A stretch of 55,880 bases of DNA, taken from positions 1-55,880 of the IMG/VR virus record IMGVR_UViG_3300035182_000298; one strand, given 5' to 3'. Made by a program: the position numbers and the translations under genes. The notes beneath the pieces are model-generated. The model was not told the DNA's origin. It saw only the letters and a list, made by a program, of their open reading frames with translations, and did not search any database. This document shows positions 1 to 55,880 of the stretch, piece by piece (position 1 is the stretch's first letter; each line of letters starts with the position of its first letter). This stretch comes from a virus (lineage: Duplodnaviria > Caudoviricetes).

Positions 1-709
1 GATCTACAGAATCTATTTGTATATGATCAAAATTAAAATCAGCAGGGGCATCCATATTTAAATACACATTATCAGTGCAACCAGAATCACCCGCTCCACT
101 ATATTCAATATTAACATCCTTGACATGTTCTATGCTAAATAGTTCATTAGGTTGTTCAAAGAAGTATTCCCATAAATTAAACTGGTAAGAATCTAACTGC
201 TCTTTCATTTGCTCTGTATAGCAGTTACAGTATATTGGTTTAACTAACTTTTCTTCTGTGGTTTTTACATCTGCTGTTTCTAGTTCATAACAATCAGGAT
301 AAAACAACTCTATCCAATTGCTGTATACCATATCAAGTGGCATAGTACCGCGTTCTTCTGGATGTTCGTCTTTATTGTCTACTTTATACAAAGTAAATGT
401 TCCTGTAATCATATCAATGCTGAAGTGTTGATCAAACTTCAATGGTAAATGAATTGCGGGTATGTCTATAAACTTACGCGCATTCACAATAGCATTAAAT
501 ACACTGCCTAAATCTGCATAATGTTTAGTCTTAACACCCATAGAAAGAATAGGAGCACGCGCTCTAAACTTTTGAAATGCAGATTGATATCGTATTAATT
601 CATTGACAAACTCTTGTGCAGAGCTTAGTTCTCCACCATCTGAGTAAGGTAGTATTATTGTTGTCTCAAATCCATTTTGAAATTTAATAGTTAAGGTTCT
701 TGTAAGCAT
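1..709 (-). CDS. hypothetical phage protein, partial (runs off window start)
   Basis: Not in the ORF track. Read by hand from ATG at 709 (TAATG overlap with the upstream stop): MLTRTLTIKFQNGF...IEYSGAGDSGC..., with no stop before base 1. The YxGxGDSG motif recalls DUF6878-type proteins (recollection, unverified). Confidence 0.7.
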   Translation of the reverse strand, partial: MLTRTLTIKFQNGFETTIILPYSDGGELSSAQEFVNELIRYQSAFQKFRARAPILSMGVKTKHYADLGSVFNAIVNARKFIDIPAIHLPLKFDQHFSIDMITGTFTLYKVDNKDEHPEERGTMPLDMVYSNWIELFYPDCYELETADVKTTEEKLVKPIYCNCYTEQMKEQLDSYQFNLWEYFFEQPNELFSIEHVKDVNIEYSGAGDSGCTDNVYLNMDAPADFNFDHIQIDSVD

Positions 710-1083
710 TATTCAATTAATTTAATTGTTTGTAATTCACCAGTTTTAATAGCAGCTTCTAATTCCATCCAATAATTAATAATGTTACCACCACCCAATA
801 CCAATATTGTTTTGTATCCACGTTTTTTTGTACCCATTTGTTTAATTGATTTGATTCTCATTTTGTAATCAGACCAACCAGAAGGTAATTTGATAGATTC
901 TGTAAATCCAGGAGCAGTATACACGTATACATAACTACCATTTATACCAGAGCCAAGACCTAATACTATATCTTCTTTTATTTTATAAGTGACATTATTA
1001 CTAGCTGTAATGCTGTCTAATCTTTCTCCTTGAGCTATTGCATTATTGGCAATAACAATTAAAATAAATAACAACTTTTTCAT
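709..1083 (-). CDS. putative secreted protein with signal peptide
   Basis: N-terminus MKKLLFILIVIANNAIA-Q is a Bacteroidota-type Sec signal with Q at +1; 124 aa. Confidence 0.7.
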   Translation of the reverse strand: MKKLLFILIVIANNAIAQGERLDSITASNNVTYKIKEDIVLGLGSGINGSYVYVYTAPGFTESIKLPSGWSDYKMRIKSIKQMGTKKRGYKTILVLGGGNIINYWMELEAAIKTGELQTIKLIE

Positions 1084-1095
1084 TTGACTAAATTT

Positions 1096-1118
1096 AAAAA
1101 CCCCTAGTTTCCTAGGGG
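1096..1118 (-). terminator. intrinsic terminator after the VWA gene
   Basis: CCCCTAG-N4-CTAGGGG hairpin followed by a T5 tract on the minus strand. Confidence 0.7.
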
Positions 1119-1125
1119 CTTATGT

Positions 1126-2916
1126 TTATAACACTATTTTTTCTTTAATTAAAACATTAATCTTACTACGAAGGAATCCTACAAAATCAGCAGGAAACGT
1201 ACTCATATTTTTCATATGAATAATATTCTTGAACATGTTCTTACTCTCATAACCATCAATAGCAACTTGTATAACTTGAAATCCCATTTTCTCTACTTCG
1301 TTAACCATTTTACGAGTGTGAGTAGTAGCGGGTTCACCACGATAGTTATGAGCAGAAGGTGCACCATCACTGATAACGATAAGTATACCACTGTTTAGTG
1401 TTTTGCTGCGTACACGTTTGGCAGTGGCTATAATAGCAGAACCATCTCGATTCTCGTATTTAGCAGTCATTGATCCAAGTGCTGTCTTTTGAGGACTACC
1501 TGGCTCTTTGTATACCAATAACTGAGTAGTACCAGTACCACTGCAAGAGTAATCACCATCACCATCCCAATCAGCTGTATGACCATACATGAACAATTCT
1601 ACATCTGTAACATCTTTGAGACATTCATTGAGAAATATTGCAGCTTTACGCGCTTGATCTATTTTGTCACCACCCATGCTACCTGATTCATCAACTAGTA
1701 TAGTAACACACAGTTTATTAGTTTTAACCTGACCAACTCGTTCATAAATTGTAGATACATGTTGGGAAGCTTCTGCTAGCTTATTGGTATCTAATCTACC
1801 ACTGCGCATAGATTTAAGTGAAAACTGATAGTCTCTGCTCTTACGACGAAGTAGTGTACCAATTACATTAGCTTTAGTAAGATCAATCTCTTTGATAATA
1901 TTTGCATATCTGTTTCTACTTTGATCTGTATCAAGTACAGATAGATAGTCAACCTTAGATGCACCCTTTTTACTTATTTCCTCTGCTGTTTTGATTGCTT
2001 GCATGAATTTAGTAAAGGAGTCAACAGACTCTTCAGACTTGTATTCTTCCTGCATTGAATTCATCATGTTTTTCATGAATTCGGTAGGTGTTGTCTTGCT
2101 AGAGTCAGTGCTGCTATCACTTTCATCTTCTCCACTTTCACCGTCACCACTTATGCCTTTACCATCTTCATCTTTATCATCTGGTGTTTCATGTTCAGGT
2201 GGTTTGACATATTGAGTAATAACATCTGCAATCTTTTTACTTACTTTCATGCAGCTGTCTAAACTATCAGGAATACCACCTTCTTTAGACAATATTGATT
2301 TAATCTTGTCTATAGGATCTTTAAACTTTAGCAATTCTTCTTCAGTAATCTGATCAGGATATCTAATGATACGATCAAACAATTCAAGCAAGTGCTCATA
2401 GTCATTATCTGGTACAGGACGATCTGTGTACTTATGATCTTTATATTTTTTAATGAACTTTAAATAACCTGGAGTATCAACCGCCATGCGTGAATTAATA
2501 CGCTCTTCGTTAAGCACTTTAAGTATAAAATTCTTTAATGTAGGTTTATGTTTACGAGATACAAGCAACATTTTCTTATGTTCTTCTACATCTTCGTGCA
2601 TAACTTTAGCAATATTCTGCAATGCGGCACCTATAAATATATCTGTGCTAATACCATTTGCTAACATCTCAGCGGGAATATATGCACGATTAGTAGAATT
2701 TTTACCAGTAAACTTAGAAGCGTCAATACCCACTACTTTAGACATTGTAGTAAGTAAACTAGCAGCCTCTTCCATATTCAATCTCTTACTATGACCAAAA
2801 AAGAAGTCACTGTAGTTTGTATAACCTTTATCCCAGCTATAAGCTCTTTTATCAGGGTTATAGTGAGTATAGCCATAATCAGCATCTCTACCAAACCAAT
2901 CTCTAAAATAAGTCAT
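1126..2916 (-). CDS. VWA (MIDAS) domain protein, CobT/NorD-like partner of the MoxR ATPase
   Basis: ILVDESGSMG (DxSxS MIDAS), SGRLDTNKL, NRDG and IVISDGAP motifs. An acidic linker separates the N-terminal helical domain from the VWA domain. Lies downstream of the AAA+ ATPase. Confidence 0.88.
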   Translation of the reverse strand: MTYFRDWFGRDADYGYTHYNPDKRAYSWDKGYTNYSDFFFGHSKRLNMEEAASLLTTMSKVVGIDASKFTGKNSTNRAYIPAEMLANGISTDIFIGAALQNIAKVMHEDVEEHKKMLLVSRKHKPTLKNFILKVLNEERINSRMAVDTPGYLKFIKKYKDHKYTDRPVPDNDYEHLLELFDRIIRYPDQITEEELLKFKDPIDKIKSILSKEGGIPDSLDSCMKVSKKIADVITQYVKPPEHETPDDKDEDGKGISGDGESGEDESDSSTDSSKTTPTEFMKNMMNSMQEEYKSEESVDSFTKFMQAIKTAEEISKKGASKVDYLSVLDTDQSRNRYANIIKEIDLTKANVIGTLLRRKSRDYQFSLKSMRSGRLDTNKLAEASQHVSTIYERVGQVKTNKLCVTILVDESGSMGGDKIDQARKAAIFLNECLKDVTDVELFMYGHTADWDGDGDYSCSGTGTTQLLVYKEPGSPQKTALGSMTAKYENRDGSAIIATAKRVRSKTLNSGILIVISDGAPSAHNYRGEPATTHTRKMVNEVEKMGFQVIQVAIDGYESKNMFKNIIHMKNMSTFPADFVGFLRSKINVLIKEKIVL

Positions 2917-3149
2917 GATTGTAGTTCTTTTAACTTTTGATTAAATTCGTTTTGCATATGCTCAATATCATATACTTTTTTGTCAGTTTCATCTTTATAA
3001 TAACAAATAGATACTTCAATAGTGTTTTGTTTTGATAAAGATGTTTGTTGTTGTATTGCTATTGCAATCTTACCAAGATTTTCAGCAATGTCTGGAAATA
3101 CTTGCTCAATAAGTTTTCTTCCCATCAATGTTTCATGAAGTTCTGCCAT
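2913..3149 (-). CDS. hypothetical protein
   Basis: 78 aa ORF with ATGA overlap into the VWA gene. Confidence 0.65.
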   Translation of the reverse strand: MAELHETLMGRKLIEQVFPDIAENLGKIAIAIQQQTSLSKQNTIEVSICYYKDETDKKVYDIEHMQNEFNQKLKELQS

Positions 3150-3203
3150 CGTTTTTTCTCTATTTAATTTTTATAATAAGATTAGCTTCTAACTATTTCA
3201 CAT

Positions 3204-3240
3204 AAAAAAAGTAGCAGCTGACCTAAATCAACTGCTACTT
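3204..3240 (-). terminator. intrinsic terminator after the ATPase gene
   Basis: GTAGCAG(C/T)TGA stem, 6-nt loop and T7 tract on the minus strand. Confidence 0.75.
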
Positions 3241-3261
3241 CACTTCTACAATTTACTTTGA

Positions 3262-3756
3262 TTAGTTAGCTGCTATAATAGATTTAACTTTAGTGCGTTC
3301 TGACACACCAGAAGCATCATCAAATAAAGGCATAATAACTTGCATTAATGCACCTACAGTATCAAAACCATCTTTGATAAGATTAGCTGCAAGCAGTGTA
3401 TGACGCACTGACACTACATTGCTAAGCTCTTGCTCTTTGAATTGATCACGAATTGTCTTAGATACTTTAACAATAGCTTTTGCTATCTTTTCGCTAACAC
3501 CAGTACGCACCATCAAAATGTTTGTTTCTGACATCTCAGATGGATAGCTTAATTCCACAGGAAAGAAGCGATCTAATAACGCACGATCAATTTGAGTGGT
3601 ACCACTATATTCTGCACCTAGGTTGGCGGTAGCAAAAAACACACACTTCTCATTGATAGTAATATTACGTACTGCATCACCACCAGCAATATCTACAGGA
3701 AGATACCTGCGTTTATCAAGACAAGGAAACAATATATTAGTAGCACTTAGTGGGGC
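3262..3756 (-). CDS. MoxR/CbbQ-type AAA+ ATPase, exon 2
   Basis: APLSATNILFPCLD...FFATANLGAEYSGTTQIDRALLDRF (sensor 1 and arginine finger), then VSVRHTL (sensor 2). Joins exon 1 in frame as DELNR^APLS. Confidence 0.9.
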   Translation of the reverse strand, partial: APLSATNILFPCLDKRRYLPVDIAGGDAVRNITINEKCVFFATANLGAEYSGTTQIDRALLDRFFPVELSYPSEMSETNILMVRTGVSEKIAKAIVKVSKTIRDQFKEQELSNVVSVRHTLLAANLIKDGFDTVGALMQVIMPLFDDASGVSERTKVKSIIAAN

Positions 3757-4097
3757 CAATTTGTTATCATAGAAGCTCTTTATCTTCTATTTCTGCATAT
3801 TACTGTGCAGTTCAGACTATATCATCACCAAAGTCAAATATTTTGAAAGTAACAGACACCAATGGATTACCATCTTTATCTCTTTCTATGACTATGGGCA
3901 GGACGCTCGTGTTAGCATTACCATCCTCAACATTACTTGTTAGGACTCGGCTATTAGTCGTTGAACCTTCAAAAGTGTTACCACTTAAGCTTGGCTGCTG
4001 ATTGTCCTCTGAGCCTTCAGTAGGATTTTCCAGCAATTCATCCTGTTTTACAATCGCTTCCCCCTTCTTAAACATATAAATAAGAATATTTTTGTTA
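3757..4097 (-). mobile_element. group I self-splicing intron (341 nt, IA-like, no homing endonuclease)
   Basis: 5' exon ends in U and the intron ends in G. P1: exon AAUCGU pairs with IGS GCGAUU (4057-4052), with U.G at the splice site. Core motifs: P AAUUGCUGGAAA (4038-4027), Q AAUCAGCAG (4003-3995), R UUCAACGACUA (3965-3955), S AUGAUAUAGUC (3825-3815). P3 is CAGGAUG/CGUCCUG and P7 is GACUA/UAGUC. Confidence 0.93.
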
Positions 4098-4865
4098 ACG
4101 ATTTAATTCATCAAGAAGGACAATACCTTCACGTTGTATGTGACCCACAAATGGAGCATAATCAAAGTCTGAGTGACCTTCTTTGTTTAACCTGTGTACA
4201 CCTAACAATGCAGACTGAGCATCTTGCACAGTACCCATATCCTGTATACTCAAAGGTTTTTCCATAGCGCGTGCAATGTGACTTACAAGCTCTGTTTTAC
4301 CTGATCCAGTAGGTCCTATAAGCAAACTATTTTCACCTCGTATAACATTACGAATTAAAAGATACCACATATCAGCGTCAATATAAAATCCAGTGTCTTG
4401 TTCACTAGGACAAGGATACATACGCATAATGCGATCACGCAGTGTACCACTTTCGTTTTCAACAAACGCTTTGCATTTAGCTTCAATATCGATCTGATAA
4501 CCCATCTCTATCCATTTAGTAGCATATTCAATAGCTATATCACGCTTAATTATGTTGGATGCAATCATCCATTCAAATGCATAATTTACATCTTCATTAG
4601 TTGGACAAGCATCGCCTTTAATACTACCATACAAATTGTCTTCGTGCATCACAGCACGAGGTGTACCCATTATTTTACATACTAAATCACCCCAGCTAAT
4701 ATCACTCACTGCAAATATTGTCCCAATGGGGAATTTTGTCAAAACTTTAGAATCACCCACAAATGTAGTAGTAGCTAAATCTACAGCAACAGGATTGTTA
4801 GCTTGATTCTTAACGAATTCAATAGTAAACTGTGTTCCCTTAAGGGTTGTTTGAATAAGATACAT
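4098..4865 (-). CDS. MoxR/CbbQ-type AAA+ ATPase, exon 1 (spliced product 420 aa)
   Basis: Walker A GPTGSGKT and Walker B IVLLDELNR, followed immediately by a TAA that is the first three bases of the intron. Confidence 0.9.
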
Positions 4866-4867
4866 AC

Positions 4868-5035
4868 TTACTTTTTAAATTTTGGTTTAAGATACTCAAT
4901 AAGATACTTAGCGTAGCTGACTAGCAACACTTGTTTGTCAAACACAAATTGCTCTTTTTCTTGAGCTAATGCTTTATCATACTCATTCTCGAGCCTGTTA
5001 AAGTCTTCCTTATTGAAAGATTTTGTATCAGTCAT
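4868..5035 (-). CDS. small hypothetical protein (55 aa)
   Basis: Read by hand: MTDTKSFNKEDFNRLENEYDKALAQEKEQFVFDKQVLLVSYAKYLIEYLKPKFKK. Fills the gap between neighbouring genes. Confidence 0.7.
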   Translation of the reverse strand: MTDTKSFNKEDFNRLENEYDKALAQEKEQFVFDKQVLLVSYAKYLIEYLKPKFKK

Positions 5036-5051
5036 AAACTGCTATTTGTTT

Positions 5052-5486
5052 TTATTTATCAGATCCTTCTGAATATTTCCAATGTATATGTACTGCAAAT
5101 GCAGACAATACTCCTGCAATGGCAGTTGCTACCCACCAATTTCTACTTTTGCGCACAGATGCGTGTTTTTTAGCTGCTGCTACTTGTTGGTAAAGATTTT
5201 CACTAGACATACTATCGTTGTAGTTACGCTCCTTTAGAAGTTCACTTTGCATGTATGTAGTGTTTCTATCTTTAGCAACCAACATTTCAGATTGATTCTT
5301 TAAGTCAGCACGTAAGGTTATAACTTCAATGCGAATTGAATCACACTCCTGAAGATCCTCTAACATATATTTCATTAGATACTTTGGAGTGTATACCAAA
5401 GAATCTTTATTTGTTTTCGTACCGCTTTGTGAGAATGCGGTTGTAATACTGAGAAGAGTAATTAGAAATAGGAGTGATTTTTTCAT
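5052..5486 (-). CDS. envelope protein: signal peptide, coiled coil and C-terminal TM segment
   Basis: MKKSLLFLITLLSITTAFS-Q signal; C-terminal WWVATAIAGVLSAFAVHIHW. Confidence 0.7.
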   Translation of the reverse strand: MKKSLLFLITLLSITTAFSQSGTKTNKDSLVYTPKYLMKYMLEDLQECDSIRIEVITLRADLKNQSEMLVAKDRNTTYMQSELLKERNYNDSMSSENLYQQVAAAKKHASVRKSRNWWVATAIAGVLSAFAVHIHWKYSEGSDK

Positions 5487-5754
5487 TTTTATTAATGGTT
5501 TTAGTAATAATTTTTATAGGTGTTAATTTAAGTTGATTATTTTCAGACTCAATCTCAATAACGTGGTTAATAAGTTGGTCTTTTTCTTGGATCATGCCGC
5601 TCATCTTTTCATTGAGTGACTCAATGGTAGCAGATTGAAATTCAGTCTGATTAATTAATTGTTTTTGATACTTGGCAAGATCGCTATATTCTAGGTATAT
5701 GAATATACAGAACGCTAGCATAATTGTTAGTAAGATAGATTGTAATACTTTCAT
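5407..5754 (-). CDS. membrane-anchored coiled-coil protein (spanin-like architecture)
   Basis: N-terminal TM segment then a heptad-rich region; overlaps the next gene by 80 nt. Confidence 0.65.
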   Translation of the reverse strand: MKVLQSILLTIMLAFCIFIYLEYSDLAKYQKQLINQTEFQSATIESLNEKMSGMIQEKDQLINHVIEIESENNQLKLTPIKIITKTINKNEKITPISNYSSQYYNRILTKRYENK

Positions 5755-5823
5755 GGTTTTACTTCTTTTTTATAGTTAATAATAAATTCAACAAATTCAC
5801 GGAGTTTGAACCTATCTGAAAAC

Positions 5824-6009
5824 TCATAGTACTTTCCAATGATCATCTATAGCCTTTTCTGATTCTATGCTAATAAGACAGAAATCTGTATTGCTATCAG
5901 ATAGTTCATACTCATAATAATAATAGCCAGTGGTATCCCCTGATTCTTCTGGAGACACCACTATTTTTGTAAAACCTAATTTTTCAAGGTCTAGTTGTGT
6001 AATTTTCAT
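5824..6009 (-). CDS. hypothetical protein, possibly frameshifted near its 3' end
   Basis: 61 aa ORF. A plausible continuation in the +1 frame ends at 5759. Confidence 0.6.
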   Translation of the reverse strand: MKITQLDLEKLGFTKIVVSPEESGDTTGYYYYEYELSDSNTDFCLISIESEKAIDDHWKVL

Positions 6010-6596
6010 CGTATTTCAAATCCTCCACATTCGCGTAAGAAATTAACAAAGTCTTGTAAACAAGTCAATCCACAACAGTGGGATGTGTTATACATAAAAC
6101 CATCCACTTCAAATACACCATCTTTAACAAATATTTCGGGATATAAAAATAGCTCTAATTTATTTGATAGTATAGGTTCTACACTAACATTAGACAGACT
6201 ACCTGATTCTGTTATTGTTTGTTGTGTATACCATCCTACATTCAAACCAATACTATTCCATCCTTCAAACTTTACAGCAATATAATCATCAATAAAATTA
6301 GCAAGTATTGTGCATTCTTGTTGAGTCTTCAACCCAGCTCCAGAATTTACTTGAATATTATCAATAAAATCTACTGGTAAGGATAAATTATACATAGTAG
6401 CAGATTCCAAGATTACCTGTGCAATAGGACGCCAACTCCACACATTAGCTCTAAAGTAATAACCAAGGTTTTCTTGCTCAAACTCTGCCATGCTTGTCCT
6501 ATAATCATTTTTTTGCACTCTAGTGCTATTATCCCATTCTATTTCTGGTTTTACACCCTTAATCATAGGGTTTAAACCGTAGATATCCATGCCCAT
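6006..6596 (-). CDS. phage hypothetical protein (MGMDIY family)
   Basis: MGMDIYG...YFRANVWSWRPI...FVNFLRECGGFEIR; overlaps neighbours in operon fashion. Confidence 0.75.
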   Translation of the reverse strand: MGMDIYGLNPMIKGVKPEIEWDNSTRVQKNDYRTSMAEFEQENLGYYFRANVWSWRPIAQVILESATMYNLSLPVDFIDNIQVNSGAGLKTQQECTILANFIDDYIAVKFEGWNSIGLNVGWYTQQTITESGSLSNVSVEPILSNKLELFLYPEIFVKDGVFEVDGFMYNTSHCCGLTCLQDFVNFLRECGGFEIR

Positions 6597-6973
6597 TATT
6601 TACCAAAGTCTTTTTTAAGTTTGTTAAGTAGGTCTTTGAGTTTCTCACCTTCTGTTGTATTATTAATGAAATCTTTAAGACGTTCAGCTTCAATATCAGT
6701 ATCACCAAAAATATTCTTAATTTCATCCATTATTGCATTAGCATCAATGGCTGATTTTAGATTATCATCAATAGTTTTTAAATTGCTATCAATCATACTA
6801 CGTAGCATAGTTAAACCAGCGATTGAAGCGGCTGGACTACCTGTTACTTTAATTGTCTGAGTTACAGGATATCCTTCGGGATTAAACTCAATAGCAAGTA
6901 ATACTAAAGAGTTGTTTGAGTCTTTAATGACTTTATCAATATGTTCAAAAATTTCTTCTAAGATAAGTTTCAT
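6596..6973 (-). CDS. hypothetical protein
   Basis: 125 aa ORF with start/stop overlaps on both sides. Confidence 0.7.
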   Translation of the reverse strand: MKLILEEIFEHIDKVIKDSNNSLVLLAIEFNPEGYPVTQTIKVTGSPAASIAGLTMLRSMIDSNLKTIDDNLKSAIDANAIMDEIKNIFGDTDIEAERLKDFINNTTEGEKLKDLLNKLKKDFGK

Positions 6974-7269
6974 GATTCTAAAGATTGTTTAATATTTGGT
7001 TCTGCTTCTTCTATCATCTCAACTATATGAGAGAGTTTGTCTACAATGCTGTTTATTGTTTTGTAATAGGTGCTTTCACGAATCTGTTCAATTTCTTGAT
7101 CACCAATTGGAATAAAAACAACAGGTTGAACAGTAAATTCAGTGTAATCACTCATATCCAAGCGTTCAGTACGCACTCGAGAATCTAAACGGTTGTCTAA
7201 ATCCTCGAGGTGCGTTTTGAACTGATAGTAGACACACGATATTTCAGTGTTGTCTAATGATTTAATCAT
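6970..7269 (-). CDS. hypothetical protein
   Basis: 99 aa ORF with ATGA overlaps. Confidence 0.7.
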   Translation of the reverse strand: MIKSLDNTEISCVYYQFKTHLEDLDNRLDSRVRTERLDMSDYTEFTVQPVVFIPIGDQEIEQIRESTYYKTINSIVDKLSHIVEMIEEAEPNIKQSLES

Positions 7270-7751
7270 AGGTCAATTGTTTCTTCATTTAAATTATAAA
7301 AATTTAAAGATAGTAATTTATGATTAATCCAAAGATCAATGATATCAAGTGTGGTAATTTTACATTCTTTCAATGTGGGTAGATTGCTGTACTTACCATC
7401 TTTAAAATAACTAAGCTTGATGTGCGGGAAAATAACACCAAGTAGCTTGTTAGAATCACCATACACACGCTCATACTTAAATTGGTTAAGCGCATTGATA
7501 GCACGAAGATGATCATTCTTAATCCTAAAAATAACTTGTTGAGTCATGGATTGGGTTTGTTCTTCTTGAAATGCATCCATACCATACATCAAACGACGGT
7601 ACATTGATTTTTGAATTGTGTTCATTGTAAAGTACTTACGTTGAACATTAATGCTAATTTGTTCATCCTGCTCATAAGAAATGAAACTAGATTTACCATT
7701 AGCGTAATTAATTGCGATGCCAGTTTTAGTAGCTGTGATTGTTTTATTCAT
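7266..7751 (-). CDS. hypothetical protein
   Basis: 161 aa ORF in the early operon. Confidence 0.7.
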   Translation of the reverse strand: MNKTITATKTGIAINYANGKSSFISYEQDEQISINVQRKYFTMNTIQKSMYRRLMYGMDAFQEEQTQSMTQQVIFRIKNDHLRAINALNQFKYERVYGDSNKLLGVIFPHIKLSYFKDGKYSNLPTLKECKITTLDIIDLWINHKLLSLNFYNLNEETIDL

Positions 7752-7780
7752 ATCAGTTAGTGTTTTTTAATGTTATAATA

Positions 7781-8083
7781 TCAGTAATAGGCGTTTTCAA
7801 CAGAGAAAAGTATAATAGGGAGGTCCCAATTTTCAAACATTAATACATATTCTCCATTCATGGTGCCATGATTGATCAGAACAGATTGTTTAGTTACAGT
7901 ACATGCTAGTTCCTCTAGTTTATCAAGTGAATCAGCCATTAATGTGACAGATTTACCCATATAATTAAAATGGGCAATAAACTTAAAAATGTATGGTTCA
8001 GGAACTTCGCGATACGCTGCATTAATTTCTTCGTGATAAAATTCTTTTATTTTGCTCATGTGTTGTTTTTTGGATACTCGCAC
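7781..8083 (-). CDS. hypothetical protein (true start probably MSKIKE)
   Basis: ORF in the early operon. Confidence 0.6.
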   Translation of the reverse strand: MRVSKKQHMSKIKEFYHEEINAAYREVPEPYIFKFIAHFNYMGKSVTLMADSLDKLEELACTVTKQSVLINHGTMNGEYVLMFENWDLPIILFSVENAYY

Positions 8084-8382
8084 TGCGTAAGTGAACCTGA
8101 TTTGAGCTGTATTGTATGCTCTTTACCTGTAGATAGGTTCTTATGCACTAGAGTATAGTTCTTACTATTATAGTTAGGTACTGTTAATGGTACATCAAAG
8201 TAGACGTATTTTACTATTTCATCCATTGATGTGTATATTTTGTATTTGACTCGACGGGTAATAAGATCTTCAATACGCAGTATATACTGCATTTCAATGG
8301 TTGTTGACCCTCTTAATTGCTTTTTAAATAAGCGTTTTAGAGAACATAATTTAAGATTTACAAGTAATCGCTTGATTTTCAT
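8056..8382 (-). CDS. hypothetical protein (start uncertain)
   Basis: ORF in the early operon; the internal Met at MQYILRIED is an alternative start. Confidence 0.5.
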   Translation of the reverse strand: MKIKRLLVNLKLCSLKRLFKKQLRGSTTIEMQYILRIEDLITRRVKYKIYTSMDEIVKYVYFDVPLTVPNYNSKNYTLVHKNLSTGKEHTIQLKSGSLTQCEYPKNNT

Positions 8383-8401
8383 ATATATTTTGCATTAAAG
8401 T

Positions 8402-8432
8402 AAAAGGGGGGCTAGGTTATACACCCAGCCCC
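8402..8432 (-). terminator. putative intrinsic terminator
   Basis: GGGGCTGGGT/ACCTAGCCCC hairpin followed by TTTT on the minus strand. Confidence 0.55.
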
Positions 8433-8462
8433 ACAGTTACTACCCTATGAACACTAACTAAT

Positions 8463-8843
8463 TTATAACTTTTTAAGTATATCGCGTAGTTTATCTAAAG
8501 GATCTTGAGTTACACATATCTCAATTAATCCTCTAACAATTAAATAATCCCGCAAATCCGCACTAGCATTGTTTAATATATTTTCAATAAAAGTAGACTT
8601 AGTTGAACTAGGTGTTTGATCATTAATTAGTTTAAGTTCGTTATTTAATGTAGTTTCATAACCTTTTGTAAAGCCACATGCTGAGAACACATCATCTGCA
8701 TCGTGGTCAAACGTACGACTTGATGTACGATCTGTTGTATCACTGTTTTCTTGGTTAGGTATATTACGAATAGCCCAACTAACTTCTTCTTGAGTGAGTG
8801 AATTATTTGCACTCAAGATTACTTCCATAATTTTTTGTTTCAT
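8463..8843 (-). CDS. hypothetical protein
   Basis: ATG at 8843 (MKQKIMEV) follows an A-rich leader and is preferred over the track's TTG start at 8873. Confidence 0.65.
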   Translation of the reverse strand: MKQKIMEVILSANNSLTQEEVSWAIRNIPNQENSDTTDRTSSRTFDHDADDVFSACGFTKGYETTLNNELKLINDQTPSSTKSTFIENILNNASADLRDYLIVRGLIEICVTQDPLDKLRDILKKL

Positions 8844-8877
8844 AGACTTTGTTTTTTGATTTTTTGTATTCAATTAG

Positions 8878-8973
8878 AGGTCAAGGTTAGAATCGAACTA
8901 ACTTATTTGCCGCGTAATGTCCCGCGGCATTTATCCATATTGTACATCTACTTTTGTAAAGATACACTTGACC
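8878..8973 (-). ncRNA. tRNA-like RNA with canonical acceptor stem and T-arm but non-canonical D and anticodon arms
   Basis: Acceptor GGUCAAG/CUUGACC; T-arm GUUAG-UUCGAUU-CUAAC; central hairpin UGCCGCG-GGACAUUA-CGCGGCA with an 8-nt loop; no encoded CCA; intergenic. Confidence 0.7.
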
Positions 8974-8990
8974 AACCAATTGCTTACTTG

Positions 8991-9317
8991 TTATTTTACT
9001 CTAAAGTTTATTACAAGTTCAGTATCACTAACAGACACATTTTCAATCAAATTCATACTGAATCGTAGCGTACTATTGGACATATTAACAACAGGTAAAG
9101 TTGTTCTGTCTTTTTCGTATGACTTTTGACTAGGTCTAGTACCAGCTTTAAAGTAACGATAATAAGCTTGATTGTAAGTAATATTTAATGTTTCTGCTAC
9201 GCTAGCAAGAGCCACTTTTTGATTTACTCCAGTTTTCATTAGCTCTAACACCGTCTTTTTAAACTCGATGATTTTTCTTGCAGATAATTTTTTGATGCTC
9301 ATTTTAAATGATTTCAA
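8991..9317 (-). CDS. basic hypothetical protein, possible HTH
   Basis: ALASVAETLNITYNQAYYRYF has a helix-turn-helix-like pattern. Confidence 0.55.
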   Translation of the reverse strand: MKSFKMSIKKLSARKIIEFKKTVLELMKTGVNQKVALASVAETLNITYNQAYYRYFKAGTRPSQKSYEKDRTTLPVVNMSNSTLRFSMNLIENVSVSDTELVINFRVK

Positions 9318-9467
9318 GGTTTACACTAAAAGATTTGGGTATTAGTAGTCAAGCTATTAGCTTTAAACTAAAAATACATGGTTATTATGTCAATTATGTC
9401 AAAATTATTTTGTAACTTAACTTTGTTAATTGTACAATTTGTTTAAGGGATATAGATTTTTTTGGTG

Positions 9468-9665
9468 CTACCTTTGTTTGTTGATGATAATTGTATGTTT
9501 CAAGATACTATCTAACTTAAAAATATCTGTTTGATAGAGAGCTATAGAATCTTTTAATTCTTTAACTCTGGTTGAATGCATCTCTTTTATCTTTTGCTTA
9601 TCATAATAAAAGAATAATAAAACAACAAGTATTATTAAAAGAGGGATTGGTTTGACATTTACCAT
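9468..9665 (-). CDS. small membrane protein
   Basis: N-terminal TM segment IPLLIILVVLLFFYY followed by a short coiled coil. Confidence 0.6.
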   Translation of the reverse strand: MVNVKPIPLLIILVVLLFFYYDKQKIKEMHSTRVKELKDSIALYQTDIFKLDSILKHTIIINKQR

Positions 9666-10129
9666 GATGATTGATAGTAATAATCACCACTAAACTTACC
9701 ATCTGAATCCATTTCTTTTTCTAAGAACTCAATAGTATCTTTAGTATCTTGATAATAATATTTATCATATTCAGTACTTCCAAAAAAGAAACCTGATGTA
9801 GTTGGTAGTATATCATTAGGAGCACTAGCAGCATCAAACTCCATTACTTTTTTACAAGCATCATATAGATTCTTTAAGTCTTCTACTGAAACATAAGTTG
9901 ACCTACCATCATCAACACTACTTTGACAATTTTGAACAAACCAATTATGGATATGATTGGCTTTTCTCCAATACATCACTTGTTCTTCAACATATGATAT
10001 TCTGTCTACTTTAATTTGATCAAATACTTTTCCATTTCTTTTAACAGTAACTTCAAACTGTTTTTCTTTGGGTATGTGTTCCCATTGTTTTACATATGTC
10101 TTTTTAGACAAATACATATCTAGTCCCAT
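9659..10129 (-). CDS. phage hypothetical protein (MGLDMYL family)
   Basis: MGLDMYL...YWRKANHIHNWF...LPTTSGFFFGSTEYD...YYYQSSW, a pattern I recognise from many phage proteins. Confidence 0.8.
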   Translation of the reverse strand: MGLDMYLSKKTYVKQWEHIPKEKQFEVTVKRNGKVFDQIKVDRISYVEEQVMYWRKANHIHNWFVQNCQSSVDDGRSTYVSVEDLKNLYDACKKVMEFDAASAPNDILPTTSGFFFGSTEYDKYYYQDTKDTIEFLEKEMDSDGKFSGDYYYQSSW

Positions 10130-10132
10130 AAT

Positions 10133-10510
10133 TTAATATTCCATTAGTTGCATGAATGATATTACATACTTTTCTCTTATCTTAGTAACAATAATCTCAC
10201 TACCATAATAGTGACTAGGTAATTCTTGTAACACTACATTACAAAATTCCTGAATTGGATCTATTACATCTAGGTTATTCTGTCGTGCTCCAACTAGGTT
10301 ATTATGCGCCATACTTAGAATATAATCTAAATCTGAATCGAATCCATTTTCTTTAGCCTCTTCGCTAAGGTACTCCTTGCCACTGCTTCCGTTTAAGTCT
10401 TGATCGAAAGAGAAGTCTTTAAACTTCTCTACGATGTTTTCTAAGGTAACTACTATTACTTCTAAGGTGCTGTTTCTATTCGTACTCATCTTTGACAATA
10501 TTTTCTGCAA
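10133..10510 (-). CDS. hypothetical protein
   Basis: ORF in the early operon. Confidence 0.6.
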   Translation of the reverse strand: MQKILSKMSTNRNSTLEVIVVTLENIVEKFKDFSFDQDLNGSSGKEYLSEEAKENGFDSDLDYILSMAHNNLVGARQNNLDVIDPIQEFCNVVLQELPSHYYGSEIIVTKIREKYVISFMQLMEY

Positions 10511-10790
10511 GAACTCTTGTTTGCATAAGTTTTAACTTGAGCTTTATTATTTCTAGCTCTAATTCTTCAGTGGTCATATCAGTTTTCTCACGTTGATCTC
10601 TAACAGCTTCAAATACCATCTCAGTCATATCGTCTTTTCTCATGTCAAGAAACTCACTTGTTTTTGCTCCATCAGTATAATTGAAGCAATAGCCTGATCC
10701 ATCTTCAAATTGGATACTGGTTACATGTTTACCTTGCTGTGTTAACACAACAATGGCTGCCACTAGGGACTTTGGTGTCATTTTTTTCAT
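10476..10790 (-). CDS. hypothetical protein
   Basis: 104 aa ORF containing IQFEDGSGYCFNY. Confidence 0.65.
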   Translation of the reverse strand: MKKMTPKSLVAAIVVLTQQGKHVTSIQFEDGSGYCFNYTDGAKTSEFLDMRKDDMTEMVFEAVRDQREKTDMTTEELELEIIKLKLKLMQTRVLAENIVKDEYE

Positions 10791-10805
10791 ATGTTTATAA
10801 GGTTT

Positions 10806-11030
10806 TTATAATTTCTCATCAATGTATTGGAAGCAGTTCACGATCATGTACAGTGTACCCAAGGATGATACTATATAAACAAATACCATTGGACTACAAG
10901 CTACATCATTTAGTGTGGTATCAAAAACAAAAGAAAAAAAGGCAGTTAATAACCAATTTAAACAAGTTACTAATATTATAATAGCTGTTGCTACTATTGG
11001 ATAGAGTAGTGTTTTTTGAATTGTATTCAT
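10806..11030 (-). CDS. small two-TM membrane protein
   Basis: Two hydrophobic segments in 74 aa. Confidence 0.6.
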   Translation of the reverse strand: MNTIQKTLLYPIVATAIIILVTCLNWLLTAFFSFVFDTTLNDVACSPMVFVYIVSSLGTLYMIVNCFQYIDEKL

Positions 11031-11057
11031 GTTATTTGTTGGGTTAGTGAGAGTTAG

Positions 11058-11270
11058 TTACTGATTGTCATCAATGATAAGGCTATCTAATGCTGTGTCC
11101 CCTAATGGAATAACTCCAACGGGTCTGTTATTATCAGATATAATATATCCTTGATCTGTGCATATCATTTGATACTCACAAGGATCTTTAGGATACACTA
11201 TTGGTGAGAGTAATAATCCAGCAATAGCACCCATTGTTAACATTATTATAATGTGTAAGACTTTATTCAT
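11058..11270 (-). CDS. small membrane-anchored protein
   Basis: N-terminal hydrophobic segment; C-terminus LDSLIIDDNQ. Confidence 0.6.
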   Translation of the reverse strand: MNKVLHIIIMLTMGAIAGLLLSPIVYPKDPCEYQMICTDQGYIISDNNRPVGVIPLGDTALDSLIIDDNQ

Positions 11271-11284
11271 TTTGTTTTAGTATT

Positions 11285-11494
11285 TTAAATGGTTAACTCA
11301 TCTTCATCAGCTAAATGGCTGTCATTAAACTCATTAGCTATATCACCTTTAAGTTCAAACACTCCTTTATTATGCTTGTTACTATTGTTCACAATCATTT
11401 TAAGAACATTGCGTAGGTGGTGAATATCCATAGACATTATATCTATGAATGTACCATCTTTTTGTTTCCAATAAACTATTTCTTTATTGTTCAT
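11285..11494 (-). CDS. hypothetical protein
   Basis: Contains WKQKDGTFIDIMSMDIHHLRNVLKMI. Confidence 0.65.
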   Translation of the reverse strand: MNNKEIVYWKQKDGTFIDIMSMDIHHLRNVLKMIVNNSNKHNKGVFELKGDIANEFNDSHLADEDELTI

Positions 11495-11933
11495 TTGATT
11501 GATTTTCTAAACCATTAAGCTCACATTCGTTTTTTAAATCATTAAAAGAATTATACCATTCTAACTGTTCTGGAGTTAGTTTTGATTTTAAATCTTTTAT
11601 TAATTCAAGTTGTTCTTCTTTCCACCATTTGTATTCAAGATGTGCTTGATAATTATCAGATACATCTTCAATATCTTCAGATGTTAATCTTGAAGGATGA
11701 TTGTTTTCTATCTCTTGTTCAAGCTGTTGAATATAAGAAATAGGATAAGATTCAAAAGTAATTTCTTTTTCAGCTGTAGAATATCCTCCACCAATTAGTG
11801 CAAGTTTTTCTCTAACCATAAATAAACATGGTCTAATATTACCTAACCCTAATGGAGACTCTGTTTCTAAATGATATTTAGTTAACAGTCTTTCTAGTTG
11901 TTCTAATTCTAAGTTTGTCATTTTATTTTGCAT
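11484..11933 (-). CDS. hypothetical protein, first gene of the long early operon
   Basis: 149 aa ORF starting about 65 nt downstream of the twister ribozyme. Confidence 0.65.
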   Translation of the reverse strand: MQNKMTNLELEQLERLLTKYHLETESPLGLGNIRPCLFMVREKLALIGGGYSTAEKEITFESYPISYIQQLEQEIENNHPSRLTSEDIEDVSDNYQAHLEYKWWKEEQLELIKDLKSKLTPEQLEWYNSFNDLKNECELNGLENQSNEQ

Positions 11934-11999
11934 ATTATTACAACTTGCCAGTTGCTTGTTATTGGTTATTCATTCACTAAAGTAGAATGATTCACTTAA

Positions 12000-12140
12000 T
12001 ATTATCCCTCTGCACTCAGTTGTAATAACTAAAATCTTTCATTTAGTATCAGAGATCACCCATCAATCAACTATGTTTAGATTGACACTGTGTATTACAA
12101 CTGCTCACCCTTGGGAAGTGAGAATGGTGCATTAATAATA
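12000..12140 (-). ncRNA. twister self-cleaving ribozyme (P1 type with a long P5 insertion)
   Basis: UAUUAU-UAA-UGCA-CC-AUU-CUCAC-UUCCCAAGG-GUGAG-[P5 CAGUUGUAAUA...UAUUACAACUG]-AG-UGCA-GAGGG-AUAAUA. P1, P2 and P4 pair, as do both pseudoknots (CC/GG and CCC/GGG). Predicted cleavage U^A at 12134/12133. Confidence 0.88.
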
Positions 12141-12346
12141 GACATTATTGTTTAGTCTATTGATTTGTAATCAGGAAAAAATTAAGATTTCTCGCCTGAT
12201 CTATAGGATACTACCCTACTTATATAAGATTACATATAATAGAAATATGATCCTATCATTAGTTCAAGGATATTGATTAGTGTGACTTAGAGTTGATGGA
12301 TTGATGTGTAAAGTAATAATTAAGTTATCTAGTGCCGCGTTTTTGA

Positions 12347-12362
12347 TGTTTCATGTGGAACA
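12347..12362. promoter_or_regulatory. parS-like site
   Basis: TGTTTCATGTGGAACA has one mismatch to the bacterial parS consensus TGTTTCACGTGNAACA; intergenic. Confidence 0.4.
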
Positions 12363-12699
12363 AGTAACTATAATGAATGAGTGTGAGAGGTATATACTCC
12401 TCACATTCAATCACTTACACATTTATTCTACTACTTGATTAGTAGAGATTGCAGTAATTATATGCATCTTAGAATAATGCAAATGTTATTGCAGAAACAA
12501 CGCTTATCATTGGTGGTAAGTGCTAATAATTGCGGGAAAACACTACATCTTAATTTTGTAATATATTGATTCTGTAACAATTTGTACTATTCTAATACGA
12601 ATTTACCCGCACAATACTGTTAAGAATGCGTTGTTGAAGTGTGGCGCAACGCGCGAACAACTGTTGCGAAGCAACGCCTTATTTTGAAGCGACATAAAG

Positions 12700-12737
12700 C
12701 TGTAATGAGCAAGGGGTATTTTCCTTGCTCATTACAG
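12700..12737 (-). terminator. perfect 15-bp inverted repeat after gene 12747-13277 (terminator or processing stem)
   Basis: CTGTAATGAGCAAGG-N8-CCTTGCTCATTACAG; the U-tract is weak. Confidence 0.65.
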
Positions 12738-12746
12738 AGTGTCTGC

Positions 12747-13277
12747 TTACTTGCGTGCTCGTGCTCGTGGTTTTGAGACTGCTCTTGCAGGTGTCGCAGG
12801 TGGCGTAGCAGTTGGTCCTGCAAGATTAGCGGGTGTACTTGCTTTAGCAGGTGCGTTGCTGTCTTTGGACGTATCACGTTTTTTGAAGCCTGCTTTAAGT
12901 GCACTTGCGAAGTTTTCGTTCGCACGCTTGCTCGAAGACTCAAAATCATCGTACGCACGATAGCGTCCCAATAGATAGTCGCCACTATCAGCGGTTTTAC
13001 CGTCTAACCACGTGATTTGACCTGATTTGAATGGTGGTGGGACTTCTACTTCAAGTTCATCACCTACTTCATTAACCAAGATTTGGTAGCGTGGTACAAA
13101 CCAAAGAGGTGTGCCTGTATCAGCGTCCTCAATAAGTTTGTACTTACCTGTGGAGTCAAGCTCTGCCTCTTGTTCCACGTTGTCGCAATATTCATCAAGT
13201 TGCTCTTGCGACCCAATGACTTCATACGTGTAACTGCGACCGTTAACACGTAAAAACTTTACTGATAATGTTTCCAT
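12747..13277 (-). CDS. putative immediate-early protein with a basic Ala/Pro/Lys/Arg-rich C-terminal tail
   Basis: 176 aa and visibly more GC-rich than its neighbours; tail APAKASTPANLAGPTATPPATPARAVSKPRARARK; flanked by a hairpin motif and a terminator. Confidence 0.75.
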   Translation of the reverse strand: METLSVKFLRVNGRSYTYEVIGSQEQLDEYCDNVEQEAELDSTGKYKLIEDADTGTPLWFVPRYQILVNEVGDELEVEVPPPFKSGQITWLDGKTADSGDYLLGRYRAYDDFESSSKRANENFASALKAGFKKRDTSKDSNAPAKASTPANLAGPTATPPATPARAVSKPRARARK

Positions 13278-13306
13278 AAGTTTCTTTTTTAAGATTAGAT
13301 AATAAC

Positions 13307-13350
13307 AAGTAACGTAAGAAATTGAGAATGAACGAAGTGAATTCTTAATT
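13307..13350 (-). promoter_or_regulatory. bipartite hairpin motif, copy 1 (candidate early/virion-RNAP promoter)
   Basis: Plus strand AAGTAACGTAAG-N9-ATGAACGAAGTGAAT; the hairpin extends over 13320-13350; about 30 nt upstream of the ATG at 13277. Confidence 0.55.
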
Positions 13351-13359
13351 GATTGGTGT

Positions 13360-13387
13360 AAAAGGGTGCAGAAAACTCTGCTACCCT
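13360..13387 (-). terminator. putative terminator after small ORF 13409-13519
   Basis: AGGGTAGCAGA-GTTT-TCTGCACCCT then TTT on the minus strand. Confidence 0.5.
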
Positions 13388-13408
13388 ACAAGGCTGTGTG
13401 GCGAACAT

Positions 13409-13519
13409 CTATCGAAGTTCTTTCAGATATTCTAAACGCTGTGCATAGCAATCAGCAATGGATACACCACTGATTACTATAGCAATATCTGTAAACCACA
13501 TATATACAATATCATACAT
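13409..13519 (-). CDS. 36-aa peptide, putative first early gene
   Basis: Read by hand: MYDIVYMWFTDIAIVISGVSIADCYAQRLEYLKELR. Lies between motif copy 2 and a terminator-like hairpin. Confidence 0.4.
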   Translation of the reverse strand: MYDIVYMWFTDIAIVISGVSIADCYAQRLEYLKELR

Positions 13520-13532
13520 AGTGACTGACAAT

Positions 13533-13570
13533 AAGTAACGTAAGTAATCCCAGATGAACGAAGTGAATCT
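13533..13570 (-). promoter_or_regulatory. bipartite hairpin motif, copy 2
   Basis: AAGTAACGTAAG-N9-ATGAACGAAGTGAAT with identical boxes and spacing but a different spacer sequence; outer stem AGAT/ATCT. Confidence 0.55.
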
Positions 13571-13749
13571 ATGTCTCAAAGAATTCTTTTTTTGTTTAGT
13601 TTTCTGATTTTCAAAACTTATCTACAAAGTGACGGGGGTACCAGGTAGACATCATCGAGGCGGGGATTGTTACACTAGGTACCAATCACATCCTCTAATA
13701 TTAAAAACATCATATAGTGGGATAAAAATTTCTAGTATTGATAATCAAA

Positions 13750-13782
13750 TTTGGAAAATTTAAATTTTACTTTATATATTTG
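13750..13782 (+). promoter_or_regulatory. Bacteroidota-type housekeeping sigma promoter for the rightward module
   Basis: TTTG (13750-13753), N21, TATATTTG (13775-13782) matches the -33 TTTG / -7 TAnnTTTG consensus, about 45 nt before the first rightward ATG. Confidence 0.65.
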
Positions 13783-13826
13783 TATTTCTATTACGTTAGT
13801 ATAACCAACAAAAATTATTAAATAAT

Positions 13827-14063
13827 ATGTCAGAAAAACAAGAACGTCCATCTAGAGAGCAGATGGTTCAGTGGTACAAGGATGAGATTGAGTTAGCTTC
13901 TTTTCGTGCTGATTTGTCTAAGTTACAAAGGGATGCCGCTGTATATGAAGCAGAGCGTATTAATGCAATTGGTGCTATTGCACAGATGACACAACCTGAG
14001 CAGGAGGATGCTGATCAAACTAAAGTAAAAAAATTAAAGAAAGAAGTTCTAAATGCAGATTAA
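13827..14063 (+). CDS. hypothetical coiled-coil protein
   Basis: First rightward ORF, 78 aa. Confidence 0.7.
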   Translation: MSEKQERPSREQMVQWYKDEIELASFRADLSKLQRDAAVYEAERINAIGAIAQMTQPEQEDADQTKVKKLKKEVLNAD

Positions 14064-14502
14064 CAGAGTAGTGAAGAAGGTGAGGTTAGACTCAATGTTA
14101 AGTGCTGTGAAGTATCAGCTTATTACGGAGTTGGTATTTTTACGTAAGCAGTTATTGATTGATTCTGATCTCACTTATCTTTCATTGCTTACCATTATGG
14201 GACCTATGCCACTAAAGGACTTTTGTACAAAAGCTGTAGTATATGTATATGGACAAGAAATTCTTCATGATGTACTCAAGCATCCAGTAAAAGTACAGAC
14301 TGTAAGAAACAGATTGGGTTTATTACAGAAGCGGGGATTTATTATTAAACAGGGTAAGGGTAAGAAGATGCTTATGCTTAACCCTGCAATTCCTGTAGTC
14401 AAGCAGGGGAATGTATTGTTAGAATATAATTTCATATACGTTGAGACCAAAGAAAGCCAAGGAGTCAATAGCTCAGATCGCGAAAGAGTTGCAACTTTCT
14501 GA
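14053..14502 (+). CDS. putative winged-HTH DNA-binding protein
   Basis: QTVRNRLGLLQKRGFIIKQGKGKKMLMLNP resembles a wHTH recognition helix plus wing. Confidence 0.6.
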   Translation: MQINRVVKKVRLDSMLSAVKYQLITELVFLRKQLLIDSDLTYLSLLTIMGPMPLKDFCTKAVVYVYGQEILHDVLKHPVKVQTVRNRLGLLQKRGFIIKQGKGKKMLMLNPAIPVVKQGNVLLEYNFIYVETKESQGVNSSDRERVATF

Positions 14503-14827
14503 ACAGGAAGTTAAATCTGTGTTGGATATCTACTGGGATAAGATAAGAAAAACACTCAGCTCATTAGAACACAATAAAGTATTTCTTAAAGGATTGGGTA
14601 CATTCTACATCAAGACATGGTCATTAGAAAAGAGGCTCAAGATTAATGAAAATAAGGTAAGTAATTGTATGGAGAATCCATCTGCTTCAGGTTTGCAGAT
14701 GATGAATGATATATTTAAAGAGAACATAAAGCTCAACGCAGTCAAGCAGCGCGATATGGTTCAGAATCGAATAAAGTCTAGAAAAAGAGATGAAAGACGT
14801 AATCAAGATTTGGAAGGAGAAGGGTAA
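14441..14827 (+). CDS. HU/IHF-like DNA-binding protein
   Basis: IAKELQLSEQEVKSVLDIYWDKIRKTL...KVFLKGLGTFYIK carries the HU-family signature. Confidence 0.8.
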   Translation: MRPKKAKESIAQIAKELQLSEQEVKSVLDIYWDKIRKTLSSLEHNKVFLKGLGTFYIKTWSLEKRLKINENKVSNCMENPSASGLQMMNDIFKENIKLNAVKQRDMVQNRIKSRKRDERRNQDLEGEG

Positions 14828-15122
14828 GATTCTAGAAGGTATAAAGAATAATATCTTCAAAAACGCTGATGTCGAGAACATTGCAGCAGAACGTATGAGT
14901 ATATGCGAGACTTGCCCCTACTTAGATAAGAGTGGTTCACATTGTATGGTACCAGGCACACAACCTTGTTGTGGGTTATGTGGTTGTTCTCTTGCACTTA
15001 AGACAAGAGCATTATCAGCAGCTTGTGATATACACAAGTGGATGGGTATTGTGAGTCATCAAGAGCAAATCATTATTGATCAACATCTCTCTCAAGAAAA
15101 TACAAATGAAACTACTATTTGA
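14790..15122 (+). CDS. Cys-rich, probably Zn-binding protein
   Basis: RMSICETCP...CCGLCGCSLALKTR...CDIHKW. Confidence 0.75.
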   Translation: MKDVIKIWKEKGKILEGIKNNIFKNADVENIAAERMSICETCPYLDKSGSHCMVPGTQPCCGLCGCSLALKTRALSAACDIHKWMGIVSHQEQIIIDQHLSQENTNETTI

Positions 15123-15924
15123 TCAAAAGACACACACGTACAGAACAGCAGAAAATGAAGAATTTATAAGCGTAACTAAACTACTCTCGCACTACAAACA
15201 ACCCTTTGACAAAGTGAGCATTAGTCTTAAAGCATCACGCAATAAGAAAGGCAAGTGGTATGGAATGAATCCAGAGGAAATTGTTGACGTGTGGACAAAA
15301 GAATCAGAACGAAGTGTACAACTAGGAAATTGGTATCACAATCAAAGAGAGTCTGACATACTAGAATGTAATTCAATTTCATACGATAATTCACTGCTGC
15401 CTGTGTTTCCTTGTACTTATGATGAGTCAGGAGATAAGGTAGCTACAAGTCAAAAGTTAGATGAAGGGGTGTATCCAGAATTTTTTCTGTATCTTCCATC
15501 AGCAGGTATAGCAGGACAAAGTGATCGAATCACTATTGTTAATGGCAAAGTTGACATCCTAGACTATAAAACCAACAAGGAGATCAAAGCCACTTCTTTT
15601 AAGAATTATGAAGGTATTTCTCAAAAGATGCTATACCCGCTGAATCATCTGGATGATTGTAACCTGAATCACTATGCAATTCAGCTTTCTATTTATATGT
15701 ATATTATAATCAAACATAATCCCCAGTATTTACCTGGGAAATTAACGCTCAATCACATCATATTTCAAGAGGACTTTGATAAAGATTCTTATGGATATCC
15801 CATCTATTTACGCGATAATGATGGTAACTTTATAGTCAAAGAAGTTATCCCTTATCAAGTTCCTTATCTTAAAGATGAAGTGATGCAGTTAATACAACAC
15901 TATCAATTAACAAAAAAACTATGA
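15076..15924 (+). CDS. PD-(D/E)xK (RecB/Cas4-like) nuclease
   Basis: SVTKLL, GNWYH, IAGQSDRI...ILDYKTN and HYAIQLSIY motifs. True start is probably MKLLFD. Confidence 0.85.
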   Translation: MINISLKKIQMKLLFDQKTHTYRTAENEEFISVTKLLSHYKQPFDKVSISLKASRNKKGKWYGMNPEEIVDVWTKESERSVQLGNWYHNQRESDILECNSISYDNSLLPVFPCTYDESGDKVATSQKLDEGVYPEFFLYLPSAGIAGQSDRITIVNGKVDILDYKTNKEIKATSFKNYEGISQKMLYPLNHLDDCNLNHYAIQLSIYMYIIIKHNPQYLPGKLTLNHIIFQEDFDKDSYGYPIYLRDNDGNFIVKEVIPYQVPYLKDEVMQLIQHYQLTKKL

Positions 15925-16196
15925 TATTAAAAGGAAAACGTGTGCTACTTAATCGTCCACACATTGAGAAATCAGTTATTGAAATGACACAAGATGTCCA
16001 AGACAAAATAAACAAAGACAACTTTGCTAAGTGGACACAGCTTGAAGTATTTGCTATAGGAGAAGAGGTCACAGGAATTAACCCTGGTGATAAAGTCTAT
16101 ATTAGTAAAAATGGAATTGAACACTGTGAAATAATAGAGATTGAAGATAGTCTCAAACTCATAGTGAATGAAGGTCAAATATGTTTAATATGGTAA
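15921..16196 (+). CDS. GroES-like co-chaperonin
   Basis: LKGKRVLL...EVFAIGEEVTGINPGDKVYI...LIVNEGQICLIW follows the Cpn10 pattern; 91 aa. Confidence 0.75.
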   Translation: MILKGKRVLLNRPHIEKSVIEMTQDVQDKINKDNFAKWTQLEVFAIGEEVTGINPGDKVYISKNGIEHCEIIEIEDSLKLIVNEGQICLIW

Positions 16197-16702
16197 GGAT
16201 CTTTGATATTGTCAATGGGAAAGTTATTCCTAGTGAACACTGTTATATCTTAAAAGATTTAAAGGTGATCATAGACAATTATCCTAAAAATTACATTGAT
16301 GTCTTTGCCTATGTGTTTTATATGACTTGCCCTAATCCAGAATTAAATCCATTCTTTGATGTATCGGAAACTGATAGAGAGTCTTTGATTTTTAAACAAA
16401 TTAATAATACATTTAGCAGTGAGGATCAAGTAGTGATTGAAGCTATAGCGTTTTGCAAGAAGTTGTATGAGACCCCAACACTTAGATCTTATATGGGTAT
16501 TAAAAAAATGCTTGATAGATTGGCAATGTATATGGAAACACAAAGCATAACAGATGGTAGAGACGGTAATATAAACTCTATTGTAAGTGTTGCAAAAAAC
16601 TTTGATCAAATTAGATCATCTTTTAAAGGAGTGAATAAAGATCTGATGGAGGAACAACAATCGACAGTTAGAGGAGGAGCAAATCTTGCATATGACCAAT
16701 AA
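16181..16702 (+). CDS. helical protein upstream of the terminase (possible small terminase subunit)
   Basis: Position before TerL; C-terminus VRGGANLAYDQ. Function inferred from position only. Confidence 0.6.
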   Translation: MFNMVRIFDIVNGKVIPSEHCYILKDLKVIIDNYPKNYIDVFAYVFYMTCPNPELNPFFDVSETDRESLIFKQINNTFSSEDQVVIEAIAFCKKLYETPTLRSYMGIKKMLDRLAMYMETQSITDGRDGNINSIVSVAKNFDQIRSSFKGVNKDLMEEQQSTVRGGANLAYDQ

Positions 16703-16901
16703 AGAATCTCTTTACCATTGGATGTTTCATTACAATCATTATACAGAACTATGGAGTGCGTTCCAAAGGAAGGATTGTACTCAGTATTTTGACAATCCAA
16801 ATGATCCTGATTTGATAGTGATCAAGTCAAAAGATGTAAATACAGTGGTGAATATCCTTTATAAGATTGGTGGTGATGAGAGTAAAATTATGGACTTATA
16901 A
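16686..16901 (+). CDS. hypothetical protein
   Basis: About 70 aa; TAATG overlap with TerL. Confidence 0.65.
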   Translation: MHMTNKESLYHWMFHYNHYTELWSAFQRKDCTQYFDNPNDPDLIVIKSKDVNTVVNILYKIGGDESKIMDL

Positions 16902-19111
16902 TGGAATTATTTATAAAAATACCTACCTATGACGCCATTACAGAACTGTGGTCCCACACCGAATTTACAACAAGAGAAGACTTTGTGCAGTTCTTACGCT
17001 CAATATTTAAAGAACCTGGAAAATACGAATTTGACCAAACAAGTTTGCTCTTCAACTCCCAAGCCAAACATTTTAATAGTTACAAATTCTATTGTGCAGC
17101 TCCCATTAGATCAAGAGACTTCATTCAATACTGGGATTTTGAAAAAGAAAAGTGTAGGATGGGTGTTATATTCAAGAACAAAGAAAACACTTGGTACCTT
17201 ACGCGGGATTATTACATGTGGCTTAACTTTCTTCCAATCTATAATAAAGAAATTGCGAGGTTTGGTTTCGCGGATGTAAGGGATGCGCAGTATCACATGG
17301 CTTTATATGAGGATATTGCAAAGTATAGCTATAAACATGTAGCCATACTCAAGAAACGCCAGATTGCATCTTCTTATTTCCACGCAGCCAAAATGATTAA
17401 TGGGTTTTGGTTTGAAGAAGGATGGATTAATAAGATAGCAGCATCCTTAAAAGATTTTATTAATGAGAAAGGTACTTGGCGTTTCTTAGATGAATATCGT
17501 AACTTTTTAAATACACATACAGCTTGGTATCGCCCTACACAACCAGATAAGACATTTAACTGGGAACAAAAAATTGAGATAACTCAAGGTGGTAGAAAGA
17601 AAGATATAGGATTGAAGTCAGTAATGATTGGGGTTACTTTAGAAAAAGACCCAATCAATGGTGTAGGTGGTCCATGTTCTTTCTTTTTTCATGAAGAAGC
17701 AGGGGTTGCACCTCGCATGAATGAAACATTAGAATATCTTTTACCAGCTCTAAAATCTGGTATGGTATATACAGGAATGTTTGCAGTTGCGGGTTCTGTG
17801 GGTGATTTGGATCAATGTGAACCATTGCGCGATATAATTTTTAATCCAGATTCTAAGGATGTTTTAGCAGTAAGTACAAACTTAATTAATGAGAATGGAG
17901 ATACAGCTTTATGTGGTCTATTCATTCCTGAACAGTGGAGTATGATACCCTGTATTGATAAGTGGGGTAATTCATTAGTTGAAAATTCTCTAGATATGAT
18001 TCTAGAGGAACGTAAAAAATGGAAGAAAGATCTTAAATCAAACGACTATCAACTTCGTGTATCACAAAAGCCTATTAATATTGAAGAGGCGTTTGCATAC
18101 AGAAAGTCTTCAGTATGGCCCCTCCACTTGATCACTAGTCAACTCAGGAGAATAGAAGATAAGGAATATTACTGTGAGACTGTTGAACTAATATATAACG
18201 ATAAAGGTGAGATAGAGGCAAAGCCAACTAAGCGTTTGCCCATCATGGAATTTCCACTCTCTCCTAGGACAGAGAACAAGGAGGGGGCCATATTGATGTG
18301 GGAAAAACCCATTAAAGATGCACCATGGGGTACTTACTATGCATCTATTGACCCAATAGGCGAGGGAAAAACAACAACATCAGACTCATTGTGTTCTATA
18401 TTTATTTATAAGACACCACTTCAAATAACAAAAAAGAAGATGGATGGTACAATAGAGAATCATATAGAACAAGATCATTTGGTAGCATCTTGGTGTGGGC
18501 GATACGATGACATTAATAAAACCCACGAACTACTGGAAAAATTAATTGAATATTATGGAGCATGGACAATAGTGGAGAACAATATTTCTTTGTTTATCCA
18601 ACACATGATTCATAAGAAAAAACAACATTACATGGTTCCAAAATCTCAAATCTTGTTTCTAAAAGATTTGGGTTCTAACAACAATGTATTTCAAGAATAT
18701 GGGTGGCGCAATACAGGGAATCTATTTAAAACACACTTGATTTCTTATGGTATTAATTTTTTGACAGAAGAGCTTAATGTAGAAACAAAACCAGATGGTA
18801 GTATTGTTAAAACTACATATGGTATAGAACGCATCAAAGATCCAATACTTCTAAAAGAAATGCAGCAGTATAGAGAGGGTTTAAACGTAGATAGACTGGT
18901 AGCATTTTGTGCTTTAGTTGCTTTTGCAAAAGTTCAACAATCTAATCGAGGATATGCTCATAAGATTGAAACTGAAACAAATTCATTTAAAAAAGCTAAA
19001 AATTCAGATAATTTGACTAAATTATCTAGAAGTCCCTTTCGTAATTTAGGCAAATCTTCACTTGCAAGTGGAGGAAAAGTAACTAAACAAGCATTTAGAA
19101 ATTTAAAATAA
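16901..19111 (+). CDS. terL: terminase large subunit (crAss-like)
   Basis: LKKRQIASSY (Walker A variant), FFHEEAG (Walker B), YASIDPIGEG (nuclease Asp), IVENN and NVDRLVA motifs; 736 aa. Confidence 0.92.
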   Translation: MELFIKIPTYDAITELWSHTEFTTREDFVQFLRSIFKEPGKYEFDQTSLLFNSQAKHFNSYKFYCAAPIRSRDFIQYWDFEKEKCRMGVIFKNKENTWYLTRDYYMWLNFLPIYNKEIARFGFADVRDAQYHMALYEDIAKYSYKHVAILKKRQIASSYFHAAKMINGFWFEEGWINKIAASLKDFINEKGTWRFLDEYRNFLNTHTAWYRPTQPDKTFNWEQKIEITQGGRKKDIGLKSVMIGVTLEKDPINGVGGPCSFFFHEEAGVAPRMNETLEYLLPALKSGMVYTGMFAVAGSVGDLDQCEPLRDIIFNPDSKDVLAVSTNLINENGDTALCGLFIPEQWSMIPCIDKWGNSLVENSLDMILEERKKWKKDLKSNDYQLRVSQKPINIEEAFAYRKSSVWPLHLITSQLRRIEDKEYYCETVELIYNDKGEIEAKPTKRLPIMEFPLSPRTENKEGAILMWEKPIKDAPWGTYYASIDPIGEGKTTTSDSLCSIFIYKTPLQITKKKMDGTIENHIEQDHLVASWCGRYDDINKTHELLEKLIEYYGAWTIVENNISLFIQHMIHKKKQHYMVPKSQILFLKDLGSNNNVFQEYGWRNTGNLFKTHLISYGINFLTEELNVETKPDGSIVKTTYGIERIKDPILLKEMQQYREGLNVDRLVAFCALVAFAKVQQSNRGYAHKIETETNSFKKAKNSDNLTKLSRSPFRNLGKSSLASGGKVTKQAFRNLK

Positions 19112-19118
19112 TAGAGTT

Positions 19119-19790
19119 ATGGCATTAGTAATCAACGCAAATACATGTTATGTATATCGTCATGTTAGATTAGATAAAAATATTCCTTTTTATGTTGGGA
19201 TTGGATCTGATAATCAATATAGTAGAGCTTATTTTGCTAAAAAGAGAAATTCATACTGGAATAAAATTGTTGCAACAACGAATTATAAAGTTGAAATATT
19301 AATGGAAGATCTATCATGGAATCAAGCGTGTGATAAAGAAAAAGAGTTTATATTGTTATATGGTAGACATGATTTAGGTAAGGGTTGTTTAGCTAACATG
19401 ACAGATGGTGGTGAAGGTTCTTTGAACGTTGTTCAAAAATTAGAAACTAGATCTAAAAGATCAGAAAAACTTAAAGGTGCTGGTAATCCAAATTATGGCA
19501 AGAGTATTCCTGAATGGCACAAAGAAATATTAAGAAAAGCTCAAACTGGTCGTAAACAAGATAAAGAAGCTGTAAAATTAAGAACTCAAAAACTCAAAGG
19601 TAAAAAACGATCTAAAGAAGTAATGTTACCCTGTATAATTGCCAAGTGTAAAAATATAATTGACTTATCTTCTGGGATAATTTTTGATTCAATTTCAGAA
19701 GCTGCGGCTTCTAAAAAAATAAACAGAACTACTCTTAATGCTATGTTAAGAGGTCAAAATAAAAATACTACATCGTTAATATACATATAA
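19119..19790 (+). mobile_element. free-standing GIY-YIG-like homing endonuclease with NUMOD3 repeats
   Basis: YVYRH...FYVGIG...RAY...EKEFI...LANMTDGGEG, then GAGNPNYGKSIPEWHKEILRKA (NUMOD3-like) and a C-terminal IFDSISEAA HTH. Confidence 0.88.
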
Positions 19791-19810
19791 TATGTTAGTA
19801 ATCAACGCAA
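19125..19810 (+). repeat. 16-bp direct repeat TTAGTAATCAACGCAA bracketing the endonuclease
   Basis: Copies at 19125-19140 (endonuclease start MALVINA) and 19795-19810 (portal start MLVINA). Confidence 0.9.
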
Positions 19811-22518
19811 TGCAGGCTAAATCTGGTGTGAAAACTGATCACACTAGAATGGGTACACTTACTCAACCTTTGCAATTCTTAGCTAAATCACAGAAAGATG
19901 GTGAGTGGGGTGCATGGAACATGGATTGGTTTGAGATGGAGGGTCTGCGTCAGATTAGAAGAAACGCAGGTAGATTTCTCAAGAACTATAAACTTGCAAA
20001 TGGCATTATTGATCGCACTGATTATGTAGTAGAGGAAGACAATGAATACTCTGATTTGGTAGAAACACTCACGCGAGATGATGCATCTGTGCTAGAACTC
20101 AAGTTTTATCCTATCATACCCAATGTCATCAATGTAATGTGTGGTGAGTTTGCCAAACGCACTGACAAGGTCCAATATGTGACCACTGATCCTGTGAGTT
20201 TTAATGAGATGCTTGAAGAAAAGAGAACAATGATTGAGCAGACATTGGTGCAACAGGCTGAAATGAAGCTTGCTACAAATTTGATCAATCAAGGTGCTGA
20301 TCCAGAGTCAGAAGAATTCAAGCAAGCGATGTCACCTGAGAATATCAAGTCACTTCCTGAGATTGAACAATTTTTCAAGAAAGATTATCGCTCACTAGTG
20401 GAGCAATGGGCTAACCATCAACACGAAGCAGACAGTGAGCGTTTTAAAATTAAGGAGTTGGAGAATCGCGCGTTTCGTGATATGCTTACCACAGACAGAG
20501 AGTTTTGGCATTTTAGAATGGATGAGGATGATTATGAATTAGAGTTGTGGAATCCCATTCTTACGTTTTATCATAAGTCTCCTGATATTAGGTATATCTC
20601 CCAAGGTAATTTTGTAGGAAAAATAGAACTGCATACTGTATCAGATATTATTGACAGGTATGGATATTTAATGAACGATGAACAACTTAGATCTCTTGAA
20701 AACATTTACCCCAAAAAAGCTGCTGGTTACCCTATACAAGGTTATCAAAATGATGGTACTTTTTATGATGGTACCCGTTCTCATAATTGGAATGTTACTG
20801 GGCCTAGTCTTGGGTTTCGCCAGTTTACTTCTGTTAATGATTATTTCTTGGCTGCTGGTGATGATATTATTACCCGTATTCTTAATGAAAGCGAGGACTT
20901 ACAAGACTTCGGGACGTATCAACTCTTAAGAGTAACCACAGTATACTGGAAATCACAACGCATGGTGGGTCATCTTACCAAGATTGATCCAGAGAATGGA
21001 ATGAAATTTCAAGAAATTGTCACAGAGGATTATAAAATTACTGTACCACCTGTGTATGACACTATAGTTAACAAAACCAAGGATGAAACTACTTTATCAC
21101 AAGGTGAGCATATCAAGTGGATATGGATCAATCAAGTCTGGGGTGGGTTGAAGGTAGGACCAAATAGACCTAGCTTCTATGGGAATGCAGACTACATGGG
21201 AATACAACCCATTTATCTAAACATTAAACCTATGAAATTTCAATTCAAAGGTGATTACACACTCTATGGATGTAAACTCCCAGTAGAGGGTTCTGTCTTC
21301 TCAGATCGCAACTCACGCGCTGTATCTTTGGTAGATAAGATGAAACCATTCCAGGTGGGATATAACCTAGTCAACAATCAAATATCTGATATCTTGCTTG
21401 ATGAACTTGGCACGGTGATTTTACTTGATCATAATGCATTACCAAAGCATTCAGCAGGTGAAGACTGGGGCAAAAACAACTACGCTAAAGCATATGTTGC
21501 CATGAAGAACTTCCAAATGTTACCATTGGATACTTCTATTGCAAATACAGAATCAGCACTAGGGTTTAATCACTATCAAGTCTTAAATCTTGAGCAGACT
21601 CAACGTATGATGAGTAGGATTCAGCTAGCTAATTATTTTAAGCAACAGGCGTATGAAGTAATTGGAATCACTCCCCAGCGCATGGGACAAGTAAATTCTC
21701 AAGAAACTGCCACAGGTATTGAACAAAGCATAAATGCTTCCTACGCACAGACAGAGATGTACTTTGTACAGCATTCTGAGTATTTGATGCCACGAGTGCA
21801 TCAGATGCGCACTGACCTAGCGCAGTATTATCACTCGCGTAGACCAAGCGTAAGACTTTCCTATATTACTAGCTTAGATGAAAAGATAAACTTTGAGCTT
21901 AATGGTACTGAGTTATTGTCTAGGGAACTTAATGTATTTGTTACCACCAAGGTTAATCACAAGCAAGTAATGGAACAGATCAAGCAATTGGCTGTTCAAA
22001 ACAATACATCGGGCGCATCCATTTATGATTTAGCTGAGATTGTAAAAGCAGACTCTATGTCTGAAGTAACACATGTGCTGAAATCTATTCAGAATAAAAC
22101 AGAGATGCAGCGTCAACAAGAGATGCAACAGCAACAAAGCTTACAACAACAACAGATCCAAGCACAGCAACAAAAGTTGGAGTCTGAACAAAAGTATGAA
22201 GCTGAACAAAATGCTCTTGATAGACAGACACAGATTGATGTGGCTGAGATTAAAGGAGCTGGATTTCAAGTTGGTGATCAGAATCAGAACCAACAATCAG
22301 ACTACTTAGACTCCATCCAATACTTGGACAAGAAGCGTCAAGCTGATGAAACAATTTCTCTAAAGCGTGAACAGGAAATCAATAAAAACAATCGTGAATC
22401 TGAATCTTTGAACTTAAAACGCGAAGAATTGAGCACTAAAAAACAGATCGCAGATATGCAATTACAAGTTGCCAGAGAGAATAAAAACAAGTATGATAAG
22501 AAATCTAAGAAACAGTAG
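19792..22518 (+). CDS. portal protein (crAss-like)
   Basis: 908 aa after TerL; KNYKLANG, FYPIIPNVINV, IGITPQRMG and ETATGIEQS motifs; Q-rich coiled-coil C-terminus. Confidence 0.88.
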   Translation: MLVINAMQAKSGVKTDHTRMGTLTQPLQFLAKSQKDGEWGAWNMDWFEMEGLRQIRRNAGRFLKNYKLANGIIDRTDYVVEEDNEYSDLVETLTRDDASVLELKFYPIIPNVINVMCGEFAKRTDKVQYVTTDPVSFNEMLEEKRTMIEQTLVQQAEMKLATNLINQGADPESEEFKQAMSPENIKSLPEIEQFFKKDYRSLVEQWANHQHEADSERFKIKELENRAFRDMLTTDREFWHFRMDEDDYELELWNPILTFYHKSPDIRYISQGNFVGKIELHTVSDIIDRYGYLMNDEQLRSLENIYPKKAAGYPIQGYQNDGTFYDGTRSHNWNVTGPSLGFRQFTSVNDYFLAAGDDIITRILNESEDLQDFGTYQLLRVTTVYWKSQRMVGHLTKIDPENGMKFQEIVTEDYKITVPPVYDTIVNKTKDETTLSQGEHIKWIWINQVWGGLKVGPNRPSFYGNADYMGIQPIYLNIKPMKFQFKGDYTLYGCKLPVEGSVFSDRNSRAVSLVDKMKPFQVGYNLVNNQISDILLDELGTVILLDHNALPKHSAGEDWGKNNYAKAYVAMKNFQMLPLDTSIANTESALGFNHYQVLNLEQTQRMMSRIQLANYFKQQAYEVIGITPQRMGQVNSQETATGIEQSINASYAQTEMYFVQHSEYLMPRVHQMRTDLAQYYHSRRPSVRLSYITSLDEKINFELNGTELLSRELNVFVTTKVNHKQVMEQIKQLAVQNNTSGASIYDLAEIVKADSMSEVTHVLKSIQNKTEMQRQQEMQQQQSLQQQQIQAQQQKLESEQKYEAEQNALDRQTQIDVAEIKGAGFQVGDQNQNQQSDYLDSIQYLDKKRQADETISLKREQEINKNNRESESLNLKREELSTKKQIADMQLQVARENKNKYDKKSKKQ

Positions 22519-22619
22519 TGTTATAGTACGCACGATTTCTTAAAATCATACCCTTGGTAACCTTTTAAAGTTTAAAATTGCATATATTATAATAGGAAGA
22601 CAATCAAAACCAACCCCAT

Positions 22620-23840
22620 ATGTCAACCAATGAAAACAATGCCCCAGACATCAATCTGGATGAGTTCTTACCAATGCCAGGAGTAAGTGATATCCTCACT
22701 GCTCCAGAAACTTCTAAAAACACTGTTTTTTCTAAAACGAAGGATCTTGATACTAGCTTTCTTGAGGCTAAAAAAACCCAAGAAGACGAAAGTGAAGATA
22801 CTAAGAAAGAACAGAAATCTGAAAATATTGAGCAAGTAAAGAAGGTAATAGATGATATTGTAAACTTAGATAATACTGAAGAAGATACTAAGTTTTCAAA
22901 TGGTCGCCCCAAACTAGATAAATCTGGGATGGTAGAAACCTTCTCAAAACTCATTGAAGATGGTATGATTGTACCATTTGATGATGATAAAGATTTAAAT
23001 GACTATTCTGTAAAAGATTGGAAGGAGTTACTCCAAGCCAATTTTGAAGATAGAGAGAATAAAATTAAGCAGGATGTTCCTGCATCGTTCTTTGATAGCT
23101 TACCCAATGAACTCAAGTACGCATATAAGTATATTGCGGATGGAGGTCAAGATCTCAAAGGTCTATTCAAAGCACTCTCCCATGTAGAAGAGGTGCGCTC
23201 ACTAGATCCTAGTGATGACAATGACCAAGAATTAATTGCACGTCAATATCTTAGAACTACACAGTTTGGTAGTGATGATGAGATTGACGAGGAGATTAAT
23301 ACTTGGAAAGATCTTGGTACACTTGGTAAGAAAGCAAATCAGTTCAAACCCAAGCTGGATAAGATGCAAGAGGAGGTAGTAGCATACCAACTTCAGCAGC
23401 AAGAAACAGCTAAGAATCAACAACAAGAAGCAGCTCAGCAATACGTTGATAACGTATACAGCACGCTTAAAGATGGGGCGATCAATGGCATCAAATTAGA
23501 TAAGAAAACACAAGCTTTCTTATTTAATGAGCTTACTCAACCCAAATATCAATCCATACAAGGTAGAAATACGAACTTACTTGGACATCTACTGGAGCGA
23601 TATCAATTCCTCGAACCTCGATATGATCTGATCGCAGAGGCTCTATGGCTTCTCGCTGACCCTGACGGTTATAAAAATCAGATTAAAACAGTTGCTAAGA
23701 CAGAAGCTACGCAAGACACAGTGCGTAAATTAAAGACTGAAGAATCCCGTAAGATTTCTACGTCTTCTATGACTGATGAGGAAGATGAAAAACCTTCACG
23801 CAGAAAAATTGCAAGACCACAAAACATATTTAAACGATAA
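22620..23840 (+). CDS. acidic protein between portal and MCP (probable scaffold)
   Basis: D/E-rich, helical, 406 aa; position typical of a scaffold. Confidence 0.7.
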   Translation: MSTNENNAPDINLDEFLPMPGVSDILTAPETSKNTVFSKTKDLDTSFLEAKKTQEDESEDTKKEQKSENIEQVKKVIDDIVNLDNTEEDTKFSNGRPKLDKSGMVETFSKLIEDGMIVPFDDDKDLNDYSVKDWKELLQANFEDRENKIKQDVPASFFDSLPNELKYAYKYIADGGQDLKGLFKALSHVEEVRSLDPSDDNDQELIARQYLRTTQFGSDDEIDEEINTWKDLGTLGKKANQFKPKLDKMQEEVVAYQLQQQETAKNQQQEAAQQYVDNVYSTLKDGAINGIKLDKKTQAFLFNELTQPKYQSIQGRNTNLLGHLLERYQFLEPRYDLIAEALWLLADPDGYKNQIKTVAKTEATQDTVRKLKTEESRKISTSSMTDEEDEKPSRRKIARPQNIFKR

Positions 23841-23870
23841 CCAATATAACTAATATAACTAATCTAAAAA

Positions 23871-25502
23871 ATGGCAACACCAGTTTTAAACAATGGCCTA
23901 TTCTTACGTGATACGCAATATCAAGTAAGTTCACATCTTGACAGCTACCATCTTGTCAACATGCTAAGAGGCACAGAACCGATGGATATGGGTCCAGTGG
24001 ATCTATGGGCGATGGCTCAAAAAGTTGAAATGCCCTTATATCAAATGGCATCATTTGGTGGTAAGAACACCATCCTTGTAGACAACCCTCGTGGTGAATA
24101 TAAGTGGCAGACTCCTATAGTTCAAGATCTTCCTTACATTGTATGTAATGTAGAGGATGAGGCAGCAACAATTGGGCAAGATGGTACAACCTTCAAAATG
24201 AAGTTAAACAAGCGTGTCTTTGGTCATGGTGATATCATCACTTATGATAAATACAACGGTGCTGAATTGTACATTACTGCTGATGACATTATTCCAGCTG
24301 GTGATGGTTTCATCTACACTGTACAGATGGTCAACAACGACAACCTTGCTGCATTCAACCAATCTTACTTTGCTGCTGGTACTAAGTACTTCCGCAAAGG
24401 TTCTGCTCGTGGTGAATATGGCGAACGTTTCTCTGACATCATGGTTCAAACTGGTTTCCGCGAGTACTACAACTACGTAGGCGGTGCTGAAGCTCACGTT
24501 CACTATTCTATTTCTTCTCGTGCTGAGTTGATGCTGAAAGGTGGTTTGAATGCTGATGGTACTATTCCTGTTACTGAACTTTGGCGTATGTTTGACAAGC
24601 AAGCTGATCCTTCTATTACTTCTTTAGAGACTATGGTATCTAAAATGGGTAAGGAATATGTGAAGCGTGCATATGACAATGGTACACTTACACGTTCATT
24701 TGTAACTGCACTTGAAGCAGCTCATCTTTCCAAAGTAGCTACTGACATTGAAACTTACTTAATGTGGGGACAAGGTGGACGTATCAAACAAGATGGTCCA
24801 GATGATATTCGTCTTTCTGTGGGTCTATGGCGTCAGCTTGATAACGCTTACAAGCGCATCTATAACAAAGGTCAATTTACTCTTGAGTTATTCCGTGCTG
24901 AGATCTTCAATTTCTACAATGGTAAGGTTGAGTTCAAAGGACCAGATCCTAATCGTCAATTGATTGTTCAGACTGGTATGGGTGGTATGAAAATGGTTAA
25001 TGAGGCTATCAAGCGTGAAGCTATCTCTGCTGGTCTTGTAATCAATGCGGGTAATGGAGGAAATGGTATTGGTGCAATTAATGGAACTAATGCAATGGAT
25101 CTGAATTTTGGATTTGCATTCACAAGTTACACTATCCCATTCTTAGCAAACGTAAAGTTTGTGTTGAATCCTGCGTTTGACAACGTTCATACTAATGACA
25201 TTGAGAATCCTATGATTGATGGTTATCCTCTGTCTTCTTACAACTACATTATCTTTGATATCACTGATAACACGAATGACAACATCTTCTTGCTCAAGCT
25301 TAGCTGGGACAATCAGTTGAAGTGGTTCTATCAAAATGGTACTATGGATTACATGGGTCGTACACAAGGCTTCCAATCTAATGGTCAATTCAATGGATAT
25401 CGCGTATACATGACTCAGACTATGCCTGCTATTTGGGTGAAAGACCCAACCAAGGTATTGAAGATTGTGATGCGCAATCCTATCACTGGCGGTTCATTTT
25501 AA
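23871..25502 (+). CDS. major capsid protein (crAss-like)
   Basis: 543 aa with codon usage of a highly expressed gene; follows portal and scaffold and precedes a strong terminator; ARGEYGERFSD, YLMWGQGG and IWVKDPTKVLKI motifs. Confidence 0.87.
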   Translation: MATPVLNNGLFLRDTQYQVSSHLDSYHLVNMLRGTEPMDMGPVDLWAMAQKVEMPLYQMASFGGKNTILVDNPRGEYKWQTPIVQDLPYIVCNVEDEAATIGQDGTTFKMKLNKRVFGHGDIITYDKYNGAELYITADDIIPAGDGFIYTVQMVNNDNLAAFNQSYFAAGTKYFRKGSARGEYGERFSDIMVQTGFREYYNYVGGAEAHVHYSISSRAELMLKGGLNADGTIPVTELWRMFDKQADPSITSLETMVSKMGKEYVKRAYDNGTLTRSFVTALEAAHLSKVATDIETYLMWGQGGRIKQDGPDDIRLSVGLWRQLDNAYKRIYNKGQFTLELFRAEIFNFYNGKVEFKGPDPNRQLIVQTGMGGMKMVNEAIKREAISAGLVINAGNGGNGIGAINGTNAMDLNFGFAFTSYTIPFLANVKFVLNPAFDNVHTNDIENPMIDGYPLSSYNYIIFDITDNTNDNIFLLKLSWDNQLKWFYQNGTMDYMGRTQGFQSNGQFNGYRVYMTQTMPAIWVKDPTKVLKIVMRNPITGGSF

Positions 25503-25512
25503 TTATTAAAAT

Positions 25513-25546
25513 AAAGGGGGAGCTTAACAGCTTCCCCTTCTTTTTT
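25513..25546 (+). terminator. intrinsic terminator after MCP
   Basis: AAGGGGGAGCT-TAAC-AGCTTCCCCTT followed by CTTTTTT. Confidence 0.85.
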
Positions 25547-25579
25547 ATATTTTAAAAAACAATTAAAAAATAATAAATA

Positions 25580-26008
25580 ATGGCAATCTATCCTTCTGGA
25601 CCATTGAAATTTGTTTGGCAATATCTAAGTTCAACTTTAACTAACTTTAAAGTTAAGTTATTGGGATATAGAACATATAGAGCATTACTGACACAAACTA
25701 TAATTTCAACAGCTCCAACTGCAATAGTATTAGAAAATACTATTGATCCAACATTAACCTGGACAGTTGGAGGAAGTGGTGACTATTCTATTAATTGTCA
25801 AAGTCCTGCGTTTAACAATTCATCTAAGGTTACAGTAATCATTGGTCTTTCTGCAGTATCAGGAGGTATAGGATCTGCTTCTGGATTTTTTTCTAATTAT
25901 GAAATTTTATCTTCCACTAATTTAGGATTATATACGGTTGACTCCATACTTTTTCCAATAGATGGTGTTTTGAATAACACTGAATTTACTATAAAAGTAT
26001 ATCTTTAA
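25580..26008 (+). CDS. putative virion decoration/fibre-domain protein
   Basis: YRALLTQT...APTAIVLENTI motif, which I associate with phage fibre C-terminal domains. Confidence 0.65.
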   Translation: MAIYPSGPLKFVWQYLSSTLTNFKVKLLGYRTYRALLTQTIISTAPTAIVLENTIDPTLTWTVGGSGDYSINCQSPAFNNSSKVTVIIGLSAVSGGIGSASGFFSNYEILSSTNLGLYTVDSILFPIDGVLNNTEFTIKVYL

Positions 26009-26028
26009 CCTGTTAATTTAAATAAAAC

Positions 26029-26289
26029 ATGAATACAATTAAACTATATGAAGTAGGCGATGGTAGTCAAGTTATACAACTTACACCTATATTGCAATAT
26101 CATCTGCTAAATGGAGCTGTATTACGATCAGACTTTGTAGTGGAAAATCTGACAGAAGCAATATTTGATATTAATACACAAGTTTTAATTAAAAATGCTG
26201 TAACAAATGTTGAAAAACTTATTTGCAATAAAGAATCATTAGAAATTTTAATGTCGTTAATACAAGAAAAAATAGAAGACTTCGACTAA
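26029..26289 (+). CDS. hypothetical protein
   Basis: 86 aa ORF in the structural operon. Confidence 0.6.
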   Translation: MNTIKLYEVGDGSQVIQLTPILQYHLLNGAVLRSDFVVENLTEAIFDINTQVLIKNAVTNVEKLICNKESLEILMSLIQEKIEDFD

Positions 26290-26290
26290 T

Positions 26291-26788
26291 ATGGGATACT
26301 TCAAACTAATTAATAAATTATTTCCTGCTTCACCAGATCAAATTCTCAAAAAAGCAACAGACGCTGAAGCAGCAGTCGCACGCATGGCGCACGTGAACAT
26401 CATTGTTAATGATCTTAGTGATATTGCTAAGTATGATTTAGATATAGATGCAACATATGTTTTACCTATCAACACTAATAAAGGTATTATAGATATTATC
26501 AACTTTGATCTTATTGCAGTACCTCTACCTGCACTTGGTACTGAGTATCAAATTACACTAGTAAATAATCCTGTACTGAATATTGCAAATAAAGAAAACT
26601 TATACATTCAACTTACTCCATATTACAGTGCTGGAATTCTGGATTTATTTGTACCATATGTTGTTGCAACAGGTATAACAGCAAATGGATTAAATATAAC
26701 TATCTATAATGCTAATCCAGCAGCAGATCCAGGTTCAAATGGAACAGGAGATTTCTATATATACTATGAAATTAAGACATTAGCATAA
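26291..26788 (+). CDS. putative head-fibre/decoration protein
   Basis: N-terminal KLFPASPD...ARMAHVNIIV motif shared with the next gene. Confidence 0.65.
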   Translation: MGYFKLINKLFPASPDQILKKATDAEAAVARMAHVNIIVNDLSDIAKYDLDIDATYVLPINTNKGIIDIINFDLIAVPLPALGTEYQITLVNNPVLNIANKENLYIQLTPYYSAGILDLFVPYVVATGITANGLNITIYNANPAADPGSNGTGDFYIYYEIKTLA

Positions 26789-27345
26789 TGCCTATTAAGA
26801 AACTCGTACCTAAAGTACCAGATCCTTATATTAGCAAGAATGAGCTGAATCAATTCTGGCCTGCTAGATTTGGTCATTTAGATTATTTAATTGATCAGAT
26901 TAATGCAACATCAAGTACTACTACAAATGGAATAAGTGGTTCAGTAAAGATTATATCAGGTTCTATTACTCCTGCTCAATGGACAACACTACAGAGTGAT
27001 CCTATTCCAATCTACACTAATACAGCAAATGCTTTTTTTATGCCACTTAGTGGGATGATAAAATATTCATATGATCCTGTTTTAGGTGTACCACCTTGTG
27101 AGCATTTTGGACTATATTATGATAATGGTAACTTCATACCTGTATTAGTAGTATATTCTACTTCTTGGCTAACAGCAGTTCCTATGCCTACAGGTATTAT
27201 AAACATGCTCCCTGACCCTAGTCAAAATGCAATCGGTTCTAACACTGATGTATTAGTTTTAGGTAGTGGAGCTAATATAGATTGTCCTGGGACAATAATG
27301 AATACGTCAACCTATTTTATTGTGGGATTAGAAATTATAACATAA
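26788..27345 (+). CDS. putative head-fibre/decoration protein, N-terminus paralogous to the previous gene
   Basis: KLVPKVPD...ARFGHLDYLI. Confidence 0.65.
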   Translation: MPIKKLVPKVPDPYISKNELNQFWPARFGHLDYLIDQINATSSTTTNGISGSVKIISGSITPAQWTTLQSDPIPIYTNTANAFFMPLSGMIKYSYDPVLGVPPCEHFGLYYDNGNFIPVLVVYSTSWLTAVPMPTGIINMLPDPSQNAIGSNTDVLVLGSGANIDCPGTIMNTSTYFIVGLEIIT

Positions 27346-27375
27346 AATTTTACAAAACCAACAAAAACCAACAAA

Positions 27376-28392
27376 ATGAGTGTAACAATTGTAGAAACAA
27401 ATCCAGCAACAAAAAAGTACAACAGTACTATTGCTATCCGCCCTTATGTAGACTTATTAAAGTCTAATATGGGATTAGAGAAATATGATCTTGCGTTATT
27501 TGATGGAATCTTCCACGAAGAACAACTTGCTTGTTTAGAAATAAACGGTATTAAGCGTTATGTAACAGGACTTAATGAATTTGCTCCTGACATAAAGAAG
27601 TTACCTGAACAAGAGCGCGAAGCAGCTATAATTGAAATACGAAGACTTGTATCTCAATTAGAAGCAGAGCTTGCTGCAAACTTCGTAGAGCCTAATGACA
27701 AGGAGTTTTGGAACAAAATCAAACTTCTTGCTCCAAACAACGATGATTTCTGGGGTAAGATTGCTATTCGTGTATCTAATGAGCCTGTGTTTCTTAATCC
27801 CCAAGATCCTCATGATTTAATTAAACTCAAAGCTATTGAAGCAGGTGGATTTTGCCTTGTAGCTAAATCACTAGAAGTAGCACGTAAGTCTACTACTACA
27901 CATAAGTTCTATCTTGACAAATTCGAAGAGACAGCTTCTATTAAAACTGAGGTCAAAAAGATGCGTAATAAAGCACTTGCTGAACTAGAGAAGCTTGCAA
28001 ACAAGAATGTAAACAAGCTTATGTATGTATCCAAGGTGGTAGATCCTAATTCTCCTCAATACAAAAAAACTACTCCTACAGATGTTATGTACGATAACAT
28101 GGACAAGTACATCAATGGAGAAACAGTAGATACAGATAAACGCAAAACAGCACAACGATTCCTTGAAATTTCAGGTCTTGATATGGAAACACTCAAGATT
28201 AGAGCTATTATCAAGGATTCAGCATATTATAAGTTGATTGTAACCCGTGGTGATGGATATATTTATCACAATGAGTCTAACACAATGCTTGGAAAAAATC
28301 CATCAGAAATTGCAGAATATCTTAAGAATCCTCTTCATGAGGACATTTTGATGAGTCTTACTAAAGGCGTGGAGAAATACTGGAATAACTAA
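27376..28392 (+). CDS. capsid-module protein (crAss gene 75-like by position)
   Basis: 338 aa; RYVTGLNEFAP and YLKNPLHEDI motifs; downstream of MCP. Confidence 0.7.
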   Translation: MSVTIVETNPATKKYNSTIAIRPYVDLLKSNMGLEKYDLALFDGIFHEEQLACLEINGIKRYVTGLNEFAPDIKKLPEQEREAAIIEIRRLVSQLEAELAANFVEPNDKEFWNKIKLLAPNNDDFWGKIAIRVSNEPVFLNPQDPHDLIKLKAIEAGGFCLVAKSLEVARKSTTTHKFYLDKFEETASIKTEVKKMRNKALAELEKLANKNVNKLMYVSKVVDPNSPQYKKTTPTDVMYDNMDKYINGETVDTDKRKTAQRFLEISGLDMETLKIRAIIKDSAYYKLIVTRGDGYIYHNESNTMLGKNPSEIAEYLKNPLHEDILMSLTKGVEKYWNN

Positions 28393-28399
28393 ACTAATA

Positions 28400-29110
28400 A
28401 TGACAAACGCAGAATTACAGATAAAAGTCAAAGAGAGGCTAAACAAATTAGCTTCTCTTGACTATGATAATTTTGAGTGTTGGCAGATAGTTGAGGCTTT
28501 TAACAAAGCGCAATTAGAGTGGATTCGTAGACAAGTGATTGGTGCTAATCAATACAAGCGAGGGGAAGGGTCATCAAAAGTAGTGTATGACGATCTACAA
28601 AAGCTTGTTAAAACATCACCCATTAGCGGTAATAACTACCCAACAACAAATCCTGCTAACTTTGAAACTGATATCATTCCATTAGATTATCTTTATTATA
28701 GTTCAGTATATGCAATGGTCAAAACAGATTGTTGTCCTGAGCGTAATATGATAGTCTATATAGTAGACAAAGAGGACTTGTATGTAATTCTACGTGATGT
28801 CAATAAAAAACCTAGCTTTGATTGGGGTGAAACTGTAGCAGTCCTTTCTGATAATAGGATGACTATATATACAGATGGAGATTTTCAAATTACATCGCTT
28901 AGTTTAACATACTATCGCAAACCTAATCCTGTATCATTTCAAGGCTGTGTAAATATAACAACTGGAGCAATCACATCTGATGTGCCTTGTGAGTTTAAGG
29001 ATGACATTGCTGAAATTCTAGTGGACAATGCAGTGGCTATATTAGCAGCGGATATTGAATCATTTAACCAATACACAAGGGCTACTAACTCAGTGCAATC
29101 TAATACATAA
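28400..29110 (+). CDS. putative tail ring / head-tail connector protein
   Basis: FNKAQLEWIRRQ, DDLQKLV, LTYYRKP and EILVDNAV follow a connector/ring pattern. Confidence 0.65.
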   Translation: MTNAELQIKVKERLNKLASLDYDNFECWQIVEAFNKAQLEWIRRQVIGANQYKRGEGSSKVVYDDLQKLVKTSPISGNNYPTTNPANFETDIIPLDYLYYSSVYAMVKTDCCPERNMIVYIVDKEDLYVILRDVNKKPSFDWGETVAVLSDNRMTIYTDGDFQITSLSLTYYRKPNPVSFQGCVNITTGAITSDVPCEFKDDIAEILVDNAVAILAADIESFNQYTRATNSVQSNT

Positions 29111-29721
29111 TGGAGAATAATTCTGTAAAAAGACCTCTAAAGGCAGTTGAGTCTAAAGAAACAAAACCTACACTACAAAGGCCATCTGAGAAAGAAACTG
29201 CAAAACCTACAGTTACAAAGAGTAAGAATCCTCTTATTTCAGATGATTGTTTAAAAATGCTTAACTATAGGATTGAACAAGAAGACTACTCATCACGGGT
29301 ATATCTTGCTATGTCTATGTGGTTAGATGATAAAGGATACATGAATGCATCTAAACTCTGGAGAAAATATTCAGATGAAGAACGCAATCATGCAGATTTA
29401 GCAAGACAATATTTATTAGATTTAGGACTCAGACCTCTGACTGCTATGCTAAATCAACCCGTGCAAGAGTTCTCAGGATTCCCACAAATTATTAAAGATA
29501 CATACGAGCATGAGGTAGTCATTACTAATCAATGTAAAGAACTAGCTAGTCATGCTCTCAAACTAGGAGATCACATGCTCTACCAACTTGCTGGTACTTA
29601 TCTCAAAGAACAGATTGAAGAGTTAGGTAAAGCACAAAATCTGGTAGATCAATTAGAATCTTTTGGTGAGGACAAGATAGCAATGCGTTTACTTGACCAC
29701 GAGCTCAAAGATTATCTATAA
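29110..29721 (+). CDS. ferritin
   Basis: LNYRIEQEDYSSRVYLAMSMW...EERNHA...YEHEVVIT...YLKEQIEE contains the ferroxidase-centre residues; about 40-aa K/P/T-rich N-terminal extension. Confidence 0.88.
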   Translation: MENNSVKRPLKAVESKETKPTLQRPSEKETAKPTVTKSKNPLISDDCLKMLNYRIEQEDYSSRVYLAMSMWLDDKGYMNASKLWRKYSDEERNHADLARQYLLDLGLRPLTAMLNQPVQEFSGFPQIIKDTYEHEVVITNQCKELASHALKLGDHMLYQLAGTYLKEQIEELGKAQNLVDQLESFGEDKIAMRLLDHELKDYL

Positions 29722-29789
29722 AAAATTTGGATATTCTAACATAATACCTTATATTATATCATATTGTAACCCCTAAAACTTAAAAAACA

Positions 29790-31136
29790 ATGGCTTATTT
29801 TAATCATGCGTTTCAGAAAACGCTTATTGCAACAGACATCAATGGAGATACTGATGGTGGTTTCTACACAGTTGATGGTGACAGCACAATTCTCATTCCT
29901 GCTGGAACAGTGGCAGTAGTAGCTAGTGTAACAACAGGTACATTTGCTGCTAACACAGTAATTGACACTAGTGCAGCATTTGGTGCAACTACTATTCAAC
30001 AATTACCTATGATCTATTTGGCTCAAGGTAGCATTAACACTAAGGACAAACTTGGTCCCTTAGCTGGTGGATATAAAGAGTCTGTAAAGACTAAAGGTAT
30101 TAACCCTAAGTATGTAAGTAAGTTCTTTAAGGTTGATCCTTGCTGCTCTCAAAATGAGATTCAGACTGTATGTCTTTGCACAGATGCTATACCTCAATGT
30201 GGTACATCTTACTATTTGCGCGTTGATGTTAAAGGTTCACCTGCGCTACGTTTTTTGAGTCATAATCTGTATCGTACTTTTTCTTCTAATAATGTATGTT
30301 GCCCTGCTGATCCTACAGCTTCTACAGCAATTGATCCAATGCAAGTTCAAACTTCTTGGGCATGGCAAATTGCTCGTGATCCAATCATGAGTCAATTTAT
30401 TCAGGCTGTACTGACTTGGGATTCAGGTGGTGGCACAACCACTTTTGATGTAGCTGCTTGGTATGCTGCTAATCCTACTCTTATGGATACAGATCTTTAT
30501 GCTGCTATTCAAAACGAACCTGCTACTTATCCTTATACTTCAAATGGTCTTGCTTCACAAGAGGAAGATTATTTACCAGGGGAATCCACAGGTGCTTGTA
30601 TGTACTTAATTGGTGCATATGTAGACACTCAGTTTGGAACTTGCTCTTTCCATCCACAAGATTTTTATGAACTTGCTCCTGTTAAGATCTACCCATCTAT
30701 TACTGACCAATTAGGAGATCCTTGTGTTGATCAAATTTGGTGTACTAATCTTGATCAACTTGGTGTACAAGGTGATGGATATGGATACAAACTTCTGCGC
30801 GATGTGATTTTATTCCGTCGTTATATGCAAGAGCAATATGTATACGATCCGCGTTTACGTGAGGTTATGAACCAAGATCAAGCTTATAAGTGGATTGATC
30901 AAACTAGTCAATATACCACTTACGGTATTCTTCATAGTGTACCAAGGTTTAACAACCCAACAGGTGTATTTGACAATGATCAATATCTAGTGACTATTGT
31001 TATGCCAGCCACTGCGGATTGCGAGACTTCATCTAGTGTAGCAACATTTGAAACTTGGATGAATGCTTATCTTGCTAAGGCTGGTAATGGTGTTCAGCTT
31101 GAAGATCTTTCTGCTTGTTGTGTTAGTGGAGGATAA
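29790..31136 (+). CDS. abundant virion structural protein (auxiliary capsid protein-like)
   Basis: 448 aa with its own promoter-like leader and terminator; YYLRVDVKGSPALRFL and HSVPRFNNPTGVFDNDQY motifs. Role inferred from gene order. Confidence 0.65.
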   Translation: MAYFNHAFQKTLIATDINGDTDGGFYTVDGDSTILIPAGTVAVVASVTTGTFAANTVIDTSAAFGATTIQQLPMIYLAQGSINTKDKLGPLAGGYKESVKTKGINPKYVSKFFKVDPCCSQNEIQTVCLCTDAIPQCGTSYYLRVDVKGSPALRFLSHNLYRTFSSNNVCCPADPTASTAIDPMQVQTSWAWQIARDPIMSQFIQAVLTWDSGGGTTTFDVAAWYAANPTLMDTDLYAAIQNEPATYPYTSNGLASQEEDYLPGESTGACMYLIGAYVDTQFGTCSFHPQDFYELAPVKIYPSITDQLGDPCVDQIWCTNLDQLGVQGDGYGYKLLRDVILFRRYMQEQYVYDPRLREVMNQDQAYKWIDQTSQYTTYGILHSVPRFNNPTGVFDNDQYLVTIVMPATADCETSSSVATFETWMNAYLAKAGNGVQLEDLSACCVSGG

Positions 31137-31174
31137 TAATATTGATGTATTAAACTAATAAAACGTAATACCTT

Positions 31175-31214
31175 AAAAGGGGGAGTGAGAGTTTGACTCT
31201 TCTTCCCCCTTTTT
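31175..31214 (+). terminator. intrinsic terminator
   Basis: AAAAGGGGGAG...CTTCCCCCTTTTT. Confidence 0.8.
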
Positions 31215-31248
31215 ATTAAATAAAAATTCGTATCTTATAACAAGAACC

Positions 31249-31899
31249 ATGGCACGACACCAATTATCTCTCAACATAGTAGATGGTTGTAACCCCAATA
31301 ATTTTACAATCATTGATACGAGCAATTATATAAATGCTCCTTTATCTTGTCCTACATTAGGAATTACAATGCCAGGTGCTGGAGGTCCTATATATTATGT
31401 AGATCCTACACAAACTCCAGGTAGTCAATATTACCCTCTTCCTGATGTTTTACAAGTTGATTGTAGCCCATGTCCACCATGTCCTGCTGGTACATTTCAA
31501 CCTTATATAGGTAAGCCTAAATTTAACTATACAATAGACAATATATTCTTAAAAATCCAAAACTCTGGTGAAACACTAAGTTCTCTTTCTGATGGACTTT
31601 GGATTATTAGTTATTGTGTTGCTCCTTGTGATAAACTTGGTGTTGAATATTATTATCTTCGTATAACTTCTGCACTCAATCAATATGCTTCTTTGCTTTG
31701 TAAGTTAAGATTATCTAACTGCTTACCAAGCCAAGAGACTCTAAATATGATTGACCAACTGCATGTAATTAAGATGTATTTGGATTCAGCAAAAGCTCGC
31801 GTTGAAGTATGTCATGCTCCTAATGAAGGGGTAGCACTATATGAATATGCCTTGAAGCTTATGGCTAACTGGGAAAAAACGTGTTGTAGCACTTGTTAA
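31249..31899 (+). CDS. Cys-rich virion protein (tail hub-like by position)
   Basis: LSDGLWIISYCVAP...AKARVEVCH...LYEYA; ends in CCSTC. Confidence 0.6.
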   Translation: MARHQLSLNIVDGCNPNNFTIIDTSNYINAPLSCPTLGITMPGAGGPIYYVDPTQTPGSQYYPLPDVLQVDCSPCPPCPAGTFQPYIGKPKFNYTIDNIFLKIQNSGETLSSLSDGLWIISYCVAPCDKLGVEYYYLRITSALNQYASLLCKLRLSNCLPSQETLNMIDQLHVIKMYLDSAKARVEVCHAPNEGVALYEYALKLMANWEKTCCSTC

Positions 31900-31921
31900 A
31901 TTTATATAAAACCAACAAATA

Positions 31922-32074
31922 ATGGCTCGAATTCAATGTCCAAATTGTGGCATCCCCTGCACAGGTTGCGCGGGTGCTCGTATTGTAACTGCATCTAATG
32001 GAACCAAATGCTGTACTAAATGCATAGGTAAATTAGAACTTCAAATTAAGTCAAATCAACAAAACAAAAATTAA
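31922..32074 (+). CDS. 50-aa Cys-rich (Zn-finger-like) protein
   Basis: Read by hand: MARIQCPNCGIPCTGCAGARIVTASNGTKCCTKCIGKLELQIKSNQQNKN; preceded by an AACCAAC leader. Confidence 0.7.
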   Translation: MARIQCPNCGIPCTGCAGARIVTASNGTKCCTKCIGKLELQIKSNQQNKN

Positions 32075-32079
32075 CTTAA

Positions 32080-32325
32080 ATGAGTTGCGAAATCACTCCT
32101 TCCTTACCTGCAGAAACTAAGATTGATATCCTTATTAGTAATGAGGGTATGAATCGTTATCGTAATGACTATTATGGTATGAATGTATGTAAGGAAGGAT
32201 ATGATTTTATGTATTTAATGGACATGAAATTTCTATTGCAGATGACATCATGTGCCCAGACTGAGTGTCATTGCTATTGTCAATGTTCATATGATGCGGT
32301 TAAAGAGCGAATAAATACTTTATGA
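32080..32325 (+). CDS. small Cys-rich protein
   Basis: 81 aa containing CHCYCQC; ATGA overlap with the next gene. Confidence 0.65.
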   Translation: MSCEITPSLPAETKIDILISNEGMNRYRNDYYGMNVCKEGYDFMYLMDMKFLLQMTSCAQTECHCYCQCSYDAVKERINTL

Positions 32326-33680
32326 AACCTATACAAAAGCCAGTAAACAATAAAGTTACATCATGTGAGGATGTCTCATCGACATGTGTCATATGGGATG
32401 GACCAGCTTTATCGTTTGGTTGCATGAATATAGAAATATGCAAGGGAGATAGTATAAATATTGCTTTGTACGAGCTTTTCAAAATGATGTGCACGCTTTT
32501 AGAGAATACAAATATATCCCTGATTGATTCAACATGTTTGTTTGATTTACCTGCTGAGCCTGATACTTTTGAAGAACTATTAAACCTAATCATACAAAAG
32601 TTATGTGACCAGGATATAACAGTACTTTCACTAGAAGATGTAGAAAATAGAACATATAGTGCAAATCTTCCTTACTGCTTACAGAATGTTAACGATGTAT
32701 TGACTGTAACAAAACTACCTATTGACCAGTACTTCAATAAAGTAGCATTCAGCATGTGTGAGCCAATTGCTCAATTGGATGATAATTTAATTGAAATTGC
32801 TGATATACAAGTTCAGATTGCACTTTTAGATGCTGAAATTACTGCGATTTGTATACCAATTGCAGGTTTAGAAGTCACTCCAACATGTTCAGCTCCTGCT
32901 ATTCCTACACTTATTAACAAAGCACTTGAAGCACTAGAGTCAGCTTTTTGTTCATACAAGAACTTTACAGGTACTCCTGATGAGTTATCCAAGGCTATTG
33001 CATTAGATTGTCCTAACCTAAATAATTTATCTGCGCTATCCAACACAAATACAATGAGTGATATTTATGGTTGGGTAAATACCCCCACAAATGTAGCCCA
33101 GAGTATGAATAATTTATGGTTAACAATCTGTGACATTAGATCAGCAATAAGAAATATTCTAATAGGATGTTGTGTAGATAGCCCTTGTTTATCTTTCATT
33201 GTTTTTTACGAACTACAGTTTGATCCAAACAATCAGTGGATGGATATTGTGTTTAATGATAATGTATATCCACCACCATCTCCAATGCCTGGATTAAATG
33301 GAACTCAAACTATTATAAAAAAGTTAGACAGAACACTAACGTATAATGGATCAGTGATTGCTCCAGTGTGGATAGCTGCAGACTTCCCTACTATAGGAAA
33401 TGTAATCATTACTATTAATGATGGATCTGGCGATATTGTATTAGATACTGGATCTACAATAGTAGACCTTATGTATTTTAGTGGACCAACTGGTGGAAAA
33501 TACAGATTTAACTACACTCCAGATTATGACTATAATGCTCCTGTAAAAAGCATTAAGATAGAATTTGATTATACATGGGATAATCCATCACCCCCTGTAA
33601 GTGTTCTACCACCTGCAGTTCCTACTTGTGAAGAGTGCGCATGTTGTTGTACTTACTCAATAATAAACGGAATTTATTAA
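32322..33680 (+). CDS. Cys-rich tail-fibre-associated protein, paralog A
   Basis: SSTCVIWDGP, TPTC, LESAFC and GWVNTP...NLWLTICDIRSA motifs shared with the next gene. Confidence 0.7.
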   Translation: MKPIQKPVNNKVTSCEDVSSTCVIWDGPALSFGCMNIEICKGDSINIALYELFKMMCTLLENTNISLIDSTCLFDLPAEPDTFEELLNLIIQKLCDQDITVLSLEDVENRTYSANLPYCLQNVNDVLTVTKLPIDQYFNKVAFSMCEPIAQLDDNLIEIADIQVQIALLDAEITAICIPIAGLEVTPTCSAPAIPTLINKALEALESAFCSYKNFTGTPDELSKAIALDCPNLNNLSALSNTNTMSDIYGWVNTPTNVAQSMNNLWLTICDIRSAIRNILIGCCVDSPCLSFIVFYELQFDPNNQWMDIVFNDNVYPPPSPMPGLNGTQTIIKKLDRTLTYNGSVIAPVWIAADFPTIGNVIITINDGSGDIVLDTGSTIVDLMYFSGPTGGKYRFNYTPDYDYNAPVKSIKIEFDYTWDNPSPPVSVLPPAVPTCEECACCCTYSIINGIY

Positions 33681-33681
33681 T

Positions 33682-36600
33682 ATGAAACCTGTCAGTTCAA
33701 GTATCAAATCAAATAACAAGTGTCTCAACCCCGTCACTACTAAATGTGTAACATGGGATGGACCAGAGATTACATGTTTAGATGGCACTGTACTCTGCAA
33801 GGGTCAGACTATTGAAAATAGCGTATACTTACTTGCAAGCAAAATGTGTGAGATATACGAGGCTATTGATATTCAAGGAATAAATACTTGTATCAACAAC
33901 ATTCAAGATGGTGCTTCTATAAGTATAGGTTCTACATCTACTATACAGCAGATATTTTCAGCTATCATCAACAAGGTATGTTCGTTAAATACACGCGTAC
34001 AGACACTTGAAAACACAGATTGTCCTGAGATTAGAGCAGTTGTTCCTACTTGTCTTATTAATGATACGACCTTACCAGTTCAAGTGCAAAGTCTTTTAGG
34101 GTGGGATAGCACAACTAATACATTACCTATTGAATCTTATGCGAGTTATGTGGCGCAGATTATATGTTTCATGCTCATTAAGATTAATACGATACAGAAT
34201 AGCATTGCCAGTATAAATCAAGACATCCAATCTTTGTGGGATGCTTTGAACAATTGCACAAACAACTGTTCATTTAATGTACAACCTACTTGTACTAATA
34301 ATTTTACTCTTAACCCAAATAATCAACCCGTATTCATATCAGATGCATATACGTGGTTAGAAACTGATTTTTGTCAATTACAATCTGCAATAGGAACATC
34401 TAGTCAAATTACTGATGCAATATCAAAACAATGTGCTAACTTGAATGAGCAAGACAAGCTTTCTTCAGGTGGTACAATGGAGAATATTGCTGGATGGGTT
34501 AATAGTCCAGTTAACTTGGCAGATAGTTTATCAAACATGTGGTTGACTGTATGTGATATGCGTCAAGCAGTAAGTCAAATACTAGATGGATGTTGTTTTT
34601 CACTTTGCAGCTACTTAGAGTTTGGGTATGACATCACATGGTCACAGGATGGAACAACCGTTACTTTTTCGGTGAATACTCCTGGATTTGCAACAGTTTA
34701 TACAAGTGCTGCTGTTCCTGCACCTTTAACGTCTCCTTATACAGCAGCTGCTCCAGGTCCTCTTCTAGCGTGGGTAACAACACAGTTTCCTATAGCATCA
34801 CAAACTAACATAGTAATTACATTTGATGATGGTGTGGGTATGCAAGCAGTTTGGAGTACAGGTCAAAAACTGAATGCTCTTGCTATTGTTTCAACACCTA
34901 TTTCATTTACTTTTCCTATGGGTTATGATTATACATCAATAAATCAAACTATTAATATACAGTTTAACTACGATGTGGATGACAGCGTTACTCCAGTGGT
35001 AAGTTGTGAGATAAATCAAACTGATAGCTTACCTTATGAATGCTGTTCTCCACCACCTGTTCCTTATGATTGGGGTTATGATATAAGCTCAAGTGATGGT
35101 ACAGACATGACTATAATTGTAGATGGTCTTCTAGAGTCAACAGGTCTAGTTTATCCATCTACAGGAACTGCTAATCCAACTACGATTGGAGCAAATACAT
35201 TAATTGATACATCAGCTACATTCAATGCAGGATGGGCAACTTCTGGTGAATTTGGATACATTGTAAGAATAACAAGTGGACCAGGTGCGGGACAAGTTAG
35301 GTATATTACTAATGTAAATGTTGGTGCAGATACACTAACAGTTAATCAAAACTGGGATACACCACTACCAACAACAGCAAGTACCTATGAAATTCAGGAT
35401 ATATATTGGTTATTCCCACTTAATGGTCCTGATTATCCATGTGGTATTTCTGCACCTGATCCTTCACCACTGATTGATCTTAAAATTCAAATAATTGAAA
35501 TTGATAGTGCTTACAACCCTAATGACCCTACTAATTGGAACATACAATTTCAAATTCCAAATATTAGTAGTACTACAATAAGTACTACAGGTGCTATTGT
35601 TTCATCTGGTGTTTTAAGTCCAAATGTAGATTATGCGGTTGCTGTATTTGCACACTATGCATGTAACTACTCAGAACCTACAATTTATAACACAGTAACA
35701 CCTATTGCAGCAAGTGTTAGCATTCAATTTGGAACACCAACAGCACCTGCTCCACAGGTATTTACTACAGCATCAACTCAGGTAATTGTAGATGATATTA
35801 CAAATAACTCACCATCTTCAAATTTACCTAATCAGAGTGTTACTTCACAAAGTCCTGCTCTTTTTGCATTGACTTTACCTACTGCAGGAAATTTTACTAG
35901 GTTTGAGCTTATACCTGGAAAAGGAGTATTTGCTCCACTACCAGGTCAGACGCCTATAAACTATGCAATTTGTGGATTGATTTATGATCCTTGGAGTACT
36001 ACTGGAGCTCCATTAAATACACCAAATCGAGATATAGTCCTTGGGCAATATCGTGGGTATGATGTTGAGATATTTGATGCGTCAGCAAATAATACACTTA
36101 CACCCATATTGGATGCATGTGGAGTACCTTTTAAAACTAACTCGTTAGATGATCCAAACATAGCATTTATATATAATCAACCATTTGGATTTGCTGGCCT
36201 ATGTCCAGTTCCTCCAGTACCCTTGTGTGTTATTGCTCCACAAACAATTCCTCCATGCCCTCTTGGAACAGCTGGTGTTCCAATTACAATTGATATTCCA
36301 TCTACATATATTCCAAATGTATTGCCTATTATAGTACGCTATAATCCTGCAAACCGTAAGGTAAATCTTAGTGATGATTTTCATACTATAACCATCAAAG
36401 CGGGCAGTAGATTAAGAATCAATAATACGGGTGCAGTTAATAATTTGACTAATGCTGATTTATTTTTCTATGTGCGCGTATTTACATTTGATCCAAGTGC
36501 AGTAGCTCCAGGATGGAGTGATTACCCAACACCTAGATATAACTCATTTCCACTTATACCTACTACTACACCTATTGGTCCTTTAGGATTTTGGCAAGAA

Positions 36601-36924
36601 ACTGTACTTGTTGATCAGACTGTGACATGTAAATATGGTGATGCAATATATGGGTTACTTCAATACGATACAGGTAGTGCGTCTCCTCCTAATTCTAGTT
36701 GTTTCATTGGTTCTGGTGCTTCAACTATGCCACTGACAATTGGACCTGATCCTACTACATCTCAGTTTTCTTGTAACATACCGTCACTTGTAGAAATATC
36801 AACAACAAGAAATGGAACAGCACTTCCAGTAATAACTGGGTCTACCAGAGGATTAAACTATAAGTTCTTTGTAACAGAAGACTTGGATATATCATTTGAT
36901 GTAGTTGTAAATATTAATGCATAA
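33682..36924 (+). CDS. Cys-rich tail fibre protein, paralog B
   Basis: Same N-terminal ~300 aa module as paralog A, then T/S/P-rich beta domains; contains IVRITSGPGAGQVRYI. Confidence 0.75.
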   Translation: MKPVSSSIKSNNKCLNPVTTKCVTWDGPEITCLDGTVLCKGQTIENSVYLLASKMCEIYEAIDIQGINTCINNIQDGASISIGSTSTIQQIFSAIINKVCSLNTRVQTLENTDCPEIRAVVPTCLINDTTLPVQVQSLLGWDSTTNTLPIESYASYVAQIICFMLIKINTIQNSIASINQDIQSLWDALNNCTNNCSFNVQPTCTNNFTLNPNNQPVFISDAYTWLETDFCQLQSAIGTSSQITDAISKQCANLNEQDKLSSGGTMENIAGWVNSPVNLADSLSNMWLTVCDMRQAVSQILDGCCFSLCSYLEFGYDITWSQDGTTVTFSVNTPGFATVYTSAAVPAPLTSPYTAAAPGPLLAWVTTQFPIASQTNIVITFDDGVGMQAVWSTGQKLNALAIVSTPISFTFPMGYDYTSINQTINIQFNYDVDDSVTPVVSCEINQTDSLPYECCSPPPVPYDWGYDISSSDGTDMTIIVDGLLESTGLVYPSTGTANPTTIGANTLIDTSATFNAGWATSGEFGYIVRITSGPGAGQVRYITNVNVGADTLTVNQNWDTPLPTTASTYEIQDIYWLFPLNGPDYPCGISAPDPSPLIDLKIQIIEIDSAYNPNDPTNWNIQFQIPNISSTTISTTGAIVSSGVLSPNVDYAVAVFAHYACNYSEPTIYNTVTPIAASVSIQFGTPTAPAPQVFTTASTQVIVDDITNNSPSSNLPNQSVTSQSPALFALTLPTAGNFTRFELIPGKGVFAPLPGQTPINYAICGLIYDPWSTTGAPLNTPNRDIVLGQYRGYDVEIFDASANNTLTPILDACGVPFKTNSLDDPNIAFIYNQPFGFAGLCPVPPVPLCVIAPQTIPPCPLGTAGVPITIDIPSTYIPNVLPIIVRYNPANRKVNLSDDFHTITIKAGSRLRINNTGAVNNLTNADLFFYVRVFTFDPSAVAPGWSDYPTPRYNSFPLIPTTTPIGPLGFWQETVLVDQTVTCKYGDAIYGLLQYDTGSASPPNSSCFIGSGASTMPLTIGPDPTTSQFSCNIPSLVEISTTRNGTALPVITGSTRGLNYKFFVTEDLDISFDVVVNINA

Positions 36925-36942
36925 CAATAACAAATAAAAAAA

Positions 36943-38082
36943 ATGAATAATAATAACTGCGATCCATGTAATGTTGTACCAGGGGCACCTGTTACACTAG
37001 CTCCTATATGTCCTACACCATCTTGTGAAGACCTAGTTCCAACAGAATGTGTCATAAACAATCTGCTTGATGATGATTGTACTAGTTATTTGTATGAATA
37101 TGATGAACAAACAGGTGCATTAATTATAGACCCATTAACAAATGCACCCACTCCAATAACTAATGATGATGGACAGCCTTCATATCCACTGGGATTATCT
37201 ATAGTGCCTGGGCAGAATCTTAATACAATTCTTACTAATTTAGTAGATAGTCAGAATTGCGCGTTCAACCCCAACTATATTGCGGGTATGCTGCAAATCA
37301 TACAGGCTAATCCTAATCATCCTGTATCTCAAATATTCTGCAATCTTGTTTGTAGTTGTGTATGTGATGATGAAACATTGTGTGGCGGTATAGAAGTTGA
37401 GCAAGCAGTGTTTAATCCAATAGGTACAGATACTGTATCAATAACATGGTTTGCGTTACCAGGTGTTACCTACACCCTTAATTTTATTAATACAGGTACA
37501 CTTCCACCACAAACTAGTACAATACCAGGATTTATTCCTAATATTCCAATTGGTGGAGCAAGTTATACATATAATGTACTATCATCTGCTGGACTTGAAC
37601 CAGGTTCTCCTTACCAAATGACCATTACAGCTACAACACCAGATGGTGTAAGCTGTGAAAGTATTACTTGGTTTTTTAATACATTACCTAGTGAAGAATG
37701 CACCTGTCCTGATATTAGTATTCAGGTAGTAGATGAAAATGGAGCTGCGTTAGATGCAATCTCATTTAATATTATTTATTTGGGTAGTCCTACTGGTACT
37801 ATTCCTGTAGAATACTTACTACGAATAGAAGATATTAATGGAAATATAATTATTCCTGCTGGTTTATATCCATCGCTTGCTCCTAACCCAACACCTCTAT
37901 GTTTTGGTAATTGTCCTCCTGGTGGTGGAGCTGGTTTTGTTGGTGGTACTTACATAGTATATGTTACTCCAGTTTGTGAAGACCCAGATTGTCTTGGTAC
38001 TGAAGTCTACGAAGAAATATTAGTAGAGGGGCCATTATTGTGTGACGTACCTAACATTGTATCAATAATATCTAATCCATAA
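36943..38082 (+). CDS. Cys-rich virion protein with FN3/Ig-like domains
   Basis: VSITW...VTYTL...GLEPGSPYQMTITA follows an FN3-like pattern. Confidence 0.65.
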   Translation: MNNNNCDPCNVVPGAPVTLAPICPTPSCEDLVPTECVINNLLDDDCTSYLYEYDEQTGALIIDPLTNAPTPITNDDGQPSYPLGLSIVPGQNLNTILTNLVDSQNCAFNPNYIAGMLQIIQANPNHPVSQIFCNLVCSCVCDDETLCGGIEVEQAVFNPIGTDTVSITWFALPGVTYTLNFINTGTLPPQTSTIPGFIPNIPIGGASYTYNVLSSAGLEPGSPYQMTITATTPDGVSCESITWFFNTLPSEECTCPDISIQVVDENGAALDAISFNIIYLGSPTGTIPVEYLLRIEDINGNIIIPAGLYPSLAPNPTPLCFGNCPPGGGAGFVGGTYIVYVTPVCEDPDCLGTEVYEEILVEGPLLCDVPNIVSIISNP

Positions 38083-38086
38083 TGTA

Positions 38087-38785
38087 ATGTCAGAGTACGC
38101 TACATATACTATAGGTTATAGAGTAGAAGGAAATACATCAACTACTGTTGAAATAGTCTACAAGGCAAATACTGACGTGGGCTATACATCGTTGATCATT
38201 ATTCCTAGCTTAATTCCTAATCCTGCGCCCGCTGCTGAGTACACATATACTACTCCAGCCAATACACTCTACAAACACAGGATGTATACAATACAAGTAC
38301 AATCTATATGTAATGCAACTGTATTCTTTGGGGACTTGGCATATCTAATTACTCAACAATGTAATGAGGTATCAGCGGTGGTTGTAGGTTCTACAATAGA
38401 TGTTACGTGGGATTCGTGGACTCCACCATCTGGAGACTCAGTTAAAGAATACAGAATAGAATACAAAGAGGTAGGTTCACCTGGTCCATATTATGTTGAA
38501 ACAATACCTATGAGTACTATTGTAGCAGATTGGGTGGCTAATTTGACATACCCAAGCTATACATTTACACTTACAACTGGTATTATTCCTTCAGCTACCT
38601 ACGAAATTAATTTCTATACAGTAATTGAATATAATTATTATGCAAACTCGGGTGTGGCTCAAGCTCAAATAACAATAGGATCATGTACAGTTACTGGTTC
38701 ATTTGTGACAGCACTGTTTGAAACACTAGAAGATGATAACATAGGAATACAAGAAAACAATAATTTCTCAATACTTGAACAATAA
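38087..38785 (+). CDS. virion protein with FN3-like domains
   Basis: IDVTWDSW...EYRIEYKEVGS...PSATYEINF. Confidence 0.65.
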   Translation: MSEYATYTIGYRVEGNTSTTVEIVYKANTDVGYTSLIIIPSLIPNPAPAAEYTYTTPANTLYKHRMYTIQVQSICNATVFFGDLAYLITQQCNEVSAVVVGSTIDVTWDSWTPPSGDSVKEYRIEYKEVGSPGPYYVETIPMSTIVADWVANLTYPSYTFTLTTGIIPSATYEINFYTVIEYNYYANSGVAQAQITIGSCTVTGSFVTALFETLEDDNIGIQENNNFSILEQ

Positions 38786-41556
38786 TGGCAAATACTAAAA
38801 TATCTCAATTAACAACAGGTGCACCTGCTCTAGGTACTGACGAGTTTCGCATTGCTAGAATAGGTGTCCCTAATTTAGATTTTAAACTAGAGGTCGATGA
38901 TGTGGTCACGTATGTTGATACACAACTAACTCCTATTTCTTCATCTGATATTGGAGTTGCAGGTGGTATTGCACCACTTGATGGTGGCGGTTTAGTGCCT
39001 TCAGCTAATCTTCCATATACTACAATTTCATACCAAGGTACATGGGATGCATCTACTAATATACCTGCAATTGCATCTGGTGTAGGTATAGCAGGTGATT
39101 TCTACTGGATTATGACTGCAGGATCTACAACCATAGATGGAATAAATTCTTGGTTGGTAGGTGATGCTATTGTGTTTGATGGTAGTGTGTGGCAGAAGGG
39201 TACTATGGGTTCTCCAGGTACTCCTGGACCTGCTGGTAACACGATTCTAAGTGGTGCAGCTAATCCAACTGGTGCTACAGGTACAAATGGTGATTTTTAC
39301 ATCAACACTACTACTGATTTTATATTTGGTCCTAAAGCAGCTGGTACATGGCCATCTGGTGTATCATTAGTTGGTCCTGCAGGTGCTCCAGGAGCAGCTG
39401 GTGCTGCTGGTAGTAATGGTACCAACGGTACTAATGGTACTAATGGTACTAGTGGAAGTACCATACTTAATGGTTCAGGAGTTCCTAATAATGCAGTTGG
39501 TGTTAATGGAGATTTCTATCTTGATGCAACTAACACTATTATATATGGTCCCAAAAGTGGTGGTGTATGGTTAACTCCAGGTACTAGTTTGATTGGTCCA
39601 TCTGGATTACCTGGTTCAGGCACAGGTGCTAATGCAATAAATACAGCTGCGTATTGGGGAGCAGTGGGTAATGGTACATTTGTATCTGTTGCAGCTGCAA
39701 TTAATCCTTTAACAAATGTTGCATATGGAGCTGGTGGTCTTACTGCAGCTGAGACTCGTTGGAACACAGTTAGAGAGCGTTGGTCTATAGATACATTTAA
39801 CTTAACTACTATTATAGCATATCCAATAGGTGGTACATTTACCATTACAACTCCTGGTATTATTGGTTCAAGTATTAATTACACTGTACCTGCAACACCT
39901 CCTGTTACACTTGCTGAGCTTGCTCAAGAGATTGCTGAGACTATTAACAATGCAAGTAGTGGAAATCTAGCATTATCTCGCGCAGCTAATTCTACAGGTA
40001 ATATAGTGACTGTATATACCAAAAGTACAAATACTGTTACGATGACTAAATCAGCAACAGTACTAGGTACTATAACTGCAGCTAGAACTAGTATATTTAA
40101 TAATTCTACCATTAACATGTCCACTGATTCAGTTGACTGGGTTGCTTTACAGCAGTTAATGTATCTAACTGAAATAAATGTAAATACTAATTATGTTGAA
40201 TTTACTGCTGGTTCTAACTATGTCTTAAGCAGATCACTTGATATGCCTAATAAGACATTAAGTAGCAATAAAATATTTACGATTAATGGTAATAATGCTG
40301 CACTCAGACCACTTGATATTGCAACTAATGCAGCGCGTAAAAAACTAATTTATAGAGATATACCTGCTCAACGATACGCATTAGATGGCATACAGAGTAA
40401 TTTAGCTAAAATTCAAATTAGCAATATTTACTTTAGACTTCCTTTTTATACTACTAGAGATATCAATGTACAAACACAAAGTACAGGATGTATGCTAATG
40501 GGATATCAAGCATCAGTGAAAGATTGCATTTTTTATGGTGGGGATATAGGTCTTGACTATCAGTTTAATTTACAAGGATTAGTTGAGAATTGTGAGTTTG
40601 TTGAGCAATCTGTATATGGTGCAGTAGCTCGTAATGGACAATGGTTACAAGCTATTAGTGATAATGCTCAGTCAAATGGAACAGTGATGAAGGGTGTCAA
40701 ATTCAGACTTGCTGATAGGAATAACTTTACTACTGATGCTCAACTTAGTGGTATTTATATAGCAGGAGCTTCAGATTGTAGAGTAGAAGATATAATACTA
40801 GAAGGAGCAGAAGGAGCGCGCGGGGGTACATCTACTTCCACTGTTATCTATGGAACAGGTGTAAAAACATGGAGTACTAGCAACTTTACAGGTACTGTGG
40901 GTCAAACTATTTATATTGAAGAAACTCAGTTTAGATATATGGCGGGAACTGTGACTAGTTACGCAAGTGGTATCCTTACTGTGAATGTAACTACATCTGT
41001 ACCTAATGGAGCAGTTAACGCAAATAATTGGTCTTTTAGGATTGGCAATCGTTGTGTAAATGGTATTTACTTTAATAACCAAGGTACTTCTGTTGTAAAA
41101 GACTTTGCTATTTACAATGTGCATGTTGAAAAGGAGTTTGAGCAATATGCTTTTAAAGTGAGAGCATCTGCTGACACTCAGGTAGATATTAGAAAGATTG
41201 TTCTCATTGCTACTAAGAAGTTTGTAAGACTTGTAGAAAGTGAAGCACTTTTTGGCACTATTAGATTAAACCTTGAGCAGTTCCCATATCAACTACCTTC
41301 AGATAGTGGTCCTATATTTAAGAACTTCAGTAACACTGGTGCAGCAGCATGGCGTGTTAAAGATATAATGATTGTGCCAATACCTACAGCTGGTAAAATA
41401 TCCATCCCATCTTTTGGTACATATAACCCATATGATGTAGATGATACAGCAAGTGGTTGTTGGTTAGATGCTACTAGAACAGATATTTGGGATGTGACTG
41501 GTGGCGGTACAATACCTATTAATTCTAGGTTTATGTCTATACCCATGATGGCATAA
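38785..41556 (+). CDS. tail fibre/spike with collagen-like repeats and a probable beta-helix domain
   Basis: MANTKISQL N-terminus; YQGTWDASTN module; Gly-X-Y runs (GPAGAPGAAGAAGSNGTNGTNGTNGTSG); duplicated GxNGDFY...GPK module; pectin-lyase-like C-terminal half. Confidence 0.8.
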   Translation: MANTKISQLTTGAPALGTDEFRIARIGVPNLDFKLEVDDVVTYVDTQLTPISSSDIGVAGGIAPLDGGGLVPSANLPYTTISYQGTWDASTNIPAIASGVGIAGDFYWIMTAGSTTIDGINSWLVGDAIVFDGSVWQKGTMGSPGTPGPAGNTILSGAANPTGATGTNGDFYINTTTDFIFGPKAAGTWPSGVSLVGPAGAPGAAGAAGSNGTNGTNGTNGTSGSTILNGSGVPNNAVGVNGDFYLDATNTIIYGPKSGGVWLTPGTSLIGPSGLPGSGTGANAINTAAYWGAVGNGTFVSVAAAINPLTNVAYGAGGLTAAETRWNTVRERWSIDTFNLTTIIAYPIGGTFTITTPGIIGSSINYTVPATPPVTLAELAQEIAETINNASSGNLALSRAANSTGNIVTVYTKSTNTVTMTKSATVLGTITAARTSIFNNSTINMSTDSVDWVALQQLMYLTEINVNTNYVEFTAGSNYVLSRSLDMPNKTLSSNKIFTINGNNAALRPLDIATNAARKKLIYRDIPAQRYALDGIQSNLAKIQISNIYFRLPFYTTRDINVQTQSTGCMLMGYQASVKDCIFYGGDIGLDYQFNLQGLVENCEFVEQSVYGAVARNGQWLQAISDNAQSNGTVMKGVKFRLADRNNFTTDAQLSGIYIAGASDCRVEDIILEGAEGARGGTSTSTVIYGTGVKTWSTSNFTGTVGQTIYIEETQFRYMAGTVTSYASGILTVNVTTSVPNGAVNANNWSFRIGNRCVNGIYFNNQGTSVVKDFAIYNVHVEKEFEQYAFKVRASADTQVDIRKIVLIATKKFVRLVESEALFGTIRLNLEQFPYQLPSDSGPIFKNFSNTGAAAWRVKDIMIVPIPTAGKISIPSFGTYNPYDVDDTASGCWLDATRTDIWDVTGGGTIPINSRFMSIPMMA

Positions 41557-43082
41557 TGAGTTCAAGTTCATCTAATCAATCTACTATATCACTTAATGGT
41601 AAACCAATTGAGCTGAGTAACTATTCTCAGAATTTGATTGAACTGAAATACTATCCTAATGGTATATCAATTCCTGGTTTATCAACAAGTCTTTACTTTG
41701 ATAAAAAGGGGTTGGTTGTTCAACTACAGGGGAGTACTAGTCCAAATCCAATACCAGATTCATTTGTATTTAGTAGTTTATTATCAGTATCATATCAGTT
41801 TAACTATTATGATGTTATTCTTCCAGTTACAACGGGTGGACCAGGGGAACTATTAAATATTATAAATGGTTGGTTAGGATATGTATCTGGGATAACAGTA
41901 AATGGAGGCAGTACATCAGAATTATTAAATAAAATAAATTTAATAGAAGGTACTAATATTGCAATTACATCAGTTTCAGATGCAATAAATAATGAACTTG
42001 GTATAACAATTAGTGCAAGTACTGATATACAATACACAGCATTCGTAGCATCGTATGGTAATGATGTAACGGGAGCGATTGGTGATATTTCAAAGCCTTA
42101 TTTGACTTTGCAAGCAGCACTAGATGGGTTAAAAGATTTGGTTGTAAATAAAGCAGTAGTTGTTGCATTAACTACCGATGCTGATATTACAATTACTAAT
42201 TGTGATATTAATTTAGGTTATCCGTACCATTTAACAATTGATTATACTCTTCAAAATGAAAATCCAATATTTTTTGATGGAGGAACGATGACTTTGGGTA
42301 ATGCTACATTTATTGCTCCTTATGGTATTAGTGTAGTAAATTCGACAATAATACTGAAAGATGATTTTATTTATTTCTATTGCGGAGATTTTAGCACTAC
42401 TGCCTTAGCCAGTATAAATGCAAGTACAATAGAATGTAGAAATTATTATAATGAAGGCACTGTTCAGTCAAATAAATTAATTGTTAAAGACGCATACAGT
42501 GGTTCAGGAACAACAACATCAACTACTACCTACCGCACCGTCCTTCAAGGCATAGTAGTAGGTGATGTTCCAACATGGGATGGGAATGATTATGTTCCAG
42601 CACTACCATTGCGTTATTATGGAGCTTGGCAAGACAATGTTACACAAACTGCTGCTGCTGACAACACTGCTTACGCAATGATTTATAGAACTGTAGATCT
42701 TTCTAATGGAATTACAGTTGTTACTGATGGGACTAATCTTACGAGAATAACATTTGCAAATACAGGTATTTATAATATACAATTTTCTGTTCAATTAGAA
42801 AGTTTATCTAACGCAAGTGAAGATGTAACTATATGGTTACGTAAGAATGGAGTTGATTTACCAGCAACAGGTAGTATAGTTGGTATGACTCAAAGAAAAG
42901 GTGCGGGAGATCCTTATCATACAATAGCTTCTTGGAATTTTGTTTTAAGTGTAATTGCTGGAGAGTATTATCAGTTAATGTGGAGTACAACTAACCATAC
43001 AGATATAATTATACGTGCTTATACAGCAACACCTCCTGCACCAGCAGTTCCATCAATTATATTAACAGTTACACAGGTGTAG
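41556..43082 (+). CDS. fibre protein with a C1q/BclA-like C-terminal domain
   Basis: GNDVTGAIGDISKPYLTLQAA; C-terminal RITFANTGIYNIQFSVQL...IWLRKNGVD...PSIILTVTQV. Confidence 0.75.
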   Translation: MSSSSSNQSTISLNGKPIELSNYSQNLIELKYYPNGISIPGLSTSLYFDKKGLVVQLQGSTSPNPIPDSFVFSSLLSVSYQFNYYDVILPVTTGGPGELLNIINGWLGYVSGITVNGGSTSELLNKINLIEGTNIAITSVSDAINNELGITISASTDIQYTAFVASYGNDVTGAIGDISKPYLTLQAALDGLKDLVVNKAVVVALTTDADITITNCDINLGYPYHLTIDYTLQNENPIFFDGGTMTLGNATFIAPYGISVVNSTIILKDDFIYFYCGDFSTTALASINASTIECRNYYNEGTVQSNKLIVKDAYSGSGTTTSTTTYRTVLQGIVVGDVPTWDGNDYVPALPLRYYGAWQDNVTQTAAADNTAYAMIYRTVDLSNGITVVTDGTNLTRITFANTGIYNIQFSVQLESLSNASEDVTIWLRKNGVDLPATGSIVGMTQRKGAGDPYHTIASWNFVLSVIAGEYYQLMWSTTNHTDIIIRAYTATPPAPAVPSIILTVTQV

Positions 43083-43146
43083 TTTGAGAATAAATCATGG
43101 CAACTAAAAAAACAATCATCAAATTTATTTCTGATAAAATACTACA

Positions 43147-46100
43147 ATGAACATTATAGTAAACTGGGCGCCAGACGCCATATCGCTTCTACCTACAGAT
43201 GAGTATGATGTACTGTATAAAATAGCAGACTCTGCTAATCTTAATAATTGGATAGTAGCTAATTTGCAGCAAGCTCCATTTGGACCTCTACCTGCGGGTA
43301 CTACTCAGTATACAATTAATAATGTTTTACCTAATACAGTATATAGAGTAGCTGTTGCTAAAAGCTGTAGTGGTACTCCTACTTTTGTAGTAGAAGGGCA
43401 AATTATTGTAGAAGATTGTTTAATAACTTCATTTTATCAAGGACCTCCTGTTAATGGTTATCCTACATTATTTTACTCAATGTCATCCCCTGATTCTAAT
43501 CATTTGATTAGTAATTCGGTTACAATGTATGACATGACTGCAGGGGATTATCCTTTCTTACTAGAATGTGCAAACCCATGTCCTAATGATCTTTTATTTC
43601 CAGTAGGTAGAATTATACCTATAGATGAGCAATGCTTTACATGTCCACCTTTTGCTTCTACTATATATGGTGGAGTTTGTATAAAAGATTCTGCAAAGTA
43701 TTTATCACCAAGTGGGATATCATCTAGTGCTGGTTATTATGGAAACTATGCAGTTAATCCATTGTGTCTTGGATCTTCTGGTCCCATTCTATTTACATAT
43801 GGCAATGATTATAAGTTAGACTATAAAAACCGAAATATTGATGTAAATTATAATTATGAATTTCCAGCAGACTTAAATTTATTTACTCAAAGTACAAACA
43901 CATGCTTTAGTAATATTGCTAATTATCTTGCGTTTACTCCTACACCTATTGCATTGGATGATGCAAGAATAAGCGGGGCGCTTTTGCATGATCCCATAAC
44001 AGGTGAATATAGCTTTAGTATAGAGGATGGTACTGGACAAACTAATATAGAAGAGTACACAATTTTATACACATCTGATGATGCTTCTTTATCATCACCT
44101 CTTCCACTAGTTGATAATAGTGGAGCAGTTATTACAGATTTCAATGTTGATTATGCAGTATATTGTCCTGTAGAAATACTTCCTATACTTAGTCCTGTTC
44201 AATTATCTATAGGAATGACAGTCGAGGTATTTATATATGATCCAGGTCTTAACAATATTTGCAATATTAGTAATGCTAATTACACAGGATTAACATTAGC
44301 TCAAGCGTGTACTAGTATAGCTAGTTATATTACTGCCAACACTGCTTATGATGCAAATGCTGTAATAATTAATGGAACGCAGTATATTAGAATAGTATGT
44401 CCAGGTGTTAATGTAATTGCTTCTGGAGAAATTAAAATAAGTGGCCCATCTCTTATGGGACCTACATCACCAGATATTTTTCAAGTAGCTCCTACTAGTG
44501 TAACTGATTTTAGAATACAAAGCGCACTTATTTATGATAGTGGTTCTGGTGATAAGATATATGGAGCTCGTGGATTTCAGGGAAATGATACTGGTAAAAT
44601 AGAAGTAACAGATATTACTACAGCTACTACACTAGAGTATAATCACCCAATAGCTATTCAGACATCTCGACTTAATCTAGTAGATGTTGCACCACCTGCA
44701 CGCGCGTGGAACATTGATGTATCAGATGCAGCGGGTGTTGGAGTAGGCGGTATAAATCAAGACATTGTAAAAACAGCAGCAGTATGGAATACTGGATATG
44801 TATATCGACTATTCTATACGGATACAACTGGTACAGAAATACGTGTAACTGATGATGCGGGCACTTTAATTGATTCTGAATTTCTATCTACTATAACTGG
44901 AAATTCAGAATGTGCTCGTTTAATATCAGTGGATCAAACAAATGGTATTCAACTTATAGTGATGGTTGATGATCCATCTTCTCCTGGACAATGTATTGCA
45001 GAAATTATTCAACATAGTGCAGTAGCAAATTGGGTTAGTGTTAATACAATTAATAATATTCCTTCTGCTAATGAAGTAGTAAAAGGTACAATCACTGGAG
45101 TAGTTGCTCCCTTTGCTGTAGTTTCTAGTACTCAATATAGTATTACAGTTACGGGCAATCCTTGGACAAATAATCAATACAATCTTTTTACTATTGAAAT
45201 TATTACTGGTGCATCTGCAGGAACCAAGGTACAATTGTATTTTTATTGCCCAGGACCTCCTTGTAATTTACCTTACTTAACTAATTTTAGCAATAACACA
45301 AATACTTTATTTATTAATCCAGCTGCTTCTTATGGATTTGATGCAAGTGTCTTAGCACCTGGTGATCAATTTGTTCTTCTTAATGATCAAGATTATATTG
45401 GTGAGATATATGATATAAATGCTAGTTATACAGCTGCTCAATACAATAATTATAAAATAACATTTGAGGATGCAACTAATCCTTTGCTAGGCAATGAGTT
45501 TAGCATTGTAGGTACAAGTCCCACAAGTATCCGCGTTGGTCCTTTAGGTATTGGTACTTATTTTAATAATATTACTCAAACATCTCCAGCTCCTTCAATT
45601 ACACGATTAAACTATGATACGCCATATAGGATCTATAAAATCAATGATGGTGATATTGTATTTAATCCTGTAAACAATTATTGGTATCACTCCTGTGGCA
45701 ATGGTCAGATAAATGTTATAGATTCTGTAACAGGAACTCTTATTAGTACAGAACAACTTCTAGAACCCAATAGTGTAACTTTTGCAAATGGATCATTTCA
45801 GATAGCAATAGATTCATTAGGTGAAGCATATTGTATTCAGCGTGATTCTACCAACACTGATGTAGGTGTTACTCTCATCCCTATCGCCAGTAAGAATATT
45901 TATCGCCTAAATGCTTCAGGTTTTGCTCTTGCTGCTATTAATGGTTCAATCTTATGGAATGAAAACATAGCAGGTAACATATCAGTGTATGATGACGGGG
46001 TTAATGAACACTTGTTCTTTACATCTATTGATACACGTAAGATTTATAAGTATAACATTAGTGCAAATACATTTATATCTAAAACTGTACCTAGTGTCTA

Positions 46101-47922
46101 CAAGAAATCATCAGCTGTTGAGAAAATTCAAGGAGCAGTTCATATAGAAAATGAGTTCATGATAATCATGAACAAATTAAGTTCAAGCCCATCTGCTAAC
46201 ATATTAAACGATTATACATTTACAAATCTTTTTGTATATGATTTTGCAGGCAATTCTATTGAACAAGTATTAGTTGGAGCAGACTCAACACCATATGCAG
46301 GTGCCACTATTAATTGGAATCTTGGAATTTATGGAGAAACATTTGCTGAGTACAATTTAGCTAAAGATTATGGACTTGGTGGACTATCAATCAAAGTCAA
46401 CGGTTCATTACCTTCTGCTAGAATTTTTTGGAAACAATGGACAACAGATAATTACTATCAATCTCAAGGTTTTGTAGAAACAGGTGTTGCTCAATTGTGG
46501 GGAATATGTATAGGTGAAAGTGGTGGAGATCTTATAAAGATCTGGAACATTCAGTCAAACGGTAGTTTGCAAGCATCAAATAGAACACTTTATACTTATG
46601 GTGGTACAAGATCGTATACAAATCTTCCTGTTAAGATGGAATACGACACTTTTTATAATCATGTAGTTGGTGTTACATTTGCTAGTCAAAGTCTTGTGTT
46701 AATAGATCCTGTAAATTTCACAGGTTATCACGGTGGTCCTTATTATGGCAATTACAATGTTTCTACTAATAAACTTGCTATTGACACTCTTGCATCTGGA
46801 ACTTTAGTTTTTCCAACTGATTTTATCACCAACAATCAAGGTACTATAACAATTTTTGGAGGTAAGAATAGTAGTGTTAATTCAATATATGTTAGATATA
46901 CAAGTGTTGATATAACTGGTCCAAATAATTCATTCACAAGTACAGGGACGTTAGGAGATGGTTCTAGTCCTAATCCTGGATTATTTTATTTAGGATATAA
47001 TCCTGGTTATTCACAAGTATATAATCCATCAAGTAATCAAATATGGTTGATGGCTCGTAATATACCTGATATTTGTGAAAATCCTCCATGCCCTCCAAAT
47101 GCACTTACAACTCAAGATGTAGTTATTGGAATTTTAGATCATGATACGCTAAATGTAATAGATGTAATTAATCTGTCAAATCAAAATGCAGATCCTATAG
47201 GTAGTGTTGGATATTACTTCTTAGGATTCTATATTCCAGCACTTGATTTGATGTGTTACATTGGGGGTTTTAATGGTAAGTTATTATTGATCAATGCTAC
47301 CACTAGACAAACTGTTTATAATGGATCACTCGTCCCAGCTGCTAATTTCTTAAGAACTCCTCCTTTATTGCTTACATCATATTATGGTTGGATGGTTCCT
47401 TATAATAATGGAGTATTTTTAGATTATACAATTAACACATTATTAAATGAGCGTTGGGTATATCTTACTCCACAAACTGTGACATATACAGGATTAACAC
47501 ATAATATTTTAACAATTAATGTAGAGGGTGTTGATATTCTTTTACAAGATGATGTATATGCAACTACCCTAACAGGTAATACATTTGGACAATGGAAAGT
47601 GTTGACAGATGATACATGGGCTTCTATACCTGGAAGTGGAACAATTACAATCAATCCAAATGAAATCATTGAGTTTGTTATGTTTGACAAGCAGATAAAA
47701 CTCATAGAGGTAGAAAACCTTTCAACTGCAACTATATATGATCTGGCAAACTATACAGATCTATCTACTTTACCCACGTTCAACAATAAGAATTTCATAC
47801 GAAACTTTTCTATTAAAGCGGATAACATAAATGTATCTAATGGTGATCAATTAAAGTTTACTTTTAGCAATCCTGCAAACGCCAACAATCCATTCATAAA
47901 CACTGTAATACTCAATTTCTAA
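43147..47922 (+). CDS. large virion/receptor-binding protein (FN3-like N-terminus, probable beta-propeller regions)
   Basis: 1591 aa; YTINNVLPNTVYRVAV; repeated (F/Y)NPxxNxxW-type blade motifs. Confidence 0.7.
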   Translation: MNIIVNWAPDAISLLPTDEYDVLYKIADSANLNNWIVANLQQAPFGPLPAGTTQYTINNVLPNTVYRVAVAKSCSGTPTFVVEGQIIVEDCLITSFYQGPPVNGYPTLFYSMSSPDSNHLISNSVTMYDMTAGDYPFLLECANPCPNDLLFPVGRIIPIDEQCFTCPPFASTIYGGVCIKDSAKYLSPSGISSSAGYYGNYAVNPLCLGSSGPILFTYGNDYKLDYKNRNIDVNYNYEFPADLNLFTQSTNTCFSNIANYLAFTPTPIALDDARISGALLHDPITGEYSFSIEDGTGQTNIEEYTILYTSDDASLSSPLPLVDNSGAVITDFNVDYAVYCPVEILPILSPVQLSIGMTVEVFIYDPGLNNICNISNANYTGLTLAQACTSIASYITANTAYDANAVIINGTQYIRIVCPGVNVIASGEIKISGPSLMGPTSPDIFQVAPTSVTDFRIQSALIYDSGSGDKIYGARGFQGNDTGKIEVTDITTATTLEYNHPIAIQTSRLNLVDVAPPARAWNIDVSDAAGVGVGGINQDIVKTAAVWNTGYVYRLFYTDTTGTEIRVTDDAGTLIDSEFLSTITGNSECARLISVDQTNGIQLIVMVDDPSSPGQCIAEIIQHSAVANWVSVNTINNIPSANEVVKGTITGVVAPFAVVSSTQYSITVTGNPWTNNQYNLFTIEIITGASAGTKVQLYFYCPGPPCNLPYLTNFSNNTNTLFINPAASYGFDASVLAPGDQFVLLNDQDYIGEIYDINASYTAAQYNNYKITFEDATNPLLGNEFSIVGTSPTSIRVGPLGIGTYFNNITQTSPAPSITRLNYDTPYRIYKINDGDIVFNPVNNYWYHSCGNGQINVIDSVTGTLISTEQLLEPNSVTFANGSFQIAIDSLGEAYCIQRDSTNTDVGVTLIPIASKNIYRLNASGFALAAINGSILWNENIAGNISVYDDGVNEHLFFTSIDTRKIYKYNISANTFISKTVPSVYKKSSAVEKIQGAVHIENEFMIIMNKLSSSPSANILNDYTFTNLFVYDFAGNSIEQVLVGADSTPYAGATINWNLGIYGETFAEYNLAKDYGLGGLSIKVNGSLPSARIFWKQWTTDNYYQSQGFVETGVAQLWGICIGESGGDLIKIWNIQSNGSLQASNRTLYTYGGTRSYTNLPVKMEYDTFYNHVVGVTFASQSLVLIDPVNFTGYHGGPYYGNYNVSTNKLAIDTLASGTLVFPTDFITNNQGTITIFGGKNSSVNSIYVRYTSVDITGPNNSFTSTGTLGDGSSPNPGLFYLGYNPGYSQVYNPSSNQIWLMARNIPDICENPPCPPNALTTQDVVIGILDHDTLNVIDVINLSNQNADPIGSVGYYFLGFYIPALDLMCYIGGFNGKLLLINATTRQTVYNGSLVPAANFLRTPPLLLTSYYGWMVPYNNGVFLDYTINTLLNERWVYLTPQTVTYTGLTHNILTINVEGVDILLQDDVYATTLTGNTFGQWKVLTDDTWASIPGSGTITINPNEIIEFVMFDKQIKLIEVENLSTATIYDLANYTDLSTLPTFNNKNFIRNFSIKADNINVSNGDQLKFTFSNPANANNPFINTVILNF

Positions 47923-47923
47923 A

Positions 47924-49006
47924 ATGCCAGGACCCGTTACATTCACTATAAACTACAGCTGTAGCCCAAATGCGATATTAGGCATACTAGAGTATAGACA
48001 CTTGCAACCTGATAACACATGGAGCCCATGGGTCCAGAACCAAATACTTGGAACATTTGCAATTGACACATCTTTGGGATTAAGTCAAACCTTAACAAAT
48101 GTCAATGGCAATAATGCTGAATATAATCTAAATACTACGTATGAGTTTAAAATACAGCAGTTTTGTGATAATGGCACCATAGTTTATTCTAATGTAAGTT
48201 CAGAGGTTTATTCTCAGGGTTGTATACCATACGTAGCTATAGTAAGTACGCAAGGATATGTTGATAGCAGTTATGCTATTGACGTCTATTTTACAAATCC
48301 ATCTGCGCCAAATGCTCTGATAGATCCATTTGCTACAAGCATTATTAGTTACTCATTTACTGTATTTGAAATTACTAACTCAAATAGGACAGACATTGGA
48401 ACAGTGGTTGTTCAATATACAGACATTACAAATGGAGTACCAGATTATAGTCTAACTATAACATCTGCTGATTTGACTACTGCTCTGTTATCTGATGGTA
48501 AGTATGAAATGGAACTAACAATAACATTTTTGACATCGACGGGTAATATTCAAGTTAATTGTGCTTTAGAAGAAATGTTAATTCTTCCATCGTGCAATAC
48601 ATATAAGATATGGAACAAGGAGTGGTGGACACTCAGTTATACAGATTGTAATGGTAATGTTATAAAAATTGCTAATGATAGACCACAACCTGTAGGTGGA
48701 AATATTTTAGAACCACCACCTTTGAATAACTTCTTTATTATTTGTTCTCAAACTGTTCCAAATGGAGGTGCATGTTTAAGTGCAGGTGGTGGTGCTGGTA
48801 CTATATTTTCACCACCTGCATCACTGGTAAGTGGCGTCCAACAAAATATTACAAATCCTGTTGCTCCTGGAACATGGCCTGTGGCAACTTTATTGTGGGG
48901 TGCAGTAGTAGAAAGAGATCCTAATGTTTTGGGATGTGACTCTACATGGAATGGTAAAAGTGGACTTACTAATCAGAATGTATCTATTCTAGTTCCGCAA
49001 TGTTAA
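47924..49006 (+). CDS. putative virion protein with an FN3-like domain
   Basis: LEYRH...WSPW...NTTYEFKIQQFC. Confidence 0.6.
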   Translation: MPGPVTFTINYSCSPNAILGILEYRHLQPDNTWSPWVQNQILGTFAIDTSLGLSQTLTNVNGNNAEYNLNTTYEFKIQQFCDNGTIVYSNVSSEVYSQGCIPYVAIVSTQGYVDSSYAIDVYFTNPSAPNALIDPFATSIISYSFTVFEITNSNRTDIGTVVVQYTDITNGVPDYSLTITSADLTTALLSDGKYEMELTITFLTSTGNIQVNCALEEMLILPSCNTYKIWNKEWWTLSYTDCNGNVIKIANDRPQPVGGNILEPPPLNNFFIICSQTVPNGGACLSAGGGAGTIFSPPASLVSGVQQNITNPVAPGTWPVATLLWGAVVERDPNVLGCDSTWNGKSGLTNQNVSILVPQC

Positions 49007-49009
49007 AAT

Positions 49010-49070
49010 TCAGGTTGGTTGGTATACCTGACGTAGGTGATGTTCCCCAGGGTAATACCTGGGGACTCAC
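49010..49070 (+). ncRNA. two-hairpin intergenic structure (candidate sRNA or 3' element)
   Basis: TCAGGT-TGGTTGGTAT-ACCTGA followed by GTGA...TCCCCAGG-GTAATA-CCTGGGGA-CTCAC; no U-tract. Confidence 0.5.
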
Positions 49071-49124
49071 TATAAACTTCAAAAGTTTAATTTTTATTAC
49101 TACTTAAAATTTATTATCTTAGAT

Positions 49125-49706
49125 ATGAGAGATGTTATTAAACTCAACAGAAAAGGACCAAGGCATCATCCTAAGCGTCATAATATGGTATCACTGGAAA
49201 ATCTAAAAGTGATAGCTGAAGATCCTGATTGCTTAGTTAAAGATATTAAGGTAATTAAACAGATTATCATGGCATCGCACAATGTTATTAAAAATGCTAT
49301 TGTATACACGCGTGATGGCATAGAACTTCCAGAGCAGTTAGGATATATGTTCCTAGGCACATGTCAACCTAAAATACGTAAGAATGTGGATTTTAGAACA
49401 ACAGACCATTATCTAAAAGTCATACAGCATCGTAATTGGGAAAGCGATAGTTACTTAGCTAAAATCTTCTATACCAACTATGAAACAAAATACAAATTTA
49501 AGTATAATGATTTGTGGGGGTTTAAAGCTGCGCGGGAATTTACTAAACTAGTTGGATGTGAGTATCCACAGAACTGGAAGATGTATATTCAAGTAGATCA
49601 TACATTAAAGATAGCCAGATTATATAGGTCTTACGTGCAACAGGTTAATAGAAAAGGTGTAGATGATCTTTTATCTGATCAATATAATCCATTAGAAATT
49701 GAATAA
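49125..49706 (+). CDS. divergent IHF/HU-like protein of the tail module
   Basis: IKQIIMASHNVIKNAIVYTRDGIELPEQLGYMFL...WGFKAAREF; position before the tail ring genes. Confidence 0.6.
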   Translation: MRDVIKLNRKGPRHHPKRHNMVSLENLKVIAEDPDCLVKDIKVIKQIIMASHNVIKNAIVYTRDGIELPEQLGYMFLGTCQPKIRKNVDFRTTDHYLKVIQHRNWESDSYLAKIFYTNYETKYKFKYNDLWGFKAAREFTKLVGCEYPQNWKMYIQVDHTLKIARLYRSYVQQVNRKGVDDLLSDQYNPLEIE

Positions 49707-50247
49707 CATGTTCAGAGCAATGTTAAATTTCATAAAGAATATTATTAAAAGTATTATAGATATAAAAGAAGCAACTGAAGATATATCATCAGTAGTTCGT
49801 GTATCAAATCAAGCTGCTCAAATGATTAAAAACTTTGAGGGCTATAGTGAAAAGGCATATGCTGATAGTGCAGGTGTGTGGACTATAGGATATGGTAATA
49901 CATATTATGCAGATGGTACACCTGTAAAAAAAAATGATACTATAAGTAAGACTGACGCTGAGAAACTATTTGATCAAGTACTTCATTTATTTGCAGATGA
50001 TGTAGATCAGATGTTGAATGTGAAATTGAACAATTGTCAGTTTGGAGCTATTGTATCTTTGAGTTATAACATCGGTATTAAAGCATTTAAGAAAAGTACA
50101 CTATTAAGAAAGATTAATGTTGATCCTAATGACCCAACTATTGCTAATGAATTTGGACGTTGGATAAAAGCAGGGGGTAAAACACTAAATGGATTAGTAA
50201 TACGCAGAAAGAAGGAAGCGGAATATTACGTCAGTAAAAATTGCTAA
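49699..50247 (+). CDS. lysozyme/endolysin (GH24)
   Basis: IKNFEG...AYADSAGVWTIGYGNT (E-D-T triad), SLSYNIG, STLLRKIN and GLVIRRKKEA. Confidence 0.92.
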   Translation: MNNMFRAMLNFIKNIIKSIIDIKEATEDISSVVRVSNQAAQMIKNFEGYSEKAYADSAGVWTIGYGNTYYADGTPVKKNDTISKTDAEKLFDQVLHLFADDVDQMLNVKLNNCQFGAIVSLSYNIGIKAFKKSTLLRKINVDPNDPTIANEFGRWIKAGGKTLNGLVIRRKKEAEYYVSKNC

Positions 50248-50258
50248 ATTAAATATCG

Positions 50259-50933
50259 ATGGTAGCTACAGTATCAGAAGCAATAAGCAGAGTAAGGAAT
50301 CAGATCAAGTCTGTTAACATTGATGCGTTTGTTACAGATCGTTATATCTTTTCCCTTATTCTCAAACATATATCTTGGTTGATAAAGCGGGAGGATGATA
50401 AGGGTATACTTAGAAAGTACAACACAATATTCCACACCTTGGATTACTTTCCTATGATTGATGTGGACAAGGCAGATGTTGGATGTTTTTGCATTACATC
50501 TGGTTGCACAATTAAAAGAAGTAAATACAAGATACCACCTACGTACGATGGATCATATGGTCCAATAATAAGATCTATAACAAGTATTGATGGTACATCG
50601 CCACTAACCTTAACTTATCCATCTACTTATCAATCAATGATAAGACAAAAAACTTATAAATATAACACCACCTTTTACTACTACATTGTAAATGATTACA
50701 TCTATGCTCCTAATATATCTTGGCCTGCTATACGAGTCGAGGGTTTATTTAGATCAGGAATTGGTAATTACAACTGTGATATAGAACACGATTGTATCTA
50801 CATACAAGATGAGCCATTCTCAGTACCTATGTATTTGTGGGCTGAGATGGAACAAAATGTGATGAAGGACTTGACAATGAGTATCCAGATACCCAGTGAC
50901 ACACAATCAGATTTCTTAAGTAATACGCAATGA
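50259..50933 (+). CDS. putative tail ring/tubular protein
   Basis: 224 aa; YYYIVNDYIY and VEGLF motifs; position in the crAss-like tail module. Confidence 0.6.
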   Translation: MVATVSEAISRVRNQIKSVNIDAFVTDRYIFSLILKHISWLIKREDDKGILRKYNTIFHTLDYFPMIDVDKADVGCFCITSGCTIKRSKYKIPPTYDGSYGPIIRSITSIDGTSPLTLTYPSTYQSMIRQKTYKYNTTFYYYIVNDYIYAPNISWPAIRVEGLFRSGIGNYNCDIEHDCIYIQDEPFSVPMYLWAEMEQNVMKDLTMSIQIPSDTQSDFLSNTQ

Positions 50934-52030
50934 AGACAGAACTCCAATATAGAACCTTTGATGATTTGATGTATTCTGTACGGAGTGATCTGTATACATT
51001 AGATCAAGACAACTTCATCAATCCACAGGAACTGATTAAGATTGCCATCAAGATTAACTATGAGCTTGGTCTAAAGATTAATCCATCTCGGGGTAAGCTT
51101 ATTGATGTATCTAAGGGTCTAGGTAAGCTACCTGCTGATTTTTATGTAATGAACTTTGCTATGTTGTGCGGTGTAGGTACAGATACTTATACTACATGTA
51201 AGTCATCTGAGTTCAATACTATGTATGACCAAATGGTTAAACTAGCAGGGATTGTAAACGCGCGACCTATCATACAGGTGGCTGACTTACTTGTAGATTG
51301 GAATGTAGTGACGCATAATCTTGGGTCTACAGATATTGTAGTTAAAGTCCAAGACTCTACTAAGGAATACATCAACTTTGAGTATGTAATAATCAATGAG
51401 AACCAAGTCAAAATCAAAGTCTACCAGTACTACCCTGCTGCAAGAATTACATTTATTGCTGCAGCAAATGTTGTAGCAAACTGTTCTATTGTTACAGATA
51501 ATTGTCCTGATGGCTGCAAGATTATTGAAAATAAACCAGGATTAATAAGGGAGTTTCCTCGTCCAGTACCTATTGAGATATTACCTTACAACTACGGTGA
51601 GCCTGATTGTAATCTTAGTAACGTAGGTTCATACAACTATAGACTAAAAATCAAAGACAAGTTTATTCATACGATCAACTTTACTGAGGGTAGAGTATAT
51701 ATAAACTATGAATCAGTGATGGAGGATGATGATGGCAACTTGCTTGTTTTGGATCACCCTACTGTAAATGAGTACTACGAGTATGCTCTTAAAGAACGTA
51801 TCTTAGAGAACTTGTTCTTAAATGGTGAAAATGTATCTCAGAAGCTTCAGTTAGTTCAGGCTAAGATTAGACCATCAAGAAATAATGCACTAAGCTTTAT
51901 TAATACTCCAGACTTTGGAGAGATGAGACGTGTGTGGGAAAAGAATAGAAAAGCGATGTATGCCAAGTATTATAACATGTTTAGTAGTAACGTTTGGGGT
52001 GCTAACTTCAAAACGGTGAGAGGACATTAA
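50930..52030 (+). CDS. putative tail tubular/ring protein (P22 gp4-like)
   Basis: GKLPADFY, NFTEGRVYINY and EYYEYALK motifs; immediately before the stabilisation gene. Confidence 0.65.
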   Translation: MKTELQYRTFDDLMYSVRSDLYTLDQDNFINPQELIKIAIKINYELGLKINPSRGKLIDVSKGLGKLPADFYVMNFAMLCGVGTDTYTTCKSSEFNTMYDQMVKLAGIVNARPIIQVADLLVDWNVVTHNLGSTDIVVKVQDSTKEYINFEYVIINENQVKIKVYQYYPAARITFIAAANVVANCSIVTDNCPDGCKIIENKPGLIREFPRPVPIEILPYNYGEPDCNLSNVGSYNYRLKIKDKFIHTINFTEGRVYINYESVMEDDDGNLLVLDHPTVNEYYEYALKERILENLFLNGENVSQKLQLVQAKIRPSRNNALSFINTPDFGEMRRVWEKNRKAMYAKYYNMFSSNVWGANFKTVRGH

Positions 52031-52043
52031 TAGCAATACTAAA

Positions 52044-55000
52044 ATGGCAGAAGAACAAAAAGATCAGTCATCCAATAATCTTAATAGCACAAAAAGTAAT
52101 AGCTATAATAAGGGTCTCATTAAAGATTACAATGATTCATTTGTTCCTGAAGGAGTATGGATCAATGCAATCAATGCTGTTACTACATCACACAAGGGTG
52201 ACGTTGGAGTTATTGGCAACGAGCCTTCTAATTTATATTGTTTTATAGCACCATACACAGTAATAAGTATTGTACGCAGGGATACAGATACTTGGGTGAT
52301 TTTTTCTACTAATGATGTACAGTCAGAAATTGGAATTTTTAAAGAATCAACTTGTACTTATACCAAGAATGTATCTGACAAATGTCTTGGTTTTAAACGC
52401 AGTAATCTAATAACAGGTTATATACAGTATAACTTTGACTGCACATATTCTGTATTTTTTGCAGATGGTCTTAATCCAGATAGGATGTTGAATTTAGATA
52501 ATATTCCTTATGAGATTACGGGATATGATTTGACTAAACCAGATTGTCCTATTCCTATATATTCAAACTGTTTAGACTGTGAGAAAGTAAGGTTGAACTA
52601 TCTTATAGATCCGCCTTGTTATAATGCAACTAAAGCTAAGGGAGCAGGTTCATTATTGAATGGATCATATCAAGCAACAATTGCTTACACTATCAATTCA
52701 CAACGTGTTACAAGTTATTTTACTCCAAGTAATATTATTGGACTTTGGGATCACAATGGTGTTGGTGGAGGTCTTGAAATTACATTTACAAGTATTGATA
52801 AAAGATTTGAAGAATACGAGCTGATTATAATTAGCACAGTTAATTCTCAAACTACTGCAAGAAAGCTTGGTAATTATAGCACCAATCAAAATACAGTTTT
52901 TGTAGATGCATATAATGAGTCACTCCCATCAGTAGATCTTTCATTAATCCCATTAGTTACACCTATATATGAGAAGTGTGATAAGATGTTTTCTCTTAAT
53001 GGTTATCTGCTGCGCTCAGGCATGTATTCCAAATATGATTTTAATTATCAACCGCTTGCTAATCAAATAGTAAGTTATTGGCAAGAGGTGCAATATTCTG
53101 CTGACTATTATTATAAAGGTGGTACTAATACATCGTACCTACGAGATGAACAGTATCCTTTTTTTATACGTTGGTTATATAATGATGGAGATAAGTCTGC
53201 TAGTTACCACATACCAGGTAAAGTAGGTGTGCCATCAGACTTTCAGACTAGAACAGGACCTGATGTTTTATTTGGTGATAATCTACAATGGCAAGTTTAT
53301 AATACAGCAACCATAACTAATGCTAATGTAAATACTCTACTTTCTGATGGAGGTCGTGTACTACGTGAAGGTTTAATGGGATATTGGGAATCAAGCGAAA
53401 GATACCCTATTAATAGACCTGAAGTGTGGGGTGATCTATGTGGTGTACCTATCAGACATCACAAGTTTCCAGATAATGGTACTACACACATTCACAATCA
53501 AGGTGGGGATAAGATCAACATCCTAGGTGTCAGGTTTGATAATATACAACATCCACAAGATGCAAATGGTAATTTAATTACCAACATCATAGGCTACGAA
53601 ATACTTAGAGGATCTAGGGAGGGCAATAGAACAATCATAGCCAAAGGGTTACTCAATAACATGAGAACTTACAAAAATCCCGATGGTAAAGAAGTATTAT
53701 ATCAAAACTACCCTTATAATTGTCTTCAATCAGATAAGTTTTTAATAACGCAACTTGCTAATACAGGCGAAGCTCCTAATGATGATGGGGCTCCACTTAC
53801 AGGTTATAAAAAAGATTACTATTCATTTCATAGCCCAGAAACAAACTTTAATAGTCCATTTCTTAATATAAATGAAGTACGACTGTATACTAAGCAGTAT
53901 GGCACAACAAATGGTAAGTTTGACTATGTATATGCACATCCAAAACAAAAACTCATTACTAATACATCTTACTTAATAGGATTGTTCCTTGGTTTGGGTA
54001 TAGCTATGAAGGCTGCTTTTGGTACTAAGAATATAGAAAAAACTGCTGATGATACTACTGCAATTGTTCAAGCAGGACAAATAGCACTATCGTTTGGTCT
54101 TCTTGGAGTAAATGGTTTTGCAAGTTCAGCTTTATATTCAAGAGTAGGAACTGCTCCAACTGGAATATCAGCAGGAAGCGTAGGTGGTTTTTTTGGTGGT
54201 CCGACTAGTGGTTCTTTTCTTGGAAATTCTGCTTCCCTTCAATTCCCTACAGTTACAGAAACTGGTGGTGATTTATCTGGATTAGATTTTAGATATTTCT
54301 TTCCAGCTTATATGACAGGAGCAGGAAGGATAGCTGCTGATGTTGTTAAATATGGACTATGGCTGACTACTATGAATTATTGGGCAGGTTTAGGATTGGA
54401 TTCTGTTTTAAATATTATCTATCAATTAATCCCTTTTACTAAATACGCTCTTCAGTTTAACTCTCATGGTTTTTACAATAACTATAAACCTATTGGTCTG
54501 CAGTATCAAAATACAATAGGTCAAGTAAGAAGAGAGCATGATTTAAGTTTATATGTCAAGAATCAACTGCAAACATTCGACGCTAGTTTTAATATCAATA
54601 ATCTATATAGGAATAATTATGTAGGGGTAAAGATTAAAGGTGAGTTTGCAGATGTATCAAGTGGAGAACCTACATTAGTTGATAACTCACTAAAAAGAGT
54701 GCGGGATACAAATGCTGTAAGTTTTAGTAATCCTGTTGTTGGTACTGTTACCGCTACTACATCTGCATATTACGCAGGGTTAAAAGTAGATTATGTAAAC
54801 CAGTATGGACAACTTGAAGGTATAGTTCAAATACCTATTCAAACATGTTATGCACCAACATCTAGTAAACTAGAAGATAAAATATATTCATCATCTGTGT
54901 TATTTGGAGGAGATGTTTACATTAACAGATATACAGAAAAAAACCCTTTCTTTTATTTTGTAGAATGGTTGTATAATTTTCCTGATGGTACTGCATTTGA

Positions 55001-55880
55001 CTATTCACAATATGTCAATCAATTTTACCCACGCTACTGGGCAAACTTTGAAAAGTTTGATAAATCTGATATTAAATCTCCTGTTGGCTTTGGAGTAATC
55101 AAATCATTTCTTGGTGGTAACCTTGAAGATGGATTACTAAGTTGGACAAAAGCTGCTAGTGCATATCACCATTTAGATCGTAAGGTAAGTAGTACAAATA
55201 GCTTTATTGTAACTAGTGCTTGGTTCTATCTTTTTAACAATGGAATCAGAGACTTCTTTGTAGAAAGTGAGGTTAACCTAGCATTTAGAGACTATGGTGA
55301 ATTAATTAGTGAAAGACATTACGATAAATATAGCTACACTGATTATAATGCCATCTTTAGATCTGATATCATAAAAAGTGGTAACTATTACAAGTACGAT
55401 TATTCCTTATCAGTAAGTAAACTTATAAATCAATATACAAGTTTTGGTGCCATCTTACCTAGATCATATGATCCTGAAGTTGCAGAAAGCTGTTATACAT
55501 ATTTACCATCTACATCTTTTTATAGTCTACCTCAACAATCAGAGCAAAAACGTGATGCGTGGCGTATATATTTAACAAATAACTATAAAGACTTTGAATT
55601 TAGAATAACCAGCATCAAACCTATAAACAGAACAGGTGCTATTATATTATTCCAAGATGCTGAACCAACTAGTATAACAGGTGTAGATCAGTTAGAAACA
55701 GGGTTAGGTACTAAAATTACAATAGGTGATGGTGGATTATTTGCTCAACCTTTTCAATCTTTGGTTAATGCAGACGATGAGTTTGAGTATGGTTCATGTC
55801 AAGATACCAGGGCGGTAGTCAATACCCCATATGGTATGTTCTACATGAGTAGAGCAAATGCTAAAATTATGCAATACTCA
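52044..55880 (+). CDS. tail stabilisation/muzzle protein, partial (runs off window end)
   Basis: Not in the ORF track. ATG at 52044, MAEEQKDQ...NKGLIKD...WINAINA...GNEPSN; later SYLRDEQYPF, PIRHHKFPD and LFGGDVYINRY in the same frame. Confidence 0.8.
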   Translation, partial: MAEEQKDQSSNNLNSTKSNSYNKGLIKDYNDSFVPEGVWINAINAVTTSHKGDVGVIGNEPSNLYCFIAPYTVISIVRRDTDTWVIFSTNDVQSEIGIFKESTCTYTKNVSDKCLGFKRSNLITGYIQYNFDCTYSVFFADGLNPDRMLNLDNIPYEITGYDLTKPDCPIPIYSNCLDCEKVRLNYLIDPPCYNATKAKGAGSLLNGSYQATIAYTINSQRVTSYFTPSNIIGLWDHNGVGGGLEITFTSIDKRFEEYELIIISTVNSQTTARKLGNYSTNQNTVFVDAYNESLPSVDLSLIPLVTPIYEKCDKMFSLNGYLLRSGMYSKYDFNYQPLANQIVSYWQEVQYSADYYYKGGTNTSYLRDEQYPFFIRWLYNDGDKSASYHIPGKVGVPSDFQTRTGPDVLFGDNLQWQVYNTATITNANVNTLLSDGGRVLREGLMGYWESSERYPINRPEVWGDLCGVPIRHHKFPDNGTTHIHNQGGDKINILGVRFDNIQHPQDANGNLITNIIGYEILRGSREGNRTIIAKGLLNNMRTYKNPDGKEVLYQNYPYNCLQSDKFLITQLANTGEAPNDDGAPLTGYKKDYYSFHSPETNFNSPFLNINEVRLYTKQYGTTNGKFDYVYAHPKQKLITNTSYLIGLFLGLGIAMKAAFGTKNIEKTADDTTAIVQAGQIALSFGLLGVNGFASSALYSRVGTAPTGISAGSVGGFFGGPTSGSFLGNSASLQFPTVTETGGDLSGLDFRYFFPAYMTGAGRIAADVVKYGLWLTTMNYWAGLGLDSVLNIIYQLIPFTKYALQFNSHGFYNNYKPIGLQYQNTIGQVRREHDLSLYVKNQLQTFDASFNINNLYRNNYVGVKIKGEFADVSSGEPTLVDNSLKRVRDTNAVSFSNPVVGTVTATTSAYYAGLKVDYVNQYGQLEGIVQIPIQTCYAPTSSKLEDKIYSSSVLFGGDVYINRYTEKNPFFYFVEWLYNFPDGTAFDYSQYVNQFYPRYWANFEKFDKSDIKSPVGFGVIKSFLGGNLEDGLLSWTKAASAYHHLDRKVSSTNSFIVTSAWFYLFNNGIRDFFVESEVNLAFRDYGELISERHYDKYSYTDYNAIFRSDIIKSGNYYKYDYSLSVSKLINQYTSFGAILPRSYDPEVAESCYTYLPSTSFYSLPQQSEQKRDAWRIYLTNNYKDFEFRITSIKPINRTGAIILFQDAEPTSITGVDQLETGLGTKITIGDGGLFAQPFQSLVNADDEFEYGSCQDTRAVVNTPYGMFYMSRANAKIMQYS

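What the first reader, a model, noticed from the sequence alone, without database searches (positions are those of the whole stretch)
12000..12140. Twister ribozyme in the leader of the early operon
Seen: a complete twister core on the sense strand of the early genes. P1 is UAUUAU/AUAAUA, followed by UAA, P2 UGCA/UGCA, P4 CUCAC/GUGAG with loop UUCCCAAGG, and GAGGG. One pseudoknot is CC/GG in place of the GC/GC of the rice twister, a compensatory change. P5 is an insertion of about 90 nt closed by an 11-bp stem. Known: twisters self-cleave at U^A and leave a 5'-OH. Inference: cleavage about 200 nt before the ATG at 11933 would give the polycistronic early mRNA a defined 5'-OH structured end and release the upstream leader as a separate RNA. 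Together with the hairpin motifs, this suggests a self-processing early transcription cassette.
Basis: partly seen in the sequence, partly recalled or inferred. Interest (0 to 1): 0.8.

Follow-up and report, generated by a model that had tools for sequence, protein, structure and literature searches.

The report
Phage twister ribozyme, large P5 arm
A crAss-like phage carries, between two genes on the same strand, a self-cutting "twister" RNA of a phage-specific type that the standard RNA catalogue misses; it probably cuts the phage message just ahead of a block of small genes, but the cutting itself has not been tested.

Summary
The described elements are all present on the minus strand at 12140-12000: P1, U^AA, P2, CC, P4 with loop UUCCCAAGG, an 87-nt P5, P2', GAGGG and P1'. 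A sequence-free twister descriptor hits only this site in the window, against 1 hit in 200 shuffled windows.

Rfam gives no twister hit for this copy at any threshold. The copy still belongs to a large family in uncultured phage contigs.

Across the family, P1, P2, P4 and P5 all show compensatory changes. All three Watson-Crick pairs of pseudoknot T1 also do: CCC/GGG, CCA/UGG, CAC/GUG, UCC/GGA. The relative with the shortest P5 has RF03160 as its best Rfam match, at 20.2 bits and E 0.021.

Copies lie co-oriented between genes. I read this as a genuine type-P1 twister without P3 and with a hypervariable P5. It probably cleaves the minus-strand transcript at 12134/12133.

Cleavage, the promoter and "early" timing are not shown.

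This scan has already reported the same family on other phage DNA. Verdict: a new variant of a known kind, of moderate interest.

The parts
12135..12140 (-). P1 5' strand, UAUUAU
   Evidence: Pairs with 12000-12005. Across the family the two inner P1 pairs are paired in 54 of 62 sequences, with UA/UG/CG/AU/GU types.
12132..12134 (-). Cleavage site U^AA. The predicted cut is between U12134 and A12133. A12133 is the predicted general acid.
   Evidence: UAA occupies this place in 118 of 129 parsed family elements. The N^A rule comes from PMC11662667 (passages). Cleavage itself is inferred.
12128..12131 (-). P2 5' strand, UGCA
   Evidence: Pairs with 12011-12014. All 4 pairs show double changes in A2, for example UGUA/UACA and UGCG/CGCA.
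12126..12127 (-). T2 (PK1) 5' strand, CC
   Evidence: Complementary to GG 12109-12110. CG in 99-100 of about 104 rows and UG in 2-4. C12127 also covaries with G12015.
12118..12122 (-). P4 5' strand, CUCAC
   Evidence: Pairs with 12104-12108. Second copies in the family show several different P4 stem sequences that keep all five pairs (listed), and 5 of 5 pairs show double changes.
12109..12117 (-). Loop L4, UUCCCAAGG. CCC 12113-12115 is the T1 5' strand, AA is 12111-12112, and GG 12109-12110 is the T2 3' strand.
   Evidence: T1 triplet variants CCA, CAC and UCC each have the matching 3' triplet.
12104..12108 (-). P4 3' strand, GUGAG
12017..12103 (-). P5 arm, 87 nt. The 11-bp closing stem is 12093-12103 with 12017-12027. 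The branched interior has two predicted hairpins.
   Evidence: Fold -21.9 kcal/mol, z = -2.8. 10 of 11 closing pairs show double changes. The interior is hypervariable across the family: 106 unique sequences fall in 89 clusters, median 86 nt, and the window's is a singleton.
12011..12014 (-). P2 3' strand, UGCA
12006..12010 (-). GAGGG. G12010 is the predicted general base. A12009 faces A12112. GGG 12006-12008 is the T1 3' strand.
   Evidence: It aligns to GAGGG of the RF03160 consensus in a relative. GA is present in 125 of 129 elements.
12000..12005 (-). P1 3' strand, AUAAUA
   Evidence: Homology to the related contig L001 begins at 11996, 4 nt after this strand.
11484..11933 (-). First downstream ORF (149 aa, no family match), followed by further small minus-strand ORFs. 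This is the RNA that would carry the ribozyme at its 5' end.
   Evidence: The second in-frame ATG at 11921 may be the true start, because L001 has CTG at the first.
12747..13277 (-). Nearest upstream same-strand ORF (176 aa, no family match, GC 0.46-0.49 against about 0.30 around it), followed by a 15-bp hairpin at 12700-12737.

Best explanation
Window 12140-12000 (minus strand) encodes a type-P1 twister self-cleaving ribozyme. It belongs to a subfamily found in uncultured, crAss-like phage contigs. The subfamily has no P3, near-invariant P2/P4/P5-base sequences, and a long, hypervariable, folded P5 arm (87 nt here).

The element is transcribed together with the minus-strand gene array. The RNA folds so that L4 pairs with GGG of GAGGG (T1) and with CC after P2 (T2). 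It then cuts itself between U12134 and A12133.

The upstream RNA ends in a 2',3'-cyclic phosphate. The downstream RNA starts with a 5'-OH on A12133, carries the folded ribozyme as its 5' end, and continues after 66 nt into the 149-aa ORF and the small ORFs behind it.

The likely consequence is that the downstream message is uncoupled from what lies upstream and gets its own stability or translation behaviour.

Shown: the sequence and fold, family membership, covariation and gene orientation. Inferred: transcription through the site, cleavage, the end chemistry and the effect on the mRNA.
For: 1. All core elements are present and identical to the family majority at every core position.

2. The site is not chance: 1 descriptor hit in the window against 1 in 200 shuffles.

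3. The family is large.
- My model R1 finds 124 + 30 matches at E <= 0.001 in 121 sources.
- The window's match scores 114.1 bits.

4. Covariation on A1 (62 sequences): 90.2% of cells are paired against 84.6 +/- 0.5 in shuffles, 0 of 500 shuffles reach the observed value, and slid controls give 33-47%.

5. Covariation on A2 (111 distinct rows): 90.3% against 81.8 +/- 0.4, and 27 of 31 pairs carry double changes. That covers all 5 pairs of P4, all 4 of P2, 10 of 11 of P5 and all 6 of P1.

6. T1 was not part of the model, and the variant copies were fetched by patterns that fix only the loop side. Of 129 unique parsed elements:
- 101 are CCC/GGG, 11 CCA/UGG, 10 CAC/GUG and 1 UCC/GGA;
- that makes 123 of 129 fully complementary, with double changes at all three pairs.

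7. The relative with a 16-nt P5 (L093:6361-6426) has RF03160 twister-P1 as its best Rfam family. The hit is 20.2 bits, E 0.021, over model positions 1-68, and aligns UAA, P2, GAGGG and P1.

8. Context across the family:
- the nearest ORF of at least 80 aa is co-oriented downstream in 99 of 105 copies and upstream in 106 of 111;
- the median distance to the next same-strand ORF is 180 nt.

9. Rfam finds hatchet ribozymes in two of the 12 related contigs scanned.

10. Literature passages: P1 is dispensable, and every tested twister with a P5/L5 cleaved at more than 0.8, although the sample was small (PMC11662667).
Against: - No Rfam twister model matches this copy. This holds at gathering threshold, at E <= 10 on 401 nt, on the 61-nt 5' half, and for RF03160 searched in the record.
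- A copy with a 43-nt P5 region also fails. The one hit obtained, 20.2 bits, is far below the 67.2-bit cut-off, and its inner part was skipped by the aligner.
- There is no RNA evidence. The only RNA run is stored as contigs, holds a small share of the stretch, and covers only the conserved core of relatives.
- T2 shows no clean double change. Its first C covaries instead with G12015: U goes with A in 14 of 16 cases.
- P1 in the window is six A-U pairs, and outer P1 pairs are unpaired in about half of the family.
- Several relatives are degenerate yet keep P2/P4/P5. This includes L001, the copy upstream of the homologous gene. Cleavage is therefore not indispensable there.
- 6 of 129 elements have incomplete T1, and 4 of 129 lack the general-base G.
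- No promoter was identified.
Confidence: 0.75

Rival explanations
1. It is a twister-derived structured RNA whose job is not cleavage. On this view the conserved P2/P4/P5 three-way scaffold and its variable P5 arm are the functional unit, for example a protein- or RNA-binding domain or a 5'-UTR stabiliser. The catalytic core would be vestigial or only occasionally used.
For: - Relatives that have lost L4 and/or GAGGG still keep P2, a tetraloop P4 and the P5 base. Examples are L001:2270-2506, three copies in L069, L063, L010, L083 and L072.
- The P5 closing stem is conserved in sequence beyond what pairing needs.
- The P5 interior folds better than shuffles, z = -2.8.
Against: - The window's copy has every catalytic and pseudoknot position intact.
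- T1 pairs are maintained by double changes in 22 elements. That is selection on the catalytic fold, not only on the scaffold.
- P5 interiors share no sequence: 89 clusters from 106 unique sequences. This argues against a common ligand or partner.
Confidence: 0.12
2. The main role is at the DNA level. The element would be a repeated intergenic cassette that serves as a recombination or mobility boundary and shuffles gene modules between phages. Its RNA activity would be incidental.
For: - Homology between the window and L001 starts 4 nt after the P1 3' strand.
- The same P5 interior occurs with different flanks: L048/L056/L078 and L016/L081/L100.
- The same interior also occurs with different P4 stems: L015, L028 and L055.
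- Some contigs hold two or more copies.
Against: - Compensatory changes in four stems and a pseudoknot only make sense for an RNA.
- The strict co-orientation with flanking genes is an RNA-level property.
- The window holds only one copy.
- This reading is not exclusive of the ribozyme reading.
Confidence: 0.08
3. It is a chance resemblance to the twister motif in AT-rich intergenic DNA.
For: No Rfam hit for this copy.
Against: - 1 descriptor hit in 200 shuffled windows.
- More than 119 contigs carry the same element.
- Covariation is beyond all 500 shuffles and beyond all slid controls.
Confidence: 0.01

Closest known systems
Type-P1 twister self-cleaving ribozyme (Rfam RF03160). The class was described by Roth et al. 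2014, as reviewed in PMC5408937 and PMC6154101, and tested at scale in PMC11662667.
   Same: - The order P1 - N^AA - P2 - NC - P4/L4 - (P5) - P2' - GAGGG - P1'.
- Two pseudoknots from L4, and the conserved AA in L4.
- The G directly 3' of P2' and the A 3' of the cut.
- An optional P5, which is known.
   Different: - There is no P3, although 78% of twisters have one.
- A P5 is present, which only 1% have according to PMC6154101 (passage).
- The P5 is long (median 86 nt, 10-194 in the parsed copies, and longer in some) and hypervariable.
- The stems are nearly invariant in sequence.
- The family is found almost only in uncultured phage contigs: 5 MAG contigs among 185,579 species genomes and none in 50,697 GenBank phage records.
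- It scores below the Rfam cut-off.
Twister-sister ribozyme
   Same: Reviews describe a similar stem layout and a similar P4 loop (PMC6154101, PMC5408937, passages).
   Different: According to those reviews, twister-sister has no pseudoknots and cuts the other strand. Here T1 is supported by double changes at all three pairs, and the UAA/GAGGG core aligns to twister-P1. No twister-sister hit appeared in any Rfam call.
Hatchet ribozymes (RF02678) of crAss-like phages
   Same: They are self-cleaving RNAs in intergenic regions of the same kind of phage. They are present about 1 kb upstream of family copies in L004 and L009. A 2026 preprint (10.64898/2026.03.07.710320, passage) says hatchet is largely confined to Crassvirales.
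   Different: The fold is unrelated, and none is found in this window.
The same family as noted earlier by this scan on other phage DNA
   Same: A twister core with a large P5 or loop insertion, in crAss-like lake phages, missed by Rfam, with cleavage untested.
   Different: This copy is intact, single, and only 66 nt from the next start codon. Some earlier ones were mismatched, tandem, or at the head of long non-coding RNAs.

Membership tests
Twister ribozyme (type P1) | Stems P1, P2 and P4 in type-P1 order | tested here: met
   The MFE fold gives them. Across the family, all pairs of P1, P2 and P4 show double changes. A2 was fitted to these stems, but the MAFFT alignment A1 shows the same for P1, P2 and P5. 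The P4 variants were found as second copies and were not selected for.
Twister ribozyme (type P1) | Pseudoknot T1 (PK2): the L4 triplet pairs with GGG of GAGGG, plus A facing A | tested here: met
   CCC 12113-12115 pairs with GGG 12006-12008, and A12112 faces A12009. 123 of 129 elements are fully complementary, with CCA/UGG (11), CAC/GUG (10) and UCC/GGA (1). The 3' triplet was unconstrained in both the fetching and the parsing.
Twister ribozyme (type P1) | Pseudoknot T2 (PK1): 2 bp, with 5' strand 'NC' | tested here: inconclusive
   CC 12126-12127 is complementary to GG 12109-12110 and fits the 'NC' rule (PMC11662667 passage). Variation is limited to U.G wobbles and one U-A. The first C covaries with G12015 instead: U with A in 14 of 16.
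Twister ribozyme (type P1) | Cleavage site N^A between P1 and P2, with the A acting as general acid | tested here: met
   U^AA at 12134-12132. UAA is in 118 of 129 elements, AAA in 4 and CAA in 3. This shows sequence only.
Twister ribozyme (type P1) | Conserved guanine (general base) directly 3' of the P2 3' strand | tested here: met
   G12010. G is in 125 of 129 elements and A in 4. It aligns to the G of GAGGG in RF03160.
Twister ribozyme (type P1) | Score at or above the Rfam RF03160 gathering cut-off (67.2 bits) | tested here: not met
   No hit for the window's copy or for L023. The short-P5 relative L093 reaches 20.2 bits, E 0.021. This is a curated threshold and not a biological feature. 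The model expects no long P5.
Twister ribozyme (type P1) | Site-specific self-cleavage | not testable with these tools
   The only RNA run is stored as contigs and shows no ends.
Twister-sister ribozyme | No pseudoknots, and cleavage on the opposite strand of the internal loop | tested here: not met
   T1 is supported by covariation. No twister-sister hit appeared.

The most novel reading that the evidence does not exclude
The conserved-stem twister may be a portable RNA-processing cassette that crAss-like phages shuffle between gene modules. Its hypervariable, folded P5 arm would then be a functional add-on and not filler. It could be a docking site for a phage or host factor that gates cleavage, or a 5'-terminal shield. 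Together with the 5'-OH end, such a shield could take the downstream message out of reach of 5'-end-dependent host RNases or RNA-sensing defences.

Tandem copies in relatives use different T1 sequences (CAC/GUG next to CCA/UGG). This hints at selection against cross-folding between neighbouring cassettes.
Probability: 0.2. Interest if true: 0.7.

Novelty: new variant of a known kind. Interest (0 to 1): 0.45.

Why it matters
The biological role of twister ribozymes is still called speculative in reviews (PMC5408937 and PMC6765202, passages). A phage subfamily with hundreds of copies could make that role testable, because the copies have several useful properties:
- they are strictly co-oriented between genes;
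- they are often close to a start codon;
- some are tandem or degenerate.

The finding also shows that the Rfam twister models miss a large natural group. Counts of ribozymes in viromes are therefore underestimates. A dedicated covariance model, such as R1 here, would recover these copies.

For this window alone it is one more intact member, so the added value is modest.

Tried and rejected
**Rfam**
- The whole window at gathering threshold gives only a group I intron.
- E <= 10 on 11900-12300 gives nothing relevant, nor on the 61-nt 5' half, nor on 12130-13830.
- RF03160 searched in the record gives nothing.
- The L023 copy with a short P5 gives nothing.

**GenBank phages**
- A 501-nt query in distant mode found no match.

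**RNA evidence**
- One freshwater metatranscriptome run (X1) holds 0.07 of the sampled words and is stored as contigs.
- Laid on 11400-12800, its contigs cover only the conserved core (12002-12029 and 12094-12122, with other P5 interiors), 12193-12421, and two short pieces of about 35-40 nt near the ends of the stretch.
- They show no molecule ends. I take nothing from this about expression, cleavage or habitat.

**Promoters**
- 9 sigma-70-like sites were found against 8.2 +/- 2.7 in shuffles.
- No position-specific motif exists in the 70 nt upstream of 98 copies, apart from the U-rich P1 strand.

**Circular or excised RNA**
- The window has a single copy, so I dropped this idea here.

**End-healing enzymes**
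- RtcB (PF01139) and RNA ligase (PF09414) are not found in the record. The record is only about 46% complete, so this says little.

**Neighbouring proteins**
- The ORFs at 11484-11933 and 12747-13277, and four other small ORFs, have no PHROG match. The ORFs at 11484-11933 and 12747-13277 also have no Pfam match.
- 'Early' could therefore not be checked.

**Small ORF**
- The ATG at 12145 opens a 16-codon frame across the ribozyme's 5' half. The equivalent ATG in four relatives opens frames of 4-19 codons. I rejected it as a gene start.

**Papers**
- Roth et al. 2014 and Weinberg et al. 2015 are not held. What I say about them comes from reviews.
The 2014 alignment and the CHiTA sequence lists may already contain members of this family, and I could not check.
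- Searches found no paper that describes a phage twister subfamily with a large P5.

Full report
**What is there**

On the minus strand the stretch 12140-12000 reads:
- P1: UAUUAU
- cleavage site: U^AA
- P2: UGCA
- CC, then AUU
- P4: CUCAC
- loop L4: UUCCCAAGG
- P4': GUGAG
- an 87-nt arm P5, closed by CAGUUGUAAUA/UAUUACAACUG
- AG
- P2': UGCA
- GAGGG
- P1': AUAAUA

The unconstrained fold of 151 nt reproduces P1, P2, P4 and P5, with z = -2.4. The P5 arm alone folds into a three-way junction with two hairpins, z = -2.8.

I wrote a descriptor that fixes only AA, the loop AA and GA, and otherwise asks for complementarity (P2 4 bp, T2 2 bp, P4 5 bp, T1 3 bp). It finds this one site in both strands of the window and one site in 200 dinucleotide shuffles.

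**The proposed check fails for this copy**

Rfam 15 finds only a group I intron in the window. No twister model matches in any of these searches:
- at E <= 10 on 401 nt;
- on the 61-nt 5' half;
- when RF03160 is searched in the record;
- on a relative with a 43-nt P5 region.

**It is a member of a large family**

- Of the matches in 120 loci plus the window, 109 had both halves of the element, 98 of them unique. Eleven did not, several at locus ends.
- The core is nearly identical in all. The flanks that form P1 differ, and so does the P5 interior.
- A covariance model built from 62 of the 98 (those with at most 92 nt between P4 and the 3' motif) finds 124 + 30 matches at E <= 0.001 in the window and 120 loci.
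- The window has one match, at 114.1 bits.

Outside viromes the element is rare. It occurs in five MAG contigs among 185,579 species genomes and in none of 50,697 GenBank phage records.

The window's terminase is closest, at 25-26% identity, to crAss-like phages. The record is about 46% complete.

**Is it a twister?**

According to reviews, the class is defined by four features (PMC5408937, PMC6154101 and PMC11662667, passages):
- stems P1, P2 and P4;
- two pseudoknots from L4;
- an N^A cut site;
- a general-acid A and a general-base G.

P0, P3 and P5 are optional, present in 21%, 78% and 1% of twisters.

*Stems.*
- On the MAFFT alignment A1, 90.2% of cells pair against 84.6 +/- 0.5 in shuffles. 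No shuffle of 500 reaches the observed value, and slid controls give 33-47%.
- On the larger model-fitted alignment A2 (111 distinct rows), 27 of 31 pairs carry double changes.
- P4 was invariant in A1 by the way the loci were fetched. Second copies in the same contigs have other P4 sequences that stay paired. In the parsed set there are 11 P4 types; that parser required P4 to pair, so the pairing there is by construction.

*Pseudoknot T1.* T1 was in neither the model nor the fetch. I scanned IMG/VR with three patterns that open one position of the L4 triplet each and leave the 3' side free. Most hits were unrelated DNA. The family members among them, together with the earlier loci, give 129 unique parsed elements.
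- 101 are CCC/GGG, 11 CCA/UGG, 10 CAC/GUG and 1 UCC/GGA.
- That makes 123 fully complementary, with double changes at each of the three pairs.
- Six elements are not fully complementary. Some are degenerate copies and some are probably parsing errors.
- The parser required P2, P4, T2 and the first three P5 pairs, so only T1, the cut-site triplet and the G/A before A are free counts.
- UAA is in 118 of 129 elements and GA in 125 of 129.

*Pseudoknot T2.* It is complementary (CC/GG) and fits the 'NC' rule, but it varies only by wobbles. Its first C instead tracks G12015 (U with A in 14 of 16). This may be a fifth P2 pair or a triple, and I leave it open.

*Bridge to Rfam.* The member with the shortest P5 (16 nt; L093:6361-6426) has RF03160 as its best Rfam family.
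- The hit is 20.2 bits with E 0.021, and it spans the whole model.
- It aligns UAA, P2, GAGGG and P1, but the inner part is skipped.
- It is far below the 67.2-bit cut-off. Even so, it shows that the long P5, and probably the missing P3, are what hide the family from Rfam.

I conclude that the fold and the key bases are those of a type-P1 twister.

**How it probably works here**

Family-wide, the element lies between co-oriented genes.
- The nearest ORF of at least 80 aa is on the same strand downstream in 99 of 105 copies and upstream in 106 of 111.
- The next same-strand ORF of at least 50 aa starts a median 180 nt after the model match, and within 150 nt in 44% of copies.
- The 42 nt before the cut are more structured than a control stretch 300 nt further up: median -6.8 against -4.4 kcal/mol, Wilcoxon p about 1e-4. 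The window's copy has no strong hairpin there.

In the window:
- the upstream same-strand ORF ends at 12747 and is followed by a 15-bp hairpin;
- then come about 560 nt without an ORF, the ribozyme, 66 nt, and the ATG at 11933;
- an in-frame ATG at 11921 may be the real start, since the related contig L001 has CTG at the first.

By established twister chemistry, the cut would leave a cyclic phosphate upstream and a 5'-OH on A12133. The downstream message would start with the folded ribozyme.

Reviews have suggested that bacterial and phage ribozymes process polycistronic RNAs and so change stability or translation (PMC6765202, passage). That is the mechanism I commit to. Everything from transcription onward is inferred.

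**What speaks against the reading or limits it**

- There is no RNA evidence, no promoter, and no function for the neighbouring proteins. 'Early' and 'leader' remain unshown.
- L001 carries the homologue of the downstream gene at 94% DNA identity from 11996 onward. It has a degenerate copy without L4 and with GAGAG, about 435 nt further upstream, plus other non-coding modules.
- L048 has an intact copy about 430 nt upstream of the same gene.
- The association with this gene is therefore kept, but cleavage is not indispensable.
- Several other relatives keep P2, a tetraloop P4 and P5 but no catalytic loop. This feeds the rival that the scaffold has a use of its own.
- Identical P5 interiors occur with different flanks and different P4 stems. 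The homology break also sits at the element's 3' edge. Both suggest the unit moves or recombines as a cassette.

**Novelty**

Twisters with a P5 are known but rare (1%). The tested ones cleave well (PMC11662667, passage, small sample).

I found no paper describing a phage subfamily with a long hypervariable P5. I could not see the supplementary alignments of the 2014 and 2024 papers, which may hold such sequences.

This scan has reported the same family on at least eight other phage genomes. I used those notes as leads and re-tested the claims here.

- double changes at all three T1 pairs;
- the sub-threshold RF03160 bridge;
- the orientation statistics;
- the C12127/G12015 covariation.

I have not compared these with the earlier reports in detail, so I do not claim that they are new to the scan.

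**Verdict**

This is a real, intact member of a new variant of a known ribozyme class. It is of moderate interest, and cleavage remains to be shown.

Noticed in passing
window 3793-4092 (-), with ORFs 4095-4865 and 3262-3759: A group I intron (RF00028, 79.5 bits) lies between an ORF with an AAA_5 domain and an ORF with a CbbQ_C domain, so it splits a MoxR/CbbQ-type AAA+ ATPase gene. A CobT/VWA protein follows at 1126-2916.
   Followed up: partly
window 12239-12284 (-): A roughly 40-nt conserved non-coding module (ACUAAUCA.UAUCCUUGAAC.AAUGAUAGGA) is shared with L018, L026, L055, L083 and L091. It is predicted to form a hairpin with a 12-nt loop. In relatives it is followed by a second hairpin and by CUAACCAAUAAUG. 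The ATG there opens only 4-19 codons. In L026 and L055 a twister copy lies about 300 nt downstream; in the window it lies about 105 nt downstream. Its function is unknown. It may be a promoter region.
   Followed up: partly
window 13304-13342 and 13530-13568: Two copies of a 39-nt direct repeat (82% alike) lie in the divergent region between the minus-strand small genes and the plus-strand structural genes. One copy lies 27 nt before the ATG at 13277. They are candidate regulatory or promoter sites.
   Followed up: no
window 12650-13250: The 176-aa ORF (12747-13277, no family match) sits in an island of GC 0.46-0.49, against about 0.30 on both sides. It ends in a 15-bp hairpin at 12700-12737. 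It looks like an acquired cassette.
   Followed up: no
L009:191-325 and L004:5635-5767: Hatchet ribozymes (RF02678, 82.4 and 78.1 bits) lie about 1 kb upstream of twister-family copies in two related phage contigs. L009 also carries a tmRNA and tRNAs.
   Followed up: no
L270, L379, L384, L389, L421, L462, L469: Each of these contigs holds two family copies 210-910 nt apart, one with T1 CAC/GUG and the other with CCA/UGG. The neighbouring ribozymes thus have non-interchangeable pseudoknots. This may prevent cross-folding, and the pair may release the RNA between them.
   Followed up: no
L001:2270-2506; L069:5115-5251, 5476-5705 and 6009-6172; L063:525-638; L083:3502-3645: These are twister-like scaffolds that keep P2, P4 (with a tetraloop) and the conserved P5 base. 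They lack the CCCAAGG loop and/or GAGGG, so they cannot form T1.
   Followed up: partly
window 12127 and 12015 (family-wide): The first C after P2 covaries with the G two positions before P2'. The counts are C/G 109, U/A 14 and U with G in 2. The standard twister model pairs this C with L4, so an extra P2 pair, a triple, or an alternative conformer is possible.
   Followed up: partly
L036:3304-3438 and L115:542-673, downstream flanks: In two relatives the ribozyme is followed directly by a tRNA-like sequence and not by an ORF (seen in the printout; not checked with a tRNA finder).
   Followed up: no

What the first reader, a model, noticed from the sequence alone, without database searches (positions are those of the whole stretch)
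13307..13570. Two bipartite motifs with a template-strand C-GAA-G DNA hairpin: candidate promoters for a crAss-like virion RNA polymerase
Seen: AAGTAACGTAAG-N9-ATGAACGAAGTGAAT occurs twice (13307-13342, 13533-13568) with identical boxes and spacing but different spacers. The second box folds as AT-GA-AC-[GAA]-GT-GA-AT: a C(GAA)G triloop with tandem sheared G.A pairs, extended by different outer stems in the two copies. This fold is favoured in ssDNA and only on the plus strand, which is the template for the leftward genes. Each copy heads a unit of motif, ORF and terminator-like hairpin. Known: coliphage N4 virion RNAP recognises template-strand hairpins with C-GNA-G loops, and crAss-like phages such as phi14:2 package an RNAP that transcribes early genes. 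Inference: these are hairpin promoters for that enzyme; I know of no defined promoter for it. A ssDNA replication or packaging signal is the alternative. The RNAP gene is not in this window.
Basis: partly seen in the sequence, partly recalled or inferred. Interest (0 to 1): 0.85.

Follow-up and report, generated by a model that had tools for sequence, protein, structure and literature searches.

The report
Hairpin-plus-box early promoter candidates
Two small leftward genes of an uncultured crAss-like phage each begin with the same two-part DNA signal, whose tiny hairpin folds on the copied strand and is kept by compensating mutations in relatives, which makes it a testable candidate for the still-undescribed start signal of the RNA polymerase these phages inject.

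Summary
Two exact copies of AAGTAACGTAAG-N9-ATGAACGAAGTGAAT lie at 13307-13342 and 13533-13568. Each heads a unit of motif, ORF and terminator.

The second box belongs to a hairpin family, outer stem / G.A-A.G / 2 bp / GNA loop. I found 32 copies in the window and 8 related contigs, all on the template strand of the leftward genes. All 128 stem positions examined were paired, and all 4 pairs show double changes.

A diverged relative (L162) carries five such cassettes with the same ACGTTACTT box and compensatory stem changes. Two complete relatives have only four copies each, in about 1 kb.

The core heptamer matches coliphage N4's three virion-RNAP promoters. This lineage instead encodes a crAss-type DFDID polymerase.

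Best reading: these are phage-specific early promoters, most likely read by the injected polymerase. The reading enzyme and the start sites were not tested. phi14:2 lacks the motif.

My literature searches found no description of such a promoter. This scan has noted the same kind of element on other DNA, in 32 notes from at least 28 genomes.

The parts
13552..13570 (+). Hairpin of copy 2 on the template strand: AGAT / G.A A.G / AC - GAA - GT / G.A A.G / ATCT. The 15-mer box is 13554-13568 and the loop is 13560-13562.
   Evidence: Sequence; covariance-model match 20.5 bits, E 0.0007; family covariation.
13533..13544 (+). Box A of copy 2 (AAGTAACGTAAG). The part shared with L162 is AAGTAACGT at 13533-13541, which reads ACGTTACTT on the sense strand.
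   Evidence: ACGTTACTT lies 12-13 nt after the 15-mer in 7 of 7 promoters of this subtype.
13409..13519 (-). 36-aa ORF, a small hydrophobic protein. Its ATG is 42 nt from the loop centre of copy 2.
   Evidence: A homolog sits at the same place in L162. Weaker relatives occur in L003, L007, L013 and L021.
13360..13387 (-). Terminator-like hairpin plus UUUU that closes the copy-2 unit.
   Evidence: RNA fold -14.4 kcal/mol, z -3.07. A 32-nt stretch (13356-13387) is 100% identical in L003.
13325..13345 (+). Hairpin of copy 1 on the template strand: AGAAT / G.A A.G / AC - GAA - GT / G.A A.G / ATTCT. The 15-mer box is 13328-13342 and the loop is 13334-13336.
   Evidence: Sequence; covariance-model match 25.8 bits, E 1e-5.
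13307..13318 (+). Box A of copy 1.
12747..13277 (-). 176-aa ORF with no family match and a basic Pro/Ala-rich C-terminal tail. Its ATG is 58 nt from the loop centre of copy 1.
   Evidence: Three homolog clusters in the protein database. A 54% identical homolog in L162 stands behind the same promoter type.
12700..12737 (-). 15-bp hairpin that closes the copy-1 unit. Its tail is CUUUAUGU, a weak U-tract.
   Evidence: -27.6 kcal/mol, z -8.0.

Best explanation
The two motifs are two copies of a bipartite, phage-specific transcription start signal. Each drives one small, terminator-insulated leftward gene cassette.

The upstream half is a DNA mini-hairpin that forms only on the + strand, the template of these genes. 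It has a 4-5 bp variable outer stem, a tandem G.A/A.G step, two Watson-Crick pairs and a GNA triloop closed by C-G. The downstream half is a fixed box (sense ACGTTACTT) 12-13 nt further on. It is held at a constant distance from the hairpin but a variable distance from the ATG, so it acts on DNA and not on the mRNA.

Inferred mechanism: after injection the hairpin extrudes or is exposed as single-stranded DNA. It is bound by the virion-delivered crAss-type two-barrel RNA polymerase, which needs single-stranded template. That enzyme then starts a few 'pre-early' transcripts.

Shown: the motif, its strand, the covariation, its position and the cassette structure. Inferred: promoter function, the reading enzyme and the start site. 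Two start-site models remain open:
- N4-like ruler: start near 13324 and 13550.
- Box as a -10-like element: start near 13299-13302 and 13525-13528.
For: 1. Non-chance repeat.

2. Family and strand. GARCGNAGYGA occurs 26 times in 8 of 37 sources (386,366 bases), 26 on + and 0 on -. A covariance model raises this to 32 copies in 9 sources, all on +.

3. Covariation. The R/Y pair was left free in the search and is Watson-Crick in 26 of 26 copies. The two outer pairs were never constrained and are paired in 26 of 26, with 3 and 4 pair types. On all 32 copies, 128 of 128 cells are paired, 4 of 4 pairs show double changes, and 0 of 500 shuffles reach the score. GA...GA is invariant.

4. Orthologous test. 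L162 holds the same 36-aa and 176-aa genes (54% identity). It has five cassettes of terminator, hairpin, N12-13, ACGTTACTT and ATG. The inner stems are GC/GC in four and GT/AC in one, against AC/GT in the window.

5. Position. 30 of 32 cores lie outside ORFs of 80 aa or more, while 55% of the flanking sequence is in such ORFs. Of the 29 copies with a downstream ORF, the loop centre to ATG distance is 38-42 nt in 10 and 57-63 nt in 7.

6. Rarity. The complete relatives G001 (124 kb) and G002 (125 kb) have 4 copies each, on one strand, within about 1 kb, with 0 control hits. This resembles the three N4 promoters and the P23-45 pre-early set (passages read).

7. N4. The hairpins GTTGC-GAA-GCAAC, GAAGC-GGA-GCTTC and GCTGC-GGA-GCAGC lie on the template strand before gp1, gp2 and gp15. 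Reviews describe the same mini-hairpin.

8. Enzyme. A 3882-aa ORF in G001 carries DFDID and aligns with phi14:2 gp66 across GSDFDID (E 8e-7). gp66 transcribes only single-stranded or denatured DNA (preprint passages).

9. No conserved sigma-70-type match.
Against: - There is no transcript evidence. The two RNA libraries hold only contigs, and none covers 13304-13620.
- phi14:2 lacks the motif: best model hit E 0.48, and no recurrent template-strand hairpin. Its authors found no common early motif. The link to the crAss-type enzyme is therefore not general.
- Only 2-5 copies occur per genome, so most leftward genes must use another signal or read-through.
- The window is a 46% fragment without the polymerase gene.
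- Standard DNA folding parameters do not favour the fold.
- The N4 5' flank (CCA A/T AA, +1C) is absent.
- GA-flanked mini-hairpin clusters also occur in unrelated complete phage genomes where I detected neither RNAP type. Some of these sit in ORF-poor AT-rich stretches. That would also fit a more general single-stranded DNA role.
- Relatedness inflates the shuffle statistics, and alignment A3 was fitted to the model.
Confidence: 0.55

Rival explanations
1. The motifs are promoters, but another enzyme reads them. Candidates are the host RNA polymerase, alone or with an injected or early phage factor, or a second phage polymerase not yet recognised.
For: All the position and cassette evidence fits any promoter. 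The units end in ordinary stem-plus-U terminators (L162). The hairpin-to-box spacing of about 20 nt resembles the -35/-10 geometry. Copy 1 overlaps a 9-of-12 sigma-70-like match. phi14:2 early transcripts lack any such motif.
Against: The conserved letters do not resemble sigma-70 consensus hexamers. I also compared them with the Bacteroidota motif, which I recalled and did not take from a call, and they do not resemble it either. The sigma-70-like match of copy 1 uses the non-conserved spacer and is absent from copy 2. Sigma-70-like sites are no more frequent than in shuffles. Strand-specific G.A/A.G with covarying stems points to single-stranded recognition, which is not a property of sigma-dependent promoters. 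No PF00940 or phrog_2166 polymerase was found in G001 or G002, whereas N4 gave a hit as positive control.
Confidence: 0.2
2. The motifs are single-strand initiation (priming) or origin signals. The mini-hairpins would resist SSB on the exposed + strand and recruit a primase, as proposed for the phage G4 complementary-strand origin and shown near RSF1010 ssiA.
For: Mini-hairpins of this type are documented at such sites (review passages). The copies form a one-strand cluster near the point of divergent transcription. Similar clusters in unrelated phages sit in ORF-poor AT-rich DNA.
Against: Of the 29 copies with a downstream ORF, 10 have a loop-to-ATG distance of 38-42 nt. A second box lies at a fixed distance between the hairpin and the gene. 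A terminator precedes each of the five L162 units. Hairpin and gene move together as cassettes between near-identical strains. None of this is expected of priming sites.
Confidence: 0.1
3. The motifs are binding sites for a double-stranded-DNA regulator (an operator), or recombination sites used to exchange cassettes in the manner of integron attC hairpins. In either case they would not be start signals.
For: The cassette content differs between the window and L003 although the flanks are 98.6% identical. Each cassette carries one hairpin.
Against: The invariant GA/GA breaks dyad symmetry, so the two half-sites differ in duplex form. Variants with different but always complementary stems coexist in one genome (L017, L021, L026, L162). 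This points to intrastrand pairing. The hairpin lies upstream of the ORF and is far shorter than attC sites as I recall them. I did not search for a recombinase.
Confidence: 0.06

Closest known systems
Early promoters P1-P3 of coliphage N4 (Schitoviridae), read by the injected T7-like virion RNA polymerase gp50
   Same: Both are template-strand DNA hairpins upstream of the first genes, with a 3-nt G-N-A loop closed by C-G. The stem is kept as a structure while its letters vary. There are few copies per genome. The enzyme works on single-stranded but not native duplex DNA. Sources: N4 record; review passages; gp66 properties.
   Different: - A tandem G.A/A.G step is invariant here and absent from N4, whose stems have 5 Watson-Crick pairs.
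- Here a second box lies about 20 nt downstream of the loop centre.
- The N4 5' flank CCA(A/T)AA and +1C are absent here.
- The lineage's polymerase is an unrelated two-barrel DFDID enzyme, and no T7-like RNAP was found.
- Dependence on supercoiling and SSB is not known here.
Virion RNA polymerase gp66 of crAss-like phage phi14:2 and its early transcription
   Same: A homologous polymerase is present in complete relatives, aligned across GSDFDID. The genome has the same two opposed blocks. The early block of phi14:2 is rifampicin-resistant, and gp66 needs single-stranded template.
   Different: phi14:2 has no such motif, and its authors report no common early motif. TerL is only about 25% identical to any crAss-like record. 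The polymerase protein is 3882 aa here against 2180 aa.
Mini-hairpin DNA d(GCGNAGC), at the G4 complementary-strand origin and near RSF1010 ssiA
   Same: The same heptamer core occurs in most relatives. The window has the ACGAAGT variant. The loop has a sheared G-A pair, and the structure resists SSB (review passages).
   Different: Those are replication priming sites. The elements here are gene-linked, bipartite and preceded by terminators.
Pre-early promoters of Thermus phage P23-45, read by a tape-measure-fused two-barrel virion RNAP
   Same: An injected two-barrel polymerase serves only a small set of first genes and uses its own motif (passages).
   Different: The P23-45 motif is described as AT-rich. 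A word search of that paper for 'hairpin' found 0 occurrences.
[quoted passage not shown]
   Same: It is a precedent for a phage multisubunit-type RNAP that reads the template strand (titles and abstracts in the listing: PMC5449584, PMC9209446).
   Different: AR9 reads a short uracil-containing linear motif, not a hairpin. I saw only the listing.

Membership tests
N4-type virion-RNAP hairpin promoter | Hairpin on the template strand upstream of the first genes | tested here: met
   All 32 copies lie on the strand that is template for the adjacent leftward ORFs. The N4 hairpins lie on the template strand before gp1, gp2 and gp15.
N4-type virion-RNAP hairpin promoter | 3-nt loop 5'-G-N-A-3' closed by a C-G pair (GC-rich heptamer) | tested here: met
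   The window has C-GAA-G twice. By my reading, 27 of the 32 family copies have a GNA loop. The exceptions are ACA twice and AGA, GGC and a 4-nt GATA once each. The closing pair is C-G in 31 of 32 and T-A in one. The window's heptamer is ACGAAGT, not GCGNAGC.
N4-type virion-RNAP hairpin promoter | Stem of 5-7 Watson-Crick pairs kept as a structure | tested here: inconclusive
   The structure is kept, but two of the stem steps are invariant G.A/A.G mismatches that N4 lacks.
N4-type virion-RNAP hairpin promoter | Conserved 5' flank with +1C, start 11 nt from the loop centre | tested here: not met
   The flank differs between the two window copies (AAATTGAG and GTAATCCC). Neither is CCA(A/T)AA. 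The start site itself cannot be tested here.
N4-type virion-RNAP hairpin promoter | Read by a T7-like virion RNAP of the gp50 family | tested here: not met
   No PF00940 or phrog_2166 match in the complete relatives G001 and G002. The same search does find N4, although it detects gp50 itself only weakly (E 0.007).
N4-type virion-RNAP hairpin promoter | Needs negative supercoiling and SSB for hairpin extrusion | not testable with these tools
   Biochemical property (review passages).
Promoter of the crAss-type two-barrel virion RNAP | The lineage encodes a gp66-type DFDxD polymerase | tested here: met
   G001 56583-68231 encodes 3882 aa with DFDID at residue 2599. It aligns with gp66 across GSDFDID at E 8e-7. 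The gene is not in the window itself, which is a 46% fragment.
Promoter of the crAss-type two-barrel virion RNAP | Rifampicin-resistant transcripts start at the motif early in infection | not testable with these tools
   The RNA libraries hold only contigs, and none lies on 13304-13620.
Promoter of the crAss-type two-barrel virion RNAP | The motif is shared with the characterised member phi14:2 | tested here: not met
   Model search of phi14:2 bases 1-50000 gave a best E of 0.48. No recurrent template-strand hairpin was found. The authors also saw none.
Single-strand initiation (primase) signal | Placed at an origin and independent of gene starts | tested here: not met
   30 of 32 copies are intergenic. 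The distance to the ATG is 38-42 nt in 10 of 29. A fixed second box is present, and a terminator precedes each L162 unit.
Sigma-70-type host promoter | Conserved -35 and -10 hexamers 16-18 bp apart | tested here: not met
   Only copy 1 overlaps a 9-of-12 match, and that match uses the variable spacer. The site count does not exceed shuffles.
Intrinsic terminator | GC-rich RNA stem followed by a U-tract on a transcribed strand | tested here: not met
   The scan did not report the motif as terminator-like in the window. On the sense RNA the stem would carry tandem U.C/C.U mismatches.

The most novel reading that the evidence does not exclude
These hairpin-plus-box elements are the first defined promoters of a crAss-type two-barrel virion RNA polymerase. 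An enzyme unrelated to N4 gp50 would then have converged on the same template-strand C-GNA-G mini-hairpin, here stiffened by tandem sheared G.A pairs, to start a handful of pre-early genes on injected DNA.

The one-strand clusters of GA-flanked mini-hairpins in unrelated uncultured phages would then be the same kind of signal. That would make single-stranded hairpin promoters a general solution for injected polymerases.
Probability: 0.4. Interest if true: 0.85.

Novelty: new variant of a known kind. Interest (0 to 1): 0.72.

Why it matters
crAss-like phages are among the most abundant phages known, and all package a giant RNA polymerase. The phi14:2 study found no common motif upstream of its early transcripts. 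My four literature searches found no later description of a promoter for this enzyme.

A short, sequence-defined candidate would make that question testable with oligonucleotides. The candidate comes with natural compensatory variants, a clear strand prediction and a second box.

If confirmed, it would show that two unrelated injected polymerases, the T7-like enzyme of N4 and the two-barrel enzyme of crAss-like phages, use the same DNA mini-hairpin. It would also give a marker for finding the first-expressed genes in uncultured phage genomes. Those genes are likely to serve host takeover.

Tried and rejected
- **Near-identical DNA search in the phage collection:** no match.
- **Exact bipartite pattern in viral contigs:** 0 stretches. 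Records near the window may be left out of that search.
- **RNA evidence:** two RNA libraries (X1, X2) hold small shares of the region. When laid, they are contigs only. X2 contigs lie on 12766-13269 and 13833-14218, and none lies on 13304-13620. No starts, ends or strand can be read. This gives nothing for or against transcription from the motifs.
- **DNA folding with standard parameters:** the two window copies fold at -1.2 and 0 kcal/mol, the + and - strands score alike, and neither beats shuffles. I did not take this as refutation, because GNA triloops and sheared G.A pairs are not scored.
- **phi14:2:** no motif.
- **The window's last ORF (52044-55880):**
  - No PDB sequence match and no Pfam match.
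  - Only a match to a PHROG 'virion structural protein' family.
  - Its G001 ortholog is about 1608 aa without DFDxD, so I rejected it as the polymerase.
- **The 369-aa genes beside hairpin clusters in L013 and L069:** not related. The L013 protein is a metallophosphatase.
- **Relatives of the 176-aa protein:** none in the loci held and none in viral contigs.
- **Other motif-bearing complete genomes (G006-G009):** no match to the DFDID region or to PF00940. The first of those searches had no positive control.
- **Sigma-70 scans:** not enriched.
- **Rfam on 9000-15000:** only one sub-threshold hit.
- **Supplementary files of the phi14:2 paper:** these hold the primer-extension end points and were not open to me. 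They could bear on the comparison.
- **Papers not held:** the Nature version (PMC12127119) and Gleghorn 2008 (PMC2639713).

Full report
**What is there.** The window is a 55,880-base IMG/VR virus record judged 46% complete. Leftward ORFs fill 1-13277 and rightward ORFs start at 13827. The rightward block holds a crAss-type large terminase, a portal, a major head protein and tail proteins. The terminase finds only crAss-like, Flavobacterium and Cellulophaga phage records. Identity is about 25% and all 116 records are below 60%. The phage is therefore a distant, uncultured crAss-like phage.

The pattern AAGTAACGTAAG-N9-ATGAACGAAGTGAAT occurs exactly twice, at 13307-13342 and 13533-13568 on the + strand. 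No shuffle gave two matches, and neither box occurs elsewhere. Both copies lie in the divergent gap. Read on the sense strand of the leftward genes, each unit is:
- hairpin box, 9 variable bases, box A, a short leader, an ORF, then a stable RNA hairpin;
- copy 2: 36-aa ORF at 13519-13409, then a hairpin plus UUUU at 13387-13360;
- copy 1: 176-aa ORF at 13277-12747, then a 15-bp hairpin at 12737-12700.

**The hairpin is a conserved, strand-specific structure.** A terminase search fetched 36 related loci. L003 is 98.6% identical to the window to the right of 13634. To the left it carries different small genes, and instead of the window's box it has GAGCGAAGCGA five times. That is GA-GC-GAA-GC-GA against the window's GA-AC-GAA-GT-GA.

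The pattern GARCGNAGYGA occurs 26 times in 8 of the 37 sources, 26 on the + strand and none on the - strand. The R/Y positions were free in the search and are complementary in all 26. The two pairs outside the GA steps were never part of the search. They are paired in 26 of 26 copies, with three and four pair types.

A covariance model added six more copies. Among them is one whose loop-closing pair is T-A instead of C-G. Over all 32 copies, all on the + strand:
- 128 of 128 cells are paired;
- 4 of 4 pairs carry double changes;
- no shuffle or slid register comes near.

Two cautions apply. The copies are related, and the last alignment was fitted to the model. Locus L010 holds about 1 kb left of the divergence point and has no copy. 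Most other loci do not reach that region.

**An orthologous test.** The 176-aa protein has three homolog clusters in the protein database. A metagenome contig, L162, encodes a 54% identical homolog. The same small 36-aa gene sits in front of it. L162 has five consecutive cassettes. Each is a stem-plus-T-run terminator, a 15-base hairpin box, 12-13 variable bases, ACGTTACTT, 13 to about 58 bases, and an ATG.

On the template strand the inner stems read GC/GC in four cassettes and GT/AC in one, against AC/GT in the window. The outer AT/AT (TT/AA in one cassette), the GA/GA steps and the GAA loop stay.

The box keeps its distance to the hairpin in 7 of 7 promoters of this subtype, while its distance to the ATG varies. 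The box is therefore a DNA-level partner of the hairpin and not a translation signal. In the larger subfamily a different box takes the same place (sense CTTCACATC, about 14-18 nt after the core).

**Position and number.**
- 30 of 32 cores lie outside ORFs of 80 aa or more, although 55% of the surrounding sequence is in such ORFs.
- Of the 29 copies with a downstream ORF, the loop centre lies 38-42 nt from the ATG in 10 and 57-63 nt in 7. One spurious case aside, none is closer than 38 nt.
- In the two complete relatives (124 and 125 kb) the pattern occurs four times each, on one strand, within about 1 kb, with no control hits. The model finds nothing else except one weak hit.

The signal therefore serves a handful of small cassettes near the head of the leftward block, not the whole block.

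**Comparison with what is known.** I read coliphage N4's record. Perfect 5-bp hairpins with GAA or GGA loops closed by C-G lie on the template strand before gp1, gp2 and gp15. These are the three virion-RNAP promoters described in the review whose passages I read. That review describes a GC-rich heptamer centred at -11, a required loop G and A and closing pair, a sheared G:A, and activation by supercoiling and SSB.

A review of mini-hairpin DNA names GCGNAGC as an unusually stable fold. It lists the N4 promoter, the G4 origin and RSF1010 ssiA as its biological settings (passages).

The elements here share the core and the strand logic. They differ in three ways: the invariant G.A/A.G step, the second box, and the lack of the N4 5' flank.

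The enzyme also differs. No T7-like polymerase was found in the complete relatives (positive control in N4). A 3882-aa ORF carries DFDID and aligns with phi14:2 gp66 across the catalytic GSDFDID. The phi14:2 preprint reports three things (passages and section 4 read):
- gp66 transcribes single-stranded or denatured DNA but not duplex DNA;
- the block opposite the structural genes is early and largely rifampicin-resistant;
- early transcripts showed no common upstream motif.

phi14:2 itself has no such hairpins.

**Interpretation.** The data fit a compact phage-specific promoter best. The natural reader is the injected polymerase, because these look like first-expressed cassettes and resemble no host consensus. 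That last step is inference.

Two start-site models remain open. One is an N4-like ruler, about 11 nt from the loop centre. The other starts just past the box, which would explain why no ATG lies closer than 38 nt. The rival readings are another polymerase, priming signals, or operator or recombination sites. They are weighed in their own sections.

**Wider occurrence.** I estimate that about 30 would be expected by chance; that estimate is mine and comes from no call.

Of the 116 newly fetched loci, 66 hold two or more hits of a loose hairpin pattern, some of which are chance. Several carry covarying sets on one strand. One has seven copies at about 530-nt intervals. Another family has clusters in AT-rich, ORF-poor DNA.

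Four such complete genomes show one-strand clusters: 5 to 1, 4 to 0, 7 to 0 and 5 to 0. Only two of the new loci share proteins with the window. Some are T7-like phages. I detected neither polymerase type in the four complete genomes.

**Earlier notes of this scan.** A word search returned 32 notes in at least 28 genomes. They describe GNA-triloop hairpins as candidate promoters in crAss-like phages and name the same closest known system. These are unchecked notes on other DNA. I reached the same reading from my own calls, and I did not test theirs.

**In print.** Four literature searches found no description of a hairpin promoter for a crAss-type polymerase. A 2026 N4 paper still treats the two virion polymerases as separate cases and names no gp66 promoter in the passages I read.

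Noticed in passing
window 12663-12675 (+): GTTGC-GAA-GCAAC is the only perfect 5-bp C-GNA-G hairpin in the whole window on either strand. It has the same 13 letters as the N4 hairpin before gp1. It lies on the template strand about 25 nt leftward of the 12700-12737 terminator, at the head of an ORF-poor stretch (11934 to about 12620). It may be a third promoter of a plain-stem subtype. About 1.7 such hairpins would be expected by chance (my estimate, from no call), so it is not significant on its own.
   Followed up: partly
window 12425-13633 against L003 300-2234: The cassettes differ between near-identical strains. The flanks are 90% and 98.6% identical, but the window has 2 hairpin-headed units and L003 has 5 hairpins heading 4 different small ORFs, with another hairpin and box subtype. 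A 32-nt terminator piece (13356-13387) is 100% shared.
   Followed up: partly
L072, L069/L086/L122, L131, L133, L087; genomes G006-G009: One-strand clusters of GA-flanked GNA mini-hairpins with covarying stems occur in phage contigs unrelated to the window. One has 7 copies at about 530-nt intervals. Others lie in AT-rich, ORF-poor DNA. Neither RNAP type was detected in the four complete genomes.
   Followed up: partly
window 13409-13519 (-); L162 2240-2350; L003 1998-2108; L007 733-837; L013 4647-4757; L021 3616-3735: A conserved small hydrophobic protein of about 36 aa (W-[VF]-x-D ... A-Y ... R-E) is the first or an early hairpin-headed gene in several relatives.
   Followed up: partly
G001 56583-68231 (L160 6584-18232): The DFDID polymerase of this lineage is a single 3882-aa ORF, far longer than phi14:2 gp66 (2180 aa). 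It has no PHROG match.
   Followed up: partly
window 12000-12140: An earlier first-reader note proposes a twister ribozyme here. A permissive Rfam search of 9000-15000 (E up to 1) found no twister family, only a sub-threshold Ocean-VII hit at 12043-12059.
   Followed up: partly
L124 1525-1583 (+): A more distant crAss-like contig (TerL 24% and portal 27% identical to the window's) has two GCGAGCGNAGCGAGC hairpins, with a GAACGTAGTTC variant between them. They lie in its divergent gap, on the same strand as its terminase gene.
   Followed up: partly
window 1126-2916, 3262-3759, 4095-4865 (-): The leftward block holds a CobT/vWA-like protein and two ORFs that match neighbouring parts of one AAA+ family (phrog_249). 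I did not examine this.
   Followed up: no
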